A stretch of 64,000 nucleotides of DNA from a virus (Duplodnaviria; Heunggongvirae; Uroviricota; Caudoviricetes), in IMG/VR virus record IMGVR_UViG_2671180676_000004, positions 2,122 to 66,121 of that record. One strand, written 5' to 3'. The position numbers and the translations under genes were made by a program. Numbering within the stretch: position 1 is the stretch's first letter; each line of letters starts with the position of its first letter. The notes under the pieces are model-generated. The model saw only the letters and a list, made by a program, of their open reading frames with translations, was not told the origin of the DNA and made no database searches. Shown here piece by piece: positions 1 to 64,000 of the stretch.

Positions 1-252
1 ATGGAAAATTTTCAAAGAAAGAGGCTGAAACCAATGGCCTACGTTCTCATTATAGTTTCACTGGCGACGGTAGCCGTTCCAGCCGGCCAGAGCCTTTTGA
101 TGCCGGGTTCATCCATCACCACACCTCCGTCGACGACAATTACCACCACTCCAGTAGAGCGTCCTGTCACTCTGGATGGGATGACGGTGGATGCGATACC
201 TCAAGTTCATCCAGTTACTCAGGATCATGCTGTGACTAAGGCGGTTGTATGA
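1..252 (+). CDS. hypothetical protein with Thr/Pro-rich tail; possibly truncated by window edge
   Basis: ORF begins at window base 1; hydrophobic N-terminal segment followed by TTPPSTTITTTP low-complexity stretch; no family recognised. Confidence 0.2.
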   Translation: MENFQRKRLKPMAYVLIIVSLATVAVPAGQSLLMPGSSITTPPSTTITTTPVERPVTLDGMTVDAIPQVHPVTQDHAVTKAVV

Positions 253-501
253 ACTGGTTTTCAAATCACTTTGGAAAAACTTGGCTGGCGATTCTGGCTT
301 TCATAGCTCTCATGGCCGCCGGTTGGGTATCGAACATTGTAAAACTCGTTTGCTCTGGTGATCTCCAGTTTCAGGCTGGTATGACCTTGGCTCGTGTTGT
401 TGGGATTTTTGTTTTTCCAGTCGGTTCGGTACTTGGTTATTTCTGACGGTTGTTAGTGCATATGCATTGACCGTCTTTTCGTAAGCAATTCATGTAACTA
501 G

Positions 502-516
502 AAAACAACTTGTTTT
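502..516. promoter_or_regulatory. palindromic operator-like site AAAACAA-C-TTGTTTT
   Basis: perfect 7-1-7 inverted repeat 24 bp upstream of ATG 540. Confidence 0.5.
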
Positions 517-539
517 AACAAATAACAAAAGGAAAGCAC

Positions 540-965
540 ATGTTAGGTTTATTCAAAAAGAAAACTCGTAAAGCTGTTATCGAGGTCAAAAAAATGGAGA
601 ACCGAGATGCGGTTGAAGCCACCGTGTGGGGCGCGTACATGATCTCCTATGCCGATGGCACATGCGACGCAAAGGAAATTTCCATTCTTGAGAAAACAAT
701 TGCAGCTCTGCCTGCGTTTTCTCCGTTTGCTGGTGAGATTGCCCAAATGAGCGCCAATATCCGTGCTCAATACGAAGCCTCACCGCGCCGCGCTAATGCC
801 CAGGCTTTACGTGAGCTGGCTGATGTGGCCGGGACTAATGATGCAGTAGATGTACTGTGTCTGTGCCTTGATATTGCCGACCAAGACGGTATTGGCGAAC
901 AAGAAGAGCTGGCCCTGAAAAAGATCGCACAGGCGCTTCAGTTGTCACTGGATGCTTATCTCTAA
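540..965 (+). CDS. TerB-like small acidic protein (tentative)
   Basis: 141-aa ORF; helical acidic protein resembling TerB-domain proteins; preceded by palindrome 502-516 and AGGAAAGCAC immediately before ATG. Confidence 0.35.
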   Translation: MLGLFKKKTRKAVIEVKKMENRDAVEATVWGAYMISYADGTCDAKEISILEKTIAALPAFSPFAGEIAQMSANIRAQYEASPRRANAQALRELADVAGTNDAVDVLCLCLDIADQDGIGEQEELALKKIAQALQLSLDAYL

Positions 966-1123
966 TGCTTGAGAGATTCCGGCTTGTGACCGTCATTGCT
1001 CTTCTGGTGATGGCGGTGTTGGTGGATTTTACGGGAAAGATGATGTCTGTCATTTCTGATGGCGTCCTCATTGGTCTGGCGATCTACTTCGCTTATCCGC
1101 TAGTCCGTAAAGCAACGTGTTAA
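965..1123 (+). CDS. small membrane protein (52 aa)
   Basis: ATG overlaps previous stop (TAATG); one hydrophobic helix (VTVIALLVMAVLV); followed by hairpin at 1128-1145; below the ORF-track length cutoff. Confidence 0.25.
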   Translation: MLERFRLVTVIALLVMAVLVDFTGKMMSVISDGVLIGLAIYFAYPLVRKATC

Positions 1124-1230
1124 TGACAAGGGCCAAATGGCCCTTGTGTTTCGTTGACCGAAATAGAGAGTTTGCACCTTTACGTTTAGCTTGCTCCCCT
1201 TTTATGCCACATCACAATAAAGCCAATAAG

Positions 1231-1245
1231 AAAACAACTTGTTTA
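1231..1245. promoter_or_regulatory. palindromic operator-like site
   Basis: AAAACAA-C-TTGTTTA 18 bp upstream of ATG 1263. Confidence 0.5.
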
Positions 1246-1262
1246 AGCATTAGGAAAAACAC

Positions 1263-1832
1263 ATGTGCAAGAAATGCAAAGCGATAGCTGATGAACAAAA
1301 CGCCTTATTCGAAGAAATGGATGCTAATGAACTGGTCAAAATGTTAGCCATTCTTCGAGGAATAGAAGACGTTTCCATATTTGAGAGAGTGGTTACAGCA
1401 CTTAATTTTGAGTCCACCTTTGAAGAGCCAACTCAGGTTGTAGCTTTAGCACATCATTTCGGTGTTCATTATCTTGCTGAAAAAGAGCGCGCTGATAAGT
1501 TGCAGGCGACTTTGGATATGGTGAGCGAGACTCAACGAACTGATGACACTAACAAGAGTGAGGCGATTATTGCCAGCAAAGATCGTGAAATTGCTGGGCT
1601 TAAATCCTCTCTAACGATGTTGATGTCTGCGTTCAATCTTATATCTTCTCAGGCGGGTTATAAAATGCCATCACTAAACAGCGATGATCCGATGGCCGTT
1701 CGTCAGCTTTTGGGAGCAATGGCCGACCAACTCGACGACACAAAGAGTCGGCTTGAAGACATGATGCGTGAGTTAAGCCATCGACATAACCTCGCAACAC
1801 AGCCACACAAAGCCTTTCAAAGCTCTAATTGA
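1263..1832 (+). CDS. hypothetical protein
   Basis: 189-aa ORF; palindrome 1231-1245 and AGGAAAAACAC before ATG, the same upstream module as at 540 and 62395. Confidence 0.4.
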   Translation: MCKKCKAIADEQNALFEEMDANELVKMLAILRGIEDVSIFERVVTALNFESTFEEPTQVVALAHHFGVHYLAEKERADKLQATLDMVSETQRTDDTNKSEAIIASKDREIAGLKSSLTMLMSAFNLISSQAGYKMPSLNSDDPMAVRQLLGAMADQLDDTKSRLEDMMRELSHRHNLATQPHKAFQSSN

Positions 1833-1887
1833 TCTGATATGGCCGCATGATCGGCCATATTGTGTTGATAAAAAACAAGGATGAAAA

Positions 1888-2169
1888 ATGGCATACGGTA
1901 CAGGGATTTACAACAATAAAGGAATTAACGTTACTGGCTTCCTTACTCCTATTTTTTTTCTTGATCGATTTACTGCGTCATCAGGCTCTAAGACGTACTC
2001 CAATCCGCCACCGGGTAAATCGCTACATGCCGTGTGGTCATTGATGCCTCTTAACAACGACAACTACATTAATTTACCTGTTCCAACAGTTACTATTAAT
2101 GGAAATACGGTTAGTTGGTCAAATTTATATACGGGGCTTGGTTCTTACATATACACATACTGGGGATAA
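1888..2169 (+). CDS. hypothetical protein (low-GC cassette)
   Basis: 93-aa ORF in visibly AT-rich segment; Gly/Asn/Thr-rich, beta-type composition. Confidence 0.3.
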   Translation: MAYGTGIYNNKGINVTGFLTPIFFLDRFTASSGSKTYSNPPPGKSLHAVWSLMPLNNDNYINLPVPTVTINGNTVSWSNLYTGLGSYIYTYWG

Positions 2170-2171
2170 TT

Positions 2172-2786
2172 ATGTTCGGGATGTCAATTACTCAATCAGA
2201 TGGAAGTTTGTGGATGAGTCCAGAATTTACTCCGCAAAATCTGATTAATAAAGGGACAATGTCTACATCTAAAGGTTCTGTTTTTCAAACATCAATCCCA
2301 TCAAACAAATCATGCTTTTTCTTCATAAAAAGCAGTAATAAGGCGAACATGATGTTTATTCATGAGCATAGTAACGGATACAATGCTCTCAGATTGCATC
2401 AGGTAAATGGTAGCCCCGGAACAATAACAGTTTATGCTTTTTCTGATATGGTGTTACCACATTCTGGCTATGGCATTGCCATGTATAACAGCGCAGGCGC
2501 AATGGTGTATCACGGTGAGATGATGCCCCTTGATGCGAAACTTATCACTATTTCTGACCCTCAATTTACAATAGATATGGGGTATCCATGTGCGGTAATG
2601 CCTGCTATGGTTGGGGTATATAACTATAGACGAACCGATTACGACAGACCTGTCTATGTAACAATGACAGGTGCAACTGAAAACCAAGTATATAACGGTC
2701 AATGGTATTCCGGTAATGTCACATGGGATATTAAGAAGATTTATACAAACAAAATTCTGGTGATAAATACCTCCAAGTATGATTAG
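2172..2786 (+). CDS. hypothetical protein (low-GC cassette)
   Basis: ATG at 2172 two bases after preceding stop; 204 aa; Asn/Gly/Tyr-rich; followed by 14-bp-stem hairpin at 2856-2893. Confidence 0.35.
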   Translation: MFGMSITQSDGSLWMSPEFTPQNLINKGTMSTSKGSVFQTSIPSNKSCFFFIKSSNKANMMFIHEHSNGYNALRLHQVNGSPGTITVYAFSDMVLPHSGYGIAMYNSAGAMVYHGEMMPLDAKLITISDPQFTIDMGYPCAVMPAMVGVYNYRRTDYDRPVYVTMTGATENQVYNGQWYSGNVTWDIKKIYTNKILVINTSKYD

Positions 2787-2889
2787 CCAATGCCTTTATT
2801 TGAAGGATTGCCTGTTTATTTCTATTTAGTACCTTTTCATTTTTGAAATAATTGCACCATTAAACAAATCACTTCTTAATGGTGCAATT

Positions 2890-3366
2890 ATGAATACAGC
2901 CCTTTCCATCATCGACGATGCCAACTCAAACACTGCTATCGACTATCGGCAGGAAATGAACGTCATCCACGAAATTGTGGCCGAGTGCGAGAAAGAGATC
3001 GCCTTCATGTATCAGGTACACGACTTCGTTTATGGCGACGAACGCCACAACATGATTAATCGCCTGCTGAGACTAAACCATCGACCAGATGAAGATCGCT
3101 CGCGTTTAAATCGAGGTTGGTTGGATAAAGTCGATCTGGAATGGGTGAAACAGAATATTTGGGCCGAGTACTGGAGGAAGGTCACGGACATGACTAACGT
3201 TTTGCTGATCATGCCAGCTTCCCGTCGTGACGAGTGGTATGAGCAATTTATCGAGGGCAAGCAGGAAGTCATCAAAACTGACAGAACCGGCTATCAGATG
3301 AAGGTTAAAGAGTTCGTTGGTGTACCTGAGTTCAAAGTGGATACAGACATCCCTACGATGGCTTGA
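2890..3366 (+). CDS. hypothetical protein
   Basis: 158-aa ORF; convergent with hsdR, only about 58 bp between the stops. Confidence 0.4.
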   Translation: MNTALSIIDDANSNTAIDYRQEMNVIHEIVAECEKEIAFMYQVHDFVYGDERHNMINRLLRLNHRPDEDRSRLNRGWLDKVDLEWVKQNIWAEYWRKVTDMTNVLLIMPASRRDEWYEQFIEGKQEVIKTDRTGYQMKVKEFVGVPEFKVDTDIPTMA

Positions 3367-3424
3367 TCTGACAGCTATCTGCAAATTGCACAGATATCTG
3401 CCAGATCTGGTTCAGATTAATACA

Positions 3425-6400
3425 CTATATCTGCCCACCTACTCCTTTGAACTTTTCAATAAACGTGACGATTTTCTGGAAAACCGTCTGTTTTTTCGTT
3501 TTATATTGCGGGTTTAACGGACTAAGTTTTGGTAATGTCTCGTTTAATTCTGTGCCATTTTCGGTGGCGTATTCGCGTTTTAAAGACGTGCGAATATAGC
3601 GTTTCGCCGCCTCTTCATTGAGATTTTCTTCTTTAATCAACGCTTCTGCTTCACGTAGCTGTTCGTGTTGAGCAAAGGTAAAGAACGCGTCAATGATGCT
3701 GGCTTTGTCTGGTAAATCATCCAGGTTCGTTTGCTGAATAAAATCGACCACCAGGCCCTCTTTAGCACGGTTCCCTAGGCTTGAACGAATTAAGCGTTTG
3801 ACCTCTTCGATCATTTCGCCCTTGCCTTTATTTTGTCTGTTGTGTTCGAAAATCAGTCCAAGGATATAATCCAGGTTTATTTCCTGAGACTTCAGCAAAT
3901 CGACCTCAAAAACTACGTCATCCCAGTCAGTGGTTGATTTCTCTTTTTTCTCAGCTTCTTTCTCACGGCGCTGCCAGTCGCGAATATCGTTATAGGCAGA
4001 ACGATAATCCTGAATCTTGCGATCAGCAGGGAGACGAATTGTTTGCAATTCAGCGAACTTTTCATCATCCACATAATGTTCTGCTTTGAATTTTTCTACC
4101 GCAACAGGATCGCTAAGATCGATTTGTTGCAGGGCTTTTAGCGTGGCAAATTCATCATAGTTTTGCAGGATGTTCTCGGCACGCAGGTATTCGCCAAACA
4201 GTTTAACGAAGTCTTTCTTCTCTTTTTCACTTTCAATACTGGCAGGGTCAGGGAACCGTTGTTCCAGTTCTGAAACTACTGCCATAAAGCCGCGTTTAGC
4301 TTCACCTGTAGCAGCATCAGTAAAGCCTTCCATATACTCTGCATAACTCTTTTCTAACACTACATTTTTGGTGTTTTTGTCACCAAACAGCGTTATGGCA
4401 TCGATGGTTGAGCGTTCCAGATCGCGGAAAGTGACGATATTACCGAAGGTTTTAGTCGCGTCATAAATGCGGTTGGTACGGGAAAATGCCTGCATCAGGC
4501 CGTGAAAACGCAAGTTTTTATCGACGAATAGCGTGTTTAATGTTGGAGCATCGAAGCCGGTTAAAAACATCCCCACGACGATTAACAAGTCAACATCCTG
4601 ATTTTTAACCCGCTGAGCCAGGTCCCGATAGTAGTTCTGAAAACCCTTGCTATCAGTGCTGAAATTCATTTGAAAATGGTCGTTATACTCACGAATTGCA
4701 GCGTCCAGAAACTCTTTAGCACTGCTGTCCATTGCACTGGTATCAAAAGATTCATCGGATATTTCACCAATGGCATTTTGTTCTTCATTAGCGGCAAAGG
4801 AGAAGATTGTCGCAACACGCAGTGGTTTATAGGTAGCAGATTTATTAGCTGCTTCCTCTTGTAACCGTTTAAACGTCGCGTAATAGGCTTTCGCGGCATC
4901 CACGCTGCTCACTGCCAACATAGCATTAAAACCTTTTGAGCCAGGGAAGGTACGGTGGGTTTTCTGGCGGAAATTATTCAGAATATATTGCGTGATTTCC
5001 TGAATACGCATGGGATGAAGAAACGCCTGCTGATTTTCAGCCGCACTCAGTTTTTTCTCGTCAGTTTCTGTCTCTAAAGACTTAAACTGTGGCCGCACAT
5101 CGTTGTAGTCCACCTTGAATTTGAGCACTTTTTCGTCACGAATCGCATCGGTAATTACATACGAATGCAATTCACGACCAAATACGCTGGCGGTTGTTTC
5201 TGAGCCTAAGGCGTTTTCCGGGAAAATAGGGGTGCCGGTAAAACCAAACTGATAATAACGTTTGAATTTCTTCTTCAGGTTTTTCTGCGCTTCTCCAAAC
5301 TGGCTGCGGTGGCATTCATCAAATATAAACACCACTTGCTGATTATATACAGGCAGGTCGCTTTCTGCTTTCATCAGGTTATTGAGTTTCTGAATAGTAG
5401 TGACGATAATTTTGTTATCGTCCTTATCCAGATTTCGTTTAAGGCCTGCGGTATTTTCCGAGCCGTTGACGCTGTCTGGCGAAAAACGCTGATATTCCTT
5501 CATGGTCTGGTAATCGAGGTCTTTCCTGTCGACCACAAAGAAGACTTTATCAATAAAGTCCAGCTCTGTTGCCAGACGCGCGGCTTTAAAGCTGGTGAGG
5601 GTTTTACCAGAACCGGTAGTGTGCCAGATATACCCACCGCTTTCCGGTTTTGACCAGTTCTTCGCTGTAAAGGAACTCTTAATTTTCCACAGAATGCGCT
5701 CGGTGGCGGCAATCTGGTACGGTCGCATCACCAGTAGCGTCTGACTACTGTCAAAAACGCTGTAGTTCACCAGAACATTCAGCAGAGTATGTTTCTGGAA
5801 AAAGGTAGCGGTAAAGTCTTTGAGGTCTTTAATCAGCGTGTTGTCTGATTTCGCCCAATTCATGGTGAAGTCAAAACTGTTTTTATCGCGCTTTGTGGTG
5901 TTGGCAAAATAACGGGTATCAGTGCCGTTGGAAATGACGAACAGCTGCAGATACTTAAACAGGGAATTTTCGCTGTTAAAACTCTCTTTACTGTAACGAT
6001 GTATCTGGTTGAAAGCCTCACGAATCGCCACCCCGCGTTTTTTTAGTTCGATTTGCACCAGCGGTAAACCATTAACCAGGATCGTGACGTCATAACGGTT
6101 AGCATGAGAACCCGTCTGTTCAAACTGCTGGATAATCTGCACCTTATTGCGCATGAGATTCTTTTTATCTATCAAATAGATGTTCTCAAGTCGCCCGTCG
6201 TCAAAAATAAAGTCGCAGATATAGTCGATATGGATTTTACGGGTTTTATCCAGAATACCATCGCTGGGGTTGTCCAGATACTGCTCCGTGAAGCGCCGCC
6301 ACTCGCTGTCATTAAACATCACACCATTGAGGCTCTGAAGCTGTTCCCGAACATTGGACAGCATTGCCGACTGTGATTTTACGGAAATAAATTCATAACC

Positions 6401-6541
6401 CTGATTCCGCAGGTCCTGAATCAGTTCACGTTCCAGGTCCGATTCGCTCTGGTAGCTGTCGCTTGTTTGCTCAGCTTTGATGTACTTATCAAGGACGATA
6501 AAGTTATTGGATTCAGCAATGGTGTGTGTTTGATGAGTCAT
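3425..6541 (-). CDS. hsdR: type I restriction enzyme R subunit (type IC, EcoR124I-like)
   Basis: 1038-aa ORF; SF2 helicase motifs (TGSGKT Walker A, DECH box); last gene of minus-strand M-S-R order; length typical of type IC HsdR. Confidence 0.9.
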
Positions 6542-6663
6542 AGCGCATCCTTTGTGCCGCCTGGCAAGAGCCGGAAGGGCGTTAAGAGTGACTTCCGGCG
6601 CGTAAAAAAATAGTCTATATACTGACCGGGTGTTAAGGTGGCCCGATCGGTAGCAATGGTCAA

Positions 6664-7902
6664 TTAATTACTGACAGTTTCAGGTTTCGGGAAACTGAAC
6701 AGTAAATCACGGTAGTATTCGTATTGTTTCTGGCGCAACTCGATTTCACGCGGGAGACCTTCGGTGATGGAGTTGGTCAGGGTGTCGAATTTATCGAGCA
6801 GAGCAGATATTCGCTCTTGTTTCTGTTTATCAGGCAATGGCACTGGTAATGTTTTTATAATATCTGCATTCAAGTTACTGACCGACCCGCTATTGATTTT
6901 ACTTTCCCAATAATTTTTCACCTTTTTTGATGAAAGATAGTGATACAGATAATCAGCATTTAATTTTTCACCAAAATTGCTGATTGATGCCCATCCATCA
7001 TGGATAGCTCCGGTTATCCTTAAAATATATGGTCTGCCAAAGCTCATAGAGTTAGAAATGACGAAATCACCGGGGTTCAAGATTCGCGATTTTTGGGCAC
7101 CCTCTGCAGTTATTTTTTGTAAGGTTTTGTCAATGTATTTAGAGCCGGGGATAGTATCTCCGATTTTAATCCATGGGATACCATTTCCTTGTTCAGTAAG
7201 ATAATTAACAATTGGCCTGGGGGATGCCCCACGTTGTATTTTGGCTACTTCTCCCAATGCCTTCCACTCAACCTCACCCTCTTTAAAACTCAGCAACTGG
7301 TCGCGATAGTAGTTGTACTGTTTTTTACGCATGTTAAGCTCAGCGGTAAGCTCAGCGGTAAGTGCAGTAAACTTATCCAGAATCCGAACAATTTCAGACT
7401 GGATGGCAAGGGATTTTCCCGGGGCGCTGGGACAAGGGATGGGTATTTGATAGTTTAAAATTGCATCTTTACTGCCTCGAGGCATCTTTGCCCCTTTAGC
7501 GTGCTGCATACTGTAAGAAAAAAATGAATCCGACGATAATGCATAGTAGAGATATTCTGGACTAATAATTTTTTTACAGTCTGCTAAAATGCGTATAGCA
7601 AGGACATCACCACTGCACCCGCCATTATTCTCCGCCATCCAAACTTTCTTTAAATATGGGCGAATATTACCTAAAAGAATATCACCTGGCTCATAGGCAG
7701 TTAAACGTGCCGTATTAGGCTGATAGGTGGCGTCAATGCGACCGCCTTTATCAGCAAGGAGATTATCAACGCCAACGAATGAAGTGGCATCAAGTTTATC
7801 AGCATCAACTTTGGTTGTTGAATACCCGGCGATATCGCCCACTGCTTTCCACTCAACCTCAACCCCATCCAGCAATTTTTCCAGATAACTCAACTCGCTC
7901 AT
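6664..7902 (-). CDS. hsdS: type I restriction-modification specificity subunit (type IC)
   Basis: 412 aa; two target-recognition domains separated by conserved central region containing TAELTAEL and followed by conserved C-terminal region ending [13 protein letters not shown]; start overlaps hsdM stop. Confidence 0.85.
7337..7360. repeat. 12-bp tandem duplication (2 copies) encoding TAEL-TAEL in hsdS central region
   Basis: AGCTCAGCGGTA repeated at 7337-7348 and 7349-7360. Confidence 0.85.
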
Positions 7903-9461
7903 TTCTGCACCTCGCAGCCTTCAATTTCAGCCACAATCGCATCAATATCTTTACGCAACTGGTCGATTTTGCTGACCGTGGTTTTCAGCTCTGCATTCAA
8001 CTCAGCGATATCGATAATTTCGCGAGTATCTTTCACTTCAACATAGCTGCTCACCGACAGGTTATAGTCATTAGCAACAACAGTCTCAAACGCAACAGAT
8101 TTCGCCAGATGAGCAACATCTTCCTTGCTGGCAAATACCTGCATAATTTTTTCTATATGGGCATCGGTCAGAATGTTGTTGTTAGTCTCTTTTTTGAACA
8201 GTTCGCTGGCATCAATAAACTGAACTTTGGTATCCGTTTTATGTTTAGACAGCACCAGAATATTGACGGCAATGGTGGTGCCAAAGAACAGGTTCGGTGC
8301 CAGTGAAATCACGGTTTCGACATAGTTATTGTCAACCAGATACTGACGGATTTTCTGCTCCGCGCCGCCACGGTAAAAAATGCCCGGGAAGCAGACAATC
8401 GCAGCACGACCTTTGGCAGAAAGATAGTTCAGCGCATGTAATACAAACGCAAAGTCAGCTTTGGATTTGGGGGCCAGAACGCCAGCCGGGGCAAAACGTT
8501 CATCGTTAATCAGCGTCGGGTCATCGCTGCCAATCCATTTCACCGAATACGGCGGGTTAGAAACGATGGCATCAAACGGTTTTTCATCTCTGAAGTGCGG
8601 CTCAGTCAGCGTATTGCCCAGCTTGATATCAAACTTGTCGTAGTTGATGTTGTGCAAAAACATGTTCATACGCGCCAGGTTATAGGTCGTATGGTTGATC
8701 TCCTGACCGAAAAAGCCTTCTTCGATGATGTGGTCATCGAACTGCTTTTTCGCCTGCAACAACAGCGAACCGGAACCTGCTGCCGGGTCGTAGATTTTGT
8801 TAACGTGGGTCTGGCCGTGCATTGCCAATTGTGCAATCAGCTTAGAGACGTGCTGCGGTGTAAAGAACTCGCCGCCTGACTTACCAGCATTCGCGGCATA
8901 GTTAGAAATCAGGAACTCATAGGCATCGCCGAACAGGTCAATCTGATGTTCGTTGAAGTCACCAAGTTTTAACCCTTCAACCCCTTTCAGAACCGCAGCC
9001 AGGCGGGCATTTTTATCTTTAACGGTGTTACCCAGGCGGTTACTGGTGGTATCGAAATCAGCAAACAAACCTTTGATGTCAGCTTCTGAAGGATAACCGT
9101 AAGCAGAACTTTCGATAGCAACGAAGATGCTGTTTAAATCTGCGTTCAGTCTGTCATTGGTATTTGCTTTCGCCGCTACGTTGCAGAAAAGCTGACTGGG
9201 GTAGATGAAGTAGCCTTTAGTTTTGATGGCATCGTCTTTAATGTCATCAGTAATTACGCTGTCATCCAGTTTCGCATAACAGATACTGTCATCACCGGCT
9301 TCAATATAGCTGGAAAAATTTTCGCTGATAAAACGGTAGAAAAGTGCGCCCAGAACGTATTGCTTAAAATCCCATCCATCGACCGAACCCCTGACATCGT
9401 TAGCAATTTGCCAGATTTGACGATGAAGCTCTGCACGTTGTTGAATACTTGTCATTTTCAT
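7899..9461 (-). CDS. hsdM: type I restriction-modification DNA methyltransferase subunit
   Basis: 520 aa; N6-adenine methyltransferase motifs (NPPY at the catalytic site, AdoMet-binding DPAAGSGS); first gene of operon. Confidence 0.9.
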
Positions 9462-10587
9462 CCACTTATTTCAGGCTTATGTAATTGGCGGTGATTCTAC
9501 AGCAACTTGGATGCTTTAGCAGTTCGGACATTAGGCAACGAATGACCTAATTAGAGCTTTTTGGAAAAGCGGTATTGTCGGTGCGATGATAGCTATGTTT
9601 GGGTGCGCGATGGTGCAATACAATGACGGTGAAAAGGTAAGCATCCAGTCTGATGGCTGGTATGGGCTGGATAGCCTGCAAAAAACCGCAGATAAAGCCT
9701 GTCAGCAATATGGAAAGTCTAAAGCCGTATATCAGCATAGCGCGAACGCTAATCCACATCTCGCGCCCGGCACGGGCGTTCAGAACACTATTTGGAAATG
9801 CGAACCATAACGCAGGTTGGCTTTTTACATCTTGGGCCGAATACTGATTCCGCGCTAAGTTGTTTGTGCGGAAGTGACACTGTGGAGCTTAGAAATAGTA
9901 AATACTGGTGGGCAACAAATTGAGCCTTCACACGCTCACCAGCACACACAAAAAATGGTTAAACAGCAAGGGAATTAATATCTCATCGCGACATTAAATA
10001 AGCCAGCGCACGCCTCTGTTTATCACTGACTTGAAAAACCATATCAGAACCACGATGAAGACAATCGCCAGCACTTGGCTAAGAACAGGCGCATTTAAAA
10101 ATGCACTTAGAAACTGAAAAAATACAATCATCAGGGTAATCCTCGTCTAATGTAAAGCTGTGTGCTCTCACGTTGACGTAGAAACCCAACCTCTATATAG
10201 TTGGATTCGGTGAAAGAAAGTCGTTAACGTGAACTTACGGCACATGTTTTCGGTATAAAAATCAGGGAACTGTGAATTCCTTGATGTAGTTGGGGCCTGT
10301 AATGCAGGCCCTATCTATTAATGTCATGATTACATCTCAAATTTTCTCCTTATCATTATTATTTAATAAAATTCAATTAATATAATATCCATTTCCTGTG
10401 TGTGCAAACACAGTATGAGGAAAATGGCCCCGTTGCAAGTGCATAACTTTGTGGATAACTCTGAAGGCGAATTTACATTTCGGCGCACCGCAAGCCAGAT
10501 AAGCTGTGCGCAAAAAGCAATGGGGTGAGAAAAAAACTTTGAAGATATTGCGGCGACTAAATAATAGCCGTTATTCAATTATTCTGG

Positions 10588-10851
10588 ATGGGATTTAATA
10601 TGAACGAATGGAACATAGCAGCCAAAAGCCAGGAAGAAAGGAATAAAGTTAACGTTGACCTGGCTGCCAGGGGGGTTGCCTACAAAGAGCGATTGAACAT
10701 ACCCGTCATAGCGGAACAGGTAGCCCGTGAGCAACCTGAGAACCTGCGCACCTATTTCATGGAACGGCTACGGCACTACCGGCAGTTAAGCCTCCTGCTG
10801 CCAAAAGGAAACGATCCGGTATATCAGAAAGAAGATATAGCCAAAAAATAA
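10588..10851 (+). CDS. hypothetical small protein
   Basis: 87-aa ORF (alternative ATG at 10600) directly upstream of UmuD'-like gene; no family recognised. Confidence 0.3.
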
Positions 10852-10949
10852 CGCGCCACCAGGCGAGCGCAAAGCATCGCGCTATTGCACACTTCAAGCA
10901 TCTTTAATGTATACTGTATGGATAAACAGTACTCTGAGGTGAAAACGCT

Positions 10950-11339
10950 ATGGGCTTCCCTTCTCCTGCGGCGGATTATGCTGAGAGTCGTATTTCTCTT
11001 GATCAGCAGATAATTAGACATCCTTCAGCGACCTACTTCTTGAGGGCAGCTGATAGTCATCATCGTGAGGGAATATTACAGGGTGCATTGCTGGTGGTCG
11101 ATTCCTCACTTACCCCGGTTGATGGTTCTCTGCTTGTATGCGCTCTGGATGGGGAATATCGCGTAAAAAGATACCGGAAGTATCCACGTCAGCATCTGGA
11201 GGATTTGAGAACCGGTAAGAAGGAAGCATTGCCAAAGGATGACGATGGATGCACGGGCAGCAATGCCGTGTTTGGTGTGATCACTCACATTATCAACGAC
11301 GCAAGAAGTGGCGAGTTTGATGATTGTCCCGTGATGTAG
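10950..11339 (+). CDS. UmuD'-like S24-family peptidase, naturally lacking the N-terminal cleavable segment
   Basis: 129 aa beginning M-GFPSPAADY, the sequence that follows the Cys24-Gly25 self-cleavage site in E. coli UmuD; candidate Ser (ADSH) and Lys (RVKRY) dyad positions retained; no umuC partner adjacent. Confidence 0.6.
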   Translation: MGFPSPAADYAESRISLDQQIIRHPSATYFLRAADSHHREGILQGALLVVDSSLTPVDGSLLVCALDGEYRVKRYRKYPRQHLEDLRTGKKEALPKDDDGCTGSNAVFGVITHIINDARSGEFDDCPVM

Positions 11340-11375
11340 GAGAACTGATTAGGCGGTGCAATGCACCGCCTTTTA

Positions 11376-12476
11376 TCACACTGCGCGGAATGCGATCTCG
11401 CCAGGTATTACTTCGCCTTGCCAATACATTTGGGCAGCAACGCGATCTGCGAGGTCACGATAAATAGCCGTAAATTCGCTATCTGGACGACTAATAACGG
11501 TTGGTGTTCCGTTATCCAGATCTTCACGAAGAGAGATATGAAGTGGCATTTGGCCTAACAACTGCGTGTTGTATTTCTCGGCCAGTTTCTGTGCGCCACC
11601 GGTGCCAAAAATTGGCTCGTGATGACCGCAGTTACTGCAAATATGCACACTCATGTTTTCGACGATACCCAGTACCGGCACTTCGACTTTTTCGAACATC
11701 ACAATGCCTTTCTTCGCATCGATCAGCGCGATGTCTTGCGGCGTAGTTACCACAACCGCACCAGTTACAGGAATGTTCTGCGCCAGCGTCAACTGAATAT
11801 CACCAGTGCCCGGCGGCATATCGAGAACGAGATAGTCCAGATCAGGCCATAGAGTTTCCTGCAACATCTGCATCAGCGCCTTGCTGGCCATCGGTCCACG
11901 CCACACCATTGCATTGTCGTCGGTGACCAGATAACCAATAGAGTTGGTTGCCAGGCCATGAGACATGATAGGTGCCATGTGAGTACCGTCCGGTGAGGTT
12001 GGACGTTGGTTTTCCGCGCCCAGCATGGTTGGAATTGATGGACCATAGATATCGGCATCCAAAATACCAACTTTCGCACCTTCAGCAGCCAACGCCAGTG
12101 CCAGGTTTACCGCCGTGGAGGATTTACCCACGCCGCCCTTGCCTGAGCTGACGGCGATAATGTTCTTAACGCCATTAATGCCTGGTTGGTTTTTGACGCG
12201 CTTAAGCGTGGCAATGTTGTACGACAGCTTCCAGTCAATAGCCTTTGCGCCAGTGATACGGAGCAGATCACCACTACATTGCTCTTTCAGGTCTTCAAAA
12301 GGCTTATTCCACACGAAAGGCATGATTAGTTCGACATGCAGTGTGTCATCCATCAACGCAACATGGTGTAACGCTTTAAGCGTAGTCAGGTTGTGTTTCA
12401 GGGTTGGGTGCTGAAAATTAGCCAGCGTACCGGCTACCATTGCTCTCAGGGCATCCGGCGATTTGGACTCGCTCAT
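11376..12476 (-). CDS. apbC: Fe-S cluster carrier ATPase ApbC/Mrp
   Basis: 366 aa; P-loop GKGGVGKS; CxxC pair; divergent from metG as in Escherichia chromosomes. Confidence 0.9.
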   Translation of the reverse strand: MSESKSPDALRAMVAGTLANFQHPTLKHNLTTLKALHHVALMDDTLHVELIMPFVWNKPFEDLKEQCSGDLLRITGAKAIDWKLSYNIATLKRVKNQPGINGVKNIIAVSSGKGGVGKSSTAVNLALALAAEGAKVGILDADIYGPSIPTMLGAENQRPTSPDGTHMAPIMSHGLATNSIGYLVTDDNAMVWRGPMASKALMQMLQETLWPDLDYLVLDMPPGTGDIQLTLAQNIPVTGAVVVTTPQDIALIDAKKGIVMFEKVEVPVLGIVENMSVHICSNCGHHEPIFGTGGAQKLAEKYNTQLLGQMPLHISLREDLDNGTPTVISRPDSEFTAIYRDLADRVAAQMYWQGEVIPGEIAFRAV

Positions 12477-12633
12477 CCCGTCTCCTTTATTTTAATTTGC
12501 GCAATTGTCGCCTTGTAGTGTACTCCAGCTACGACATTTAATCATTTATGAGAAATGCTGTTATCACATGGCAGACATAAGGCCATTTTGTTACTATCAA
12601 GCCCCTTTTCACTACAAAGAAGTAATGCCTACT

Positions 12634-14667
12634 ATGACCCAAGTCGCGAAGAAAATTCTGGTGACGTGCGCGCTGCCGTACGCTAACGGCTCAATCCACC
12701 TCGGCCATATGCTGGAGCACATCCAGGCTGATGTCTGGGTTCGTTACCAGCGAATGCGCGGCCACGAGGTTAATTTCATCTGTGCCGACGATGCCCACGG
12801 TACGCCGATCATGCTGAAAGCACAGCAGCTTGGTATCACACCGGAGCAGATGATTGGCGAAATGAGTCAGGAACACCAGACTGATTTCGCAGGCTTTAAC
12901 ATCAGCTATGACAACTATCACTCGACGCACAGCGAAGAGAACCGTCAGTTGTCTGAGCTTATCTATACTCGCCTGAAAGAGAACGGTTTTATTAAAAACC
13001 GCACTATCTCTCAGTTGTACGACCCGGAAAAAGGCATGTTCCTGCCGGATCGTTTTGTAAAAGGCACCTGCCCGAAATGTAAAGCGCCAGATCAATACGG
13101 CGATAACTGTGAAGTCTGCGGCGCAACATATAGCCCGACTGAATTGATCGAGCCGAAATCGGTGGTTTCTGGCGCTACCCCGGTAATGCGTGATTCCGAA
13201 CACTTCTTCTTTGATCTACCTTCTTTCAGCGAAATGTTGCAGGCATGGACCCGCAGCGGCGCGTTGCAGGAGCAGGTGGCGAACAAAATGCAGGAATGGT
13301 TTGAATCCGGCCTGCAACAGTGGGATATATCCCGCGATGCGCCTTACTTCGGTTTTGAAATTCCGAACGCGCCGGGCAAATATTTCTACGTCTGGCTGGA
13401 CGCGCCGATTGGCTACATGGGTTCCTTCAAGAATCTGTGCGACAAGCGCGGCGATACCACCAGCTTCGATGAATACTGGAAGAAAGACTCCACCGCCGAG
13501 CTGTACCACTTCATCGGTAAAGATATTGTTTACTTCCACAGCCTGTTCTGGCCTGCCATGCTGGAAGGCAGCAACTTCCGCAAGCCGACCAACCTGTTTG
13601 TTCATGGCTATGTGACGGTGAACGGCGCGAAGATGTCCAAGTCTCGCGGCACCTTTATTAAAGCCAGCACCTGGCTGAATCATTTTGACGCTGACAGCCT
13701 GCGTTACTACTACACTGCGAAACTCTCTTCGCGTATTGATGATATCGATCTCAACCTGGAGGATTTCGTTCAGCGTGTGAATGCCGATATCGTTAACAAA
13801 GTGGTTAACCTGGCGTCCCGTAACGCTGGCTTTATCAATAAGCGTTTTGACGGTGTGCTGGCAGGCGAACTGGCTGACCCGCAACTGTATAAAACCTTCA
13901 CTGATGCTGCTGAAGTGATTGGTGAAGCATGGGAAAGCCGCGAATTTGGTAAAGCTATCCGTGAAATCATGGCATTGGCTGACCTGGCTAACCGCTATGT
14001 CGATGAACAGGCTCCGTGGGTGGTGGCGAAGCAGGAAGGACGCGATGCCGATCTGCAGGCGATTTGCTCTATGGGCATTAACCTGTTCCGCGTGCTGATG
14101 ACGTACCTGAAGCCGGTACTGCCGAAACTGACTGAACGTGCAGAAGCATTCCTGAATACAGAACTGACCTGGGATGGTATCCAGCAACCGCTGCTGGGCC
14201 ATAAAGTGAATCCGTTCAAGGCACTGTATAACCGCATCGATATGAAGCAGGTTGAAGCACTGGTGGAAGCATCCAAAGAAGAAGTGAAAGCCACAGCCGC
14301 ACCGGTAACTGGCCCACTGGCTGACGACCCGATTCAGGAAACTATCACCTTTGACGACTTCGCCAAAGTTGACCTGCGCGTGGCGCTGATTGAAAACGCA
14401 GAGTTTGTAGAAGGTTCTGACAAACTGCTTCGCCTGACGCTGGATCTCGGTGGTGAAAAGCGTAATGTCTTCTCAGGCATCCGTTCCGCTTATCCAGATC
14501 CACAGGCACTGATTGGTCGTCACACCATTATGGTGGCTAACCTGGCACCACGTAAAATGCGCTTCGGTATCTCTGAAGGCATGGTGATGGCTGCTGGCCC
14601 CGGCGGGAAAGATATCTTCCTGTTAAGCCCGGATGCTGGTGCTAAACCTGGCCACCAGGTTAAGTAA
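12634..14667 (+). CDS. metG: methionine--tRNA ligase
   Basis: 677 aa from ATG 12634 ([26 protein letters not shown]); HIGH-type and KMSKS motifs; zinc knuckle CPKC...CEVC; C-terminal tRNA-binding domain; intrinsic terminator at 14690-14713. Confidence 0.95.
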
Positions 14668-14689
14668 TTAAACAACCTCTCTTCGCAAT

Positions 14690-14713
14690 GCCCGGCAACA
14701 CGCCGGGCATTTT
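14690..14713 (+). terminator. intrinsic terminator of metG
   Basis: GCCCGGC-aacac-GCCGGGC followed by ATTTT. Confidence 0.7.
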
Positions 14714-14750
14714 CATATAGACACAATCCCTTCTGATTTACACAGTACCT

Positions 14751-14765
14751 AAAACAATTTGTTTT
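14751..14765. promoter_or_regulatory. palindromic operator-like site
   Basis: AAAACAA-T-TTGTTTT, first of a tandem pair after metG terminator. Confidence 0.5.
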
Positions 14766-14801
14766 CTACCTTTTGTTGATGGAGATAATAAACCACATAA
14801 G

Positions 14802-14816
14802 AAAACAACTTGTTTT
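14802..14816. promoter_or_regulatory. palindromic operator-like site
   Basis: AAAACAA-C-TTGTTTT, 13 bp upstream of ATG 14829. Confidence 0.5.
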
Positions 14817-14828
14817 GGAGTGGTTGAA

Positions 14829-15128
14829 ATGTTGAACATTACCCAAGCCTACCAGGTGGCATTGATCAGCTCATCTCATACATCAGAGGAAGATGCTCGC
14901 CGATTCATGATCGCAAGCAATGAGCTGGATTGGGTTTCACAAATTGAGTACGGTTGCATTGTCCACGCCGGGTTACAGGACGATGACTGGAAAGATGAGT
15001 TGCGTCGATATGGTATATCCGAGGGCGCGATTGCGAACATTCAGAAAGTACTTGATGTAGGCTTTGACTCTGTACATTTTGATTGTGGTGCACCGGTCGT
15101 TGAAGGGCTAGAGTGCTGGCAATGGTAA
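14829..15128 (+). CDS. hypothetical protein (first gene after metG)
   Basis: ATG 14829 with GGAG 8 bp upstream; two palindromes (14751-14765, 14802-14816) immediately upstream. Confidence 0.35.
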   Translation: MLNITQAYQVALISSSHTSEEDARRFMIASNELDWVSQIEYGCIVHAGLQDDDWKDELRRYGISEGAIANIQKVLDVGFDSVHFDCGAPVVEGLECWQW

Positions 15129-15164
15129 TCCGGCAATCGCTTCATACTAGACAACGGAGAATTT

Positions 15165-15350
15165 ATGCTTAAAGAAGACTCATATCTACTAAAGGCGCTT
15201 GAAATGCGTGGCGTTGAACCTACAGTGAAAAACGCTCACGATATCTACCTTCAGTTTTCACCGGAGCTGAAACGGTTCATAAATCAATACGGGGTTAATG
15301 ACTCAAGTGTTAAAGCAATGATAGATGATGAATTAGACCATCTCATCTAA
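15165..15350 (+). CDS. hypothetical small protein
   Basis: 61-aa ORF with GGAG upstream. Confidence 0.3.
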   Translation: MLKEDSYLLKALEMRGVEPTVKNAHDIYLQFSPELKRFINQYGVNDSSVKAMIDDELDHLI

Positions 15351-15502
15351 TCGTTTCCTATGATAATGGTTTTCACTTTGAGATTGTTATTTTTCATAGC
15401 TAAAGCTGATGTTTGTGGAAGGTGGATTGATAAACGGATGCGTATTTAGGTTATACAAGTGAGAAAATTGATAATATATAAACGCGATTTTTATGTGATG
15501 GA

Positions 15503-16072
15503 ATGGATGTGATGGAAACCCAGAACCAACAAACAAAACCTCTGAATAACATTTATGCGTGGATTCTAGCGTTCATGCCTTTCTTCTTTGGAGTATCGCC
15601 GGAAGAGTATACCAATTACGCTATTATAATTGGGGGTGTAACTACCATCGGTTTGTTAGTAGCTGACAGAATGGCTCTATCGGAGTCTGGCTGTGAACCA
15701 CCTTCAATTCTATGGGGGGTATTCCTCCTGCCTGTCTATCTCTGGAAGCGCGCGACTATTACAAAAGGCAGCAGAGTGCCATTTATCATAATCGTTGCGT
15801 CGCTGGCTTGGGTTATCTTCATCGGCATCCCACACAAGGACGAGGTTGCTCTTGAAGAAGCAGCCTGCCCTCTCGTGACAACTATTCTGAAAGAGAATAA
15901 CGGTTCGACTGCACCAAAATGTATGAAGGTGACAATAGAGGACAAGGTGACGGATAAGTTCTATAGAGCAACGGCTACACTAGACAATGGTAATGACATT
16001 AACATTACTCTGGAACTTACCGGCGACAGGAACTTCTACGTCCGTGTTCCAAATGTTTATCTGAACAACTAA
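15503..16072 (+). CDS. integral membrane protein
   Basis: 189 aa with 3-4 predicted hydrophobic helices. Confidence 0.4.
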   Translation: MDVMETQNQQTKPLNNIYAWILAFMPFFFGVSPEEYTNYAIIIGGVTTIGLLVADRMALSESGCEPPSILWGVFLLPVYLWKRATITKGSRVPFIIIVASLAWVIFIGIPHKDEVALEEAACPLVTTILKENNGSTAPKCMKVTIEDKVTDKFYRATATLDNGNDINITLELTGDRNFYVRVPNVYLNN

Positions 16073-16189
16073 CGGTTGCAACTCATTGATAATGGCGGTC
16101 ACAATTTGATTCTTTTCTATAAGAATCCGTTGATCGCCACTACTCCCCTTCCATACCCGCAATCACATCCTTAAATATCAATAAGTTAT

Positions 16190-16990
16190 AGTTGTTTATA
16201 CAATCAAGAAAACAACTGAATAACAGATCAACGAAACATCAACGCTTTCACCCGATTTGGTCTAAAAAATTGACGTTTTCACACATCACTGCTTATACCC
16301 GTAATTCTACGCAGCAGACAGCGCCACAGCGTCCAATTTTCACCACAGACGACCCAACACACTACCAACAAAAACACACGCTCAAAATCGTTCCCGTTGC
16401 GTTACATAACCATATAAACAACTTATTTCAGGCATAACAAAACAACTAAATAACACATATGCCATTCCCAAAACAACCAACCTCTTTATGGCAGGCTACC
16501 GAAAAGACCCACCTCTTCTTCCCAGGCTACCGGACAACCAACCTAACTTTCACAGGCAATCCGAAAACATTCATACGCGCGATACCCACGACACGCCATT
16601 ACCCAAACAGCGAAGAAACATCAGAATCACTGAAACCCCAACGAAGCCTGTAACCGCAAGGTTTCTCTCAATCCCAAAAGACACGAAACATAACAATCAC
16701 GGGAAACGCCATTACCCAATACACGAATAACTACAAAAGCCCTTCACGCACTCCAGACAAACAACTCAAACACAATAACGAAAGGAATCGCCCACCTGCC
16801 ATTACTCCATACACGGAGAAGAACAATCACCAAAACGACGAGAACACCCCATAGAAGAACCACCGCAAAACGAACGAAACCATTTACACCGACAGAGAGA
16901 ACAACACGCCCAATTCACCAACAGAAATAGTCGCCGTATAGAACGTTCTGGAAGGAGTGAGCATTAACGCCTATAGAGAGGTTGAGACAG
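16190..16990. repeat. strand-asymmetric A/C-rich non-coding region with degenerate repeats
   Basis: Plus strand almost devoid of G/T runs; recurring units (GCCATTACCCAA..ACA at about 16596, 16709, 16798; CAGGCTACCG at about 16490, 16525); only low-complexity ORFs. Confidence 0.5.
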
Positions 16991-17141
16991 ATAAAACACG
17001 AAGAAAACACAACATGTATAGCGAAGAAGCCAGGTATGTATAAGTGGGGAGGGAAGGAGGGGTGTCGCCTCCTTTTTCGTATTTATTCAACTCCTGATTT
17101 TATCCCCCGTAACACCCCTACGGTCAGCCTTCGGTCCATAC

Positions 17142-17285
17142 AGGGAAAAGGTTGCATCCCGCTACAGAAACGGCTGGGTTGCCTTCGGGGAACGGCTGGA
17201 GGTTTTCAGGGAAACGGTCGAGTTGCCTGTGTGGATTTCGGGAAAAGGCTCGATGCCGGTTCAGGAACGGCGGCGTACCGGTATA
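17142..17285. repeat. iteron-like direct repeat array (about six units of 21-23 bp, core GGGAAACGG)
   Basis: cagGGAAAAGGttgc / cagAAACGGctgg / cgGGGAACGGctgg / cagGGAAACGGtcg / cgGGAAAAGGctcg / cAGGAACGGcgg in head-to-tail arrangement. Confidence 0.55.
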
Positions 17286-17608
17286 GCGTGAGGGAGAGTT
17301 GCGGCTACCCACCTGTAATGTGCGGGAAGAAGAGAGGCGCTCACGTGCAGGCGAACTTACTTACCGCTGGATTCCCTCTGAATGCCCAGCTACAGCGTAA
17401 TTGTGCCAGACAGCCAACGGGTCACAATCGATTTCAGTAGGTTTTCGGGGAGAGGATTATTCTGCCCACCAGCCACCTTCGGCCACTAAATCAGAATAAT
17501 GTAAAAAGTGTACTCGATACTGAACCTGAAAACTCACTGCCAAAACAACATTCACCGGAATAAAATCCTTTTTCGCCTGTGCGTTATTGCGATAATAACA
17601 CCAACGAG

Positions 17609-17623
17609 AAAACAATTTGTTTA
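17609..17623. promoter_or_regulatory. palindromic operator-like site
   Basis: AAAACAA-T-TTGTTTA upstream of ATG 17635. Confidence 0.5.
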
Positions 17624-17634
17624 AGGATTGCTTT

Positions 17635-17964
17635 ATGTTTGCAAATATCGACATCAACCAAATCAAGAAATTAACTCAAAAAGAGTTTGATCAGTTTTAT
17701 GAGTTAGAAGGTTGGTCTTCCACTCTGATCAATTCGCGGTGGGTGCTTGAGCTGATGACTCGTGATGACGCACCTGCTTTGATGATTTGCGACATGGGTG
17801 AAGATGCTGACTTTATGGATATGAGCGAATTTTGTGTGGACACATACAACCGCAGCCAGAAGTACTACTTCACATGCGATAGCGAAAATGACGTGATTTC
17901 TAAGGTCTATCTTCACCTCGTCCAGCATTGGGACGTTCAGGAGTTTCTTGAAGTATTCGAGTAA
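17635..17964 (+). CDS. small acidic protein (candidate DNA-mimic / anti-restriction type, speculative)
   Basis: 110 aa from ATG 17635; strongly acidic (DMGEDADFMDMSEF); palindrome 17609-17623 upstream. Confidence 0.4.
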   Translation: MFANIDINQIKKLTQKEFDQFYELEGWSSTLINSRWVLELMTRDDAPALMICDMGEDADFMDMSEFCVDTYNRSQKYYFTCDSENDVISKVYLHLVQHWDVQEFLEVFE

Positions 17965-18092
17965 CCCCAACCAAAGCCAGCAATGCTGGCTTAATTTCTC
18001 TATAGCCGCAGGGAGGAACCTGCATATCGATCATGCACCTGATCATTATGCTTTGTAGCCGTTTTCTTACTGGTATTATTTACGCCATTGAG

Positions 18093-18107
18093 AAAACAAG
18101 TTGTTTA
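18093..18107. promoter_or_regulatory. palindromic operator-like site
   Basis: AAAACAA-G-TTGTTTA upstream of ATG 18118. Confidence 0.5.
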
Positions 18108-18117
18108 CGGAGTTGTG

Positions 18118-18429
18118 ATGAAAAAATCATTGGTTCTTGGTCTGGACAAAGACCAGAAGAGAAAAGAGAAGCCTGCACTGGTTGCTCAATTAACTTTGCT
18201 AGACATCGTTGCCAATGGAACTTCTATTCGTCTGTTCCGTGAAACAGCGGTGTCTTTCGATAAAAACACCTTTACTCGTTATGTAATGAATGTTCGTCGC
18301 CAGCGTGGAAAAGGATGGGTGGCATTTCAAAGAATGTGGCCGGAACATCAGCTCGAACTGGCCTTGATGGAAGTTAACCGCGTGGCCCAGCAAGAAATTC
18401 AGAGAGCATCAGTGATGGCAATAGCCTGA
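18118..18429 (+). CDS. hypothetical protein
   Basis: ATG 18118; palindrome 18093-18107 upstream; terminator 18464-18492 downstream. Confidence 0.4.
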   Translation: MKKSLVLGLDKDQKRKEKPALVAQLTLLDIVANGTSIRLFRETAVSFDKNTFTRYVMNVRRQRGKGWVAFQRMWPEHQLELALMEVNRVAQQEIQRASVMAIA

Positions 18430-18463
18430 TAATGTGCAAGTGGTAATTAGTCGACAGTACGAC

Positions 18464-18492
18464 AGCCCCGCCATCCTTACGGGGCTTTTTTG
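18464..18492 (+). terminator. intrinsic terminator
   Basis: AGCCCCG..CGGGGCT stem followed by TTTTTTG. Confidence 0.65.
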
Positions 18493-18555
18493 TATTGTAA
18501 GTACATACTTACGATCATAGAATATAAAAATAACCAATACACTACGGAGAGTGAA

Positions 18556-18951
18556 ATGACCGTTAAACGCGAAAAACTGACAGTTGATGTTTACTATGCC
18601 TCTGAAACCGCCGAAGGTAAGAATGTGGCAAAAATCACCGTTGTTACGTACAACACCGAAACTGGTGCCGAAGTCCAGGCCAGTACGATCGTGCGTAAAG
18701 GTGACGCCTCCGGCGGCGAGTACGCGACTCAATACCAGTCCATTCTCGATGCAACTGACCCGCTGCTGCTGAAAATCGAGAACTACTTCCGCCAGGTTGA
18801 TGAAGAGGTGTTTGAAACCATGATGAATATGGTTAACACCGTATTCGCCTCCAGCCTGAACACCAGCACCACCTGGATTGGCCAGTACGGTCTGCGCATT
18901 ACCTCTGGCATTCCTGCCGACACCTTAATCCCTGAAAGCGTATTCGCTTAA
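18556..18951 (+). CDS. hypothetical protein
   Basis: ATG 18556 with GGAG upstream; terminator hairpin 18961-18988 downstream. Confidence 0.4.
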   Translation: MTVKREKLTVDVYYASETAEGKNVAKITVVTYNTETGAEVQASTIVRKGDASGGEYATQYQSILDATDPLLLKIENYFRQVDEEVFETMMNMVNTVFASSLNTSTTWIGQYGLRITSGIPADTLIPESVFA

Positions 18952-18960
18952 TCCTCTTTA

Positions 18961-18988
18961 AATGGCGCGTAAACCGCGCCATTTTATT
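18961..18988 (+). terminator. intrinsic terminator
   Basis: AATGGCGCG-taaac-CGCGCCATT followed by TTATTAT. Confidence 0.6.
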
Positions 18989-18995
18989 ATGCCCG

Positions 18996-19010
18996 ATAAC
19001 AATTTGTTTT
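18996..19010. promoter_or_regulatory. palindromic operator-like site (variant half-site)
   Basis: ATAACAA-T-TTGTTTT upstream of ATG 19069. Confidence 0.4.
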
Positions 19011-19068
19011 CTGCCTTATCAGATTTGTGAAAATGATTTCACTGAAGCAACTTAATAAGGAAACCATC

Positions 19069-19443
19069 ATGGGACTTGATATCTATATCGAGACACAGCC
19101 TAAAAACGATCTGAATAACGAGGCATCCAGAAAGCAGGTTGCTTACTTCCGTAAGTTCAATGCGCTCGTTGGGTGGATGGAGCGCAACGTAGGTGAAGTC
19201 GAAAATTGTGAGCTTTTAGAATTAACGATGAATGACATTTGTCTTCTGAAAGCTCATTTGATGCACATAAACGAAAGCAATTGCGAAGAGTACTTGCCTA
19301 CTCGGGAAGGTTTTTTCTTCGGCAGTCAGGAGTACGACGAAGGTTACTGGCATGACGTGGATAAGCTGAAAAAACTTGTGGAAGACCTGATCAGGAACCA
19401 CGACTTTCACAATAACAGACTGACCTTCTGCGCCTGGTGGTAA
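19069..19443 (+). CDS. hypothetical protein
   Basis: ATG 19069 with AAGGA 7 bp upstream; palindrome 18996-19010 upstream. Confidence 0.4.
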   Translation: MGLDIYIETQPKNDLNNEASRKQVAYFRKFNALVGWMERNVGEVENCELLELTMNDICLLKAHLMHINESNCEEYLPTREGFFFGSQEYDEGYWHDVDKLKKLVEDLIRNHDFHNNRLTFCAWW

Positions 19444-19445
19444 AT

Positions 19446-19589
19446 ATGGGCGATTTCAAGAAACGCCTGAAGGAAAGAGCCGAGATGGTCAGAAAGCAAA
19501 ACGCCTCTTCTGTCATCAGATACGCAAGGCAGTTTAGTCGCAACAACAAATCAGTTGAGGAAAAGATCCTTAGCGTAATCGGTCGATAA
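19446..19589 (+). CDS. small basic protein (47 aa)
   Basis: ATG 3 bp after previous stop; Lys/Arg-rich; followed by hairpin 19595-19618; below ORF-track cutoff. Confidence 0.2.
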   Translation: MGDFKKRLKERAEMVRKQNASSVIRYARQFSRNNKSVEEKILSVIGR

Positions 19590-19625
19590 TTATTAAGGCC
19601 ATCAGCATTGATGGCCTTAAATGAC

Positions 19626-19700
19626 CATCCTGTTTCCCGCAGGCTAAAAACACCAACCTCTTACCTCCAGGCAACCGACAAACCCACCTGTTCCCGTCCG
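19626..19700. repeat. inverted-orientation copies of the GGGAAAC iteron core plus CAGGC-ACCGA element
   Basis: cctGTTTCCCgcagg and cctGTTCCCgtccgg (reverse complement of iteron core); segment AACCAACCTCTT..CAGGC.ACCGA..CCCACCT shared with 16470-16510. Confidence 0.4.
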
Positions 19701-19759
19701 GCTACCGCAACTTTCCACTTTGACGCCTTATTCGTACAACGATAATTAACACCAATAAG

Positions 19760-19774
19760 AAAACAATTTGTTAT
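19760..19774. promoter_or_regulatory. palindromic operator-like site
   Basis: AAAACAA-T-TTGTTAT upstream of ATG 19794. Confidence 0.45.
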
Positions 19775-19793
19775 TTACGATAAGGAATTAATC

Positions 19794-20276
19794 ATGAATT
19801 TTATCGCTACTGTAAACGCACCCGCACATGGCAATATCGCTGTAACGTTCTCTGACATTGAAAAACGAGTACTTGGTGCATGGCGCGACAATGAGACGGT
19901 AGAACTGTCAGCACAAGAAAAATGCATTATTGCACGCGACATCATTGGCAATCGTCGTTACTCGCGGGTATTTGAGAAAGCGTATGTGGTAAATTCTGGA
20001 TTCGGAACGTTCGTCTTTCCGGTGCGCTCCGGGCGATTCTGCCAGTCCAAGCTGATTGAGTTCGCTACGCAGATTTCTGTCTGGATTAAAACTCAATCGT
20101 CGTTCAAATTTTCCGACGATGAAGCAGTATCGCAGGGGATGCGGATCGCCAACAATGCGATTAAATGCAAAAACATTACGTATACCGCTGGCGTTGACAC
20201 ATGGAAACTGTTTTGCGCTAACTTTATGCTGAATGTATACGCAAGCAACCGCATCCACATCCTTGATGGCGTGTAA
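19794..20276 (+). CDS. hypothetical protein
   Basis: 160 aa; palindrome 19760-19774 upstream; hairpin 20285-20302 downstream. Confidence 0.45.
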   Translation: MNFIATVNAPAHGNIAVTFSDIEKRVLGAWRDNETVELSAQEKCIIARDIIGNRRYSRVFEKAYVVNSGFGTFVFPVRSGRFCQSKLIEFATQISVWIKTQSSFKFSDDEAVSQGMRIANNAIKCKNITYTAGVDTWKLFCANFMLNVYASNRIHILDGV

Positions 20277-20324
20277 CTGAGAAGAGGGCCAGAAACGGCC
20301 CTTTATCTATAGCCACCAGCTGCC

Positions 20325-20412
20325 GCAGGGAAATTTTCAGAAACGGCGAGGAACGTATTCATGAGCCGACGGGGAACGGCCAGGATTTTTTCGGGAAACG
20401 GCTGCATTCGCC
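20325..20412. repeat. second iteron-like array (three to four units, core GGGAAACGG)
   Basis: cagGGAAAtttt / cagAAACGGcgagg / cgGGGAACGGccagg / cGGGAAACGGctgc. Confidence 0.5.
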
Positions 20413-20863
20413 TTTATGTAGAAAAAACATCGGGAAGCTGGTGGAATCCAACCAGCGGTTGTCGGACAGGTGAGCGGGGAAAATTATGATGACTTTCGTC
20501 ACCTGAGACATCCAGATTTCTTTCGTAGCATAATTACATACGTGATTAAGTGGTGTGATTATGTGAAAAATCACGCGCACATAATACGCGAGCGGATACG
20601 GAACAAAACAAAATGCCGATCCGCGCCGACAAATAAACGCGGATCATAAAGCAAGACTAAAAGCCAATGATTAACCATACTCTATAGCGCAATATAACGC
20701 GTTTTAAGCGCGTTAATGTGTTAAGTAATGGGTATGTACTGGTAAGGATATAAAAGCGCGTCTATGGCGTTATTTTGGCGCTTATTTTTATGTTGTTGGA
20801 GTGAGTTAAAGACAATAAAAAACGCGCTAATGATGGCGCGTTATGGTGGGAGTATTGGAAACG

Positions 20864-20897
20864 AAAAAAGCGCCCATAGTGGGCGCTCGATTTTATT
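20864..20897. terminator. bidirectional terminator-like hairpin
   Basis: AAAAAA-GCGCCCA-tag-TGGGCGC-tcga-TTTTATTT; same stem reappears inverted at 21364-21382. Confidence 0.55.
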
Positions 20898-21123
20898 TGT
20901 GTAAACTGATTTTAAATCCCATTTCTACAAACGCTTTTAACATTAAAAATATATCAGCGTCGTTCACGTCTGCTTTTTTTCGCTCCTGGTCGCTCAATAA
21001 GTCAATTTTGCGCGTCGTTTCATCTATAAGCTCGACTGCGCGCCCAGCGTAACCAGCGATCCCAGCGATGCGATTAACATAATATTCATTATGGACGTTA
21101 ACGCCAGCGATAAGAACAAACAT
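20893..21123 (-). CDS. hypothetical protein (low-GC cassette)
   Basis: 76 aa; AAGGAG upstream on minus strand; bidirectional terminator-like hairpin 20864-20897 downstream. Confidence 0.35.
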   Translation of the reverse strand: MFVLIAGVNVHNEYYVNRIAGIAGYAGRAVELIDETTRKIDLLSDQERKKADVNDADIFLMLKAFVEMGFKISLHK

Positions 21124-21142
21124 GATTAAGCTCCTTAAAAAA

Positions 21143-21346
21143 TTAAATAGAATTTTGAAGTTTTCCGATTAATGCGCTTAAACGTAAGTATTCACGTTTA
21201 CGCTTGCAATCTCGCTTGCTGTTAAGCAAATCAGAAAACGTAAAATTTAATTGGTCGCGTTGCGCGATCAAATCATCGATTAATTCCAGTTTATAAGCGC
21301 GATACTTTGCGCGATATTCCGCGCGGATCTTGTCATAGCTGACCAT
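21143..21346 (-). CDS. hypothetical basic coiled-coil protein (low-GC cassette)
   Basis: Start taken at ATG 21346 (AAGGAG 8 bp upstream) rather than ORF-track start 21391, which would overlap hairpin 21364-21382. Confidence 0.35.
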   Translation of the reverse strand: MVSYDKIRAEYRAKYRAYKLELIDDLIAQRDQLNFTFSDLLNSKRDCKRKREYLRLSALIGKLQNSI

Positions 21347-21363
21347 TTTTAAAGCTCCTTTAA

Positions 21364-21382
21364 AGCGCCCACTATGGGCGCT
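21364..21382. terminator. hairpin with same stem as 20869-20887
   Basis: GCGCCCA-cta-TGGGCGC, downstream of minus-strand gene 21395-22045. Confidence 0.4.
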
Positions 21383-21394
21383 TGATTCCATTAA

Positions 21395-22045
21395 TTACGC
21401 TTTGAAAGCATCAGCTAAATAATTGTAGAAATCATTTTTAATGAAGCGATATTGCTGAGTACCAGCTTTCGCACTCCCAGCTCCTTTGACTTTTTCAACA
21501 AGTCCAAGACGTTCGCAAAGATTGATCAACTGGTTGGCTTGAGTATAGCCAGCGTCCAATTTAATTTCACACGCTTTTTTAGCTTCATTCATTAAATCGA
21601 AAACAGCGCCATTGGTGAACGTGTCGATCTCGTCGTTAATCATATCGATTAAAGCGAATACACGAGATCCAGACATATCAGCGATGGAATAAACGCATTT
21701 ACCAGATTTAATTGATTTAACCAGATAAACCAGTTTTTCCAGAGAATAACTATTAGTCATTGCATCACGAAAAAATACTTCTGGCGCTTGTTTGCTTGCT
21801 TTAATCGCATAGTAGAAAACAGAGCATAATTTTTCGTCTTCTACTGCGTTTACGACGTTGTTGATGAAGTAAGCAAGTTTAGTGGTCGCAGCTTGCATAT
21901 TTGCTTTGTCTGCTTTAGTGTGCGTACCATTTTTATAATGTTCGTTATATGTTTGAGTTGCCAGATCTGCTTTTTCGCGCAGTTCATCGGATACAATGGA
22001 AGCAGCTTCAATGATGGATTTTTTAGAAATGATAATGTTAGCCAT
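21395..22045 (-). CDS. hypothetical protein with C-terminal winged-helix-like segment (possible DNA-binding / replication-initiator-like)
   Basis: 216 aa; AAGGA upstream; C-terminal LINLCERLGLVEKVKG resembles a winged-helix recognition element; low-GC segment. Confidence 0.35.
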   Translation of the reverse strand: MANIIISKKSIIEAASIVSDELREKADLATQTYNEHYKNGTHTKADKANMQAATTKLAYFINNVVNAVEDEKLCSVFYYAIKASKQAPEVFFRDAMTNSYSLEKLVYLVKSIKSGKCVYSIADMSGSRVFALIDMINDEIDTFTNGAVFDLMNEAKKACEIKLDAGYTQANQLINLCERLGLVEKVKGAGSAKAGTQQYRFIKNDFYNYLADAFKA

Positions 22046-22328
22046 GATAATTTTTCCTTATGTAAATTTAAAATTTATTGTCGTTAGCGTCTTCGCTTTC
22101 GACGAGTTCAATTATCGATACGCGAAAAAAGATTGCAAGTGTTTTTTTAAAATTTTTTGCAGGGATGAAAGTCCTAGAAATAAAAGCGAGATCGTCGAAG
22201 GTGTTCCCTAAATAAATAATCGATTCCGGCTTTCGACCTTATATATATTTAGATTATTTGATTTATAGATATAAAGAAGTGATGTGAAAAATAATAACCG
22301 GACTTAGCCGGTTATTAACCTTATAGAT

Positions 22329-22637
22329 TTATTGAACAGACTCTACAGCCTTACGATTGGTGTCAAATAGCGCATCAACGAACTGTGCCGATGACTCGCT
22401 AGATTCGCAATCCAACATTGCCCGTTCTTCATTTGCCACTTTCTTACACAGTTCCACATTCTCACCTATCGCTTTTCCTGCTTTTACGGCTGCCGAAAAT
22501 TGATACATGCAAACTGATACATTCTGAGACGTTGAGCACACGTCATTCATCAGCGACTGAATGACAGGCTTATAGTCCATTGCATTTGCCGCAACTGAGC
22601 AAAGTAAAAATAATGGTGGTAACAATATCGATTTCAT
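22329..22637 (-). CDS. secreted Cys-containing small protein
   Basis: 102 aa; N-terminal signal peptide (MKSILLPPLFLLCSVAANA); hairpin 22296-22320 downstream. Confidence 0.45.
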   Translation of the reverse strand: MKSILLPPLFLLCSVAANAMDYKPVIQSLMNDVCSTSQNVSVCMYQFSAAVKAGKAIGENVELCKKVANEERAMLDCESSESSAQFVDALFDTNRKAVESVQ

Positions 22638-22640
22638 AAC

Positions 22641-23165
22641 TCAAAAAGGCAAAATTCGTTCAACCCAATCGAACAAAACAACTATTTTTCTACCGTTCTC
22701 GACACGTAGTGTAACCTGACAAGCATCTGCGCCTGCTGACACCCCCTCAATTTCACGGCCATCCGCCATGTACACCCTTATAGATTTGTTTGCTTTGTAG
22801 GCTTGGTTGCAAATTGCAAAAAAATCGCGGCGTGATGGCCGATTATCGACATAATCAGGGTGAACTGTTAGTCGACCTTTGAAATCGTGAGCGATACTGT
22901 CAACCACACCTGATTCAATTGTACTAATGCGTTCAAGTGGGAGCCTTATACGATTTTCTTTGTCAAAAGGGGCTGGGCAAAGGTCAACTTTGTTACGAGA
23001 TGGCATGAGGCCATAAACGTACATGCAAAACGCCTGGCCATCTTCGAGAGTGACCCTTACAGGAATTTGTTCTCTGCGCCAGAACATCAGTAGTTTTTCA
23101 ACGTTAGTGTAATCTCGCGGCCAGAGTTCAGCTTGGATACCGTAGGTAATATCTTTGGTTGTCAT
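22641..23165 (-). CDS. hypothetical protein
   Basis: Start taken at ATG 23165 (MTTKDITYG), 4 bp after lipoprotein gene stop; ORF-track start 23243 would overlap the upstream gene. Confidence 0.4.
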   Translation of the reverse strand: MTTKDITYGIQAELWPRDYTNVEKLLMFWRREQIPVRVTLEDGQAFCMYVYGLMPSRNKVDLCPAPFDKENRIRLPLERISTIESGVVDSIAHDFKGRLTVHPDYVDNRPSRRDFFAICNQAYKANKSIRVYMADGREIEGVSAGADACQVTLRVENGRKIVVLFDWVERILPF

Positions 23166-23169
23166 GTCA

Positions 23170-23592
23170 TCACAGAGTTGTTGGCAGAATGTCGATGTCA
23201 CCAGAATTGCTGGTGAACACCCTGAACGCTTTTGTGTCTCCATTCTTCAGAGTCGTTTCTCGCTCTTGACGAGCGGGGTTTAGAGCACATAAACCTGCAC
23301 CTTCAAGAGATGCACCCACAATTAATTCTCCGGCATTTAAATGGAAAGTCGCTTTTTCGCCTGTAGCCAGTTTTGCGACAGTTTCGCCGTTGATGAAAAT
23401 GGAAGCATCACATCCAGCTCCTACAAAACCTGTGTCTCTCATTACCACCAACGTAGCTGGCGCTGCGCTTTGATACTTGAACACTTTGGCCTGCGGTGCT
23501 GGTTTGGCGTCATGGATTGATATTGGGCGTGATTGGCACGCGGTAAGCATCAACACTGGTAACGTTAGTAGAGGGAGAAGCGAGTATTTCAT
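23170..23592 (-). CDS. lipoprotein
   Basis: Start at ATG 23592: MKYSLLPLLTLPVLMLTAC with lipobox LTAC; 140 aa. Confidence 0.5.
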   Translation of the reverse strand: MKYSLLPLLTLPVLMLTACQSRPISIHDAKPAPQAKVFKYQSAAPATLVVMRDTGFVGAGCDASIFINGETVAKLATGEKATFHLNAGELIVGASLEGAGLCALNPARQERETTLKNGDTKAFRVFTSNSGDIDILPTTL

Positions 23593-23660
23593 GATAGTTT
23601 TAGAACAGAAAGTGAACAGTATGGGAGACTTCATCTTTGTCTCCCTAATTGATAGCGTGA

Positions 23661-23939
23661 TTATTTTAATCTGCTTAATAGCGTTTCGAGATCTTCCTTT
23701 GTCATATTAGAGTTCTCATAGATACGCATGATTTTCTCACGAGTCTTAGCGGAAGCCCCGACAGAAGATATAACCTTGTCAAAGTCGGCCATTGTCAATT
23801 GTTCCAGAATGGTATTTATGACTTCAGCCTTAGACATTTTGATATTTTTTTCTTTTAGTTTCACTTGAAACTTTCCAAGTTTGTCATTGGCCTTATCAGA
23901 CAATGCTACCTGACAATAAGTTGTTTTCTTTTCGCTCAT
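23661..23939 (-). CDS. hypothetical small protein
   Basis: 92 aa, Lys-rich, directly downstream of helicase gene on the same strand. Confidence 0.4.
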   Translation of the reverse strand: MSEKKTTYCQVALSDKANDKLGKFQVKLKEKNIKMSKAEVINTILEQLTMADFDKVISSVGASAKTREKIMRIYENSNMTKEDLETLLSRLK

Positions 23940-23941
23940 AA

Positions 23942-25501
23942 CTAATCTCGTTTCAGAACTCCAAAATCGAATGCTCCATCAATAGGCAATACACCTTCTG
24001 CAAAGCCAGGTGTGGTGTCGATGATGTGTTTTCGCTCATAAGAGTGAGACAACAGGTATTTGTTGCTAATGTCAATGAAATCAGTGATAAAACACACGTT
24101 TGCCTGATTTTTTTTGGCTCGTAAGCCACGACCGACACGCTGCCTCATTTCAACTTCTGCTTTCCCACCACCAGCAAGAATGACCGCACCAACGCTTGGC
24201 ACATCAACACCGACATCCAGAATAGTCGAGCCTATTAAAACATCTATTTCTCCAGACGCTAAACTGTTCAGCTTTGCTTGCCTTGTCGCCTGGTTAGATT
24301 CCCCATAGATGAAGTCAACTCTAAGGCCGGACTCTTTCATCATTTCCATCAGGATTTGCCCGTGGCGTTTAAGACGAACCAGAGTCATACAATTGAGAGA
24401 ATGTTGCTTATAGAGCAATGCTTCGCGAACAATGGCCTCGTTACGTCCCAAATTATACACGATCCCCAACTGATAAGCCTTTTGGTAGGCGGTGCTCATA
24501 CCAACTCTAAAATTGAGGTGTTTGTTGGCAAGTTCGGCCTTGATTCTGGCCTCGTCTGGCTTGTAGGCAACTTTATGATAAAGGAAGTACGGCTTTGCCA
24601 GAATGCCTCGATCAATCAGGTACTTTTCTGTGACTTTAATTTCAATTCGCCCGGCCACCGCCATCAGGCGCATGTTGGCTTCCGTCGAATCCTTCATGAA
24701 CGGCGTGGCTGTAAGCGCCAGACGATAGTCTGCGTTCACACATAATCTGGCGATGTCATAGAAATTTGAGCCTGAAGACTCATGCGCCTCTTCCAGAATA
24801 AGAAGAGAGACACTTGAAAGGAAGCGTTTCACCAACTCCCGACGTTTGAGGTGGTAGCTTTTCTTATCTGGTGTTGCATCGCGTGGTGGTTCTTCGAGGA
24901 AACTTGCAAGAGTTTGAACTGTAGCGACGTTGATATGTCGTGATACCTGGAACTCACCCGAGCCAATGACTCCAACCTTTTGGTCTTTTAACCACGGTTC
25001 GCCATTTTCGGCGCGGTAGTCGATGGATCTCTGGAAGTTTTCGGCCATTTGAAACATCAGAACAGAGCGGGTTGTTAAAAATAATGTCATTCGACCGATA
25101 CGTGCAGCTGCTTTGCAGGCAACGTTAGATTTCCCGCCACCAGTAGCGATCTGCGCAATCATCATTCCCTCTCGAACCAGTGTTTCCACAGTCTGATCCT
25201 GATACGCATAATCAGGATTGTATGGGAATGGGTTAACCGCAGGATTTGGTTTACCAAGCGCCGGGGCTTTGTCTTTGCGGATATGAACACATTTGATGCC
25301 CGCCTTGTTCAAGTTCGCCGCTACAGGCTTGGCAAAGCCAGCAGGGAACGAGTTTTTACTCCAGTTGAACATCGTGCTTGTGCCCTTCCAGTCGCCAGTC
25401 TCGACTTCGTAGCTCAACATCTGTTGCACCATTTGCTTTACCTTGTCATCTGCGCCAGAAATAAGCGCATTAACTGCGTTAGATACAATCCGAACAGTCA
25501 T
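23942..25501 (-). CDS. superfamily-2 DEAD/DEAH-type helicase
   Basis: 519 aa; motif I ATGGGKS, motif II LILEEAH, motif III LTATP, motif VI VGRGLR. Confidence 0.75.
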   Translation of the reverse strand: MTVRIVSNAVNALISGADDKVKQMVQQMLSYEVETGDWKGTSTMFNWSKNSFPAGFAKPVAANLNKAGIKCVHIRKDKAPALGKPNPAVNPFPYNPDYAYQDQTVETLVREGMMIAQIATGGGKSNVACKAAARIGRMTLFLTTRSVLMFQMAENFQRSIDYRAENGEPWLKDQKVGVIGSGEFQVSRHINVATVQTLASFLEEPPRDATPDKKSYHLKRRELVKRFLSSVSLLILEEAHESSGSNFYDIARLCVNADYRLALTATPFMKDSTEANMRLMAVAGRIEIKVTEKYLIDRGILAKPYFLYHKVAYKPDEARIKAELANKHLNFRVGMSTAYQKAYQLGIVYNLGRNEAIVREALLYKQHSLNCMTLVRLKRHGQILMEMMKESGLRVDFIYGESNQATRQAKLNSLASGEIDVLIGSTILDVGVDVPSVGAVILAGGGKAEVEMRQRVGRGLRAKKNQANVCFITDFIDISNKYLLSHSYERKHIIDTTPGFAEGVLPIDGAFDFGVLKRD

Positions 25502-25583
25502 AAACCTCTTTCCTTAGTGCCTTTTGTATGTTATTTGGCTATTATAATAAGTAAGTGATTACTTAGTGGATTGTAGCAATAAA

Positions 25584-26264
25584 ATGGATGTAAAAATCAC
25601 GATTTTGCAGGTTGATGTTGCCAACCTTCGCCCGAATACCTGGAACACCAATTCGGTTGGTGCGCAGAATTTTGAAAAACTGAAAGGTTCTATCGAAAAA
25701 TTGGGCTTTTTTAAGCCAATTTTGGCTCGTGAACTTGAAGATGGATTTTTTGAAATCCTCGGCGGCGAACATCGCTGGCGTGCTGCTATTGAGCAAGGAA
25801 TTTCAACGGTTCCGGTGCTTTCTGTGGGCAAAATTAGCGATGTCGTAGCTAAACAGATGTCACTGGTGGACAACGAGCGATACGGTGAAGACGACCAAAT
25901 CGCATTGCAACGCTTCATTGAAGAAATTCAGTCAGAACTTGACTATCAACTGTCTGAAATCGCCCCGTATGACGACGAAATCTCGATGGTTTTAGCAAAA
26001 GAGGCGGCAATCGACCTTGAAGCACTGGAGGCGTTGTCTCGTGGTAGTGATGAGCCTGTCGATACCGACAAACGAGAGAAAACCGAACGTGTGGGTGCGG
26101 AACATCAGACCATGCGCTTCAAAGTAACTTTCGATGCGTCAGATCGTGTTGCAGAAACCATAAAAAACATCATCAAAGAGCAGGCTATTAACACCGGTAA
26201 TGAAATGGAGAACGCTGGTGAGGCTCTGGTGTGGCTGGTCGACTACTACAAGGAGCGTATGTAA
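25584..26264 (+). CDS. ParB-like nuclease-domain protein 1
   Basis: ATG 25584; ILGGEHRWRAA matches the ParB/Srx arginine-rich box; no obvious HTH domain. Confidence 0.6.
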   Translation: MDVKITILQVDVANLRPNTWNTNSVGAQNFEKLKGSIEKLGFFKPILARELEDGFFEILGGEHRWRAAIEQGISTVPVLSVGKISDVVAKQMSLVDNERYGEDDQIALQRFIEEIQSELDYQLSEIAPYDDEISMVLAKEAAIDLEALEALSRGSDEPVDTDKREKTERVGAEHQTMRFKVTFDASDRVAETIKNIIKEQAINTGNEMENAGEALVWLVDYYKERM

Positions 26265-26932
26265 TGACCAAAAAGTTTGAAATCGTATATCGCGACCCGG
26301 CAGATCTTATTCCCTATGAGATGAATGCCAAAAAGCATGATGAACAGCAGATCCGAGATCTGGCCGCAGCCATTAAAAAGCGCGGATTTGACCAGCCAAT
26401 TACGGTCGATAAGAACGACGTAATTATTACTGGCCACGGCCGCCGTGAGGCTGCAATTTTTGCTGGACTTGAGCGCGTACCGGTTATTGTTCGCGATGAT
26501 CTCAGTGATGACGAGGTTCGTGCGAAGCGCCTTGAAGATAACCGACTTGCCAGCATTGATTACGATGCAATTAAGCTACAGAAAGAGCTTGAGTCGCTTG
26601 TTCTGGACGATATCGAGGTTTTCGGCTTTGAAGAGCGTGAGTTGAATGTTCTCGTTGGCAGTATGACAGAAGAAATGGACACCGACTCGCTAGTTATCGA
26701 TCTTGGCGAAGAAACTAAACGACAGAAGGATGAACACACCGAGATCAGTCGTGAAGTTGCAGCGGAAGAAGTACGTGTTGTCGACGTATTGGGCTTTAAA
26801 ACGCTCCCTGCTGGCTCTGCCATTGTTGTTGGTGATTTGCTTGCCCATATGGAAGAAATGACGGGAGAAAGCGGGGTAGACGCATTTGTGGCATATGCGG
26901 AGAAGATCTCTTCCGGGGAGATGGCTGCATGA
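26264..26932 (+). CDS. ParB-like nuclease-domain protein 2
   Basis: ATG overlaps previous stop (TAATG); ITGHGRREAA ParB-type box; acidic C-terminal half. Confidence 0.6.
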   Translation: MTKKFEIVYRDPADLIPYEMNAKKHDEQQIRDLAAAIKKRGFDQPITVDKNDVIITGHGRREAAIFAGLERVPVIVRDDLSDDEVRAKRLEDNRLASIDYDAIKLQKELESLVLDDIEVFGFEERELNVLVGSMTEEMDTDSLVIDLGEETKRQKDEHTEISREVAAEEVRVVDVLGFKTLPAGSAIVVGDLLAHMEEMTGESGVDAFVAYAEKISSGEMAA

Positions 26933-27594
26933 GCAAATACATCATCAACATATCGTTTCAGACACGCGTAAATAAAACCACGCGCACGTTGGAAATCGCT
27001 GAGTCGTTCGGGCTTGGCCTGGACGAAAAAGAGTGGACGCTTTACGACAATCTGGAGCTGGAAGTGAAGCAGGGCGATGTGGTGTACATCACCGGCCAAT
27101 CCGGTTCCGGCAAATCCGTTGTGCTGCGCGAGTTGCAACGACAGATGAAGGATGAAGGGCTGTCTGTAGCCTCCATCGATGATTTTACCTTCGATAATGA
27201 GGTTAACGTCATCGATCAGTTGGGCAAAACGACCAGTGATGCGCTTGGGTTGTTATCTATGGCTGGTCTGAACGATGCATATCTGTTTGTTCGCAAGCCT
27301 TCTGAAATGTCAGACGGCCAGAAATATCGTCTCAAGATTGCCAAACTGATTGAGTCAGGCGCTAAAGTGTGGGCTGCTGACGAGTTCGGCGCTGTTCTCG
27401 ACCGTGTAACCGCTCAGGTTGTGGCGTCTAACCTCCAGCGTGCCGCGCGAAAGGTTGGTGCGACGGTAATGGTGGCGACGACTCACGAAGACCTGAAGAA
27501 CGCGCTGCGCCCGGATATGCAGATCACCAAGCACTACAAAGAACGCGTGAAGGTGGAATATCACAATGGTAGTCATGATGAGGTCCATTCATGA
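26929..27594 (+). CDS. ABC-type ATPase (nucleotide-binding domain only)
   Basis: 221 aa; Walker A GQSGSGKS, signature-like SDGQKYR, Walker B VWAADEFG, H-loop TTHE; start overlaps previous stop (ATGA). Confidence 0.65.
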   Translation: MSKYIINISFQTRVNKTTRTLEIAESFGLGLDEKEWTLYDNLELEVKQGDVVYITGQSGSGKSVVLRELQRQMKDEGLSVASIDDFTFDNEVNVIDQLGKTTSDALGLLSMAGLNDAYLFVRKPSEMSDGQKYRLKIAKLIESGAKVWAADEFGAVLDRVTAQVVASNLQRAARKVGATVMVATTHEDLKNALRPDMQITKHYKERVKVEYHNGSHDEVHS

Positions 27595-28481
27595 CGGACA
27601 TCATCATTAAACGCTACCGCCCTGAAGAGTTTCCGCGTCATCTGGACTTTCTGGAGCGAATGACTGTTACAAAGGGAACTGTAGAGGACTGGCACGCTCT
27701 TAAGTCGCTTCACTACAAAACAGACGGCAAACCTTTCGCGCCAACTTACTATCGCTGCGAACTTGATGACCGTCTGGTGGGCGTCGTGGTTATGGCTTAC
27801 CCGAAACTACTGTTGGCACCTCGCCACCGCATGTTTCCTAAGTTGAAACCAACCACTAATACCACCGTGGCTAACCAGTACTGGGGTCGGTACGTGAATA
27901 ACAACTTTGCGGTGATCAGTCGCTCAGTTGTGGATACTCAGTATCGTGGCGTAGGCGTCTCTTATCGAATGATTAACCTGGTTAGCAGGATGCATGACCG
28001 GCCAATCATTGAGATCCAGTCCTCGATGAGCAAATACAATCCCTTCGCCATGAAAGCAGGGTTTAAGTTCATCCGCCCTGAGCGACCGAAGAGCTATGAA
28101 AGTGCACTGCGTGTATTCCAGCGCCATTTTCGTTCCGACCCGGGTGATAACGAGGCGATCGTCAAAGAGTTGTTCGCAATGAGCGAGTCTCGTCGTCGCC
28201 GTGCACTGCGTGATCTGGTGGCGGACTACCATAAGAACAGTTCCCTGGCAAAAGCTGGGCGGAATCGTGGCACGACGATTCAGGACATTGCCGACAGTCT
28301 GGTGGACGAGGCCAGCATTGTGAAGTTGCTCAAGGACATTCACAACCTGAGCTTTACGTCTCCGTTGTATGGGGTGTATCGAAACCCTGACTTTGGTCGT
28401 CGACTGCCTGACACGCTGCCACTGCTGGCATTCGACAAACAACCTTTGGATAAACCGTTAGAAATTGCTTTACCGGCATAA
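27591..28481 (+). CDS. GNAT-like acetyltransferase-domain protein with C-terminal extension
   Basis: 296 aa; start overlaps previous stop; QYRGVGVSYRMIN resembles the GNAT acetyl-CoA-binding Q/RxxGxG/A motif. Confidence 0.4.
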   Translation: MTDIIIKRYRPEEFPRHLDFLERMTVTKGTVEDWHALKSLHYKTDGKPFAPTYYRCELDDRLVGVVVMAYPKLLLAPRHRMFPKLKPTTNTTVANQYWGRYVNNNFAVISRSVVDTQYRGVGVSYRMINLVSRMHDRPIIEIQSSMSKYNPFAMKAGFKFIRPERPKSYESALRVFQRHFRSDPGDNEAIVKELFAMSESRRRRALRDLVADYHKNSSLAKAGRNRGTTIQDIADSLVDEASIVKLLKDIHNLSFTSPLYGVYRNPDFGRRLPDTLPLLAFDKQPLDKPLEIALPA

Positions 28482-28490
28482 GGATTTGCC

Positions 28491-28757
28491 ATGACGTTAA
28501 CCGATAAACAAAAGGACATCATCAAAACGCTCAATCTCGGTTATGAGCGAGGTCATCTACTTGATCTGGACGAATTGCTTGAAGTTTTGCCGTACAAGAC
28601 AACCAAGCAAAGTATCCAGTTCTCAATTCGCGCTCTGATAAAAAAGGGGCTTGTGGAGAAAGGGCATACGCGCCAACGCAGTGACAATCGCTATCACCGC
28701 CGAACTCTTGGGTTAACCACTTTAGGTCGAGCCAAAGCGAAGTTACTGGTGATGTAA
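28491..28757 (+). CDS. small putative DNA-binding protein
   Basis: 88 aa, basic C-terminus; followed by about 100-bp inverted repeat 28760-28858. Confidence 0.3.
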   Translation: MTLTDKQKDIIKTLNLGYERGHLLDLDELLEVLPYKTTKQSIQFSIRALIKKGLVEKGHTRQRSDNRYHRRTLGLTTLGRAKAKLLVM

Positions 28758-28759
28758 TC

Positions 28760-28858
28760 GGTCTGGGAGCTTATTTAAAGACCTGCTTCTGTATATATAA
28801 ATAATAAGTAACTTATTAAATATATACGGAAGCAGGCTTAATAAGACATGCCCAGACC
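28760..28858. repeat. about 100-bp imperfect palindrome (long hairpin element, copy 1)
   Basis: outer arms GGTCTGGG / CCCAGACC, inner arms CCTGCTTCTGTATATAT / ATATATACGGAAGCAGG, centre ATAAGTAACTTAT. Confidence 0.6.
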
Positions 28859-28874
28859 TAATTAAACAACCCAG

Positions 28875-28889
28875 AAAACAAGTTGGTTA
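28875..28889. promoter_or_regulatory. palindromic operator-like site (variant)
   Basis: AAAACAA-G-TTGGTTA, first of a tandem pair upstream of terminase genes. Confidence 0.4.
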
Positions 28890-28899
28890 GAAAATGCAG

Positions 28900-28914
28900 T
28901 AAACAAGTTGTTTT
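28900..28914. promoter_or_regulatory. palindromic operator-like site
   Basis: TAAACAA-G-TTGTTTT upstream of ATG 28954. Confidence 0.45.
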
Positions 28915-28953
28915 AGAGCGCATGGACGCGCTCTGTGTGTTTTAGAGGGATCT

Positions 28954-29586
28954 ATGACGGTCGAAAAAGACGAGGTAAAAACTCGCCTGACACCAGCGGA
29001 GTGGGCCGAAGCTGAAGCCAAATGGACGTCAGGCGAATATACACTCTCAAAGCTGGAGGAAGAGTACGGCATTCGTCGTGAAACACTCTCCAGACATTTC
29101 AAAAAGCGAGGATTAGAGAAAGGCGCGGACTCTGTTGGGAAGATGGTTCGTGAGTCTCTTAAATCTGACGCAGAGCTTCGCGCTAAAGCCCGTGCGGAAA
29201 AGATAGAAGAACGTCGTACACGTTATGACGGCTGGGCGTATGCGTTGGGGCAGATGGTGATGGTCGAAGTCACTACGGCCAAACGTGAGGGTAAGCCTTT
29301 AGGGGCGATTGAGGATTCTCTCAAGAGCTTACAGAGAGCCAGTAATACCCTTGCAAAATGCTTTGAAGTTTCGTCCAAAGCATTGGGCATGGATCATGCG
29401 GAAAATGACGAGGAAGAAATTCCGAACCTGGTATTTGGTGAGCTTACGCCTTCCCAGGTGGCGAAATTACGTCAGGAAGACGACGAGCCTGAAATCATCG
29501 ATGACGAATTGCTTGAGACGTTGGAAGAAGAAGCTCTAAGCGAATTTGATGCGACAGATGATGGAAGTGAAGGGGAGGACGAATAA
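28954..29586 (+). CDS. terminase small subunit (putative)
   Basis: 210 aa directly upstream of and overlapping terminase large subunit; acidic C-terminus; two palindromes (28875-28889, 28900-28914) upstream. Confidence 0.5.
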   Translation: MTVEKDEVKTRLTPAEWAEAEAKWTSGEYTLSKLEEEYGIRRETLSRHFKKRGLEKGADSVGKMVRESLKSDAELRAKARAEKIEERRTRYDGWAYALGQMVMVEVTTAKREGKPLGAIEDSLKSLQRASNTLAKCFEVSSKALGMDHAENDEEEIPNLVFGELTPSQVAKLRQEDDEPEIIDDELLETLEEEALSEFDATDDGSEGEDE

Positions 29587-30842
29587 TGGCAATCCCGTCC
29601 TCGCTCAGTCTTGTGCAACTGCATTCTGGACAGATGAAAGTCTTCCAGTCTCCGCATCGATTTAAAGTTGTTTGTGCTGGTCGACGCTGGGGAAAATCCC
29701 GGTTGTCGATCTCCACTATTATTCGTGCGGCGGCAAAGGAAAAAAAGCAAAGGGTCTGGTATGTCGCTCCTACTTACCAGATGGCTCGCCAGATTTTGTG
29801 GGACGATCTACAGGAAGTTCTGCCTCGTAAGTGGGTTAGGAAAAAGAACGACACCACGATGACAATCGTGTTGAAGAACGGTTCGGAGATCGCCCTCAAA
29901 GGTGCTGATAAGCCTGACACTCTGCGCGGCGTAGCGTTGCATTTTGTAGTGCTTGATGAATTTCAGGATATGAAGGCTGACACCTGGTACAAGGTGTTAC
30001 GACCTACTCTTTCATCGACACGCGGCGGTGCACTGATCATTGGTACGCCAAAAGGTTTCTCGGAATTTCACAAACTGTGGACTATAGGCCAGAACGTAGA
30101 GCTGCAAAGAAAGGGACAGTGGAAGAGCTGGCAGTTTGTAACTGCCGATTCTCCGTTTGTGCCTACGGCGGAAATTGAAGCTGCTAAGAACGATATGGAC
30201 CCGAAATCGTTCGCTCAGGAGTACCTGGCGAGCTTTGAGAACATGTCCGGGCGCGTTTACTACCCGTTCGATCGTAACGTGCATGTAAAACCGCTTCAGT
30301 TCAACCCTCGGTTGCCTATATGGGTAGGGCAGGACTTCAACATTGACCCGATGTCTTCAGTAATTTTGCAACCTCAGCCAAATGGTGAGCTATGGGCAAT
30401 TGATGAATTGGTGCTCTTTTCCTCTAACACGGCAGAGGTTTGTGATGAGCTTGAGAGACGCTTCTGGCGCTGGAAATCACAGATAACGGTATTTCCAGAT
30501 CCGGCAGGTGCTTATCGCCAACATGCTCGCGGGGAGTCTGACGTCGACATATTCAAAGAGAAGGGATTCTTACGTGTCGATTATTCGAAAAAGCACCCGC
30601 CAATTGCGGATCGTGTTAATGCTGTTAACCGAATGCTGATGACCGCATCTGGAGATATCCGGTTGTATATCGATCCGAAGTGCAAGCATTTGATTGATTC
30701 ACTGGAAAAAGTCATCTACAAGCCTGGAACACGAGATATGGATAAGACAGGTGGCATTGAGCATAGTGCAGACGCATTGGGCTATCCAGTACATCGTAGG
30801 TATCCAGTCAAAAACCGTGTTATTCTTGGTGGTTCTCGATAG
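29586..30842 (+). CDS. terminase large subunit
   Basis: 418 aa; Walker A-like CAGRRWGKS; Walker B-like VVLDEF; position before portal. Confidence 0.85.
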   Translation: MAIPSSLSLVQLHSGQMKVFQSPHRFKVVCAGRRWGKSRLSISTIIRAAAKEKKQRVWYVAPTYQMARQILWDDLQEVLPRKWVRKKNDTTMTIVLKNGSEIALKGADKPDTLRGVALHFVVLDEFQDMKADTWYKVLRPTLSSTRGGALIIGTPKGFSEFHKLWTIGQNVELQRKGQWKSWQFVTADSPFVPTAEIEAAKNDMDPKSFAQEYLASFENMSGRVYYPFDRNVHVKPLQFNPRLPIWVGQDFNIDPMSSVILQPQPNGELWAIDELVLFSSNTAEVCDELERRFWRWKSQITVFPDPAGAYRQHARGESDVDIFKEKGFLRVDYSKKHPPIADRVNAVNRMLMTASGDIRLYIDPKCKHLIDSLEKVIYKPGTRDMDKTGGIEHSADALGYPVHRRYPVKNRVILGGSR

Positions 30843-30868
30843 GTAAGTAATTATCTAAGGTTATTCAA

Positions 30869-32443
30869 ATGGAATTGAACGACAAACAAATTAAGGATCT
30901 GGTGGCGCGACGCCACCCGGAATACGAAAAGAAAAAAGAACATTGGGACTTCCTCGCCAGCACTTACGCTGGCGGGCGTGGTTGGTTTACAGACAATATC
31001 TTTCGTTACTTTAAAGAGGGAGATCAGGAGTTTAAGGAGCGAGTTGAACGTGCTTATCGCTTCAACCACACTCGTGAGGTGGTAAACCTCATCAACAAAT
31101 ATCTCTTTAAAGAAGACATTCATAGAAATATCGAAGAGGCACCAGAGCAGATCCGCAATTTCTGGAAACGTGCGACTCGCCAGAATGCCTCTATTGACTC
31201 ATTTATGGCCGCTATTGATTTGCAGTCGTCTATTTACGGTCGCATATGGGTTGTTGTCGATAGCACGATGAGTGGTGATGTTGAGTCAGTAGCTGACGAG
31301 AAAAAGAAAGATGCTCGCGCCTACGCCTACTGGATTTCACCTCAGCAAATGCTGGATGTGGCATGGGACGACGACGGGAATATGTTGTGGGCGTTAATTG
31401 TGGAAGTCGCTCGTGATGACGCAGATCCTTTTACTTCTACAGGTCAGGAATACCAACGTTATCGTCTGTGGACACAAAACGAGTGGTATCTGTTCCGTGA
31501 GGAAGTGAAGAAGGGCGCTGGTGGAGCAGGTCGCCGTCAGGCAAAAGTTATTTTAGAGGATAGCGGTGAGCATAATCTCGGCGTAGTTCCTGTGTTTCCT
31601 GTTGATTGTATTGGAGAAAGTGAATCACCGTATTTCAGCCCATCGTTGATCGATGATATCGCTTATCTTGATCGTGCGGTTGCAAACTATCTGTCAAACC
31701 TTGATGCCATTATTCAGGATCAGACATTTAGCCAGTTGGCTATACCGGTACAGTCGCTTTTACCTGGTGATGAAAACCACACTAAAGTGCTTGAAATGGG
31801 CACAAAGCGAGTCTTCACCTACGATTCTGAAGGTGGAAACCAGCCGTTTTATCTGTCACCAGACCCGAAACAAGCTCAGATGATCATCACTACGATTAAG
31901 ACGGTGATTAACGAAATCTACCATTCAGTTGGTGTAGCTGGTGAGCGAACGAAGCAGGACAACGCACAGGGAATCGATAATTCATCTGGTGCCGCAAAAA
32001 TGTATGACTTCCAGCGTGTAAATAGCTTGCTTGTCACAAAAGCAGAGCGTCTGGAAAGGGCTGAACGCCAAATCATGCTACTGGTTGCGAAATGGATGGG
32101 GGTAGATCTGGACGAAGACCACTCTTTAATTGCGTATCCAGAAAGTTTCGATATTCGTGGCCTTACTGATGAATTTTCTGTTGCCGAGAAACTGTCATTA
32201 CTTCAGGCACCGGACTCTGTACGTCGTCACCAGATGGAAATGCTTATTGAGAAGATTTTCCCGAACATTACTGAGGCGATGAAAAAGGAATTTGATAAAG
32301 ATCTCTTGAATTTTCCTCCAAAAAATGATCTAAATACCCTTGAAAATAAGTCAGTACTTACTTATGATCGTGGTGCAGCCCAAGAAAGCGGGCAAGATCA
32401 ACCCCGAGGGAATGGGGACTCATCTACTCAAGAGAACGAGTGA
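30869..32443 (+). CDS. portal protein
   Basis: 524 aa following terminase; size and position typical of siphovirus portal. Confidence 0.7.
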   Translation: MELNDKQIKDLVARRHPEYEKKKEHWDFLASTYAGGRGWFTDNIFRYFKEGDQEFKERVERAYRFNHTREVVNLINKYLFKEDIHRNIEEAPEQIRNFWKRATRQNASIDSFMAAIDLQSSIYGRIWVVVDSTMSGDVESVADEKKKDARAYAYWISPQQMLDVAWDDDGNMLWALIVEVARDDADPFTSTGQEYQRYRLWTQNEWYLFREEVKKGAGGAGRRQAKVILEDSGEHNLGVVPVFPVDCIGESESPYFSPSLIDDIAYLDRAVANYLSNLDAIIQDQTFSQLAIPVQSLLPGDENHTKVLEMGTKRVFTYDSEGGNQPFYLSPDPKQAQMIITTIKTVINEIYHSVGVAGERTKQDNAQGIDNSSGAAKMYDFQRVNSLLVTKAERLERAERQIMLLVAKWMGVDLDEDHSLIAYPESFDIRGLTDEFSVAEKLSLLQAPDSVRRHQMEMLIEKIFPNITEAMKKEFDKDLLNFPPKNDLNTLENKSVLTYDRGAAQESGQDQPRGNGDSSTQENE

Positions 32444-32464
32444 TAAGTAACAAAGGGAATTTTT

Positions 32465-33352
32465 ATGAAACTGTGGCAAATGCTTTTGGCCCGTCGTGGT
32501 CTGATGGATGTTGCTGAAGCGCATGAGCGTGGGGGCGCTGGCGGTGTAGCTGCTGATAATGAGCAGAGTACACAAGATCCTGACAAGCAGGGTGAACAAA
32601 AAGAGCAGCCGAAGGGTGATGACGAATACGCTGGCATGACTCATGAAGAGTTACTGGCCGAACTTCGCAAAACCAAGAAAGCTGGTGCTGAACTGCTGAA
32701 AGAGAACATGAAGCGCAAAGAGAAAGAGCGCACATTGGCCGATCAGCTTGCTCAGTACGGTGAAATCGACCCGGCGCGTGCTCGCCAGCTTTTAGAAGCT
32801 GAACAGGCCGCAGAAAACGCACGTCGTGAGGCGGAGCAAGCTGAACTGGAGCGTCGTGGTGAGTTCGATGCTGTTAAAAAACAGATGATCGAAGCACACC
32901 AGGCAGAGCTGGCACAGCGTGACGAACGTTATGCAGCACTGGAAAGTGAAAACGCATCACTGAAATCTCAATTAGTCGAGATGACCGTGGGCGCTTCCTT
33001 CAGTAACTCTCTCTTCCTACGTGACAAAGTTCTGATGACTCCGGCAAAAGCCCGCGTGATCTACGGTTCTCATTTTGAAGTGGGTGAAGACGGTAGCGTA
33101 GTGGGTTATGACAAACCGGCAGGTCATAAAGAACGAGCTGTTCTGGTTGACGGTGAAGGTAAGCCGTTGCCGTTTGAATCCGCGATTGAACGCATTGTGC
33201 GGGCAGATCCGGAAGCTGACGCATTGATGCGTAGCGAAGCCAAGCAGGGTGTAGGCTCACATTCCAAATCGACCTACACAATATCCCAACCGAAGAACAA
33301 GTCGACTATGGATAAGTTGGCCTCCGGTCTGGGGAAAATTGGACTTAAGTAA
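32465..33352 (+). CDS. scaffolding protein (putative)
   Basis: 295 aa, highly charged Ala/Glu/Lys/Arg-rich predicted coiled coil between portal and capsid genes. Confidence 0.5.
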   Translation: MKLWQMLLARRGLMDVAEAHERGGAGGVAADNEQSTQDPDKQGEQKEQPKGDDEYAGMTHEELLAELRKTKKAGAELLKENMKRKEKERTLADQLAQYGEIDPARARQLLEAEQAAENARREAEQAELERRGEFDAVKKQMIEAHQAELAQRDERYAALESENASLKSQLVEMTVGASFSNSLFLRDKVLMTPAKARVIYGSHFEVGEDGSVVGYDKPAGHKERAVLVDGEGKPLPFESAIERIVRADPEADALMRSEAKQGVGSHSKSTYTISQPKNKSTMDKLASGLGKIGLK

Positions 33353-33377
33353 CATCTAAATCAAAGGGAATTGATAG

Positions 33378-34253
33378 ATGCCATTACTGCGTGAAGAAGC
33401 TGAAAAGCTGTCTAACAACGAACTTGAACAGGGCGTGATTGAAACCATCATCGATCGCGATGACCTGTTTGCCATCCTGCCTTTTATGAAAATTACTTCA
33501 AAGGCATATCTGTACAACCGTGAAAAAACGCTGAGTGAAGCTACCTTCATCGACGTTAACGACACCATCCCGGAAGGTGCAGCAACCTTCGAAGAATGCG
33601 TTGCGAAACTGCGTATTCTGGCTGGTGACGTAGACGTTGATAAATTCCTGGCAACCACTATGGCCGACACCAATAACCAGTTGGCTATTCAGGTTCGTCA
33701 GAAAGTTAAAGGTCTGGCTCGTGCGTTCCGTCGCAATCTGATTTTGGGTGACTCCAGCACCAACAACAAAGCGTTTGACGGCATTCCACGCCTGATGCAC
33801 GCAGATCAGAAGATCGATATCGCCGGTGCATCTATGACTTTCTCTATGTTCGACGAACTGGTCGATGCGGTGAAAGATCTTGGTGCTGACTGCATCATGA
33901 TGCGTTCAGAGCACCTTCGTGCTTACCGTGCGCTGCTGCGTACAGTAAACGTAGGTCCGTCTGAAATCATGATGGAGAACTTCGGTCGTCCGATGCTGTG
34001 TCATAACGGCGTTCCGTTCATCATCAACGACTTCATCCCGACTGATTCTGGCAAAGCAAGCATCTACTGCTTGCATCTGTCAGAAGAGAACGGCGTTACT
34101 GGTCTGTATGGCGGCGATAACGCAGGTATCGTTGTTGAAAACATTGGTACTGTACAGAACAAAGACGCAGTACGTACCCGTGTGAAGTGGTACTGCTCTC
34201 TGGCGAATAAGCACGATAAGGCTATCGCTGCACTGACCAATGTAAAAATTTAA
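33378..34253 (+). CDS. major capsid protein
   Basis: 291 aa after scaffold; strong intrinsic terminator 34285-34313 downstream, as expected for a highly expressed capsid gene. Confidence 0.65.
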   Translation: MPLLREEAEKLSNNELEQGVIETIIDRDDLFAILPFMKITSKAYLYNREKTLSEATFIDVNDTIPEGAATFEECVAKLRILAGDVDVDKFLATTMADTNNQLAIQVRQKVKGLARAFRRNLILGDSSTNNKAFDGIPRLMHADQKIDIAGASMTFSMFDELVDAVKDLGADCIMMRSEHLRAYRALLRTVNVGPSEIMMENFGRPMLCHNGVPFIINDFIPTDSGKASIYCLHLSEENGVTGLYGGDNAGIVVENIGTVQNKDAVRTRVKWYCSLANKHDKAIAALTNVKI

Positions 34254-34284
34254 TCAGTGTAGTAGATAAGTAGTTATCTATGTT

Positions 34285-34313
34285 AAAGGGTGGGCTATAC
34301 GCCCACCCTTTTT
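34285..34313 (+). terminator. intrinsic terminator after major capsid gene
   Basis: AAAGGGTGGGC-tatac-GCCCACCCTTT followed by TTG. Confidence 0.7.
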
Positions 34314-34326
34314 GTAGGAGCGAGAA

Positions 34327-35247
34327 ATGCCAGAACAAAAGATGAAGATTACGGAAGAGGCATTTTCGGATTTTACGGGGCATATGTGCCGTGCCGGATT
34401 TACCAATTCTATCTCCGATGAACCTTTAACCGAGCGGCAACAAAGTCAGCTATCTGCTTGTTTGCAGGCGGTTCCCCTCTCCCAATCCGTAAACATAACC
34501 CCGGCTTCACCGTCAGTTTTGGTTGGGAAAACTGTTCAACTTAGTGCAGGTATTAGTATGGGTAAGAGTGCCAGTTCATTCACCTGGAAGTCAGCCAATG
34601 ACCAAATTGCAACCGTTAACGGCACTGGATTAGTAACTGGCGTAGCACCAGGCAAAGTAAAAATTACTGCAACTGATCAGGAAACCCAGCTTTCCGCTTC
34701 AGTGGAAGTCACCGTAAATCCGGTAGCCGTTCAATCCGTAACGGTAACGCCAGAATCAACGTCTGTTGAGAAAGGGAAATCAGTCAGTCTGAAAGCGAAT
34801 GTTCAGCCGTCAAATGCGACGAATAAGGCTGTTACCTGGTCTTCCAAAAATGAAGATAAGGCAACGGTAGACCAGAGCGGGAACGTTACTGGTGTAGAAG
34901 TTGGCACTGCGACGATTGAGATCGTTTCCCAAGATGGCAGCAAAAAGGCAACTGCAACGGTGGAAGTAACTGCGCCTGTTGTGGCTGTTACCGGCGTCGA
35001 AATCGACCCAAATAGCACAACCGTTGAGGCAAACAAAACTGTTCAGCTGACAGCAAATGTCGAGCCGGCAGGAGCCACAAATAAAACCGTTACTTGGGAA
35101 TCCAAAAATACCGAGTTTGCAACGGTTGACAGCGAAACCGGTGTTGTAACTGGTGTTGCGGCTGGTACTGCCACAATCGAGGTTACTACCCAAGATGGTA
35201 GCCACAAAGCGACAGCAACTGTAGAAGTTACTGCCGCACAGGAATAA
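34327..35247 (+). CDS. Ig-like (Big_2-type) domain protein, likely capsid decoration
   Basis: 306 aa with four tandem repeats of about 80 aa carrying the pattern VTGV..GTATIEV. Confidence 0.6.
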   Translation: MPEQKMKITEEAFSDFTGHMCRAGFTNSISDEPLTERQQSQLSACLQAVPLSQSVNITPASPSVLVGKTVQLSAGISMGKSASSFTWKSANDQIATVNGTGLVTGVAPGKVKITATDQETQLSASVEVTVNPVAVQSVTVTPESTSVEKGKSVSLKANVQPSNATNKAVTWSSKNEDKATVDQSGNVTGVEVGTATIEIVSQDGSKKATATVEVTAPVVAVTGVEIDPNSTTVEANKTVQLTANVEPAGATNKTVTWESKNTEFATVDSETGVVTGVAAGTATIEVTTQDGSHKATATVEVTAAQE

Positions 35248-35291
35248 CCGATATTGGGCGGCTTTCGCCGCCCAAGTGGAGAGAAAGCGTT

Positions 35292-35726
35292 ATGAAACCA
35301 GCAAAAATTGTTTTATTAGAACCGCAATTTTCCGGTTATTCGGGAATGCTGTGTGGCGTTCAGTTCGAGAACGGGGTATCCGTAGCGGAGTTGCCTTTTA
35401 TCGATCAGCAGAGGATTTGTGCTTCAATGCGAGCGTCAACAGTAGAGGGCAAAAATGTTTCTCCGTCTGCCGCATACAGTGATCGTGGTGAATTGACAGC
35501 AGACCTGATTACCGAGCCAGCAGCGCCTGACATTGTGCCAATGAAACGTGGGACACCAGATGAACCGGCCAAACAGATCCAGACTTTCACACGAGAAGAG
35601 CTGGAGTCAATTGCAGACAACGAAGGTATTGCCGGTCTACGAGTTATTGGTAATCAGGTTGGTGTCAAAGCGAAAGGAATTGTCGAAATGATTGACGGCA
35701 TCCTGAAAGCACAAGGCGGTGAGTAA
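35292..35726 (+). CDS. head-tail connector-region protein (hypothetical)
   Basis: position in morphogenesis operon only. Confidence 0.3.
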   Translation: MKPAKIVLLEPQFSGYSGMLCGVQFENGVSVAELPFIDQQRICASMRASTVEGKNVSPSAAYSDRGELTADLITEPAAPDIVPMKRGTPDEPAKQIQTFTREELESIADNEGIAGLRVIGNQVGVKAKGIVEMIDGILKAQGGE

Positions 35727-36559
35727 TGGCGCAGATCGACTCGTATCGTAGCGGTGAAGCTGTTTCTCTTTCATTTGCCTTCAACGTGCTGGATATCGAA
35801 TCTGCCACCTACACAGTAAAGGACAGCACCGGGGCTATTCTCGTTGATGGCGAGCCGCTAGAAATTACCATCGGTCAAATGTCGATTCCGGTTGTCGTGT
35901 CGGCTGAATATAACCAGCTCTCTGAGAAAGAGCGAGATCTGCGGTACGTCATTGTGAAGGCTGTTGCATCGGGTCTGACGCATGAAGAGCGGCAAATGTA
36001 TGTTCTGCTGAATAGTTTTGAACTGTCGATACCAGAACAGTCGTTTGCAACTGTCGCTGATGCTCAAATGCAGGCGATCGATATGCTGAATGGGGACACT
36101 TTGCTGTCGGATGGTGAAGGCTTAATGCGCAAGCGTCTCATTGAGGCTACCAGACGAATTAAAACTTTACCGTTCTCAATCCGCAAAATTCTACGTATCG
36201 ACTTTGACCGATACGATCGCCCTCAAAATATGCTGAATGTGTATGACATTCCGTGGGGAGCAGATGGAGCGTACCGGCATGATTTAGTCGATTGGGAAAA
36301 GATGACGCAGGAGAAGTTTGAAGAGTTCCCTGACTACTTCAAAGAAGCGTTGATGCTTGCCGTTGTCAACGAAGCGTGTGAGATCGCAAATGGCAATGAT
36401 GTAGCCGCAGCACGAGAGGATGGCATTTTGTCAGAGTCCATCGGTGAAACAACCAACATGTACCGTACCGGTAAAGCTGCAAACGTGCATGTGGCTCGTA
36501 GTACCTGGCGCTTGCTGGTCAGTTACATCAACAACCGTATGATTGTTCGCCGTGCGTAA
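35726..36559 (+). CDS. hypothetical structural protein
   Basis: 277 aa, start overlaps previous stop; position only. Confidence 0.3.
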   Translation: MAQIDSYRSGEAVSLSFAFNVLDIESATYTVKDSTGAILVDGEPLEITIGQMSIPVVVSAEYNQLSEKERDLRYVIVKAVASGLTHEERQMYVLLNSFELSIPEQSFATVADAQMQAIDMLNGDTLLSDGEGLMRKRLIEATRRIKTLPFSIRKILRIDFDRYDRPQNMLNVYDIPWGADGAYRHDLVDWEKMTQEKFEEFPDYFKEALMLAVVNEACEIANGNDVAAAREDGILSESIGETTNMYRTGKAANVHVARSTWRLLVSYINNRMIVRRA

Positions 36560-36638
36560 CGCCAGTCGCATTATTTACTTTTGGTCGAAAGGTTTTTTGG
36601 CCAGTAATGAGAGCGACCGACAACAACAGGGAGAGAGC

Positions 36639-36983
36639 ATGAATATTTCATGGCAAACAGAAATTGCGATCTACCGCTTTGGCGCAAAGAACGTTTACGG
36701 TGAGGCGCAATTACAATTCGTCAGGAAGACGAATGTCGGCGTGGTTAAGTTCGAACAGAGTAATGAGAAATCGTCAGTTCGTGCTGATAGCTCTGGTAGT
36801 CGTGGTAAGGCGAGTCTGGAGCTGTTTGATGCTGTGTTAGTTGTCCCTTTAGAAGCGGCTGTACAACTTGATGATGTACTGATCCTTGAAGGTCAAAAAT
36901 TAAAGGTGTCCAGTGTTCATCGCCGCTGGGGGCTACGAGGAAGACCTGGGCATCTTGAAGTAGGGGCGAATATATGGGTCTGA
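36639..36983 (+). CDS. head-tail joining protein (hypothetical)
   Basis: ATG 36639 with AGGGAGAG upstream; position only. Confidence 0.3.
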   Translation: MNISWQTEIAIYRFGAKNVYGEAQLQFVRKTNVGVVKFEQSNEKSSVRADSSGSRGKASLELFDAVLVVPLEAAVQLDDVLILEGQKLKVSSVHRRWGLRGRPGHLEVGANIWV

Positions 36984-37447
36984 AATACGATGCGCATCAG
37001 TTCAAACGTGCGGGGAATAGACTCAACAACAGCCAGAAAGCATTTAAGCGATATCTTATTCGGGACATGGAAAAGCTGGCGCGTTTGGTTGAGCGCCTCA
37101 GCCGTGCAATGGCCCCGCTGGAAACCGGATCTCTGGAGACAGCCATCTTTGCCAGGGTGATTAAAGAAGGTTATTCAGGGCTGCGTATTGAGCTTTCTGT
37201 GTCTGGAGCAAAACCACGTCAGGGGCATCCGGGCGTAGAAGTAGGTGACTATGCTAAGTACATGGAGCTGGGTAAATACCGACTCGGTTATCTTTCTCGA
37301 ATGAAGAACGTGACAAACCCACCAATTGCCGGTGTTAAACCCCGTGTTGGGCCACACTTTCTGGAAAGAGCGGTGGAAATTAGCGAGAAGCAGTTCTCAG
37401 AAGCGATTCTTGAGGCTGCCAGAAAAGCCGGATTTACGAGAGGTTAA
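36974..37447 (+). CDS. head-tail / tail completion protein (hypothetical)
   Basis: 157 aa, overlapping starts typical of the late operon. Confidence 0.3.
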   Translation: MGLKYDAHQFKRAGNRLNNSQKAFKRYLIRDMEKLARLVERLSRAMAPLETGSLETAIFARVIKEGYSGLRIELSVSGAKPRQGHPGVEVGDYAKYMELGKYRLGYLSRMKNVTNPPIAGVKPRVGPHFLERAVEISEKQFSEAILEAARKAGFTRG

Positions 37448-37448
37448 T

Positions 37449-37832
37449 GTGTTTATTGAAGCGTTTGCAAGTTTGATGCAGAAGGCAAAGATTGGCACGG
37501 TCGGGACTGACATTTTCTGTCACTACTTGCCTGCCAATGTGAAATCTGGCGTCCTGCTTATTAACCCAAATACCGGTATCAGCATCGATCATGAGCTACA
37601 GGGCTTTTATCACGAATCATTCACAATCATTGTGCGTGGTTCGTCAATTACTACGACGGTTGAGAAAGCCAATAAAATCATTGAGATGTTTCCAGTAGAG
37701 GAAACGGAATCTGGTGGTGTTTATTTTCGACTTGTACGACCGATGGCGATGCCAATCATTTATCCCAAAAATGATGGGGCATTAATAGAAGCAGGCATTC
37801 CTGTTGAATTTGCTGGCTATTTATTGAATTAA
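37449..37832 (+). CDS. tail completion-type protein (hypothetical)
   Basis: GTG 37449 directly after previous stop; position only. Confidence 0.25.
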   Translation: MFIEAFASLMQKAKIGTVGTDIFCHYLPANVKSGVLLINPNTGISIDHELQGFYHESFTIIVRGSSITTTVEKANKIIEMFPVEETESGGVYFRLVRPMAMPIIYPKNDGALIEAGIPVEFAGYLLN

Positions 37833-37906
37833 CTCAATTGGTAAGTATATACTTACTATTAGCGCAATGAATGCGTAGAATTAACGGAAAAAGGAGTTTT
37901 CCATCA

Positions 37907-38653
37907 ATGTCTAATACCCATGTAAAAAACATCAAACTTGGTGCCTGTAAGGTGTCGTTTGGTGGTGTGGATTTGGGTTACACCAAAGGTGGTGTTCAGG
38001 TTGAAGTAGCCACTGAAACGCTGAAAGTCACCGTCGATCAGTTGGGGCAGACCGTAATTTCCGAATTAGTTCAGGGGCGCAACATTACCATCACCGCGCC
38101 TCTGGCTGAGTCTGTACTCCAAAACATGGTTGACCTGATGCCTGGTTCTACTCTGAGCGAAGATGACAACTCTGTCACGATCACATCTGCACAGGGCGTT
38201 AACCTGATTGATGTGGCGAAGGAGCTGGTTCTGACTCCGCAGGACACCACCGACTATGTGTTGACCATCCCGAAAGCGGCAACCGCGGGCAACTTCACTA
38301 TGACCTACCAGTCTGATGATGTTCGTGTGTTCTCTGTTCAGTTCAGCGCATACCCGGATGATGAAGGCGTTCTGGGCAAAATGAGCGGTCCTAAACCGGT
38401 AAAAACTGTGTCGATCTCACCGGAATCTCCAACCGTAAAAGCTGGAGAAACTGTGCAACTGACAGCCGAAATCACTCCAGCTGATGCCGCAGACAAAACC
38501 GGTGTTTGGGAATCCGAAGACCAGGAAAAGGCCACGGTAGATCAAACGGGTCTTGTGCGCGGTGTGGCGCAGGGTACTGCAAACATCTCCTTCACCAGCA
38601 ATAGCGGTTCTAAGAAGGCTACTAAGTCAGTAACGATTAACTCCGCAGATTAA
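37907..38653 (+). CDS. major tail protein with C-terminal Ig-like domain
   Basis: ATG 37907 with AAGGAG 9 bp upstream; C-terminal Big_2-like repeat (VTGV..GTA.I); terminator 38666-38693 downstream. Confidence 0.65.
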   Translation: MSNTHVKNIKLGACKVSFGGVDLGYTKGGVQVEVATETLKVTVDQLGQTVISELVQGRNITITAPLAESVLQNMVDLMPGSTLSEDDNSVTITSAQGVNLIDVAKELVLTPQDTTDYVLTIPKAATAGNFTMTYQSDDVRVFSVQFSAYPDDEGVLGKMSGPKPVKTVSISPESPTVKAGETVQLTAEITPADAADKTGVWESEDQEKATVDQTGLVRGVAQGTANISFTSNSGSKKATKSVTINSAD

Positions 38654-38665
38654 TCAGTAATTAAG

Positions 38666-38693
38666 CAGAGGCTCAGGATGAGCCTCTCTTTTA
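38666..38693 (+). terminator. intrinsic terminator after major tail gene
   Basis: AGAGGCTCA-gga-TGAGCCTCT followed by CTTTT. Confidence 0.6.
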
Positions 38694-38708
38694 AAAGGAT
38701 TTTAACCA

Positions 38709-39026
38709 ATGACCAAATTACTCGATCTCGATTCCATTCTGCCTCCGAAGAAAAGCATCAAATTTGGCGGTCAGGAATATCCCATCGTTGAAATGACGGT
38801 AGGTCTGTTCGTTTCCATCAAGCAGATGGAAGGCAAAGATCTCATGAACATGTCTCCTGTTGAGCAAGTGACAGCTTATGCAGATCTGGTTCGTAAGGTT
38901 ATCCCTTCAGTACCTGACGAAGTTCTTGAAAAACTGACTGTTCCGCAACTCCAGCAGATCTTCACCTTCGCTATGGAAGTGATTGATGAAGAAAACGAAA
39001 AAGCGGCTGGCGAAGGGGCAAAGTAA
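38709..39026 (+). CDS. tail assembly chaperone (gpG-like)
   Basis: 105-aa acidic protein immediately upstream of tape measure gene. Confidence 0.55.
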   Translation: MTKLLDLDSILPPKKSIKFGGQEYPIVEMTVGLFVSIKQMEGKDLMNMSPVEQVTAYADLVRKVIPSVPDEVLEKLTVPQLQQIFTFAMEVIDEENEKAAGEGAK

Positions 39027-39106
39027 TTTCCCGCGATGAATCCGGGACAAGGACCGTCTCAATAGATCTCGGATTCTATTTCAGTCGTGTAGTTGCTCAC
39101 TACGCC

Positions 39107-39376
39107 GTGTCGCCATTAGAGCTACTGAACGTTCCTCTCACGATGTTCTGGATGCTCAGTCGCAATATAGACCGTCTGCGTGCGGAAGAGGATGTCCGCA
39201 ACTTACAAGTCGCTCGTGCGTCCCAGGCGGATGGCGAGGCTGTGAAGGCGTTCATGGAGGGTTTGCAACTCAGGATTGGAAGACCAGTCGTAACAGATAA
39301 AGTCTACGATCCAAGCCAGGATAAGGCAGACCCTGACGCCAAAGAGCAACTGATGCAAATATTTGGCAGAGGATGA
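39107..39376 (+). CDS. tail assembly chaperone extension (gpT-like; probable frameshift product with 38709-39026)
   Basis: -1 frame relative to upstream ORF; this frame is open from 38990; likely expressed as a G-T fusion rather than from its own start. Confidence 0.35.
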   Translation: MSPLELLNVPLTMFWMLSRNIDRLRAEEDVRNLQVARASQADGEAVKAFMEGLQLRIGRPVVTDKVYDPSQDKADPDAKEQLMQIFGRG

Positions 39377-42300
39377 CAAGGGAATGTCACAAAACGTAGA
39401 GTTTATCCTGTCGCTGGAAGACAAACAGTTTACAGCGTCAATCGATCGTGCGGGGAAACTGCTTACTCGATTTGGTGAGCAGGTAACAAAGCCTGCTCAA
39501 AAAATCCAAACCTTTGAACGCTCTTTGGGTTCGGTCGCCCGTATCATGGGCGTTCTGGAAAGCAAGCTCGATTCTACGGCAGATAAACTACAGGATGTAG
39601 CTGCCGGTTTTGAGCTTGCTTCAGATGCTACGCGTAAAATGCGTGGCAACATCACCAGCCTCAATTCTGGTCTTAAAGCCCTGATTGAGCGCGTCGATAC
39701 GACAACTTCTTCAGTAGATAAACTCACCGCGTCATTACGTAAAGTGCAATCAGAGCTAAATGATTTCTCTGATTGGGCGACCTATGCAAGCAAAAGCGCA
39801 AGCCGCTTTGGTACGGAGGTCAAAGAAGCCTCTGCGTCCGTGAGTGGCATGAATACGCGCCTTAATACCACGACGAAGCGACTCAGTAATTGGGGTGTCA
39901 CAACGAGTCAGGCTGCCGAGGGACTGAAAAAGGTTCGTGAGCAGATGGACGAAGTTATCGGACGTCAGCAACTGATTAGCAAGCCGGTACGCGTTCGTAC
40001 ATCTGGAAGTGGCGATGGTGGTAGCGGGCGGCGTAGCGGCGCTTCTGGCCATAGCGGTAAAAGTAACGAAGGAGGTATGTTCTCTGGCCTTCGTGGCAAC
40101 ATTTTCCTGCTTGGCGAGATCGGAGATGCAGCCAGAACGGTTACTGACATAATGTTTGGGTGGCAGAAGCCTATTGTTGAAGCTGCGGCCGAAATGGAAC
40201 GTATGCGGGTGATGCTTCGAGGGTTGAATAAGGAGAAGTCCAACCCGGGCCAGGCTGCCGCTGATGATATGAAGTACATCGTAGACATGGCGCAAAATGC
40301 GCCGTTCGCGATGCAGGCGTTAACAGATTCCTTCGTGAAGTTTCGTTCTGCTGGCTTAGATCCAACCGATGGTTCTCTGAAGGCGCTGGTGGACTCCGTT
40401 GCTCGTTTTGGTGGTGATAGTGAGCTGTTGAAACGTGCGGCTGTGGCCGTTCAGCAGATGTCCGGTAAGGGCGTTGTGTCAATGGAAGAGCTACGTCAGC
40501 AATTAGGTGAAGCCGTTCCTAACGCGATGCAGGCAATGGCAGACGCCGCAGGCATCACTATGGGGGAACTGACTAAAGCCGTTGCCAGCGGTACGGTTGA
40601 GGCAAAACAGGCGTTGTCTCTGATGTTTGTTGGTCTGCGTGCGGAGAATGAGAACGCAGCGAAAGACATGATGCAAACCTACACAGGTGCGCTGGCACAA
40701 CTTCAGACCTCATTTACGCTATTTGCAGATCGTGTTGGTCAGGCCGGATATCTGGATTCTCTATCAAAGGGGATGAAAGAACTGGCTTCAATCATGAATA
40801 GCGCGGAAGGGATTTCGTTTGCCAATTCTTTAGGTTCGGGGTTAACGACGGCAATCGATGGGTTGCGTCAGCTTGCTCAATGGTTAGCAAAGAACCAAGA
40901 GTTGGTAATTAATCTCGGTAAGGTTGTGGCCGCGATGGTTGCGTTCAAACTGATGCGAGCAGGGGTCATGGGGGTAGTTGGCGCTGGCAGCCAGATGGTT
41001 AGCACCTTTGCCACGATGGCGACCGCTATACAGACTCCATTTAACCTCGGCGCTACAGCAGTAACTCGATTCAATCGTGCGGCACGTATGGGGCTGGCTC
41101 CGATCCCCTCTCTTATTTTCGCCATCCGTGGGGCGATTACGGGGCTTAAAGGCGCTTTTGCAGGATTAACGGCGTTCATTGCGGCAAACCCTATAGGGGC
41201 AGCATTTACAGTCGCCACTGTAGCTGTTGCTGGCCTAATCACGTACATGACCATGCTCCGCAGCGAAACTTCAAAGGTCGTTGACGAGATTAGGAAAATA
41301 CCAGAGGCGATGACGGCGGCCAAACGTGCACAAATGGCCGACCGCGCAGAAAAGCTCGAAAAGCAGATTCTTGCTGATCAACGAGCATTAAAAACTGGTG
41401 AGGGTGTTAATTACGTATCTAACTCTGCCGGTGTTATTACTCACAAAGAGTCGAAGGCTGACATCGAAGCACGCCTGAAAAAAAATCAGGAGGAGTATCA
41501 AAAGATAACCGGCACGATAGCTCTTGGTGACGGCGCTGTAGCAAAGCGTTTGGCTAAAGAGGCTGCCGAATCTCAGATTGAGAAAATTCGAGCGGAAAAC
41601 CAGATTTTCGCGGCAACATTCGTGAAAGCCCGGCAAGAGGCTCTGGATAAGATCCAGAAAATCAATGATGACGGTTCACTTTCAGATGACGAAAAGAACA
41701 AGCTATTGGCACCGTTACGTGAAACGGTAAACAAAAGCTATCTGGAGCCTGCGCAAAAACTGGTTGATTCACTTTCTTCTCGTAAGAATGCGACCGAGAA
41801 GCAAATTGCGACTCTTAATGATCAGCTTGAAAAAGCCAAAAAGGATGGAAATACCGAGCAGATCCAGAAACTGCAAGGCAGTATTCGTGGTTATCAGGAG
41901 CATTTGGAAGCCGTTGCTCAGGAGCTGACTCAGGCAGAGTTCGAGAGAGATAACGCGGCCAAAACTGGTAAGGGCGTAATGTCAAACCAGGGGACTGTTC
42001 TTGGGTTAGGTACAACTGATAAAGCTGCTCAGAAGGCGCTGGCGCAATATATGCGAAACCAGATGGATTCTGCGACTTATCAACGTACTTTGCCTGACGG
42101 CACTCCGATGATGGACTTCGAAGGTAAGCCGATTATTGGGCCTAAACAACTCAAGACGCAGCTTAATTTGCAGAAAGCATCCAGTGCCAGCTCTCTGGAG
42201 AAAATGAGCGATGAAGAGCGTGCCGCAGCCATTGCCGCACTTACTAAAGCTCGTGAACAGGATGCCGCAGCCGCCGAGAAAGCAGCCCAACGATCAGCTA

Positions 42301-43955
42301 ATGCCTCGCAGCGTGCGGCCAAGAAAGAACAGGCAGCGCAACAGAAACTGGCGGCCGGATATCAGAAGGCTCTGGATAAAGCCGATCAGCTTATGGGGCA
42401 AATGGGTGAAAGCTCTAAGGCTACGGTATCGTTTGATCAGTCTCTTCGCGATACAACAAAATCGCTAACTGATTTGGCTAATGCGATTCCTAACGAGTTC
42501 ATCACTCAAGAGATGATCGACAAGGCGAAAAAACGTCTTGAAGACCTCAAAAATGCGACACCTGAATATCGCGAGATGTTTAATCGCCGCAATGTTGAGC
42601 AGATGATCTCCACTTGGGCACCGGAGGCGGATTCCATTATTAGTGCTGGCTATACGCCATCTCGCGAAGAGAAAGTTGCTGATTTCGAAGACACCTACAA
42701 CCGCAATCTCAAAGCGTTGATAGAACTTCGTGATAAGGCGTCTGATCCTAAAGTTGTGGCGCTTTATACAAAGAAAATCAATCAACTGATTGCTGCTGGC
42801 AATACCGCGCTTATTAAAGAGACGGGGACTGCGACGCAGAAGTTGGCACTGGAATACGAAAACCTGGCAGAGCAGGTCGAAAGCACCTGGACTGATTTGT
42901 TTAGTGGCTTAACTGATGTCCTGACTGATTTCGTTATTAACGGGAAGATGAGCTTCTCCAGCCTATCTCAGTCCATTTTGAAAGATATCACCAATATGGT
43001 CGTGAAGTCGCAGATCACGCTGCCTCTAATGAACATGTTGGGGATGGGAACCACCGCAGCTGGTAGTTCACAGAGTGGCAATTTGCTGACCGGGGTTGCT
43101 TCTGCCGTTGCCAATCAAGGTGTACGAATGGGCAACACTGTTAATGGCGACAAGTCGGTAGGAGAAGCCACGAAGGAGACGTCCAGTTCGGTAACTGGAT
43201 TGGGGCAAACAACACAGCAGACCACCAGCGCAATTGGCACAGCAACAAATGCGATTGGTAGCTGGGTATCGGGGCTATTTGATAGCACCGAAGCCAAAGA
43301 TGCTGAGACAAAAGCAGTGAAGGACTCCATCTTCTCGATGCAGAATCTCAGCTCTGTTACCGGCGCTCTGTCAGCCGCGTTTGCAATGCTTGGAGCTAAT
43401 GCTTCCGGCTCTGGTAATAAGTGGTTGAATTTCGGCGCGACAGTTGCATCTGGTTTGGTTTCAGTATGGGCTGGTGGTGGATTCGATGGATTGATGTCCG
43501 GTTCTTCTGGCTCAACTTCCGGGTTCAACAATCTGACCAGTTCTGCTGCCGATGGCACGAATGGTATTCCTGCAATTCCGAAGTTTGCAAATGGTGGCAT
43601 ATTCGGAAAAGACGGCGTGATCCCGCTCCGGGCATACCAGAAAGGCGGTATCGCCAACTCACCTCAATTGGCGTTGTTTGGGGAAGGCGATATGAATGAG
43701 GCGTATGTTCCATTGCCTGATGGTCGAACAATCCCTGTAACGCTCAGTACCGATGGTATGAGTGGAGGAGGAAATGTTCTTTCTCCGGTATCAATTGAGA
43801 TCAACGTCCATAGTGACGGTAGCACAACTGAATCCGGCGATACAGAAAGCATATGGAACAATGCCGCTCAACGGATGAAAGCAATCGCGCTTGAGACTAT
43901 CGCTCAAGAGAAACGCCCTGGCGGATCACTCAACCCAAACACTCAACGTAACTAA
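39363..43955 (+). CDS. tape measure protein
   Basis: 1530 aa, helical N-terminal half, Gly/Ser-rich C-terminal region; position after G/T chaperones. Confidence 0.85.
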   Translation: MAEDDKGMSQNVEFILSLEDKQFTASIDRAGKLLTRFGEQVTKPAQKIQTFERSLGSVARIMGVLESKLDSTADKLQDVAAGFELASDATRKMRGNITSLNSGLKALIERVDTTTSSVDKLTASLRKVQSELNDFSDWATYASKSASRFGTEVKEASASVSGMNTRLNTTTKRLSNWGVTTSQAAEGLKKVREQMDEVIGRQQLISKPVRVRTSGSGDGGSGRRSGASGHSGKSNEGGMFSGLRGNIFLLGEIGDAARTVTDIMFGWQKPIVEAAAEMERMRVMLRGLNKEKSNPGQAAADDMKYIVDMAQNAPFAMQALTDSFVKFRSAGLDPTDGSLKALVDSVARFGGDSELLKRAAVAVQQMSGKGVVSMEELRQQLGEAVPNAMQAMADAAGITMGELTKAVASGTVEAKQALSLMFVGLRAENENAAKDMMQTYTGALAQLQTSFTLFADRVGQAGYLDSLSKGMKELASIMNSAEGISFANSLGSGLTTAIDGLRQLAQWLAKNQELVINLGKVVAAMVAFKLMRAGVMGVVGAGSQMVSTFATMATAIQTPFNLGATAVTRFNRAARMGLAPIPSLIFAIRGAITGLKGAFAGLTAFIAANPIGAAFTVATVAVAGLITYMTMLRSETSKVVDEIRKIPEAMTAAKRAQMADRAEKLEKQILADQRALKTGEGVNYVSNSAGVITHKESKADIEARLKKNQEEYQKITGTIALGDGAVAKRLAKEAAESQIEKIRAENQIFAATFVKARQEALDKIQKINDDGSLSDDEKNKLLAPLRETVNKSYLEPAQKLVDSLSSRKNATEKQIATLNDQLEKAKKDGNTEQIQKLQGSIRGYQEHLEAVAQELTQAEFERDNAAKTGKGVMSNQGTVLGLGTTDKAAQKALAQYMRNQMDSATYQRTLPDGTPMMDFEGKPIIGPKQLKTQLNLQKASSASSLEKMSDEERAAAIAALTKAREQDAAAAEKAAQRSANASQRAAKKEQAAQQKLAAGYQKALDKADQLMGQMGESSKATVSFDQSLRDTTKSLTDLANAIPNEFITQEMIDKAKKRLEDLKNATPEYREMFNRRNVEQMISTWAPEADSIISAGYTPSREEKVADFEDTYNRNLKALIELRDKASDPKVVALYTKKINQLIAAGNTALIKETGTATQKLALEYENLAEQVESTWTDLFSGLTDVLTDFVINGKMSFSSLSQSILKDITNMVVKSQITLPLMNMLGMGTTAAGSSQSGNLLTGVASAVANQGVRMGNTVNGDKSVGEATKETSSSVTGLGQTTQQTTSAIGTATNAIGSWVSGLFDSTEAKDAETKAVKDSIFSMQNLSSVTGALSAAFAMLGANASGSGNKWLNFGATVASGLVSVWAGGGFDGLMSGSSGSTSGFNNLTSSAADGTNGIPAIPKFANGGIFGKDGVIPLRAYQKGGIANSPQLALFGEGDMNEAYVPLPDGRTIPVTLSTDGMSGGGNVLSPVSIEINVHSDGSTTESGDTESIWNNAAQRMKAIALETIAQEKRPGGSLNPNTQRN

Positions 43956-43997
43956 CTATCGACTGCCCCGACCGGGGCAGTCTCACAAGGATGTGAG

Positions 43998-44333
43998 ATG
44001 GAAAGACAAACGTTTAATTGGTATCCAGATTACGAATCTGAAAAAAGCGTAAAACCGAATGTAACGGTACTTAATTTTGGTGATGACTACGAGCAGCGAC
44101 AGGCTCAAGGTCTTAATCGTATTAAAGAAGAATGGTCGTTAACCTTTACCAGATCATACAACGAAATTAATGCAATCGATGACTTCCTGACTGAGCGATC
44201 AGGCGTTGAATCGTTCTATTGGGTTAATCCAAGAGGCAAGCAGATTGTAGTTGTATGTGACAGTCATACGGTCAAGCGATATCAGGGGCACTGTGTCTTA
44301 ACTGCTACATTCAGACAAGTATTTGAGGCTTAA
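43998..44333 (+). CDS. minor tail protein (gpM-like)
   Basis: 111 aa; position and size in lambda-like M-L-K-I-J order. Confidence 0.65.
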   Translation: MERQTFNWYPDYESEKSVKPNVTVLNFGDDYEQRQAQGLNRIKEEWSLTFTRSYNEINAIDDFLTERSGVESFYWVNPRGKQIVVVCDSHTVKRYQGHCVLTATFRQVFEA

Positions 44334-44415
44334 GTATCTGGATAAGTAAGTACTAATCTACTATCATTGTGGCGCTGACAGGATGTTAGCGCCTACTTAT
44401 TTCAAGGATGAAACA

Positions 44416-45114
44416 ATGGGAATTAAAGCTGATATTCAGAGCTTATCTCCCTCTGCACTCATTGAGTTGTTCGTACTGGATATGTCGAACACAACTTCAG
44501 GGGGGAAGCTATTCTTCCACGCCGGAACAAACGAACTGATGCAACCGGTCGTCTGGCAAGGGGTGACATACGAGCCGTGGCCAATCAAAGCATCAGGCTT
44601 TGACAAAACGGGCCAGGGAACGTTGCCACGTCCAAAAATTCAGGTATCGAACTTTGCCGGAACCGTCTCTGCGGAAGTTCAGGCGAACGACGATCTTGTT
44701 GGCTGCCGCATTATTCGCAAGATGACGCTGGCTCGCTTCCTCGATGCCGTTAATTTTAAAGACGGCAACCCAACAGCAGATCCAAACCAACATTTCCCGG
44801 ATGAAATGTGGTTTATCGAACAGAAAACTCTCGAAACTCATCAGGTTGTCGAGTTTGAATTGTCCAGTGTGTTCGATTTGATGGGGGTGCAACTGCCGTA
44901 TCGTCAGATCATTAAAAACACCTGCCCGTGGAAATACCGAGGGCCAGAATGCGGCTATACCGGTCCATATTTCGACAAAAATAACCAGCAGACGTCTATG
45001 TCTGGTGCGGATTACTGCACAAAACGTTATGACGCCTGTAATGCGCGTCGGAATTATTTTGCCGACGGTGTGATCCATTTTGGCGGATTTATTGGAGCTA
45101 CGCGGTATGGGTAA
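44416..45114 (+). CDS. minor tail protein (gpL-like)
   Basis: ATG 44416 with AAGGA upstream; conserved Cys cluster near C-terminus. Confidence 0.65.
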   Translation: MGIKADIQSLSPSALIELFVLDMSNTTSGGKLFFHAGTNELMQPVVWQGVTYEPWPIKASGFDKTGQGTLPRPKIQVSNFAGTVSAEVQANDDLVGCRIIRKMTLARFLDAVNFKDGNPTADPNQHFPDEMWFIEQKTLETHQVVEFELSSVFDLMGVQLPYRQIIKNTCPWKYRGPECGYTGPYFDKNNQQTSMSGADYCTKRYDACNARRNYFADGVIHFGGFIGATRYG

Positions 45115-45904
45115 TAAAGCAATCCCTGAGCTTGGCTCTGACGTTATGCAGCAAATCTATCTCTGCGCCATAAATCGCTACCCTAATGAAGCGTGTGGCT
45201 TTCTGGTTAGAACTAATGGCGACAAATATCGCTTTATGGAAGCGCGGAATGTTTCGGAGAACCCGCAGAACACTTTTGTAATGCACGTTGACGACATTAT
45301 GGCGGCAGAGGATGCGGGTGATGTTATCGCAATCTGGCATTCACATACTGATGAATCAGCAGAAGCATCTGATGCCGATCGTGCAGGCTGCGAAGCGACG
45401 GAAGTTCCGTGGATGATTCTGGCTATTCGCAAGAATGTTGAGGGAGATGCCCCTTTCCATTTTAGCGAGATGAATGTGATCACACCTGATGGTTTCGAAA
45501 TGCCATACCTGGGTAGACCGTATGTATTTGGCGTATTCGATTGCTGGATGTTGTGTCGGGACTATTTGAAGCGTGAGTTTAACGTCGAGCTTAACCCGAA
45601 CGCACACCTGCATATTCCATCGTGGTACACCGGCGATAACGACATTCTCGACCAGAACTACCGAAACGAAGGGTTGGTACGGCTTGCGCCTGGAACAGAG
45701 CCTCAACGTGGGGACGTCTTCTTTATTCAATACGGGAAAATGCCAGATCACTGCGCGGTTTATATCGGTGATGGAATGATTCTTCATCACCAGATCGACC
45801 GTCTTAGTTGTCGTGCTTATTACGGCGGAATGTATCAGAAACATACGACGCATCACTTGCGTCACAGAGACTTGCTCAAGGGAGATGAGACGTGTCTGAG
45901 TTAG
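45107..45904 (+). CDS. tail assembly protein (gpK-like; MPN/JAMM plus NlpC/P60-type domains)
   Basis: ATG 45107 overlapping previous stop; HSHTDESAEASDADR JAMM-like motif; Cys/His pair (FDCW...HH) in C-terminal half. Confidence 0.65.
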   Translation: MGNKAIPELGSDVMQQIYLCAINRYPNEACGFLVRTNGDKYRFMEARNVSENPQNTFVMHVDDIMAAEDAGDVIAIWHSHTDESAEASDADRAGCEATEVPWMILAIRKNVEGDAPFHFSEMNVITPDGFEMPYLGRPYVFGVFDCWMLCRDYLKREFNVELNPNAHLHIPSWYTGDNDILDQNYRNEGLVRLAPGTEPQRGDVFFIQYGKMPDHCAVYIGDGMILHHQIDRLSCRAYYGGMYQKHTTHHLRHRDLLKGDETCLS

Positions 45905-46485
45905 TTCATGTGCAGCTTGGCGGACCTATGGCTAAACATTTTGGTCGCCACTGGCATCTAAAGGTGCGCAATACAAAACAGGCTCTGGATTTAATTGAAG
46001 CCAACAAGCCTGGGTTTAAAGCATGGATGAAGCGCAATATCAAAACCTATGACAGTTACCACATCCAGATCACCAATAAACAGGGCCACAAGTGGTCTGT
46101 TGACGAAAGTGAATATCAGATGATGGGGCAGTCTGACAACATTGCCAAAATCCGCATTACACCTGTTCCGCGAGGAAGCGGTGGATCTGCTTTTGGGTGG
46201 TTTCAGACGGTAGTAGGGGCCGCTTTGTTGGTTGTATCGGCGGTAGTGATGCCTGCTTTAGCACCTCTCGGTTTGTCACTGATGATGGGCGGCATATCAC
46301 AAATCATATCGCCGCAAGCCACTAACGAAAGTGTGAGACAGGCAGATAACTCGAACTCTTATTATTTCGACGGCCCTCAAAATACAGAAAACCAGGGCAA
46401 CCCAGTACAACTTATCTATGGCGAGGAAATTCTGGTTGGCTCACAGGTTGTGAGTTCTTCAATCACGATTGACCAGCTAATGTAA
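45892..46485 (+). CDS. tail assembly protein (gpI-like)
   Basis: 197 aa with hydrophobic C-terminal half; position before J. Confidence 0.6.
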   Translation: MSELVHVQLGGPMAKHFGRHWHLKVRNTKQALDLIEANKPGFKAWMKRNIKTYDSYHIQITNKQGHKWSVDESEYQMMGQSDNIAKIRITPVPRGSGGSAFGWFQTVVGAALLVVSAVVMPALAPLGLSLMMGGISQIISPQATNESVRQADNSNSYYFDGPQNTENQGNPVQLIYGEEILVGSQVVSSSITIDQLM

Positions 46486-46496
46486 ACAAGGATTTT

Positions 46497-49400
46497 TTGA
46501 ACATGGAACAGTTCAAGAAGAAAAAGCTACCGCTGTTTATTGCCGGTGCGGGTGGTAAAAAAAGCAGCAAAAGCTCCAGCCGTACACCGGTTGAAGCCGA
46601 CGATACCGTAAATTCTCGTGCAATGGCCGCTATCCTCGATCTTCTTGGGGAAGGGGTAATTGGCGGCTTAGTAAATGGCGCAAGATCTATTTTTATCGAC
46701 GATCTGCCGATTGTAAATGAAGACGGTTCCTCCAACTTCAGCGGAATCACATGGGATTTTCGCGACGGTTCACAAGACCAGACTCCAATGTCTGGCTTTG
46801 ATTTCGTTGAAACGCCTAAATCCGTCAATATCCAGTTAAAAAAAACACATTATGTAACGGTTTCAATCGATAACGATGAAGCTGATCGGGTTCGTGTCAT
46901 CATGAAGTTTCCTTCTTTGCGAAGCATAGATAAAAAAACTGGTGACACGAACGGTACGACTGTTGAGTACAAGTTCCAGATAGCAAATGGCGACTCAACA
47001 TTTGTAGATGTGGTCGCGGAAGGTGAAAAAAGCGTTGGCATTAAGCTAACAGCAAAGAAGACCGGCGTTTATTACCGTAGCTACGAGCTGAAGCTGCCTA
47101 AGCCTGGACGCGCATACAAGGTTCGTGTAGTCCGTATTACCGATGATAACAGTAGCCAGTATCTCTATAACGATACATGGGTGGATTCAATCGGGGAAAT
47201 TGTCGATACACCGATGAACTATCCAAACTCTGTTTTGGTTGGATTGAAGGTAAACTCTGAGCAATTCGGCAGCACCATGCCATCTCGCTCTTATCTGGTG
47301 CGTGGCCTAAAAATTCGAGTACCTTCAAACTATAACGAGTCCAGTAACACTTACGCTGGGGTATGGGATGGTACTTTTAAGCTGTTGTCTTCTTCGAACC
47401 CCGCGTGGATTCTCTTTGATTTGCTGACCAATGCTCGATATGGCCTTGGTCAGTATGTGTCGGAATCTATGATTGACCTTGGCCAGTTGTACCAGATTGG
47501 TCGATATTGTGACGAAGAGGTCGATGATGGCTTTGGTGGCAAAGAGAAACGCTTTGCAATCAATACGCAGATCACCAGTCGACAGGACGCATACCGGCTA
47601 ATTCAGGATATTGCTGGAGCATTCCGCGGCATGGTGTTTTGGGCTGGTGGGATGGTTAACATCATGCAGGATAGCCCATCAGATCCGGTAATGATGTTTA
47701 CCAACTCCAACGTCAAAGATGGATTGTTTACCTATAAAGGTTCTGCGCGTAAAGATCGCCCATCCGTTGCGCTCGTAACCTACAACAACAAGGAGGACGG
47801 TTATAAGCAAAACATCGAGTACGTCGAAGATCAGGACGCAATGCGCCGTTATGGTGAGCGTAAAACAGAAGTCGTAGCATTTGGCTGTACAAGCCGAGGG
47901 CAGGCTCACCGAGTTGGTTTGTGGCTTTTATATACCGCCAGAATGGAGTCGGATGTAATTACATTTACTGCCGGCTTAGACGCGTCATTTCTGATGCCTG
48001 GTGAAACCGTTCTGATTCAGAACAAATATCGCGCAGGCAAACGTAACTCAGGTCGAATTGTGGCGTTTACCAAAAACAGCGTCACACTCGATGCGCCTGT
48101 GTCGTTAGCCAAAGGCGGCTGCTTTATTCGAATACTGAATAAGGAAGGCAAAATCGTTGAACGCGATGTTCTTGAAACTGGCGAAAATATAACAAAAGTT
48201 ACGTTTTCAAAAGCCCTGTCTTCGGCTGAAACGCCTGTTTTGAACGGCGTCTGGACTATTACAGAACCAGACCTCGAACCTATGCGCGTTCGCATCGTTA
48301 ACATCGCGCAGGGGGAAACGCCGGGTAGCTTTGACATCACCGCTGTTGAGAACAATCCGTCTAAATATGAGGCGATCGACAATGGTGCAACGCTTATCCC
48401 TCAAAATACGACGGTATTGGACCCGACTTACTCCAAGCCGTCTAATTTGCAAATCACCGAAGGGACTTATCTCTCAAGCCCTGGCAACCTGTCAGTAAAA
48501 CTGACTGCAACATGGGAAGGGAAATCTCCAGAGTATTGGATCAGTTGGCGACGTTCTGATGAAAACAATGTATCGAACTGGCAATCGGCGCGTGTAACCG
48601 AAGAGCAATACGAAATCGTTAATGTTGCGGAGAATGGACGCTACGACTTCCAGCTGTATGCGGTTTCATTCAACGGTAAAAAAACAGAGATTATCAGTAC
48701 CGTTTATCAGGTGCTGGGCACAATGACACCGCCAGATGCCCCAACGTCATTAACGGCCGTTGGAGACTATCGTAATGTGATACTGAATTGGGTTAATCCA
48801 GATTCGGTAGACCTTGATCACATTAATGTTTACGCATCCCAGACCAACAATCTGGATACGGCGAAACTGATCGCAGAGTCTGCAAGCACCACCTTTACAC
48901 ATGCTGGTCTTGGGGATAGCGAAACGTGGTATTACTGGGTTCGAGCATCGAACAAGCGAGGTATGTTAAGTCCTCCGAACTCAAACTTGGGTACAGAGGC
49001 GACAACTCGCGATGTACTGTCGTTCCTGACTGGCAAAATTACATCTTCCGAGCTTGGTCAGGCTCTGCTTGAGGACATCAACAGCAAAGTCTCTCAAGAA
49101 GCAGTTGACGAGTTAAATGAGCATATCAACCAGAGCGTCGAATCTTTGGAGGGGTCGGTAAACGACGTTAAGGAAGATATAGCTGAATTAGATAAGCAGT
49201 TCAGCGATAACCTCGCGGATTTTGAAATAAAATTCAACGAGCGTAGCGATGCTTTGGAGAACGCACAAACCGAGCTTAAAGGTGAGGTTTCGGCAACGAT
49301 CGACAAGGTCAATGAAGCGTTTGAAAAAATTGATGCTACTGATGCTGCAATTGTTGAAATCGAAAACACCGTATCTGAACACGATAAAGCTCTCGCTAAT

Positions 49401-51230
49401 ACAGTCGAGGCAATAAAGGCTGCAAGAGATGAAGCGGCGGCTCTTATTGCTAAGGAAAGCGAGGCTCGTGTTGAAGGCGATGCTGCAAACGCTAAACAAT
49501 TGGAAGTGTTGCAGTCAACGGTAGAGGAAAGCTCCGCTGCCGTTGAAGAAATGAAAAAGACGGTTGCAGAGGTCGATCGTGCAAGTGCAGAACTGACTAC
49601 GAACATTGAGGCTTTGGCCAAAACAAATATTGACCTGGCTCTTCGTCAAGATGAAGACCAGCACAAGCAGATGGTCAATAACGCGAAGATCGCAACAACA
49701 CAGAAAACCTTTGCTGATGATATGTCTGCAATGGCCACGAAGGTTGAGGAAATTCGCGTAGAAATTGGCGAAGACATTAAGGCCAGTATTCTGGAAGAGT
49801 CCACCGCTCGTGCCGATGGCGATGAAGCGTTGGCAAAGCGTGTCACTCAGCTGCAATCTAAGTTTGAAGGAGATATCAGCGCGGCGATTAGTACAGAGCA
49901 GGAGGCTCGTACATCTGCCGATGAAGCTCTGACGACACAGATCACTCAGCTTGAGTCGAAAGTAAGCAACGATATCGTCGCAGCTATTAAGGAAGAGCAA
50001 GAAGCCCGAGCAACGGAAGATTCGGCTCTGGCAAGCCAGATCACCCAACTTCAGGCAAAGGTTGATGATGATATTTCTGCTGCAATACGTAGTGAGCAGG
50101 AGGCCCGAGCAAGCGGGGACTCTGCGTTAGCCAAACAAATAAACCAGCTTCAGTCAAAGGTTGACGGTGATATATCCGCGGCCATCACTCAGGAGCAGGA
50201 GGCCAGAGCAAGTGCTGACCAGGCGCTCTCACGAGAAATTAACAGCCTGCGAGCACAAACCGGAACTGATATTGCCGCAGCGGTTGCTGTAGAGACAAAA
50301 GCAAGGACTGATGCCGATAGTGCATTGTCTACCCAGATTACGTCTCTTACAGCAAAAGCTAATGATCTCGAGGCGTCTCTTGCCAGAGAAACAACGGCTC
50401 GTGCAGATGGTGATACCGCTTTAACAAAAGAGGTTTCAAGTTTAAAAGCACAGACAGCGAAAGATATTAGTGCGGCCGTTGCAGTTGAAACGCAGGCTCG
50501 AACTGATGCTGACTCGGCGTTGTCGTCTCAGATCACCAAGCTGACCTCTCAATACAAAGAGGATATTAAAGCGGCTGTAGCAACCGAAACGAAAACGCGT
50601 ACAGAGCAAGATGCTGCATTGGCGACTCAAATCACAAACTTAGAGTCTCAAACGGCAGCCAACATTTCCGCGGCGGTCACAACTGAAACGACAGCGAGAA
50701 CGCAGGCAGATAATGCTCTGAGTGGGCGAATCGATACTCTGAAAGCAGAGGTGAATGGAAATACCGCGACAATTCAACAGCAGGCAACAGCTATTGCTGA
50801 TACCAACAAAAAAGTGTCAACCGCGTGGACGTTGAAAATGGAGACTTCAACGAGCGGAGGGCAGAAGTATATTGCCGGTATTGCGCTTGGTATTGACACC
50901 ACTGGGCTATCTCAGTTTTTGGTTCAGGCGGACAGGTTTGGTTTGGTCAACTCTGTTAACGGGAAGATCACAACGCCATTTGTTATCGAAAACAGTATCG
51001 CCTATATGAATGGAGCGTATATCAAGGATGGCACAATCACCAATGCAAAAGTAGGCGATCTGCAATCTACCAATTTTGTTAGCGGTAGATCTGGATGGCG
51101 GTTCGGCAAAAATGGAACGCTTGAGATCAACGGTAATAGCGGCGGCAATGGGCGATTGGTTATAAATGGTCAGCGGATTGACGTTTATGACGATAACAAC
51201 GTCCTACGAGTAAGAATTGGCCGTCTGTGA
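46497..51230 (+). CDS. host specificity / central tail fibre protein (gpJ-like)
   Basis: 1577 aa; position after I; internal array of about ten 33-aa repeats; C-terminal distal domain. Confidence 0.85.
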   Translation: MNMEQFKKKKLPLFIAGAGGKKSSKSSSRTPVEADDTVNSRAMAAILDLLGEGVIGGLVNGARSIFIDDLPIVNEDGSSNFSGITWDFRDGSQDQTPMSGFDFVETPKSVNIQLKKTHYVTVSIDNDEADRVRVIMKFPSLRSIDKKTGDTNGTTVEYKFQIANGDSTFVDVVAEGEKSVGIKLTAKKTGVYYRSYELKLPKPGRAYKVRVVRITDDNSSQYLYNDTWVDSIGEIVDTPMNYPNSVLVGLKVNSEQFGSTMPSRSYLVRGLKIRVPSNYNESSNTYAGVWDGTFKLLSSSNPAWILFDLLTNARYGLGQYVSESMIDLGQLYQIGRYCDEEVDDGFGGKEKRFAINTQITSRQDAYRLIQDIAGAFRGMVFWAGGMVNIMQDSPSDPVMMFTNSNVKDGLFTYKGSARKDRPSVALVTYNNKEDGYKQNIEYVEDQDAMRRYGERKTEVVAFGCTSRGQAHRVGLWLLYTARMESDVITFTAGLDASFLMPGETVLIQNKYRAGKRNSGRIVAFTKNSVTLDAPVSLAKGGCFIRILNKEGKIVERDVLETGENITKVTFSKALSSAETPVLNGVWTITEPDLEPMRVRIVNIAQGETPGSFDITAVENNPSKYEAIDNGATLIPQNTTVLDPTYSKPSNLQITEGTYLSSPGNLSVKLTATWEGKSPEYWISWRRSDENNVSNWQSARVTEEQYEIVNVAENGRYDFQLYAVSFNGKKTEIISTVYQVLGTMTPPDAPTSLTAVGDYRNVILNWVNPDSVDLDHINVYASQTNNLDTAKLIAESASTTFTHAGLGDSETWYYWVRASNKRGMLSPPNSNLGTEATTRDVLSFLTGKITSSELGQALLEDINSKVSQEAVDELNEHINQSVESLEGSVNDVKEDIAELDKQFSDNLADFEIKFNERSDALENAQTELKGEVSATIDKVNEAFEKIDATDAAIVEIENTVSEHDKALANTVEAIKAARDEAAALIAKESEARVEGDAANAKQLEVLQSTVEESSAAVEEMKKTVAEVDRASAELTTNIEALAKTNIDLALRQDEDQHKQMVNNAKIATTQKTFADDMSAMATKVEEIRVEIGEDIKASILEESTARADGDEALAKRVTQLQSKFEGDISAAISTEQEARTSADEALTTQITQLESKVSNDIVAAIKEEQEARATEDSALASQITQLQAKVDDDISAAIRSEQEARASGDSALAKQINQLQSKVDGDISAAITQEQEARASADQALSREINSLRAQTGTDIAAAVAVETKARTDADSALSTQITSLTAKANDLEASLARETTARADGDTALTKEVSSLKAQTAKDISAAVAVETQARTDADSALSSQITKLTSQYKEDIKAAVATETKTRTEQDAALATQITNLESQTAANISAAVTTETTARTQADNALSGRIDTLKAEVNGNTATIQQQATAIADTNKKVSTAWTLKMETSTSGGQKYIAGIALGIDTTGLSQFLVQADRFGLVNSVNGKITTPFVIENSIAYMNGAYIKDGTITNAKVGDLQSTNFVSGRSGWRFGKNGTLEINGNSGGNGRLVINGQRIDVYDDNNVLRVRIGRL
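49780..50750. repeat. tandem 99-bp (33-aa) coding repeats inside gpJ-like gene
   Basis: about ten units of the form E(Q/T)(E/K)AR(A/T)..D.AL..QIT.L..K...DI.AA(I/V), mostly exactly 33 aa long. Confidence 0.75.
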
Positions 51231-51323
51231 TGGTGGAAAAAAAATTTTATATCGGTAAAAATAGGTAAGTATTTACTTAATGGCGGACAAGGATAACCCG
51301 CCAAATCAAGGAGCATATTCAAC

Positions 51324-54300
51324 ATGTGGTACAGGGAAGGTACTATCACATTTACACAGGGTAGCAATACTCTGGTTGGGGCAGGGACAGCCTGGAACGT
51401 AACAGCTAATGGTGTGTTGCCGGGGATGATCGTCATTGGCCCCGACAATAAGCTGTATGAGATCAAGCGCGTAATAAGCGATACGAATATTGTTCTCTCA
51501 GAACCTTATACCGGCGAAACTCAGTCTGAGGTTCCGTGCCGAATCATTACGACCTATGAAGGCGACTTAACACAGTTTAGCGCGCGCTTTACAGCACTAA
51601 TGTCGCGTATGTCGGCTGATTCCAAGTCTATGCGCAGTTGGTTGACTGCTCTGGATGAGGTGACAATCGAGCGTGAAGACGGTACAGAAGTAACCGTTAA
51701 GCCGCTAATGCAGATCGTCAACGAGCACAACGAAAACGTTGAGTGGTATAAAAATAACACTGACGCGATTGATGCTGCTGGCGACAAAGCTCGTGAGGCG
51801 GCGGCCAGTGCTGCCGCAGCAGCAGAAAGCGCCAATACCGCTGGAGAAAAAGCCTCTCAAGCGTCTCAAAGTGCATCCGCTGCGGCATCCTCACAAAGTG
51901 CCGCAAGTGCGAGTGCAACTGCTGCGAAAAAATCTGAAACGAATGCCGCAGCGTCACAACAATCAGCAGCCACTTCTGCATCCACCGCGACCACGAAAGC
52001 GTCAGAAGCTGCCACCTCAGCCCGGGATGCGGCGGCCTCAAAAGAGGCAGCGAAATCATCAGAAACGAGCGCAGCCTCGAGCGCCAGTAATGCCGCTTCC
52101 TCGGCAACGGCGGCAGGAAATTCCGCGAAGGCGGCAAAAACGTCCGAGACGAACGCCAGGTCTTCTGAAACGGCAGCGGGACAGAGCGCCTCGGCTGCGG
52201 CAGGCTCAAAAACAGCGGCTGCGTCGTCTGCCAGTGCCGCGTCAACAAGTGCCGGGCAGGCCTCAGCCAGTGCCACCGCCGCCGGAAAATCGGCAGAAAG
52301 TGCCGCATCGTCTGCTTCAACAGCCACAACGAAGGCTGGCGAAGCCACTGAACAGGCCAGCGCAGCAGCGAGGTCTGCTTCCGCAGCGAAGACATCCGAA
52401 ACGAACGCGAAAGCGTCGGAAACCCGTGCAGAATCCTCAAAAACGGCAGCCGCATCGTCCGCCAGTTCGGCAGCGTCATCGGCATCATCGGCGTCTGCTT
52501 CAAAAGATGAGGCGACCAGACAAGCGTCCGCAGCGAAGGGCAGCGCCACGACAGCATCCACGAAAGCAACAGAGGCGGCAGGCAGTGCGACGGCAGCATC
52601 TCAGAGCAAAACTGCTGCTGAATCCGCTGCGACCCGTGCGGAAGCTGCTGCTGATCGTGCTGAAGAGATTGCCGGTGCAGTTGCGATGGAAGATGCAAGC
52701 CTTACCACCAAAGGTGTTGTGAAACTTAGCAGTGCTGTCGACAGCACCAGTGAATCTTTAGCCGCGACACCAAAAGCAGTTAAGACCGCATATGATAATG
52801 CTGAAAAACGACTACAGAAGGATCAGAATGGTGCTGATATCCCCGACAAGGGCCGCTTCCTGAATAACATTAATGTTTACAGCAAAGGTGAAGTGGATCA
52901 GAAAAAGGGGATGCGATACGTTGTGGTCAATGCCCCGGCGGGTGTCCAGGAAGGTAAATATTATCCGTTAGTGATAAAAAGGAATGACAGCCATCGGGCA
53001 TCCCGCGTTGTCATTTCAACGCCAAGTCGCACAGCTAATCACAGAATGAATAACTGTGAGTTTAATGGTTTTGTTTGCGCAGGCGGCTGGACGGACCGGG
53101 GTAGCTATGCCTGTGGTATGTTCTGGGCTTATTCATCATCGGAACGCGCTATTCATTCCATTCTGATGAGTAATAAAGGCGATACCGTAGACAGCGTATT
53201 CTATATAGAAGGTGGGGCATTTCCCGTAGAGGTCTTTTTAGAAGAAGGACTTTCTGTTACTGCTCCTGCTTCTGATTATGTTGTTGCTGAAACGACTTAT
53301 AAATTTGGCGCAACTGATCCTTATTCTGAATCAGTTGCGGTAAATTTAATTTTAGATTTTAAACAAGGTAATGGATTTTATAGTTCGTATCCTGTTTTGA
53401 GTAAGTCAGACATTAGCGGTAATAAGGTTTACGCTAATGATGAAGTTATTGTCCGTAGTCAGAATGCGTTAAGGATGATTGCTGGCGATTACGGTGTCAT
53501 ATGGCGAAATGATGGAGCAAATACTTACTTGCTCATGACTGATAAAGGCGACCAGTACGGTGGCTGGAACGGTCTTCGACCATTTGCAGTAAATAACGCA
53601 ACAGGTGAAGTGACGATCAATACACCACTTAATTCTCCAAAAGGGGTTAAGGGGAACTCTGATACAGCTACGAAACTTCAGACTGCAAGAAAAATATCCG
53701 GTGTTCCATTTGATGGCTCTACTGATATCACTTTAACCGCCGCGCATGTTGCCGCTTTCGCAAGAAGAGCAACAGGGTCATATGCTGATGCTGATGGCGG
53801 CGTGCCGTGGAATGCTGAATCTGGTGCTTATAATGTAACTAGAACGGGCGACAGTTATATTCTTGCCAACTTTTATACTGGTGTAGGTAGTTGCCGTACG
53901 CTTCAAATTAAGGCTCACTATAAAAATGGTGGGTTGTTTTATCGTTCATCTCGCGATGGAAGTGGTTTTGAAAGTGGTTGGGAGCAGGTTTACACGACTG
54001 GATTTAGACCTCAGCCGGCTGATATAAACGCACCAACCGCTGCCGCCGGATGGTTAAATAGTGGTAACGGAACAGCATTTACGACTGCTCAGTTTATAAC
54101 GTGGCTAAATAATCAGGGTGCATTTTCAAACAAATATTGGATTGCACGGTGCTCATGGACTTACGCCAACAATAATTATATAGACGACACTGGATGTGGC
54201 AGGATCGATCTATCTGGTTCCGTGATTGAGGTGTTTAGTAATAAGTCAACAAGCCACTACACTATTCGTGTTACAACGACAACAACATCGGGCCATGGTG

Positions 54301-55613
54301 GTGTTAATAATGCGGAGTTTATTTATGTGTACAATGGCAGTGATTACTCGCCAGGCTGGCGTCGTTCTTATAATACTAGAAACAAACCAACAGCTTCTGA
54401 TGTAGGAGCATTATCGCTTTCTGGAGGAGCGTTAACTGGCGGATTAACTGCTGCTGGCGAGATTATTTCAAAATCGGCGAATGGTCTGCGCATTGCCTAC
54501 GGAAACTACGGATTCTTTATCCGAAACGATGGTTCAAGCACATACTTCATGTTGACCGATTCGGGTAACAGCCTGGGAACCTATAATAGTTTAAGGCCGC
54601 TTATCATTAACAATGCCAATGGTGCTGTTAGGATCGGTAATGGACTCAATGTTACTGGCGGCATCAATGGTAGTTTGGACGGTAATGCTTCAACAGCTAC
54701 GAAGTTGCAAACAGCGAGAAACATCAATGGTGTTAAGTTTGATGGTTCAGGCGATATCAATATTAATACATTGGTATCTCGTGGCCGAGTTACGGCGTTA
54801 AGCGGCTCTACTCAAGGCACTGCTGGCATTCAAATGTATGAGGCGTACAACAATAGCTACCCGACCATGTATGGCAACGTATTGCACATGAAAGGTGCGA
54901 GTGCTGCTGGTGAGGGAGAGTTGCTTATTGGCTGGAGTGGTACGAGCGGTGCACATGCGCCAGTTTTCATTCGCTCACGAAGAGATAACACAGGTGCGGC
55001 ATGGTCAGCGTGGGCGCAGGTATATACCGCTAAGGATTCAATCCCTGGTGTGAATACAACTGGTAATCAGAACACTACTGGTAATGCCGCAACCGCCACA
55101 AAATTGCAGACAGCAAGGAAAATTGCTGGTGTGGCATTTGATGGCTCTGCCGATATAACTTTGACTGCGGCTAACCTTAATGCTTACACGAAAACAGAGG
55201 TAACAAACCTTCTAAGTTCCTATGTGAAGAGCAGTGCTCTTCCAAGCATGACTGTGCGAACTTCCTCTGTTTCAGGTGGGGATATGGGCATGAGCTTGTC
55301 CGCATTCATTAGCCACCTAAAATCAAATGGGGCGTTTAGCAAAAGTTATTGGATTGGCTTTGGCGATGCTATGGGATTCAATGCTGGCAGTATCAACAAT
55401 ATAACGGGATTTGGTGCTGTAGAATTAGCAGAATCTATAATCGAAGTTTTTAATCTACCTAACGGTGATTATACAATTCGTTTAACAACGTCACATAAAG
55501 CTGACTACGGTGGAGTTACAAACGCAATCCTCGTTTATCACTACCGTAGTAATAGAAGTCCGTCAGGTCAATGGCTGAAATTTGCAGGTACTGTTGGGGC
55601 AACAAGTAACTGA
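51324..55613 (+). CDS. side tail fibre protein
   Basis: 1429 aa; 300-aa Ala/Ser-rich low-complexity region; three copies of ATKLQTARxIxGVxFDGSxDI motif in C-terminal half. Confidence 0.8.
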   Translation: MWYREGTITFTQGSNTLVGAGTAWNVTANGVLPGMIVIGPDNKLYEIKRVISDTNIVLSEPYTGETQSEVPCRIITTYEGDLTQFSARFTALMSRMSADSKSMRSWLTALDEVTIEREDGTEVTVKPLMQIVNEHNENVEWYKNNTDAIDAAGDKAREAAASAAAAAESANTAGEKASQASQSASAAASSQSAASASATAAKKSETNAAASQQSAATSASTATTKASEAATSARDAAASKEAAKSSETSAASSASNAASSATAAGNSAKAAKTSETNARSSETAAGQSASAAAGSKTAAASSASAASTSAGQASASATAAGKSAESAASSASTATTKAGEATEQASAAARSASAAKTSETNAKASETRAESSKTAAASSASSAASSASSASASKDEATRQASAAKGSATTASTKATEAAGSATAASQSKTAAESAATRAEAAADRAEEIAGAVAMEDASLTTKGVVKLSSAVDSTSESLAATPKAVKTAYDNAEKRLQKDQNGADIPDKGRFLNNINVYSKGEVDQKKGMRYVVVNAPAGVQEGKYYPLVIKRNDSHRASRVVISTPSRTANHRMNNCEFNGFVCAGGWTDRGSYACGMFWAYSSSERAIHSILMSNKGDTVDSVFYIEGGAFPVEVFLEEGLSVTAPASDYVVAETTYKFGATDPYSESVAVNLILDFKQGNGFYSSYPVLSKSDISGNKVYANDEVIVRSQNALRMIAGDYGVIWRNDGANTYLLMTDKGDQYGGWNGLRPFAVNNATGEVTINTPLNSPKGVKGNSDTATKLQTARKISGVPFDGSTDITLTAAHVAAFARRATGSYADADGGVPWNAESGAYNVTRTGDSYILANFYTGVGSCRTLQIKAHYKNGGLFYRSSRDGSGFESGWEQVYTTGFRPQPADINAPTAAAGWLNSGNGTAFTTAQFITWLNNQGAFSNKYWIARCSWTYANNNYIDDTGCGRIDLSGSVIEVFSNKSTSHYTIRVTTTTTSGHGGVNNAEFIYVYNGSDYSPGWRRSYNTRNKPTASDVGALSLSGGALTGGLTAAGEIISKSANGLRIAYGNYGFFIRNDGSSTYFMLTDSGNSLGTYNSLRPLIINNANGAVRIGNGLNVTGGINGSLDGNASTATKLQTARNINGVKFDGSGDININTLVSRGRVTALSGSTQGTAGIQMYEAYNNSYPTMYGNVLHMKGASAAGEGELLIGWSGTSGAHAPVFIRSRRDNTGAAWSAWAQVYTAKDSIPGVNTTGNQNTTGNAATATKLQTARKIAGVAFDGSADITLTAANLNAYTKTEVTNLLSSYVKSSALPSMTVRTSSVSGGDMGMSLSAFISHLKSNGAFSKSYWIGFGDAMGFNAGSINNITGFGAVELAESIIEVFNLPNGDYTIRLTTSHKADYGGVTNAILVYHYRSNRSPSGQWLKFAGTVGATSN
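51780..52700. repeat. Ala/Ser-rich low-complexity coding region of side tail fibre
   Basis: recurrent KTSETNA / SASAAA units; generates spurious long ORFs in other frames and on the opposite strand. Confidence 0.7.
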
Positions 55614-55803
55614 TTTAGACATTATTTATATGGCTGTGAGGTTTAAAATGCGATCTCACAGCCGCAATCATAGGGATATATTAGTGAGTTACTAGATACG
55701 AATTTGAACAGCCGTTAAACGGTATATACATAGATAGGTAAGTATATACCTATAATTGAAAGGAGAAGTGTGATATAAATCCGCCATCCCGATTTGACTT
55801 TTC

Positions 55804-56139
55804 ATGGAGGAAAACATGTCGAACGAGATGGCGGGCGTTACAACAGAGCAAGTTGAGCGTATAGCCGCGATCGTTGCTCGGGAGGTTGTTGGCAAATTAG
55901 GTAAAGAGCTACGTGAAGAAATTGGCCAGGAGGTCAATGATCAGCTGAAAACCTACTTTGGTGATATGACCCCGGCGCAACATAGTATTCAACACTCCAA
56001 TCTGGACAAACTCCTTAACCGGTTAGATTCCATCTCAAGTGGGTTCTTTGGCGGCATTGTTTCTAAAATAACGTCGTTCATTATTACCGCACTGCTTTTG
56101 GGGTTAGCCGCGTATGGCGTAAAAAGTGGACTGCAATAA
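55804..56139 (+). CDS. membrane protein, holin candidate
   Basis: 111 aa with single C-terminal transmembrane helix; first gene of lysis-type cassette. Confidence 0.3.
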   Translation: MEENMSNEMAGVTTEQVERIAAIVAREVVGKLGKELREEIGQEVNDQLKTYFGDMTPAQHSIQHSNLDKLLNRLDSISSGFFGGIVSKITSFIITALLLGLAAYGVKSGLQ

Positions 56140-56152
56140 CAGGAGATCAAGG

Positions 56153-56845
56153 ATGAAGACTCCGAGAGGCATTCGTAATAATAACCCCGGTAATCTTGAT
56201 AAAGGATCACCGTGGCAAGGTCTGGTTGCGAATCCAGACGAACCGCGCTTTTGCACGTTTAAAGACCCTGTTTGGGGGATTCGTGCGCTGGCGGTGACTC
56301 TAATTACCTACCACGATAAACGTCGCGCAAAAGACGGCACAAGTATCGATACCATTCGTGAAGTTATTGAACGCTGGGCACCGCCGAATGAAAACAATAC
56401 TGACGCCTACATTAATGAGGTGTCTAAAGCCGTTGGTGTAACCGCAGACATGATCATCGATCTGCATGATTACGACATCCTTCGACCTTTGGTTGAGGCA
56501 ATCATTCGCCACGAGAATGGCCGAGGCCCGCTAAAAACGCTGAACACCTGGTATGCGGCAGAAGTTATTGAGGAAGGTCTGCGTCGAGCTGGCGTTGTTA
56601 AGCCGGTGAAAACCGTGAAGGCTGTTCCTGTAACTAAAGAAACCGCAGGCGCAACTGTTACAGCAGGTATTGGTCTGGCGCAGCTGGCCGATGTTATGCC
56701 GCAGGTTTCCGCTGCTATGGATAAAGCACAAGGTCATATCTCTAGCGGGGATACAGTACGCATCATCTTCGGTATTGCCACTATTGTTGTGGCAGGATTC
56801 ATTGCCTGGTCGCAGGTAAGAAAACATCAGAAAGGGATGGTCTAA
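56153..56845 (+). CDS. putative endolysin / cell-wall-active protein with C-terminal membrane anchor
   Basis: ATG 56153 with AGGAG upstream; conserved-looking N-terminal motif GIRNNNPGNL; C-terminal hydrophobic helix; sits between holin candidate and spanins. Confidence 0.35.
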   Translation: MKTPRGIRNNNPGNLDKGSPWQGLVANPDEPRFCTFKDPVWGIRALAVTLITYHDKRRAKDGTSIDTIREVIERWAPPNENNTDAYINEVSKAVGVTADMIIDLHDYDILRPLVEAIIRHENGRGPLKTLNTWYAAEVIEEGLRRAGVVKPVKTVKAVPVTKETAGATVTAGIGLAQLADVMPQVSAAMDKAQGHISSGDTVRIIFGIATIVVAGFIAWSQVRKHQKGMV

Positions 56846-56846
56846 T

Positions 56847-57098
56847 ATGCTAGGCAGCCTGATGACAAAGCTAAAAGTTGCTTTGATTACGCTGGCTGCC
56901 GTTCTTTTCGTTCTTGTCGGCGCTTACACGATGGGCGGGAATGCGGCGCGACGAGCAATGGAAGAGAAGGCAAAACAGGAAGACAGAAAACGACTTCAAA
57001 GCACAGTGGAAGTGGTGAATGAGACGAGCAATAAAATACGTCAGAAAGATGCTTCTGCCGTTCATCGTGAGTTGTATGATAAGTGGGTGCGTCATTAA
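56847..57098 (+). CDS. i-spanin (Rz-like)
   Basis: 83 aa, N-terminal transmembrane helix then charged helical region; overlaps lipoprotein gene in another frame. Confidence 0.5.
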   Translation: MLGSLMTKLKVALITLAAVLFVLVGAYTMGGNAARRAMEEKAKQEDRKRLQSTVEVVNETSNKIRQKDASAVHRELYDKWVRH

Positions 57099-57234
57099 AC
57101 CACAAACCGCCAGCGTATTGTTCTGCGATGGAGCTGGGCCTATCTATATCAGCAATAATGATGTGATGACCGAAGAAACCGAACGCCAAATCCTTTTTCA
57201 CAATACGATGGGAGAGAGAGTTTGCGGTTGGTGA
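57019..57234 (+). CDS. o-spanin (Rz1-like lipoprotein)
   Basis: 71 aa in a different frame overlapping Rz-like gene; signal peptide with lipobox ISGC. Confidence 0.5.
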   Translation: MRRAIKYVRKMLLPFIVSCMISGCVIKPQTASVLFCDGAGPIYISNNDVMTEETERQILFHNTMGERVCGW

Positions 57235-57265
57235 TGCGAAGTTCCCCTCACTTGAGGGGAGTACA

Positions 57266-57787
57266 TTATTCTTCGAACAATTTTTCGATAGATTTTGTAG
57301 GATAGAACAAAGAACGCTCGTTGTTACCAACCAGCTGGATAAAGCCTAAACTTTTATAAAACGCCTTGGCTTTGTCATTTAACGCCTCAACGAAAAGTCC
57401 ATGAATGCCTACAGCAAGAGATGCATTGTACACAACGCGCATTGCATGTGTTACAAGCATTGAGCCAAATCCTTGACCTTGAAGGGACTTGTCCAAAGCC
57501 AGCCTACCCAAAGTAACACTTGGAACATTCCGATAAGGTACCTTCTTTTGCTGGCTTCTTGAAGGTAAGGACTCCTTTTCAAAGCAGCTGCCTGACAAAG
57601 TGTAATACCCTAACACTTTTGGTCTGTCTTCTTTCGTGAAAAGCACATAAGCGCGAAGAATTTTTCCCTCATGCTGCCTTTTTAAGTGGTTGGTTAAAAA
57701 GGCATTTAGTGATTCTTCACCGCAATCAAAACCATTCAAATCATAATCTTTCTCTCCAGAGAAAATTTCTATCTTTATATTATCCAC
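57266..57787 (-). CDS. GNAT-family toxin (TacT/AtaT-type aminoacyl-tRNA acetyltransferase)
   Basis: 173 aa; GNAT motif QGQGFGSMLV; immediately downstream of DUF1778-type antitoxin gene. Confidence 0.75.
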   Translation of the reverse strand: MDNIKIEIFSGEKDYDLNGFDCGEESLNAFLTNHLKRQHEGKILRAYVLFTKEDRPKVLGYYTLSGSCFEKESLPSRSQQKKVPYRNVPSVTLGRLALDKSLQGQGFGSMLVTHAMRVVYNASLAVGIHGLFVEALNDKAKAFYKSLGFIQLVGNNERSLFYPTKSIEKLFEE

Positions 57788-57794
57788 GAGTAAA

Positions 57795-58103
57795 CTACTC
57801 CATGCTTTTCAGACGATCAGCAGCTCGTTTCAGCTTGTCGTTCGGTGCCGGAGGATTGCTTATAGCGTCCATAACCAGATTCCAGGATTCTTCATTCAGA
57901 ACTAGTCTACGGTGTTGCTCTATAACTTTCACGGCACGTTCAGATGCACTGCTAACCATAAACTGAGTAATGCTCTGGTTAGACATTGCGGCAGCTTCCT
58001 CGATGATGCTTTTATCGTCATCGGTTAATCTCAAATCGATGCGCTGCTTTTTTAGTGCTGACATGTATTCCTCCTGATGGCCGTGATGTAGGAAGGCCAT
58101 CAA
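57795..58103 (-). CDS. DUF1778-type (TacA-like) antitoxin
   Basis: About 90-100 aa (real start may be internal ATG at 58064); RHH-like N-terminus KKQRIDLRLTDDDK; classic partner of GNAT toxins. Confidence 0.7.
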   Translation of the reverse strand: MMAFLHHGHQEEYMSALKKQRIDLRLTDDDKSIIEEAAAMSNQSITQFMVSSASERAVKVIEQHRRLVLNEESWNLVMDAISNPPAPNDKLKRAADRLKSME

Positions 58104-58333
58104 TCTCCTCTGTTCAAACTGAGTTTTCGACTCAAAAATTACTTTAAAAGGCTATAGCCCATTACGTGTGCATTATCAAATTGTGTACGGCATATCACCG
58201 TACTTGTAATATAGAGGTCATTGTTACTTTTTTCAACAGACAAATACAAGCTATGATTGCCAATTGTTAATCACAACCTACCATTTAACCTTTACACCGC
58301 AGCCGTAGGCATTTAGGCTATATCACATATAAG

Positions 58334-58348
58334 AAAACAAGTTGTTTC
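58334..58348. promoter_or_regulatory. palindromic operator-like site
   Basis: AAAACAA-G-TTGTTTC upstream of parA ATG 58383. Confidence 0.5.
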
Positions 58349-58382
58349 AGACGATAATTATATACGCAAAGGGAACTCTCCA

Positions 58383-59051
58383 ATGACCAAGATCTTTGTG
58401 GTTGGCGGCACAAAGGGCGGGCCTGGCAAATCCACCGTTGCCCAGCAAATTGCCGTTTGCCTGAAAGTCAAAAAGAAGAAGAAGGTTTATATTACCGATA
58501 TAGATATTCAGCGCACGACAACGAGCTGGTGTGAAGACCGTCGACAGAACGAAGACCTTGAGCTGATTCCTTTTGCATACGTTCAGGATGACATCATTAA
58601 GCACCTAAAATCGCTTCAGGGTAGAGCTGAGTTTGTAGTGGTAGATGCTGGTGGCTTCGACTCCGAAATTCAGCGACAAGCGATGCTGATGGCTGACGTT
58701 ATCATTATCCCGCTGCGTCCTAAGCGTCGTGATTTGAAATCTTTACGTGACATCGATCCTATTATCGACAATGTTCGCAATGTAAACGATAAAGTGAAGG
58801 TCCGCGCGGTCATGAACCAGTGCCCGGCTTTGCCATCACAAGTGTCTCGCATTCTGGCGGCTAAAGAGATTGTCGAGACGTTTGGCATCGAGTCTGCGCC
58901 AGTCAATCTATATAACCGCAACGTCTACGATGATGCGGAAGAGTCTGGTCGTTCTATCTTCGAAATGACCGGTAGCGAGCGCGACAAAAAGGCGGAAGCC
59001 GAGTTTGAAGAATTTGTAGATTATCTGTTGAGTCTGGAGGAAGAAGAATAA
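58383..59051 (+). CDS. parA: ParA-family partition ATPase (small, type Ib)
   Basis: 222 aa; deviant Walker A GGTKGGPGKST; palindrome 58334-58348 upstream. Confidence 0.8.
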   Translation: MTKIFVVGGTKGGPGKSTVAQQIAVCLKVKKKKKVYITDIDIQRTTTSWCEDRRQNEDLELIPFAYVQDDIIKHLKSLQGRAEFVVVDAGGFDSEIQRQAMLMADVIIIPLRPKRRDLKSLRDIDPIIDNVRNVNDKVKVRAVMNQCPALPSQVSRILAAKEIVETFGIESAPVNLYNRNVYDDAEESGRSIFEMTGSERDKKAEAEFEEFVDYLLSLEEEE

Positions 59052-59410
59052 TGTCCATGAAAATGGGTGACCTAGCAAAGCGCAAAGAGCCTGATGCACC
59101 GGCTAAGAACACAACTCCTTTGCGCCAACCAGTCAGACCACAAGGACGCCCGACTCGTGGCAAAGAGAAAATTAAAAGCCGCACCATGTCACTGGAAGAC
59201 GAATACTTCGAGCTTCTGGAAATGATGAAGTTTATCCCTCGTTTCGAGAAGTTCACCCGCTCTGATGTGATTCGTGCTGCTATTTTCCATCTGGCAGAGA
59301 AGTCGCCGCAGGAAATCGAGGATATCGTGAAACTTAACGAGGCGATCACTGCTGCCGACGTCACGATGCGTACCGATGAAATCAAACGCGAGTTGATGAA
59401 GAAAGGTTAA
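59051..59410 (+). CDS. small partition partner protein (ParG/RHH-like, tentative)
   Basis: 119 aa, basic disordered N-terminus, start overlaps parA stop; terminator 59418-59442 downstream. Confidence 0.45.
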   Translation: MSMKMGDLAKRKEPDAPAKNTTPLRQPVRPQGRPTRGKEKIKSRTMSLEDEYFELLEMMKFIPRFEKFTRSDVIRAAIFHLAEKSPQEIEDIVKLNEAITAADVTMRTDEIKRELMKKG

Positions 59411-59417
59411 TTTTATT

Positions 59418-59442
59418 GAGGTGCTGCTTGGCACCTCTTTCT
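59418..59442 (+). terminator. intrinsic terminator after partition operon
   Basis: GAGGTGC-tgcttg-GCACCTC followed by TTTCT. Confidence 0.5.
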
Positions 59443-59454
59443 ATAGGTTCCCTA

Positions 59455-60174
59455 ATGCTCTACAAATATATTGGAAGTGAAGATTCGCAAAAAGTGTTAC
59501 GTAACCTCAAACGGTTTGTAGAGGACGGCACTATCTCTGCTAGCGCACCTTCTTCATTCAACGACCCATCAGAGTTCAAAGTTTCGATAACGATGGGAGG
59601 TACAGAAGTGGAGCGCCGGAAACACTTTGAAGACAATGGATGTAAGGATTTTTCCTTTGAAGACTGGGATGCTGTAGCTCCTGAAGCTGCAAAATCGTTG
59701 GCTGTGGATTTGCGGAAAGAATCATTAGGGGCTTTTGGTGTGGTGTGCTTGTCACCAAACGAAGATAACATCTTGATGTGGTCACATTACTCAGTGTCGC
59801 ATAAAGGTTTCTGCATAGGCTTTGATGATGATTTTGTTACCTCTATTGAGGGGTATCACAGCTTTGATAATGTGAAATATATACCTTCTGTTCCCGTGTT
59901 CGATGAAGTTACAGATGAGTTTAAGGTACTTTTTGATAAGCTCTTTTTCTACAAGCACGAATGCTGGAAATATGAGGAAGAACAAAGGGTTATTACTAAA
60001 AAAATAGGCGCTCAGGCATTTGATAAGAAATATATTAGAGAGATCATTCTTGGACATAACGTTTCTCCTGAAGTAGAAGAATATGCCCGGACACAGCTAG
60101 ACACGAGCATCGAGGTTTACAAAATGAGTACACCTGATGATGGTTATCTTCTTGTCAAAGAAAAGCTGAAGTAG
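59455..60174 (+). CDS. hypothetical protein (low-GC cargo gene 1)
   Basis: ATG 59455 after terminator hairpin; motifs FNDPSEF and MWSHYSVSHKGFCIGF; family not confidently recognised (possibly DUF2971-like). Confidence 0.4.
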   Translation: MLYKYIGSEDSQKVLRNLKRFVEDGTISASAPSSFNDPSEFKVSITMGGTEVERRKHFEDNGCKDFSFEDWDAVAPEAAKSLAVDLRKESLGAFGVVCLSPNEDNILMWSHYSVSHKGFCIGFDDDFVTSIEGYHSFDNVKYIPSVPVFDEVTDEFKVLFDKLFFYKHECWKYEEEQRVITKKIGAQAFDKKYIREIILGHNVSPEVEEYARTQLDTSIEVYKMSTPDDGYLLVKEKLK

Positions 60175-60240
60175 CTCCAGACTTTCCTCAAATGATTATG
60201 TTGGGCGCTTTTCTTATTGAACTGGTTAGTGAGGCTAATA

Positions 60241-61413
60241 ATGGATTTGTTCTCAACCAAAATAGCAAAAAACAAGCTGCACGAATCTTTTAAACAGATT
60301 TATCAAGATAATACATATGCTCCAGTAAGAGAAGTGATACAGTCGTGGGGGCGTGGGTTACTGGAGCGTAGCGGTGAGCAGACTAAATTCGTTAAAGAGT
60401 TTCAGACAACCTTCAATTCCGCCTTATGGGAATTGTATCTGAACGAAATGTTTATTCGTCTCGATTATTCTGTCGACTACACAAAAGACAGTCCCGATTT
60501 CTGTGTTACTACACCGTCAGGCTACCAGTTTAACGTCGAAGCTGTGATATCAGATCGGCCACATAATCCACCTGCAGGTGCTCTTTTTAGCGAATTAAAA
60601 TTCAAACATCAATCAACGCTAAAATTAATCGGAAAAATCAAAGACAAACATGATCTTTTTACAGGAGTTAATGGCAAAAAATTCCCGTACTCTACGATGT
60701 CTCATGTAGTTAATAAGCCGTTTGTTCTGGCGCTTGCACCCTTTGACTCCGATTTATCATTGTCTCAAAATAACACAATCATCAATCGAGTGTTGTTTGG
60801 CATTGAGGAACCTACCACCAGAAATTTGGTGACTGGCAGCCAAACTAAAGTTACCTCAATCAAAAAGAATGAAGACGTTGAAATTCCATTAGGTATATTT
60901 ACTAACGACTCATATAAAGAAATAAGTGCGGTTATTTTCTCCACCACCGGCACTTTTGGAAAAGCCGTGGTTCAAAGCGGTATCGGTAGATATGTAAGGT
61001 CAACACGATATCGAGCCATTGATGTGAATGATTTCATCGCCAATGAAGGGATGAAAAACGAGGGAAAGCACACACAAAGGATAGGACCTGATCATTTCAT
61101 CACTACATATCGGCATTTTTTAAATAACGAAGTCACTGGTGCGGATATTGTAGTTTGTCATTCCACTGCTCATGAAGAGACGCACTTTGACGGCCTTCAT
61201 ATTTACTACAATCCTTTTGCGACAGTGCCACTGGACAGAAATATTTTCTTCCCCCCAGAGATAACTCATAATTTTTACGATATGGAAAAAGAACAGTCTG
61301 TTCAGAATCATCCTGATGGAGCGCTGGTATCTAGACAGGTTTTTGAACCAACTAGAGCACATTTTAGGTATATCATGAAACATTGGTTTCCAGGCTTTCT
61401 AAAAGATGTTTAA
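60241..61413 (+). CDS. hypothetical protein (low-GC cargo gene 2)
   Basis: ATG 60241 with GAGG upstream; 390 aa; followed by long hairpin 61439-61492 plus T-run. Confidence 0.4.
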   Translation: MDLFSTKIAKNKLHESFKQIYQDNTYAPVREVIQSWGRGLLERSGEQTKFVKEFQTTFNSALWELYLNEMFIRLDYSVDYTKDSPDFCVTTPSGYQFNVEAVISDRPHNPPAGALFSELKFKHQSTLKLIGKIKDKHDLFTGVNGKKFPYSTMSHVVNKPFVLALAPFDSDLSLSQNNTIINRVLFGIEEPTTRNLVTGSQTKVTSIKKNEDVEIPLGIFTNDSYKEISAVIFSTTGTFGKAVVQSGIGRYVRSTRYRAIDVNDFIANEGMKNEGKHTQRIGPDHFITTYRHFLNNEVTGADIVVCHSTAHEETHFDGLHIYYNPFATVPLDRNIFFPPEITHNFYDMEKEQSVQNHPDGALVSRQVFEPTRAHFRYIMKHWFPGFLKDV

Positions 61414-61438
61414 GCATCCTGCTGGTTGAATTTGGAAC

Positions 61439-61492
61439 CTGCTTCTGTATATAAATACTAAGTTACTTATTATTATTTATACGGAAGCAGGT
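61439..61492. repeat. long hairpin element, copy 2 (same arms as 28782-28836)
   Basis: CCTGCTTCTGTATATA ... TATACGGAAGCAGG with centre TAAGTTACTTA, followed by TCTTTTTCT. Confidence 0.6.
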
Positions 61493-61601
61493 CTTTTTCT
61501 ATGCCAACTTCCCAGACACATTCCCTTCCGTTTCCACTTCCAAAAACTGCCACCAGTCGCTATCATCCGCTCATTGCAATAAGTAAGTAACTACCTATCT
61601 G

Positions 61602-62351
61602 GTGAGCCACATGAGCCAAATCTTTTTTGATACCATTGACAACGACCAGTACGACTTCATGACAGAGTGGAATACCGCTGTTATGGACAAGTGGGTCGCT
61701 GAAAACATTGGTTTGTCGCGCTGCAAAGACGAGGCTGAACTCTTCGAGACGAAGTGGTTTGATTACCGCGATATGCATCCTCTCATGGCCACCTGTCTGT
61801 TTACGGAGGCGTACAAACGTCAGTACTCAAATATCATGCTGACGCACGGTCGCGAACACTTTGAAACAGCTCCGTTCACCACCGGGTTAAAACGCCTGCC
61901 TTATCAGGAGTTGTCGACTGCCAATAAAACGTCGCTATGGAAAGCACGCCAGTTTGCTGATCGCTATTGCTGTTCATACGACTACTTTATCTCCACGGTT
62001 CTTTCCGCAGCTGCACGGCGTCTGTGGGACAAGTTGCCGCGCCCACAGCATTTATGGCAGCCAGAACTGATTGAGATATTCGAAGAGAAATTATCCAGAC
62101 GCGCAACAACCCGTCTGGATGACTCTCTGGTTAGCTTTAAGCATATGGGAGACATGCAGTTCAACCCGATTCAGGAAAGCTATTTTGAGTGGATTCTGGA
62201 GCGTTTGCGCATCATCCCCCGCAGCAAGCGCATACGCGCAATTTTCTCTGCTATCTGGCTAATGGAAATCGTTCCAGAGCGCCTTATTTCCGCCCACTTT
62301 CCAGAAGAACTGGAAGAAGCACGGCGGTTTATTGATCCCCTATCTAATTAA
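61602..62351 (+). CDS. hypothetical protein (replication-region)
   Basis: 249 aa directly upstream of DnaB-like helicase. Confidence 0.4.
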   Translation: MSHMSQIFFDTIDNDQYDFMTEWNTAVMDKWVAENIGLSRCKDEAELFETKWFDYRDMHPLMATCLFTEAYKRQYSNIMLTHGREHFETAPFTTGLKRLPYQELSTANKTSLWKARQFADRYCCSYDYFISTVLSAAARRLWDKLPRPQHLWQPELIEIFEEKLSRRATTRLDDSLVSFKHMGDMQFNPIQESYFEWILERLRIIPRSKRIRAIFSAIWLMEIVPERLISAHFPEELEEARRFIDPLSN

Positions 62352-62361
62352 CTAATACTAG

Positions 62362-62376
62362 AAAACAATTTGTTTA
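62362..62376. promoter_or_regulatory. palindromic operator-like site
   Basis: AAAACAA-T-TTGTTTA; the surrounding 40 bp is near-identical to the region upstream of ATG 540. Confidence 0.5.
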
Positions 62377-62394
62377 AAAAACAAAGGAAAGCAC

Positions 62395-63735
62395 ATGACC
62401 GAACTTTGCCATACAGGACGCGGGCTGTCCGAAGAGTTTGATGAAGATTTCCAGAACAGACTGACGGCATATTTTTGTCGTGATCACGAGTTTCTTACTC
62501 GTGCGGGAGATCTGGTTGTGCCTAGCCAATTTGCCAATGCGGCCAATGCCATATTGGTTAATATGGTTTCGGGCTATTACCGTATGTACAAGAGCGCGCC
62601 TTCTTCATCTGCGATTCTGGATATGCTTAAGCGCGCGAAACGCGATAAGACCATCCGTGAGGAACTCTTCCCGGATGTTGTTGCTGCGTTTAAGCGCATC
62701 CTTGCAGAAAAATTGTCTGATACCTCGTACATGGTTGACCAGGTATCCACATTCGCAAAAAGTGTAGCGTTTGATGATGCTCTGATTAAAGCTGCTGAAC
62801 TGAAAGAGAAGGGCGACTTTCAGGGGGCGATGGCAATCATGGCCAAGGTTCAGCAGATAGGCTCGAACGAAGCGACCGGAATCTATGACTACTACACCTC
62901 CGCAAGTGAGCGATTGAAAGCGCGTGAATATGAGGCTTCAGAGGAGTATGTGCCAAACAGCATTACAACTGGACTCCCTCTGCTCGATAGGTTGCTGTAC
63001 CAAAAAGGCTGGGCGAAGCGTGAAATGGTGCTCTTCATGGGGTTCGCTAAATCCGGCAAATCGACCGCAATGGGTGAGTTTTCCATAAACGCAACGCTTG
63101 CTGGCTACAATGTTCTGTATCTCTCGCTGGAGGTTCACACCACCATTTTATCCGACCGTTTTGATGCAAGATTGTCGGAGACAGAAATGTCCAAGCTGGT
63201 GGAACGGCGCGATGAGGTTCATCGTAAGTTGGCAGAGTTGGGAGCCACGAAGGGGATTGGTAGTTTGTGGGTGGTTGAGCGTCCGTCAGGAAGTATGTCA
63301 CCGGCAGATCTGGACCGTATGCTTAACAGCATGAAAGCCAACGGCATGGTGCCTGACATGGTTGTTGTCGACTACGCAGATTTGATGCGTGCCAGTTATG
63401 ACCTTCGTGATGATCGCGCCAACATTCGTAGTATCTACACCGATTTACGTGCTCTTTATGACAAGCATAACGTTGCTGGGATCACGGCATCGCAGACAAA
63501 CCGTGAAGGTGGCGCGTCAGAAGTTGCCACAATGATGCACGCTGCCGACAACATCGAAAAAGTACGTATTGCTGACCTGGTAATAACGATCAACAAAACC
63601 GAAGAAGAAGAAGCGAAAGGAGAGGCTCGTCTCTACTTTGCTGGTTCACGTAACCAGCAGGGAGGGATCAGCATTCGCGTTAAACAAAACCTCGAACAAA
63701 TGCGCTTCATTGAGCGAATCTTAGACGTTACCTAA
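62395..63735 (+). CDS. DnaB-like replicative helicase
   Basis: 446 aa; Walker A GFAKSGKST, Walker B VVVDYADLM; palindrome 62362-62376 and AGGAAAGCAC before ATG; terminator 63742-63764 downstream. Confidence 0.6.
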   Translation: MTELCHTGRGLSEEFDEDFQNRLTAYFCRDHEFLTRAGDLVVPSQFANAANAILVNMVSGYYRMYKSAPSSSAILDMLKRAKRDKTIREELFPDVVAAFKRILAEKLSDTSYMVDQVSTFAKSVAFDDALIKAAELKEKGDFQGAMAIMAKVQQIGSNEATGIYDYYTSASERLKAREYEASEEYVPNSITTGLPLLDRLLYQKGWAKREMVLFMGFAKSGKSTAMGEFSINATLAGYNVLYLSLEVHTTILSDRFDARLSETEMSKLVERRDEVHRKLAELGATKGIGSLWVVERPSGSMSPADLDRMLNSMKANGMVPDMVVVDYADLMRASYDLRDDRANIRSIYTDLRALYDKHNVAGITASQTNREGGASEVATMMHAADNIEKVRIADLVITINKTEEEEAKGEARLYFAGSRNQQGGISIRVKQNLEQMRFIERILDVT

Positions 63736-63741
63736 AAAATA

Positions 63742-63764
63742 AGCGTGGAGAACGCCTCCACGCT
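63742..63764 (+). terminator. terminator-like hairpin after DnaB-like gene
   Basis: AGCGTGGAG-aacg-CCTCCACGCT. Confidence 0.45.
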
Positions 63765-64000
63765 TGATTCATTGGTGAAACAACTTTTCTTTTGCCAAAC
63801 CACAAAAGAAAACACATGAGCCTTTATGTTATATCAACATTTAGGTTGGTCACAATATTGCCTGTTAAAAGTGGAATTATCGTGAGCGAGCTGAAAGAGC
63901 TAATTACCGAATTAGATTTTGAACAATGGTTGGACACTGAAGGTATCATTTATCGGCGCGGAGGCGTGAGTGCTCGCGGTTGTCACGAACGGTGCAATAG

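What the first reader, a model, noticed from the sequence alone, without database searches (positions are those of the whole stretch)
57266..59410. Plasmid-type maintenance block (GNAT toxin with DUF1778-type antitoxin, ParA with small partner) next to the lysis genes
A TacAT/AtaRT-type toxin-antitoxin pair and a type Ib-like partition pair sit between the lysis cassette and the replication helicase. Together with the iteron arrays and the absence of an integrase in about 49 kb of element sequence, this argues that the phage is maintained as an extrachromosomal phage-plasmid, or derives from one. That makes the adjacency to metG and apbC more surprising.
Basis: partly seen in the sequence, partly recalled or inferred. 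Interest (0 to 1): 0.5.

Follow-up and report, generated by a model that had tools for sequence, protein, structure and literature searches.

The report
Phage-plasmid partition and addiction genes
These four genes are the plasmid-inheritance kit (a toxin-antitoxin pair plus a DNA-partition pair) of a well-known type of virus that lives in E. coli as a free circular plasmid, so the finding is correct but ordinary.

Summary
They hold a GNAT toxin (57266-57787, -), a DUF1778/TacA antitoxin (57795-58064, -), a small Walker-type ParA (58383-59051, +) and an overlapping 119-aa partner (59051-59410, +).

The toxin is 69% and the antitoxin 80% identical to the solved AtaT/AtaR and KacT/KacA proteins, and the residues known to matter are kept.

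All 64 kb are collinear and more than 99.9% identical with a closed 111,466-bp circular E. coli plasmid, pUTAK-6-1. That plasmid belongs to the SSU5/pHCM2 phage-plasmid group, so the phage-plasmid reading is supported.

Three side arguments need correcting:
- metG-apbC is cargo carried by about 200 such plasmids, not a chromosomal junction.
- The real iteron replicon (RepB plus 15 iterons) and a tyrosine recombinase lie outside the window.
- The toxin-antitoxin pair sits in a variable slot; the par module, found in 774 plasmids, begins at 58273.

Modest new points:
- The partner belongs to a narrow, unannotated family, probably ribbon-helix-helix.
- The 70 bp upstream of parA are more conserved than any coding stretch of the par module.
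- parA carries one copy of a 17-bp palindrome found at about 17 promoters of the element.

No centromere repeat array was found. Overall: already known, low interest.

The parts
57241..57262 (.). G+C-rich hairpin (GTTCCCCTCACTTGAGGGGAGT) between the end of Rz1 and the 3' end of the toxin gene. Likely a terminator separating the convergent lysis and toxin-antitoxin transcripts.
   Evidence: Terminator-like site. Position read. Function is inferred.
57266..57787 (-). GNAT acetyltransferase toxin, an AtaT/KacT orthologue (173 aa).
   Evidence: Pfam GNAT families above cut-off. PDB 6gts/6ajm (AtaT) at E 2e-78 and 5xun/5zgn (KacT) at 1e-74. 69% identical to AtaT; Tyr144 and the QGQGFG motif are present. 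PHROG 1758 acetyltransferase. 95.4% identical to Cyrano CYRAN_26, which is transcribed 35-fold above background in the lysogen.
57795..58064 (-). DUF1778/TacA-type ribbon-helix-helix antitoxin, an AtaR/KacA orthologue (89 aa from the ATG at 58064). The listed ORF runs up to 58103.
   Evidence: Pfam TacA1 at 8.6e-26. KacA 5zgn_A at E 7e-42 with 80% identity, aligned 1-87. Arg8 and Arg12, needed for KacA operator binding (PMC6698736), are present in MSALKKQRIDLR. RefSeq CDS of 270 nt. 100% identical to Cyrano CYRAN_27.
58185..58205 (.). Palindrome TGTACGG-N7-CCGTACT just downstream of the toxin-antitoxin promoter's -10. Candidate antitoxin operator.
   Evidence: Read. The arms are kept while the spacer varies in four toxin-antitoxin loci, including Cronobacter and K. 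michiganensis, where the rest of the intergenic region does not align. KacA/AtaR bind a palindrome spanning the transcription start (PMC6698736). Binding here is inferred.
58208..58236 (-). Sigma-70-like promoter of the antitoxin-toxin operon (TTGAAA, 17 nt, TATATT).
   Evidence: Best promoter-like site in the region, 10 of 12 matches. A consensus match only.
58273..58332 (+). Left end of the conserved par module. From 58283 this is a non-coding block (...TTTAACCTTTACACCGCAGCCGTAGGCATTTAGGCTATATCACATATAA) that is nearly invariant across genera. Candidate parA promoter, partner operator and centromere.
   Evidence: Homology in 726 of 774 plasmids starts at query positions 169-179, which is window 58272-58282. 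87-97% of columns are invariant in 58283-58342 across 7 elements from Escherichia, Salmonella, Klebsiella, Cronobacter and Enterobacter, against 47-83% inside the two genes. The block is absent from the two elements whose partner is only about 50% identical. No second copy elsewhere in the plasmid. Function is inferred.
58333..58349 (+). One copy of the element-wide 17-bp palindrome GAAAACAAnTTGTTTTC, 34 nt before the parA start. Likely a promoter-proximal operator.
   Evidence: 14 copies in the window against 0.67 expected; 17 in the whole plasmid. The shared architecture is a -10-like hexamer, then the palindrome, then a ribosome-binding site and gene start. Kept upstream of parA in all nine relatives examined. 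The binding protein is unknown.
58383..59051 (+). Small Walker-type ParA ATPase (222 aa), ParF-like, with no N-terminal DNA-binding domain.
   Evidence: The deviant Walker A motif TKGGPGKST and the VVVDAGG motif are read. 99.5% identical to Cyrano CYRAN_28. Present in 774 PLSDB plasmids, 740 of them predicted non-mobilizable.
59051..59410 (+). ParA partner (119 aa; RefSeq starts it at 59057, giving 117 aa). Probable ribbon-helix-helix centromere-binding adaptor. It has a conserved N-terminal MGDLAKR motif, a variable linker and a basic patch.
   Evidence: Always directly follows parA, with an overlapping TAATG. Narrow family: 25 hits among 5.8 billion proteins and 18 representatives among 1.84 billion. 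PHROG 5111, 'unknown function'. Conserved IKSRTMSxEDE ... TRSDVIRAA pattern. Weak ribbon-helix-helix hits: NCBIfam aCcr1 at 2e-4, and Pfam RHH_1 in 2 of 16 members at 0.005. Predicted helices at 48-59 and 70-82 after an extended segment. Identical to Cyrano CYRAN_29, which is transcribed 9-fold above background in the lysogen.
59418..59437 (+). Hairpin followed by a T-run (GAGGTGCTGCTTGGCACCTC TTTCT). Likely terminator of the parA-partner operon and right end of the par module.
   Evidence: Conservation drops to 7% invariant columns after 59423. Relatives carry different sequence here.

Best explanation
The block is the inheritance module of an SSU5/pHCM2-type phage-plasmid, a siphovirus whose prophage is a low-copy circular plasmid of about 111 kb. 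It is made of two independent cassettes transcribed divergently from a 318-bp intergenic region.

(1) The par operon (58273 to about 59440). ParA is a small ParF-like Walker ATPase. In the established type I partition mechanism, such a protein binds the nucleoid as an ATP dimer. The 119-aa partner is proposed to bind, through a ribbon-helix-helix dimer, to the nearly invariant leader just upstream of parA. It would then stimulate ParA's ATPase with its conserved N-terminal MGDLAKR tail. Plasmid copies would follow the retreating ParA and be placed on both sides of the division plane. The same binding would autoregulate the operon. The operon also carries one copy of the element-wide 17-bp palindromic operator.

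(2) An AtaRT/KacAT-type toxin-antitoxin pair (57266-58064), inserted in a variable cargo slot between the lysis cassette and par. The antitoxin-toxin complex represses its own promoter at the GTACGG-N7-CCGTAC palindrome. In cells that lose the plasmid, the labile antitoxin decays. The GNAT toxin then acetylates charged tRNA and stops translation, so plasmid-free segregants do not outgrow carriers.

Shown here: gene identities, conserved key residues, module boundaries, conservation of the non-coding sites, and the plasmid context. Shown in the literature for a near-identical relative: plasmid state, copy number, virion production, and transcription of these genes in the lysogen. Inferred: the DNA sites bound, ATPase stimulation, and post-segregational killing.
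For: Replicon
- Collinear with, and more than 99.9% identical to, a closed circular plasmid.
- Member of the SSU5 group.
- A RepB initiator with 15 iterons lies elsewhere on the same plasmid.
- Cyrano has a copy number of 5.5 and inducible virions. Its toxin, antitoxin and partner genes are transcribed in the lysogen. Its proteins are 95-100% identical to these.

Toxin-antitoxin pair
- Strong matches to the solved AtaT/AtaR and KacT/KacA proteins, with Tyr144, Arg8 and Arg12 kept.
- The operator-like palindrome is kept, with a varying spacer, in four loci.

Partition pair
- ParA family matches, with the closest solved structure being ParF.
- Invariant parA-partner synteny in 774 plasmids, 740 of them predicted non-mobilizable.
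- The partner's conserved N-terminal motif and ribbon-helix-helix-like core.
- The upstream leader is more conserved than any coding stretch of the par module.
- A terminator follows the partner gene.
Against: - No stabilisation or killing experiment exists for this par or this toxin-antitoxin pair in the searchable literature.
- ParA scores below the NCBIfam ParA_partition cut-off, 115.7 against 180 bits.
- The partner's ribbon-helix-helix fold is not demonstrated. The profile comparison with ParG was null. Two monomer models gave no strand and no structural match.
- No array of direct repeats typical of type Ib centromeres was found near par or elsewhere.
- The toxin-antitoxin pair is missing from SSU5 itself and from many relatives, so it is not essential for maintenance.
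- It lies beside defence-type genes, so a defence role is equally possible.
Confidence: 0.85

Rival explanations
1. The toxin-antitoxin pair is not mainly an addiction module. It is one more defence or stress cargo gene set in a hotspot, for example stopping translation when another phage infects. In that case only parA and its partner serve inheritance.
For: - The slot between Rz1 and 58273 holds unrelated genes in SSU5, Klebsiella pJN2-26 and Enterobacter.
- Only 143 of 685 par-bearing plasmids carry the contiguous toxin-antitoxin plus par block.
- Right after the par terminator lie matches to the PADLOC defence candidates PDC-S31 and PD-T7-5, the latter at E 4.5e-139.
- The element also carries a type I restriction system and an AbiGi-type gene.
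Against: - PADLOC has no model matching this toxin or antitoxin.
- GNAT/DUF1778 pairs recur in the same slot in distant relatives (Cronobacter, K. michiganensis) right next to par, as expected if linkage to the maintenance region is selected.
- The two roles are not mutually exclusive.
Confidence: 0.3
2. The 119-aa partner is a KorB- or omega-like global regulator. Its binding sites would be the roughly 17 palindromes GAAAACAAnTTGTTTTC scattered over the element, making the centromere distributed and coupling partition to control of the phage's early genes.
For: - The palindrome is the only upstream element shared by both partner clades. Their presumed DNA-reading residues (IKSRTMS, TRSDVIRAA) are identical.
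- The palindrome is strongly over-represented and sits next to promoters.
- No classical repeat array was found.
- There is no palindrome in the control region of the helix-turn-helix regulator beside the recombinase, so that protein is not an obvious binder.
Against: - pMT1 of Yersinia pestis has no small ParA and no partner (tblastn found nothing). It uses a P1-type ParAB, yet keeps the palindrome in promoter-like contexts (7 hits).
- The clade-1-specific, nearly invariant block at 58283-58332 is a better candidate for a partner-specific site.
Confidence: 0.1
3. The small protein after parA is a RelE/ParE-type toxin, as annotated in phage Cyrano. ParA would then have no adjacent partner.
For: [quoted passage not shown]
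Against: - No RelE/ParE match in Pfam, NCBIfam, PHROGs or PDB.
- No adjacent antitoxin gene.
- The gene is translationally coupled to parA in every relative.
- Its layout, a conserved N-terminal tail, a linker and a ribbon-helix-helix-like core, is that of type Ib adaptors.
Confidence: 0.03
4. The element is an integrated prophage, and metG/apbC mark the chromosomal junction. The maintenance genes would then be relics.
For: metG and apbC are adjacent chromosomal genes in every E. coli genome. No integrase is annotated in the parts of the window whose annotation I saw.
Against: - Sequence to the left of metG/apbC in the window is also plasmid sequence: type I restriction system, TerB protein and others.
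- The metG-apbC copy is only about 90% identical to the chromosomal one. It occurs on 208 plasmids of 100-120 kb.
- All 64 kb are collinear with a circular plasmid record.
Confidence: 0.02

Closest known systems
SSU5/pHCM2-group phage-plasmids (Salmonella phage SSU5, S. Typhi pHCM2, E. coli pECOH89, E. coli LF82 phage-plasmid Cyrano)
   Same: Same genome and gene order: tail fibre, lysis cassette, slot, parA and partner, DUF2971 gene, DnaB-like helicase, primase. The region is 97.5% identical to Cyrano and 82.6% to SSU5. The plasmid lifestyle and virion production are documented.
   Different: SSU5 has two unrelated genes where the toxin-antitoxin pair sits. This lineage also carries metG-apbC, a type I restriction system and PD-T7-5.
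AtaRT (E. coli O157:H7) and KacAT (Klebsiella pneumoniae) GNAT/ribbon-helix-helix type II toxin-antitoxin systems; more distantly TacAT of Salmonella
   Same: The toxin is 69% identical to AtaT and the antitoxin 80% identical to KacA. The catalytic Tyr, the AcCoA motif and the operator-binding Arg8/Arg12 are kept. The antitoxin gene comes first, and a palindrome lies at the promoter.
   Different: It is carried on a phage-plasmid next to the partition operon, whereas the studied examples are chromosomal. The target tRNA, toxicity and operator binding were not tested here.
Type Ib partition systems: ParF-ParG-parH of TP228; delta-omega of pSM19035
   Same: A small Walker ParA without a DNA-binding domain, closest in structure to ParF. 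It is followed by a small protein with a flexible basic N-terminus and a probable ribbon-helix-helix core. The control region lies upstream of parA.
   Different: The partner shows no detectable sequence similarity to ParG and belongs to a narrow family of its own. There is no array of short repeats, only a unique conserved block of about 60 bp plus one copy of a genome-wide palindrome. ParA is below the curated ParA_partition cut-off.
Phage P1 maintenance functions (parABS, phd-doc, RepA with iterons, Cre-lox)
   Same: The same functional set for a plasmid prophage: active partition, a toxin-antitoxin pair, an iteron-controlled initiator and a tyrosine recombinase. P1's set is described in PMC7969092.
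   Different: The protein families are unrelated: P1 uses type Ia ParA/ParB and Phd/Doc. Here the par operon and the replicon are about 33 kb apart.
pMT1 of Yersinia pestis (SSU5 supergroup)
   Same: Shares the structural genes, the ParB_N pair, the recombinase-regulator pair and the 17-bp palindrome.
   Different: It lacks the lysis cassette, the small ParA and partner, and this toxin-antitoxin pair. It uses a type Ia ParAB and a Phd/RelE-type pair instead.

Membership tests
GNAT/DUF1778 (TacAT-AtaRT-KacAT) type II toxin-antitoxin | Toxin has a GNAT fold with the acetyl-CoA binding motif | tested here: met
   Pfam Acetyltransf_1/7/10 above cut-off. Full-length alignment to AtaT and KacT structures at E 2e-78. 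QGQGFG at residues 103-108.
GNAT/DUF1778 (TacAT-AtaRT-KacAT) type II toxin-antitoxin | Catalytic tyrosine (Tyr144 in AtaT, Tyr145 in KacT) | tested here: met
   Tyr144 in KAFYKSLG aligns with the AtaT tyrosine. The KacT Y145F variant is used in PMC6698736.
GNAT/DUF1778 (TacAT-AtaRT-KacAT) type II toxin-antitoxin | Antitoxin of the DUF1778/TacA family with an N-terminal ribbon-helix-helix and DNA-contacting Arg8/Arg12 | tested here: met
   Pfam TacA1 at 8.6e-26. KacA at E 7e-42. R8 and R12 are present; their role is given in PMC6698736.
GNAT/DUF1778 (TacAT-AtaRT-KacAT) type II toxin-antitoxin | Two-gene operon with the antitoxin first and the genes nearly abutting | tested here: met
   Antitoxin stop at 57795 and toxin start at 57787, a 7-nt gap on the same strand.
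GNAT/DUF1778 (TacAT-AtaRT-KacAT) type II toxin-antitoxin | Autoregulation at a palindromic operator spanning the transcription start | tested here: inconclusive
   GTACGG-N7-CCGTAC lies just after the predicted -10. Its arms are conserved in four loci. No binding or transcription-start data.
GNAT/DUF1778 (TacAT-AtaRT-KacAT) type II toxin-antitoxin | Toxin acetylates aminoacyl-tRNA and is neutralised by the antitoxin | not testable with these tools
   Needs expression and tRNA acetylation assays.
Type Ib (ParF/ParG-like) plasmid partition system | ParA with the deviant Walker A motif (KGGxxK[ST]) and the signature lysine | tested here: met
   GGTKGGPGKST at residues 8-18. ParA/MipZ/CbiA family matches.
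Type Ib (ParF/ParG-like) plasmid partition system | ParA is small (about 200-230 aa) and lacks the N-terminal helix-turn-helix of type Ia | tested here: met
   222 aa. The P-loop starts at residue 8. The closest structure is ParF, 206 aa.
Type Ib (ParF/ParG-like) plasmid partition system | Membership of the curated NCBIfam ParA_partition equivalog | tested here: not met
   115.7 bits against a cut-off of 180. It is a ParA-superfamily member outside that curated model. Some RefSeq records name it MipZ.
Type Ib (ParF/ParG-like) plasmid partition system | Small centromere-binding partner encoded directly downstream and co-transcribed | tested here: met
   Overlapping TAATG. Synteny is invariant in all relatives examined, and a terminator follows the partner gene. 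Whether it binds a centromere is not shown.
Type Ib (ParF/ParG-like) plasmid partition system | Partner is a ribbon-helix-helix dimer | tested here: inconclusive
Type Ib (ParF/ParG-like) plasmid partition system | Centromere made of an array of short repeats next to the operon | tested here: not met
   No repeat array was found in 57000-60300 or elsewhere. There is only a unique, nearly invariant block of about 60 bp plus one genome-wide palindrome.
Type Ib (ParF/ParG-like) plasmid partition system | Stabilises an unstable replicon and exerts incompatibility | not testable with these tools
   No experiment was found in the searchable literature.
SSU5/pHCM2-group phage-plasmid | Collinear with circular plasmids of 100-120 kb that carry siphovirus structural and lysis genes | tested here: met
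SSU5/pHCM2-group phage-plasmid | Plasmid replication initiator with iterons on the same molecule | tested here: met
   RepB (Pfam Rep3_N 5e-9) flanked by 15 iterons in pUTAK-6-1, outside the window.
SSU5/pHCM2-group phage-plasmid | Produces infectious or inducible virions while being kept as a plasmid | not testable with these tools
   Reported for Cyrano and SSU5. Not known for this particular element.

The most novel reading that the evidence does not exclude
The uncharacterised 119-aa partner is the founding member of a new family of ParA adaptors that also acts as a global regulator, like KorB of RK2 or omega of pSM19035. It would bind the roughly 17 copies of the palindrome GAAAACAAnTTGTTTTC that sit at the transcription starts of parA, the replicative helicase and many early genes. 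Plasmid partition and silencing of the phage's early genes would then be run by one protein, and the centromere would be distributed over the genome.
Probability: 0.1. Interest if true: 0.5.

Novelty: already known. Interest (0 to 1): 0.15.

Why it matters
SSU5-type phage-plasmids occur in several per cent of E. coli, Shigella, Salmonella and Klebsiella isolates. They carry resistance and defence genes, so how they are inherited is of practical interest. That they carry a ParA and toxin-antitoxin genes is already in the literature and in public annotation, so this finding adds no new biology.

Small useful corrections and leads:
- The protein after parA is the likely partition adaptor. It is not a RelE/ParE toxin or a plain 'hypothetical protein'.
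- The par module has a sharply defined left boundary and a nearly invariant leader that can be tested directly as the centromere.
- parA shares an operator-like palindrome with the early and replication genes.
- metG-apbC on these plasmids is cargo and should not be read as a chromosome junction.

Tried and rejected
- Sequence links of the partner. Tried phmmer and a profile against PDB, Pfam and NCBIfam, Pfam on 16 family members, and hhalign against ParG (my recalled ParG sequence was verified as 1p94). Only weak ribbon-helix-helix hints came out.
- Centromere repeats. Tried direct and inverted repeat search, Tandem Repeats Finder and a k-mer self-comparison of the intergenic region against the whole plasmid. 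Only the genome-wide palindrome recurs.
- WATCAC heptads. I noticed three WATCAC-like heptads, as in omega sites, in the intergenic region. Two lie outside the conserved par leader, in sequence that does not align with relatives, so I set them aside as probable chance.
- The palindrome as an RNA hairpin. Rejected because changes in one arm are not compensated in the other.
- The palindrome as the operator of the helix-turn-helix regulator beside the recombinase. No copy lies in that gene's own control region, so this stays open.
- A functional link between the AtaT-type toxin and the plasmid-borne metG. AtaT's reported target is Met-tRNAfMet; this is from my own knowledge and was not tested. 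The two are not co-inherited: E. coli plasmids exist with metG but no toxin-antitoxin pair in this slot (NZ_CP062852.1). Cronobacter and K. michiganensis relatives have a DUF1778 antitoxin gene in this slot, and those genera are not among the metG-carrying plasmids. No paper links them.
- Rfam scan of the whole window: no match.
- tRNA scan of the window: none found.
- Literature searches for experiments on the SSU5/pHCM2 par or its regulation found none. One 2026 preprint on phage-plasmid heteroresistance could not be opened.


Full report
WHAT IS THERE.

On the minus strand lies a two-gene operon. The antitoxin (57795-58064, 89 aa from the ATG at 58064) matches Pfam TacA1/DUF1778 at 8.6e-26. 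The toxin (57266-57787, 173 aa) matches the GNAT families above their cut-offs.

Both are close relatives of toxin-antitoxin pairs with solved structures.
- The toxin hits AtaT (6gts, 6ajm) at E 2e-78 and KacT (5xun, 5zgn) at 1e-74. The antitoxin hits KacA at 7e-42 and AtaR at 1e-40.
- Identity is 69% to AtaT and 80% to KacA.
- The toxin keeps the catalytic tyrosine (Tyr144) and the QGQGFG motif. The antitoxin keeps Arg8 and Arg12, which are required for KacA to bind its operator (PMC6698736).

On the plus strand lie parA (58383-59051, 222 aa) and an overlapping 119-aa gene (59051-59410).
- ParA carries the deviant Walker A motif TKGGPGKST.
- It matches MipZ, AAA_31 and CbiA in Pfam, NCBIfam ParA_partition (1.9e-33, below that model's cut-off) and PHROG 164 'ParA-like partition protein'.
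- The closest solved structure is ParF of plasmid TP228.

WHAT THE REPLICON IS. The maintenance block matches pUTAK-6-1 perfectly. pUTAK-6-1 (NZ_CP157149.1) is a closed circular 111,466-bp plasmid of a bovine E. coli.

The first 24 kb of the window also match it, and anchoring shows the whole window is collinear with it. In the portions compared base by base, the differences are six substitutions, one base in a G-run and the last 20 nt.

The phage relatives are Escherichia phages Cyrano (97.5% identity), CMS-2020a and PhiR41_1, and Salmonella phage SSU5 (82.6%). This is the SSU5/pHCM2 group of phage-plasmids, the largest such group in enterobacteria (PMC7969092).

For Cyrano, PMC9928086 reports the following:
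- a plasmid copy number of 5.5 per cell;
- virions of siphovirus shape, induced 39-fold by ciprofloxacin;
- transcription in the lysogen of the toxin (35-fold above background), the antitoxin (60-fold) and the small protein after parA (9-fold).

The four Cyrano proteins are 95.4, 100, 99.5 and 100% identical to those here. The plasmid replicon of pUTAK-6-1 lies outside the window. It is a RepB initiator (Pfam Rep3_N) flanked by 15 copies of the iteron GTATGCTGTCAGCGGT.

- metG and apbC (11376-14667) are full-length genes inside the element. Plasmid genes lie on both sides of them: a type I restriction system, a TerB protein, a pol III theta homologue and an S24 peptidase.
- This copy is only about 90% identical to the chromosomal metG-apbC present in all 5426 complete E. 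coli genomes. It occurs at 224 plasmid places in those genomes and on 208 PLSDB plasmids, almost all predicted non-mobilizable. It is therefore long-standing cargo, not a junction.
- No integrase is annotated in the parts of the window whose annotation I saw. The element does have a tyrosine recombinase with an adjacent helix-turn-helix regulator about 11 kb beyond the right end. A role in multimer resolution, as with Cre in P1, is an inference.
- The repeats inside the window at 16.4-16.9 kb are weak (three units of about 31 nt at 65-74% identity). They are not the plasmid's iterons.

MODULAR ANATOMY. The par module occurs in 774 PLSDB plasmids: Klebsiella 345, Escherichia 241, Enterobacter 92, Salmonella 49 and others. 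Of these, 740 are predicted non-mobilizable. In 726 of them the homology starts within a few bases of window 58273.

To the left of that point is a variable slot.
- SSU5 has two unrelated plus-strand genes there, Klebsiella pJN2-26 a minus-strand gene, and Enterobacter another gene.
- E. coli, Cronobacter and K. michiganensis elements have DUF1778 antitoxin genes there.
- Only 143 of 685 plasmids carry the contiguous toxin-antitoxin plus par block.

To the right, conservation collapses after a hairpin with a T-run at 59418-59437. This lineage then has two defence-type genes, matching PADLOC PDC-S31 (59416-60174) and PD-T7-5 (60217-61413, E 4.5e-139). So par is a conserved island between two cargo hotspots.

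CONTROL REGIONS.
- For the toxin-antitoxin operon, the best promoter-like site is TTGAAA, 17 nt, TATATT at 58236-58208 on the minus strand.
- Immediately downstream lies TGTACGG-CATATCA-CCGTACT (58185-58205).
- The same arms, with a different spacer, occur in a second E. coli element. They also occur in the Cronobacter and K. michiganensis loci, where the rest of the intergenic region cannot be aligned.
- This matches the published behaviour of KacA and AtaR, which bind a palindrome spanning the transcription start. I take it as the operator; that is inferred.
- For par, the stretch 58283-58342 is the most conserved part of the whole module. There, 87-97% of columns are invariant across seven elements from Escherichia, Salmonella, Klebsiella, Cronobacter and Enterobacter, against 47-83% within the two genes.
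- The left part of this stretch, to about 58332, is unique in the plasmid. It is missing from two Klebsiella elements whose partner is only about 50% identical.
- The right part, 58333-58349, is one copy of the palindrome GAAAACAAnTTGTTTTC.

THE PALINDROME.
- It occurs 14 times in the window against 0.67 expected and 17 times in the whole plasmid.
- At the 15 sites aligned it lies 8-12 nt after a -10-like hexamer and, at most of them, 10-35 nt before a gene start on the same strand. These genes include parA, the DnaB-like helicase and the TerB gene.
- Changes in one arm are not compensated in the other. It therefore behaves as a protein-binding DNA site, not an RNA hairpin.
- pMT1 of Yersinia pestis keeps it (7 hits). 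pMT1 has neither the small ParA nor the partner, and uses a P1-type ParAB. That argues the binding protein is some shared regulator and not the partner.
- No copy lies in the control region of the helix-turn-helix regulator beside the recombinase, so the binding protein remains unknown.

THE PARTNER.
- It has no significant Pfam or PDB match, and PHROGs lists its family (5111) as of unknown function.
- The family is narrow: 25 hits among 5.8 billion proteins and 18 cluster representatives among 1.84 billion.
- Alignments show three conserved parts:
  - an N-terminal MGDLAKR motif, followed by a variable linker that modelled at low confidence;
  - a basic RPQGRPTRGK patch;
  - a core, IKSRTMSxEDE(Y/F), about 15 residues, then (T/S)RSD(V/I)xRAA. 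This looks like the strand, helix 1 and helix 2 of ribbon-helix-helix proteins.
- Support for that fold is weak: NCBIfam aCcr1, an archaeal cell-cycle regulator family that I believe from memory to be ribbon-helix-helix (2e-4, below cut-off), Pfam RHH_1 in 2 of 16 members, and predicted helices at 48-59 and 70-82.
- Profile comparison with ParG and structure searches gave nothing.
- The Cyrano annotation 'RelE/ParE toxin' has no support. The RefSeq SSU5 gene model is truncated at its 5' end; the full 119-aa frame with the same TAATG overlap is present.

HOW IT MOST LIKELY WORKS. Partition follows the type I (Walker ATPase) scheme. That is established for ParF-ParG and similar systems and is inferred here.
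- ATP-bound ParA dimers coat the nucleoid.
- The partner, bound to the conserved leader upstream of parA, touches ParA with its N-terminal tail and triggers ATP hydrolysis.
- Plasmid copies then move along the resulting ParA gradient and end up in both daughter cells.
- With about 5 copies per cell, random segregation would give frequent loss, so active partition is expected to matter.

The toxin-antitoxin pair adds a second layer.
- The antitoxin-toxin complex represses its own promoter.
- After plasmid loss the antitoxin is degraded, and the GNAT toxin acetylates aminoacyl-tRNA and blocks translation. This mechanism is stated for this family in PMC6698736.
- A defence role is an equally open possibility, given the neighbourhood.

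VERDICT. The finding is accurate and its main interpretation is right. However, it describes a known maintenance region of a known phage-plasmid group that is already annotated in public records. The only mildly new items are:
- the likely identity of the partner as a partition adaptor of a family of its own;
- the nearly invariant leader, which is a testable centromere candidate;
- the presence of the element-wide palindrome at the parA promoter.

No classical centromere repeat array was found, and this remains the main gap.

Noticed in passing
window 501, 1230, 14750, 14801, 17608, 18092, 18995, 19759, 22674, 23912, 28874, 28899, 58333, 62361 (17-nt sites): A 17-bp palindrome, GAAAACAAnTTGTTTTC, occurs 14 times in the window against 0.67 expected, and 17 times in the whole plasmid. 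At the promoter-proximal copies it sits just after a -10-like hexamer and mostly 10-35 nt before a gene start on the same strand; these genes include parA and the DnaB-like helicase. It looks like the operator set of an unidentified global regulator. It is kept in pMT1. I found no paper describing it.
   Followed up: partly
window 11376-14667: Full-length apbC and metG, arranged divergently as on the chromosome, are carried by the phage-plasmid. They are about 90% identical to the E. coli chromosomal copy and occur on 208 PLSDB plasmids. Hosts therefore have two methionyl-tRNA synthetase genes. No paper in the library mentions this, and no linkage with the AtaT-type toxin was found.
   Followed up: partly
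window 59416-60174 and 60217-61413: Directly after the par terminator lie two defence-type genes. A DUF2971 protein matches PADLOC candidate PDC-S31 (E 4e-38), and a 398-aa protein matches PD-T7-5 (E 4.5e-139). The content of this slot differs between relatives.
   Followed up: partly
window 3425-9461: A complete type I restriction-modification system (hsdR, hsdS, hsdM) lies on the minus strand, according to the RefSeq annotation of the matching plasmid.
   Followed up: no
window about 16100-17000 and 19616-19674: A non-coding stretch with extreme strand composition (GC skew -0.35, AT skew +0.31). It contains degenerate 29-31-nt repeats, such as CCAAAACAACCAACCTC...CAGGCTA. It is not the RepB iteron set and has no Rfam match. 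Function unknown; a second or lytic origin is a guess.
   Followed up: partly
window 25584-27594: Two consecutive ParB_N-domain proteins and an ABC-type ATPase lie next to a DEAD-box helicase. They are conserved in pMT1, which partitions with a different ParAB, so they are probably not the partner of the small ParA.
   Followed up: partly
L002 (SSU5) 5157-5516; L003 (Cyrano) 4953-5312: There are public annotation problems for the ParA partner. The RefSeq SSU5 CDS starts 69 nt too late and loses the conserved N-terminal motif. The Cyrano record calls the protein a RelE/ParE toxin without support.
   Followed up: yes
window 51324-55613: A 1429-aa tail-fibre ORF has a long Ala/Ser-rich segment (roughly residues 140-470) in a local G+C peak of 57%. 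In the pUTAK-6-1 RefSeq annotation it is split into a 975-aa CDS plus an opposite-strand 'hypothetical protein'. Cyrano annotates a long fibre.
   Followed up: no
window 10600-11339: A pol III theta homologue and an S24 (UmuD/LexA-type) peptidase without a DNA-binding domain sit just before apbC. This may be relevant to the SOS-inducibility reported for Cyrano.
   Followed up: no
window about 44500 and 63981-64000: The window differs from NZ_CP157149.1 by one base in a G-run at about 44500 and by 13 mismatches in its last 20 nt, in addition to six substitutions in 1-29100. It therefore comes from a near-identical but not identical record.
   Followed up: yes

Follow-up and report, generated by a model that had tools for sequence, protein, structure and literature searches.

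Genes of the DUF2971 and PD-T7-5 families occupy a variable cargo slot of SSU5-like phage-plasmids

The window analyzed here is a stretch of 64,000 nucleotides from a Caudoviricetes record of IMG/VR (IMGVR_UViG_2671180676_000004, positions 2,122 to 66,121). Two of its genes, called gene 1 and gene 2 below, form a cassette between a partition operon and the gene of a replicative helicase (Table 1). They lie in ORFs that extend from 59416 to 60174 and from 60217 to 61413, both on the plus strand, and their ATG starts (59455 and 60241) are also those of the RefSeq annotation of an identical plasmid (L001, 3756-4475 and 4542-5714). The initial annotation of this DNA had described the cassette as more AT-rich than its surroundings, and its composition bears this out. 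The GC content is 0.398, versus 0.463 for the window (standard deviation 0.029 over windows of the same size), and only 2.0% of all 1,959-bp windows are as low. Likewise, GC3 is 0.37-0.40 in the two cassette genes, versus a mean of 0.48 for 43 ORFs. The lowest-GC patch of the window, near 20.3-23 kb, falls below the cassette itself. A toxin-antitoxin pair of the TacAT type, recognized with Pfam, adjoins the cassette.

Table 1. Features in and around the cargo slot (positions in the window)
Feature	Position	Strand	Remarks
parA (ParA/MipZ-type partition ATPase)	58383..59051	+	Pfam MipZ, AAA_31, CbiA, ParA
parB-like small partition gene	59051..59410	+	Stop codon 59408-59410 is the left slot border
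Variable cargo slot	59411..61436	.	blastn breakpoints 59410-59478 and 61437
Intrinsic-terminator-like hairpin 3' of parB	59418..59437	+	8-bp stem, 5 GC pairs, then TTTCT
Gene 1, DUF2971 / PADLOC PDC-S31 protein, 239 aa	59455..60174	+	Candidate single-gene defense
66-bp intergenic spacer	60175..60240	+	Shine-Dalgarno GAGG 60231-60234, 6 nt 5' of gene 2 ATG
Gene 2, PD-T7-5-family protein, 390 aa	60241..61413	+	Putative N-terminal PD-(D/E)xK nuclease fold, C-terminal beta-rich domain
Long hairpin plus T-run, right slot border	61437..61499	+	Inverted repeat I3; hairpin itself 61437-61492
phrog_2500 backbone gene	61602..62351	+	phrog_2500 E = 8e-113; right slot flank
DnaB-like replicative helicase, backbone	62395..63735	+	Pfam DnaB_C, AAA_25

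Both borders of the cassette are marked by hairpins, as the same annotation had stated when it placed the cassette between the terminator of the partition operon and a long shared hairpin. On the left, the hairpin directly behind the parB stop has a sequence that is peculiar to the present cargo variant, and every slot variant has a GC-rich hairpin of its own, different in sequence, at this border. On the right, the hairpin contains a core of perfect 15-nt arms inside a longer stem, followed by the T-run. It folds with a dG of -25.2 kcal/mol (z = -5.65), and none of 200 shuffled sequences folds as well. A second copy is found within the window at 28782-28836, and the right-border hairpin is kept at the same position in the slot variants that were aligned or compared. 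It would act as the terminator of the cargo transcript. The hairpin, with about 30 nt that follow it, is found 3' of PD-T7-5 homologs in AbiGi contexts too, which suggests that nuclease and terminator have passed between SSU5-like elements and mobile elements of other kinds.

A terminator scan of the spacer between the two genes (60175-60240) found none on the plus strand. When different contexts of gene 2 are compared, the shared homology begins only about 15-20 nt before its ATG. The matches of a promoter scan were no commoner than in shuffled sequence, and none lay between the parB terminator and gene 1. A search for known RNAs in the interval 58000-62500 gave no match at the gathering score.

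The 6.6 kb around the cassette are 100% identical to pUTAK-6-1, a 111-kb non-mobilizable plasmid of E. coli, 97% identical to Escherichia phage Cyrano, and 83% identical to Salmonella phage SSU5. Taken with a 1,429-aa tail-fiber ORF, parA, the DnaB-like helicase, and the lysis genes of Cyrano (an endolysin and spanin genes are annotated there at the matching place), these identities place the window, at the level of sequence, in an SSU5-like phage-plasmid of E. coli. The backbone to the left of the slot includes parA, which is 96-99% conserved in relatives, followed by the parB-like gene, for which a Pfam search gave no match. To the right, the phrog_2500 gene adjoins the slot in all of the relatives examined.

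Homology to slot variants stops at or just after the parB stop, and it resumes at 61437, the first base of the hairpin. The interval between these points is a cargo hotspot of SSU5-like phage-plasmids. Alignments that span the cassette were obtained with 11 of 701 related plasmids. The slot flanks are present in 264 of 5,426 complete E. coli genomes, always on plasmids, and a mapping of presence and absence at this site, as the initial annotation had suggested, finds the present cassette in 12 of these 264 elements. The cassette is not universal, and neither of its proteins has housekeeping homology. At least nine cargo states were seen in the slot, and they are mutually exclusive. In Cyrano and in CP061757 it holds a lone DUF2971 allele that is only 39-41% identical to gene 1, and in SSU5 it holds three small ORFs plus DUF2971. 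One variant has a 564-aa KAP-type P-loop NTPase that matches PDC-S49, and another has a minus-strand GIY-YIG protein that matches PD-T4-3. A PD-T7-5 homolog is alone in the slots of Cronobacter pCS1 and of Salmonella, and further variants contain genes that match no recognizable family. The defense-type cargoes listed are PDC-S31, PD-T7-5, PD-T4-3-like, and PDC-S49.

The flanks of the cassette contain no meaningful direct repeats, IS ends, or attC-like sites, so the simplest exchange mechanism is homologous recombination, by which cargo would be swapped through the conserved flanks. In its conserved backbone flanks and its many mutually exclusive cargoes, in the mixture of known and unknown defense genes, and in the low GC content of the cargo, the slot resembles the hotspots of P2 phages and P4 satellites. 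It differs from them in being located on a phage-plasmid, between partition and replication genes. According to a 2025 preprint, SSU5-group phage-plasmids of E. coli and Shigella carry PD-T7-5 and PD-T4-3, and a paper on integrons mentions SSU5 in passing only; our literature search found no paper that describes the present slot as a hotspot. The earlier view of foreign, defense-type cargo inserted between partition and replication genes is upheld by the variability of the slot and by the validated PD-T7-5 family. The cassette is genuine, horizontally exchanged defense cargo of already catalogued kinds.

Neither protein had been assigned with confidence to a family in the initial annotation, but both can be named: gene 1 belongs to DUF2971/PDC-S31, gene 2 to PD-T7-5. 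Both genes would be flagged by standard defense annotation tools. These family and fold assignments, like the boundaries, counts, and contexts given here, are tool results, while anti-phage activity is taken from the literature and concerns the PD-T7-5 family and Aristaios only. A sequence search for solved structures returned none for either family.

A loose likeness of gene 1 to DUF2971-type proteins had been remarked upon, and the profile searches bear it out. Gene 1 scores 30.1 bits against Pfam DUF2971 (PF11185), with a cut-off of 22, and in PADLOC it has matches to four models of PDC-S31, most strongly to PDLC04990 (E = 4.7e-38). Its fold is that of a DarT-like ADP-ribosyltransferase (ART) with large helical inserts, at a sequence identity to DarT of 9-16%. 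All of 45 homologs keep the residues W109-S110-H111-Y112, Y173-E174, and R178, and almost all keep E176, in agreement with the literature, where DUF2971 is described as an H-Y-E-clade ART that has a strictly conserved Tyr as well as an ExE motif. Gene 1 is thus a candidate, and a candidate only, for a DarT-like ADP-ribosyltransferase defense with the conserved Tyr and the ExE motif. DarTG differs from this locus in having an adjacent DarG macrodomain antitoxin, and a Pfam search of gene 2 and of the flanking genes detected no macro domain. Aristaios of Lactococcus is a 316-aa single-gene DUF2971 defense that acts by abortive infection and affects phage transcription. Aristaios and PDC-S31 share with gene 1 the format of a single DUF2971 gene on a mobile element, but Aristaios is longer and has a Gram-positive host; its comparison with gene 1 covers the shared DUF2971 domain. 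Aristaios is the only validated DUF2971 defense, and none has been validated in Enterobacteria. The PADLOC candidate PDC-S31 received no mention in the literature searched.

Gene 2 matches the PADLOC profile of PD-T7-5 (PDLC04110) with E = 4.2e-139, residues 1-371 covering positions 1-342 of the 346 in the profile. Its 241 N-terminal residues also match PD-T7-1 in PADLOC. Pfam and NCBIfam gave no match for the protein, and none was found for its C-terminal beta-rich domain. A PD-(D/E)xK domain has been assigned to the PD-T7-5 family in a review, and E64, D86, and E100 of gene 2 are invariant in 40 homologs. The lysine of the canonical (D/E)xK motif is missing (the sequence reads E100-A-V), and the invariant K82 and K128 are candidate replacements. 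The prototype comes from E. coli UMB0934, where it is a single CDS (27110-28283) annotated as a nuclease. A clone of this gene alone, extending 143 bp upstream and 119 bp downstream of it, was scored as protective in E. coli (Vassallo et al., 2022). Gene 2 shares 80% identity with its nearest relative and 76% with a large cluster of E. coli chromosomal proteins (P0008), and it reads as a diverged allele of the PD-T7-5 family. It shares with the prototype the length of 390 aa, the nuclease annotation, and the location in a mobile element; it differs as a diverged allele, and here it sits 3' of a DUF2971 gene.

From these assignments we infer catalytic roles, trigger, target, and co-transcription, as we do the recombination mechanism proposed above. 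The two genes are probably transcribed together, up to the right-border hairpin. Gene 1 would act during infection on a nucleic acid or a protein, ADP-ribosylating this target at the expense of NAD+, and would thereby block phage gene expression, as has been proposed for Aristaios. Once infection is sensed, possibly through the C-terminal beta-rich domain, the PD-(D/E)xK domain of gene 2 (E64, D86, E100) would cut nucleic acid. Both genes together would protect the lysogen, and hence the phage-plasmid, from competing phages.

The slot probably holds two stacked, autonomous single-gene anti-phage modules, since each of the two families occurs without the other. In 79 PD-T7-5 loci of other species, taken from species-representative genomes, a DUF2971 HMM found no hit within 6 kb. 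A Pfam scan of 51 same-strand ORFs upstream of PD-T7-5 loci found neither AbiGi nor DUF2971; these ORFs encode methylases, type I restriction-modification, SIR2, HEPN, and T5orf172 proteins, and others. The nuclease is alone in the slot in Cronobacter and Salmonella, and alone next to smpB in a P4-like element of E. coli. Conversely, DUF2971 is present without the nuclease in the slots of Cyrano, SSU5, and CP061757, and in P2-like prophages, where it lies between the tail-fiber assembly and sheath genes, a position that would correspond to the known (second) P2 defense locus. DUF2971 is found in 309 plasmids, versus 14 records for nucleases that share 60% or more identity with gene 2. Two nuclease clusters, P0009, which is paired, and P0013, which includes the unpaired gene of Cronobacter pCS1, are 96% identical. 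Of the two-gene defense module that was first proposed, the defense cargo stands, but its genes are more likely two independent single-gene systems. As a counterpoint, the subclade of nucleases with 73% or more identity to gene 2 comprises 12 protein clusters, and in 9 of them an ART-like gene (AbiGi or DUF2971) immediately precedes the nuclease gene in the same orientation, at a distance of 41-87 bp. This is more than one would expect from simple stacking.

This recurrence is an argument for a cooperative system in which the ART-like protein would serve as sensor, regulator, or second effector, a reading that we consider unlikely. Five clusters of the gene 2 subclade follow a true AbiGi gene (PADLOC E ~1e-28) directly, on the same strand and with gaps of 64-87 bp, and these are found in different elements: prophages of Proteus and Yersinia, the genomic island that carries P0010, and further contigs. 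Four other clusters follow a DUF2971 gene, with gaps of 41-68 bp. No plus-strand terminator separates the two genes of the cassette, and gene 2 has no promoter of its own. With 239 and 390 aa, the products are close in size to AbiGi (about 249 aa) and AbiGii (about 397 aa). In layout the cassette resembles lactococcal AbiG, with its two same-strand genes of similar size, the first of them ART-like according to the literature, where AbiGi and DUF2971 are grouped in one ART-like superfamily. The literature also describes AbiG as truly made up of two components, and close relatives of gene 2 sit 3' of true AbiGi genes. There is some chance, albeit a small one, that the arrangement of AbiGi with PD-T7-5 in other Enterobacterales is a sister to the present one. 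It is doubtful that PD-T7-5 nucleases of Enterobacterales are commonly the second gene of an ART-first module, whose first gene would be AbiGi where the module lies in a prophage or island and DUF2971 where it lies in an SSU5-like phage-plasmid. If this were true, the architecture would be AbiG-like, with a PD-(D/E)xK nuclease in place of AbiGii, and the role of the ART-like partner would be to adjust the nuclease in its sensing, its range, or its toxicity.

Several observations argue against such cooperation. PD-T7-5 protects when cloned alone, the nuclease is found alone in the same slot and in the P4-like element, and nucleases that are 96% identical differ in whether they have a partner. 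DUF2971 mostly occurs without the nuclease. Every pair of DUF2971 and nuclease occupies this single slot, in which DUF2971 is often found, so that no more than one or two insertions may account for their adjacency. Among themselves, the AbiGi-linked nucleases share 87-90% identity, and the whole association of ART-like genes with the nuclease may therefore reflect only two ancestral events. In addition, the AbiGi models (PF10899 in Pfam, and PADLOC) give no hit for gene 1, and neither Pfam nor PADLOC gives an AbiGii hit for gene 2. BLASTP of gene 1 against a true AbiGi gave E = 0.076, and the hhalign alignment between DUF2971 and a thin AbiGi profile of three sequences was confined to the YE-E-R motif, at a probability of 6%. 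AbiGii itself has a single reported similarity, to a predicted HEPN protein, and this similarity is weak. Two independent modules stacked in one slot thus remain our preferred reading.

The alternative cargoes and the neighbors of homologs are themselves defense genes, including restriction-modification, SIR2, HEPN, ScoMcrA-like HNH, and Peptidase_U49, which we take to be Lit. A function other than defense, be it an addiction or toxin module, exclusion of competing plasmids, or a host-modifying ADP-ribosylating effector combined with a nuclease of recombination or replication, would agree with the location between maintenance and replication genes next to the TacAT-type pair and with a Legionella ART survey in which about 18% of DUF2971 proteins are predicted effectors, but it is very improbable: the slot is not conserved across relatives, which makes a backbone function unlikely, the family of gene 2 has a direct anti-phage phenotype in the literature, and the place of DUF2971 in P2-like prophages would be a P2 defense hotspot.

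SSU5-like phage-plasmids are frequently found in clinical E. coli, Shigella, Salmonella, and Klebsiella, and the present locus adds evidence that they carry exchangeable anti-phage cargo at a defined site. The slot, from the parB stop to the conserved hairpin, is easily located by computation. Since several of its cargoes belong to no known family, it could be mined for new defense genes, like the P2 and P4 hotspots. The cassette is also a handy natural construct for a first test of an enterobacterial DUF2971 protein, and of ART-like modulation of PD-T7-5 nucleases. The main interest lies in the unexplored diversity of the cargo and in the recurrent pairing of an ART-like gene with the nuclease.

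Two further candidates for such pairing were considered and set aside. The Cronobacter DUF2971 protein P0133 was taken as a possible partner of P0013, but plasmid pCS1 has the nuclease alone. Contigs L105-L107, in which a CbtA toxin gene lies upstream, were taken as a possible case of the pair having moved to a non-SSU5 element, but blastn revealed slot-type flanks on both sides.

Homologues of the cassette's second gene, which encodes a PD-T7-5-family nuclease, keep other company elsewhere. An AbiGi gene and a PD-T7-5-like gene, separated by 64-87 bp, form a pair that recurs at five loci, and AbiGii is absent from all five. The pair is carried by Proteus and Yersinia prophages, by a genomic island bearing protein cluster P0010 (most of whose members come from Klebsiella and Enterobacter), and by two further contigs belonging to clusters P0012, which has Morganella among its members, and P0015. 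No account of this arrangement was found. In L113 and L114, a Peptidase_U49 gene lies 46 bp upstream of a PD-T7-5 homologue (67% identity) and is a further neighbour of defence type; Peptidase_U49 is the family of Lit, a phage-exclusion protease. The DUF2971 gene, the first of the cassette, also has a relative without a companion, flanked by tail-fibre assembly and tail-sheath genes in P2-like prophages, a position from which we infer the P2 Z/fun defence locus.

Since a type I restriction-modification system is also present, the phage-plasmid has at least three defence modules. Its hsdR and hsdS genes match PADLOC and Pfam models, and the ORF beside them is presumably hsdM. In other relatives, the slot between parB and the terminator hairpin holds different cargoes, including three small ORFs in SSU5; these three ORFs and the cargoes of L108, L109 and L110 matched no Pfam or PADLOC family, and are candidates for undescribed defence genes.

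Coordinates of features in the window and in relatives or homologue-bearing contigs (L-numbers)
Feature	Sequence	Position	Strand	Details
Type I restriction-modification system	window	3425-9461	-	
hsdR	window	3425-6541	-	
hsdS	window	6664-7902	-	
Putative hsdM	window	7899-9461	-	
ORF in lowest-GC patch	window	21395-22045	-	GC 0.378
FljA-like gene	window	22641-23243	-	PF03614, E = 2.5e-84
Slot-border hairpin, second copy	window	28782-28836		stem CCTGCTTC...GAAGCAGG, identical to first copy
Tail-fibre ORF	window	51324-55613		1,429 aa
TacAT-type toxin-antitoxin pair	window	57266-58103	-	GC 0.40
GNAT acetyltransferase toxin	window	57266-57787	-	TacAT-type pair
TacA/DUF1778 antitoxin	window	57795-58103	-	TacAT-type pair
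AbiGi + PD-T7-5-like pair	L086	5187-7176		
AbiGi + PD-T7-5-like pair	L087	5249-7182		
AbiGi + PD-T7-5-like pair	L100	6249-8173		
AbiGi + PD-T7-5-like pair	L111	236-2167		
AbiGi + PD-T7-5-like pair	L112	200-2123		
Peptidase_U49 + PD-T7-5 homologue	L113	3013-5173		
Peptidase_U49 + PD-T7-5 homologue	L114	663-2823		
Lone DUF2971 allele	L093-L097	6001-6726		52% identity to gene 1; E. coli
Slot cargo	L108	2263-3430		250 + 140 aa
Slot cargo	L109	2272-3345	-	357 aa
Slot cargo	L110	3512-4189	-	225 aa, adjoins IS3
Slot cargo	L003 (SSU5)	1342-2678		

What looks like a second variable slot lies between the lysis genes and parA. Leftward of about 58276, homology to the window is gone in most relatives with the cassette, and L091 and L103 have different genes in that stretch, where the window has the TacAT-type pair. 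The hairpin bordering the first slot has an intergenic second copy, with + strand ORFs on either side (27591-28481 and 28954-29586), and appears to be a terminator element used more than once in the phage-plasmid.

The GC minimum of the window is the patch at 20350-23250. It includes an ORF for which a family search gave no match, and a gene resembling FljA, the repressor of phase-1 flagellin, which is host-modulating and unexpected for a phage-plasmid. GC peaks locally at 0.62-0.64 with a strong AT skew, especially at 52000-52600, because of a long low-complexity stretch rich in Ala, Ser and Thr inside the tail-fibre ORF.
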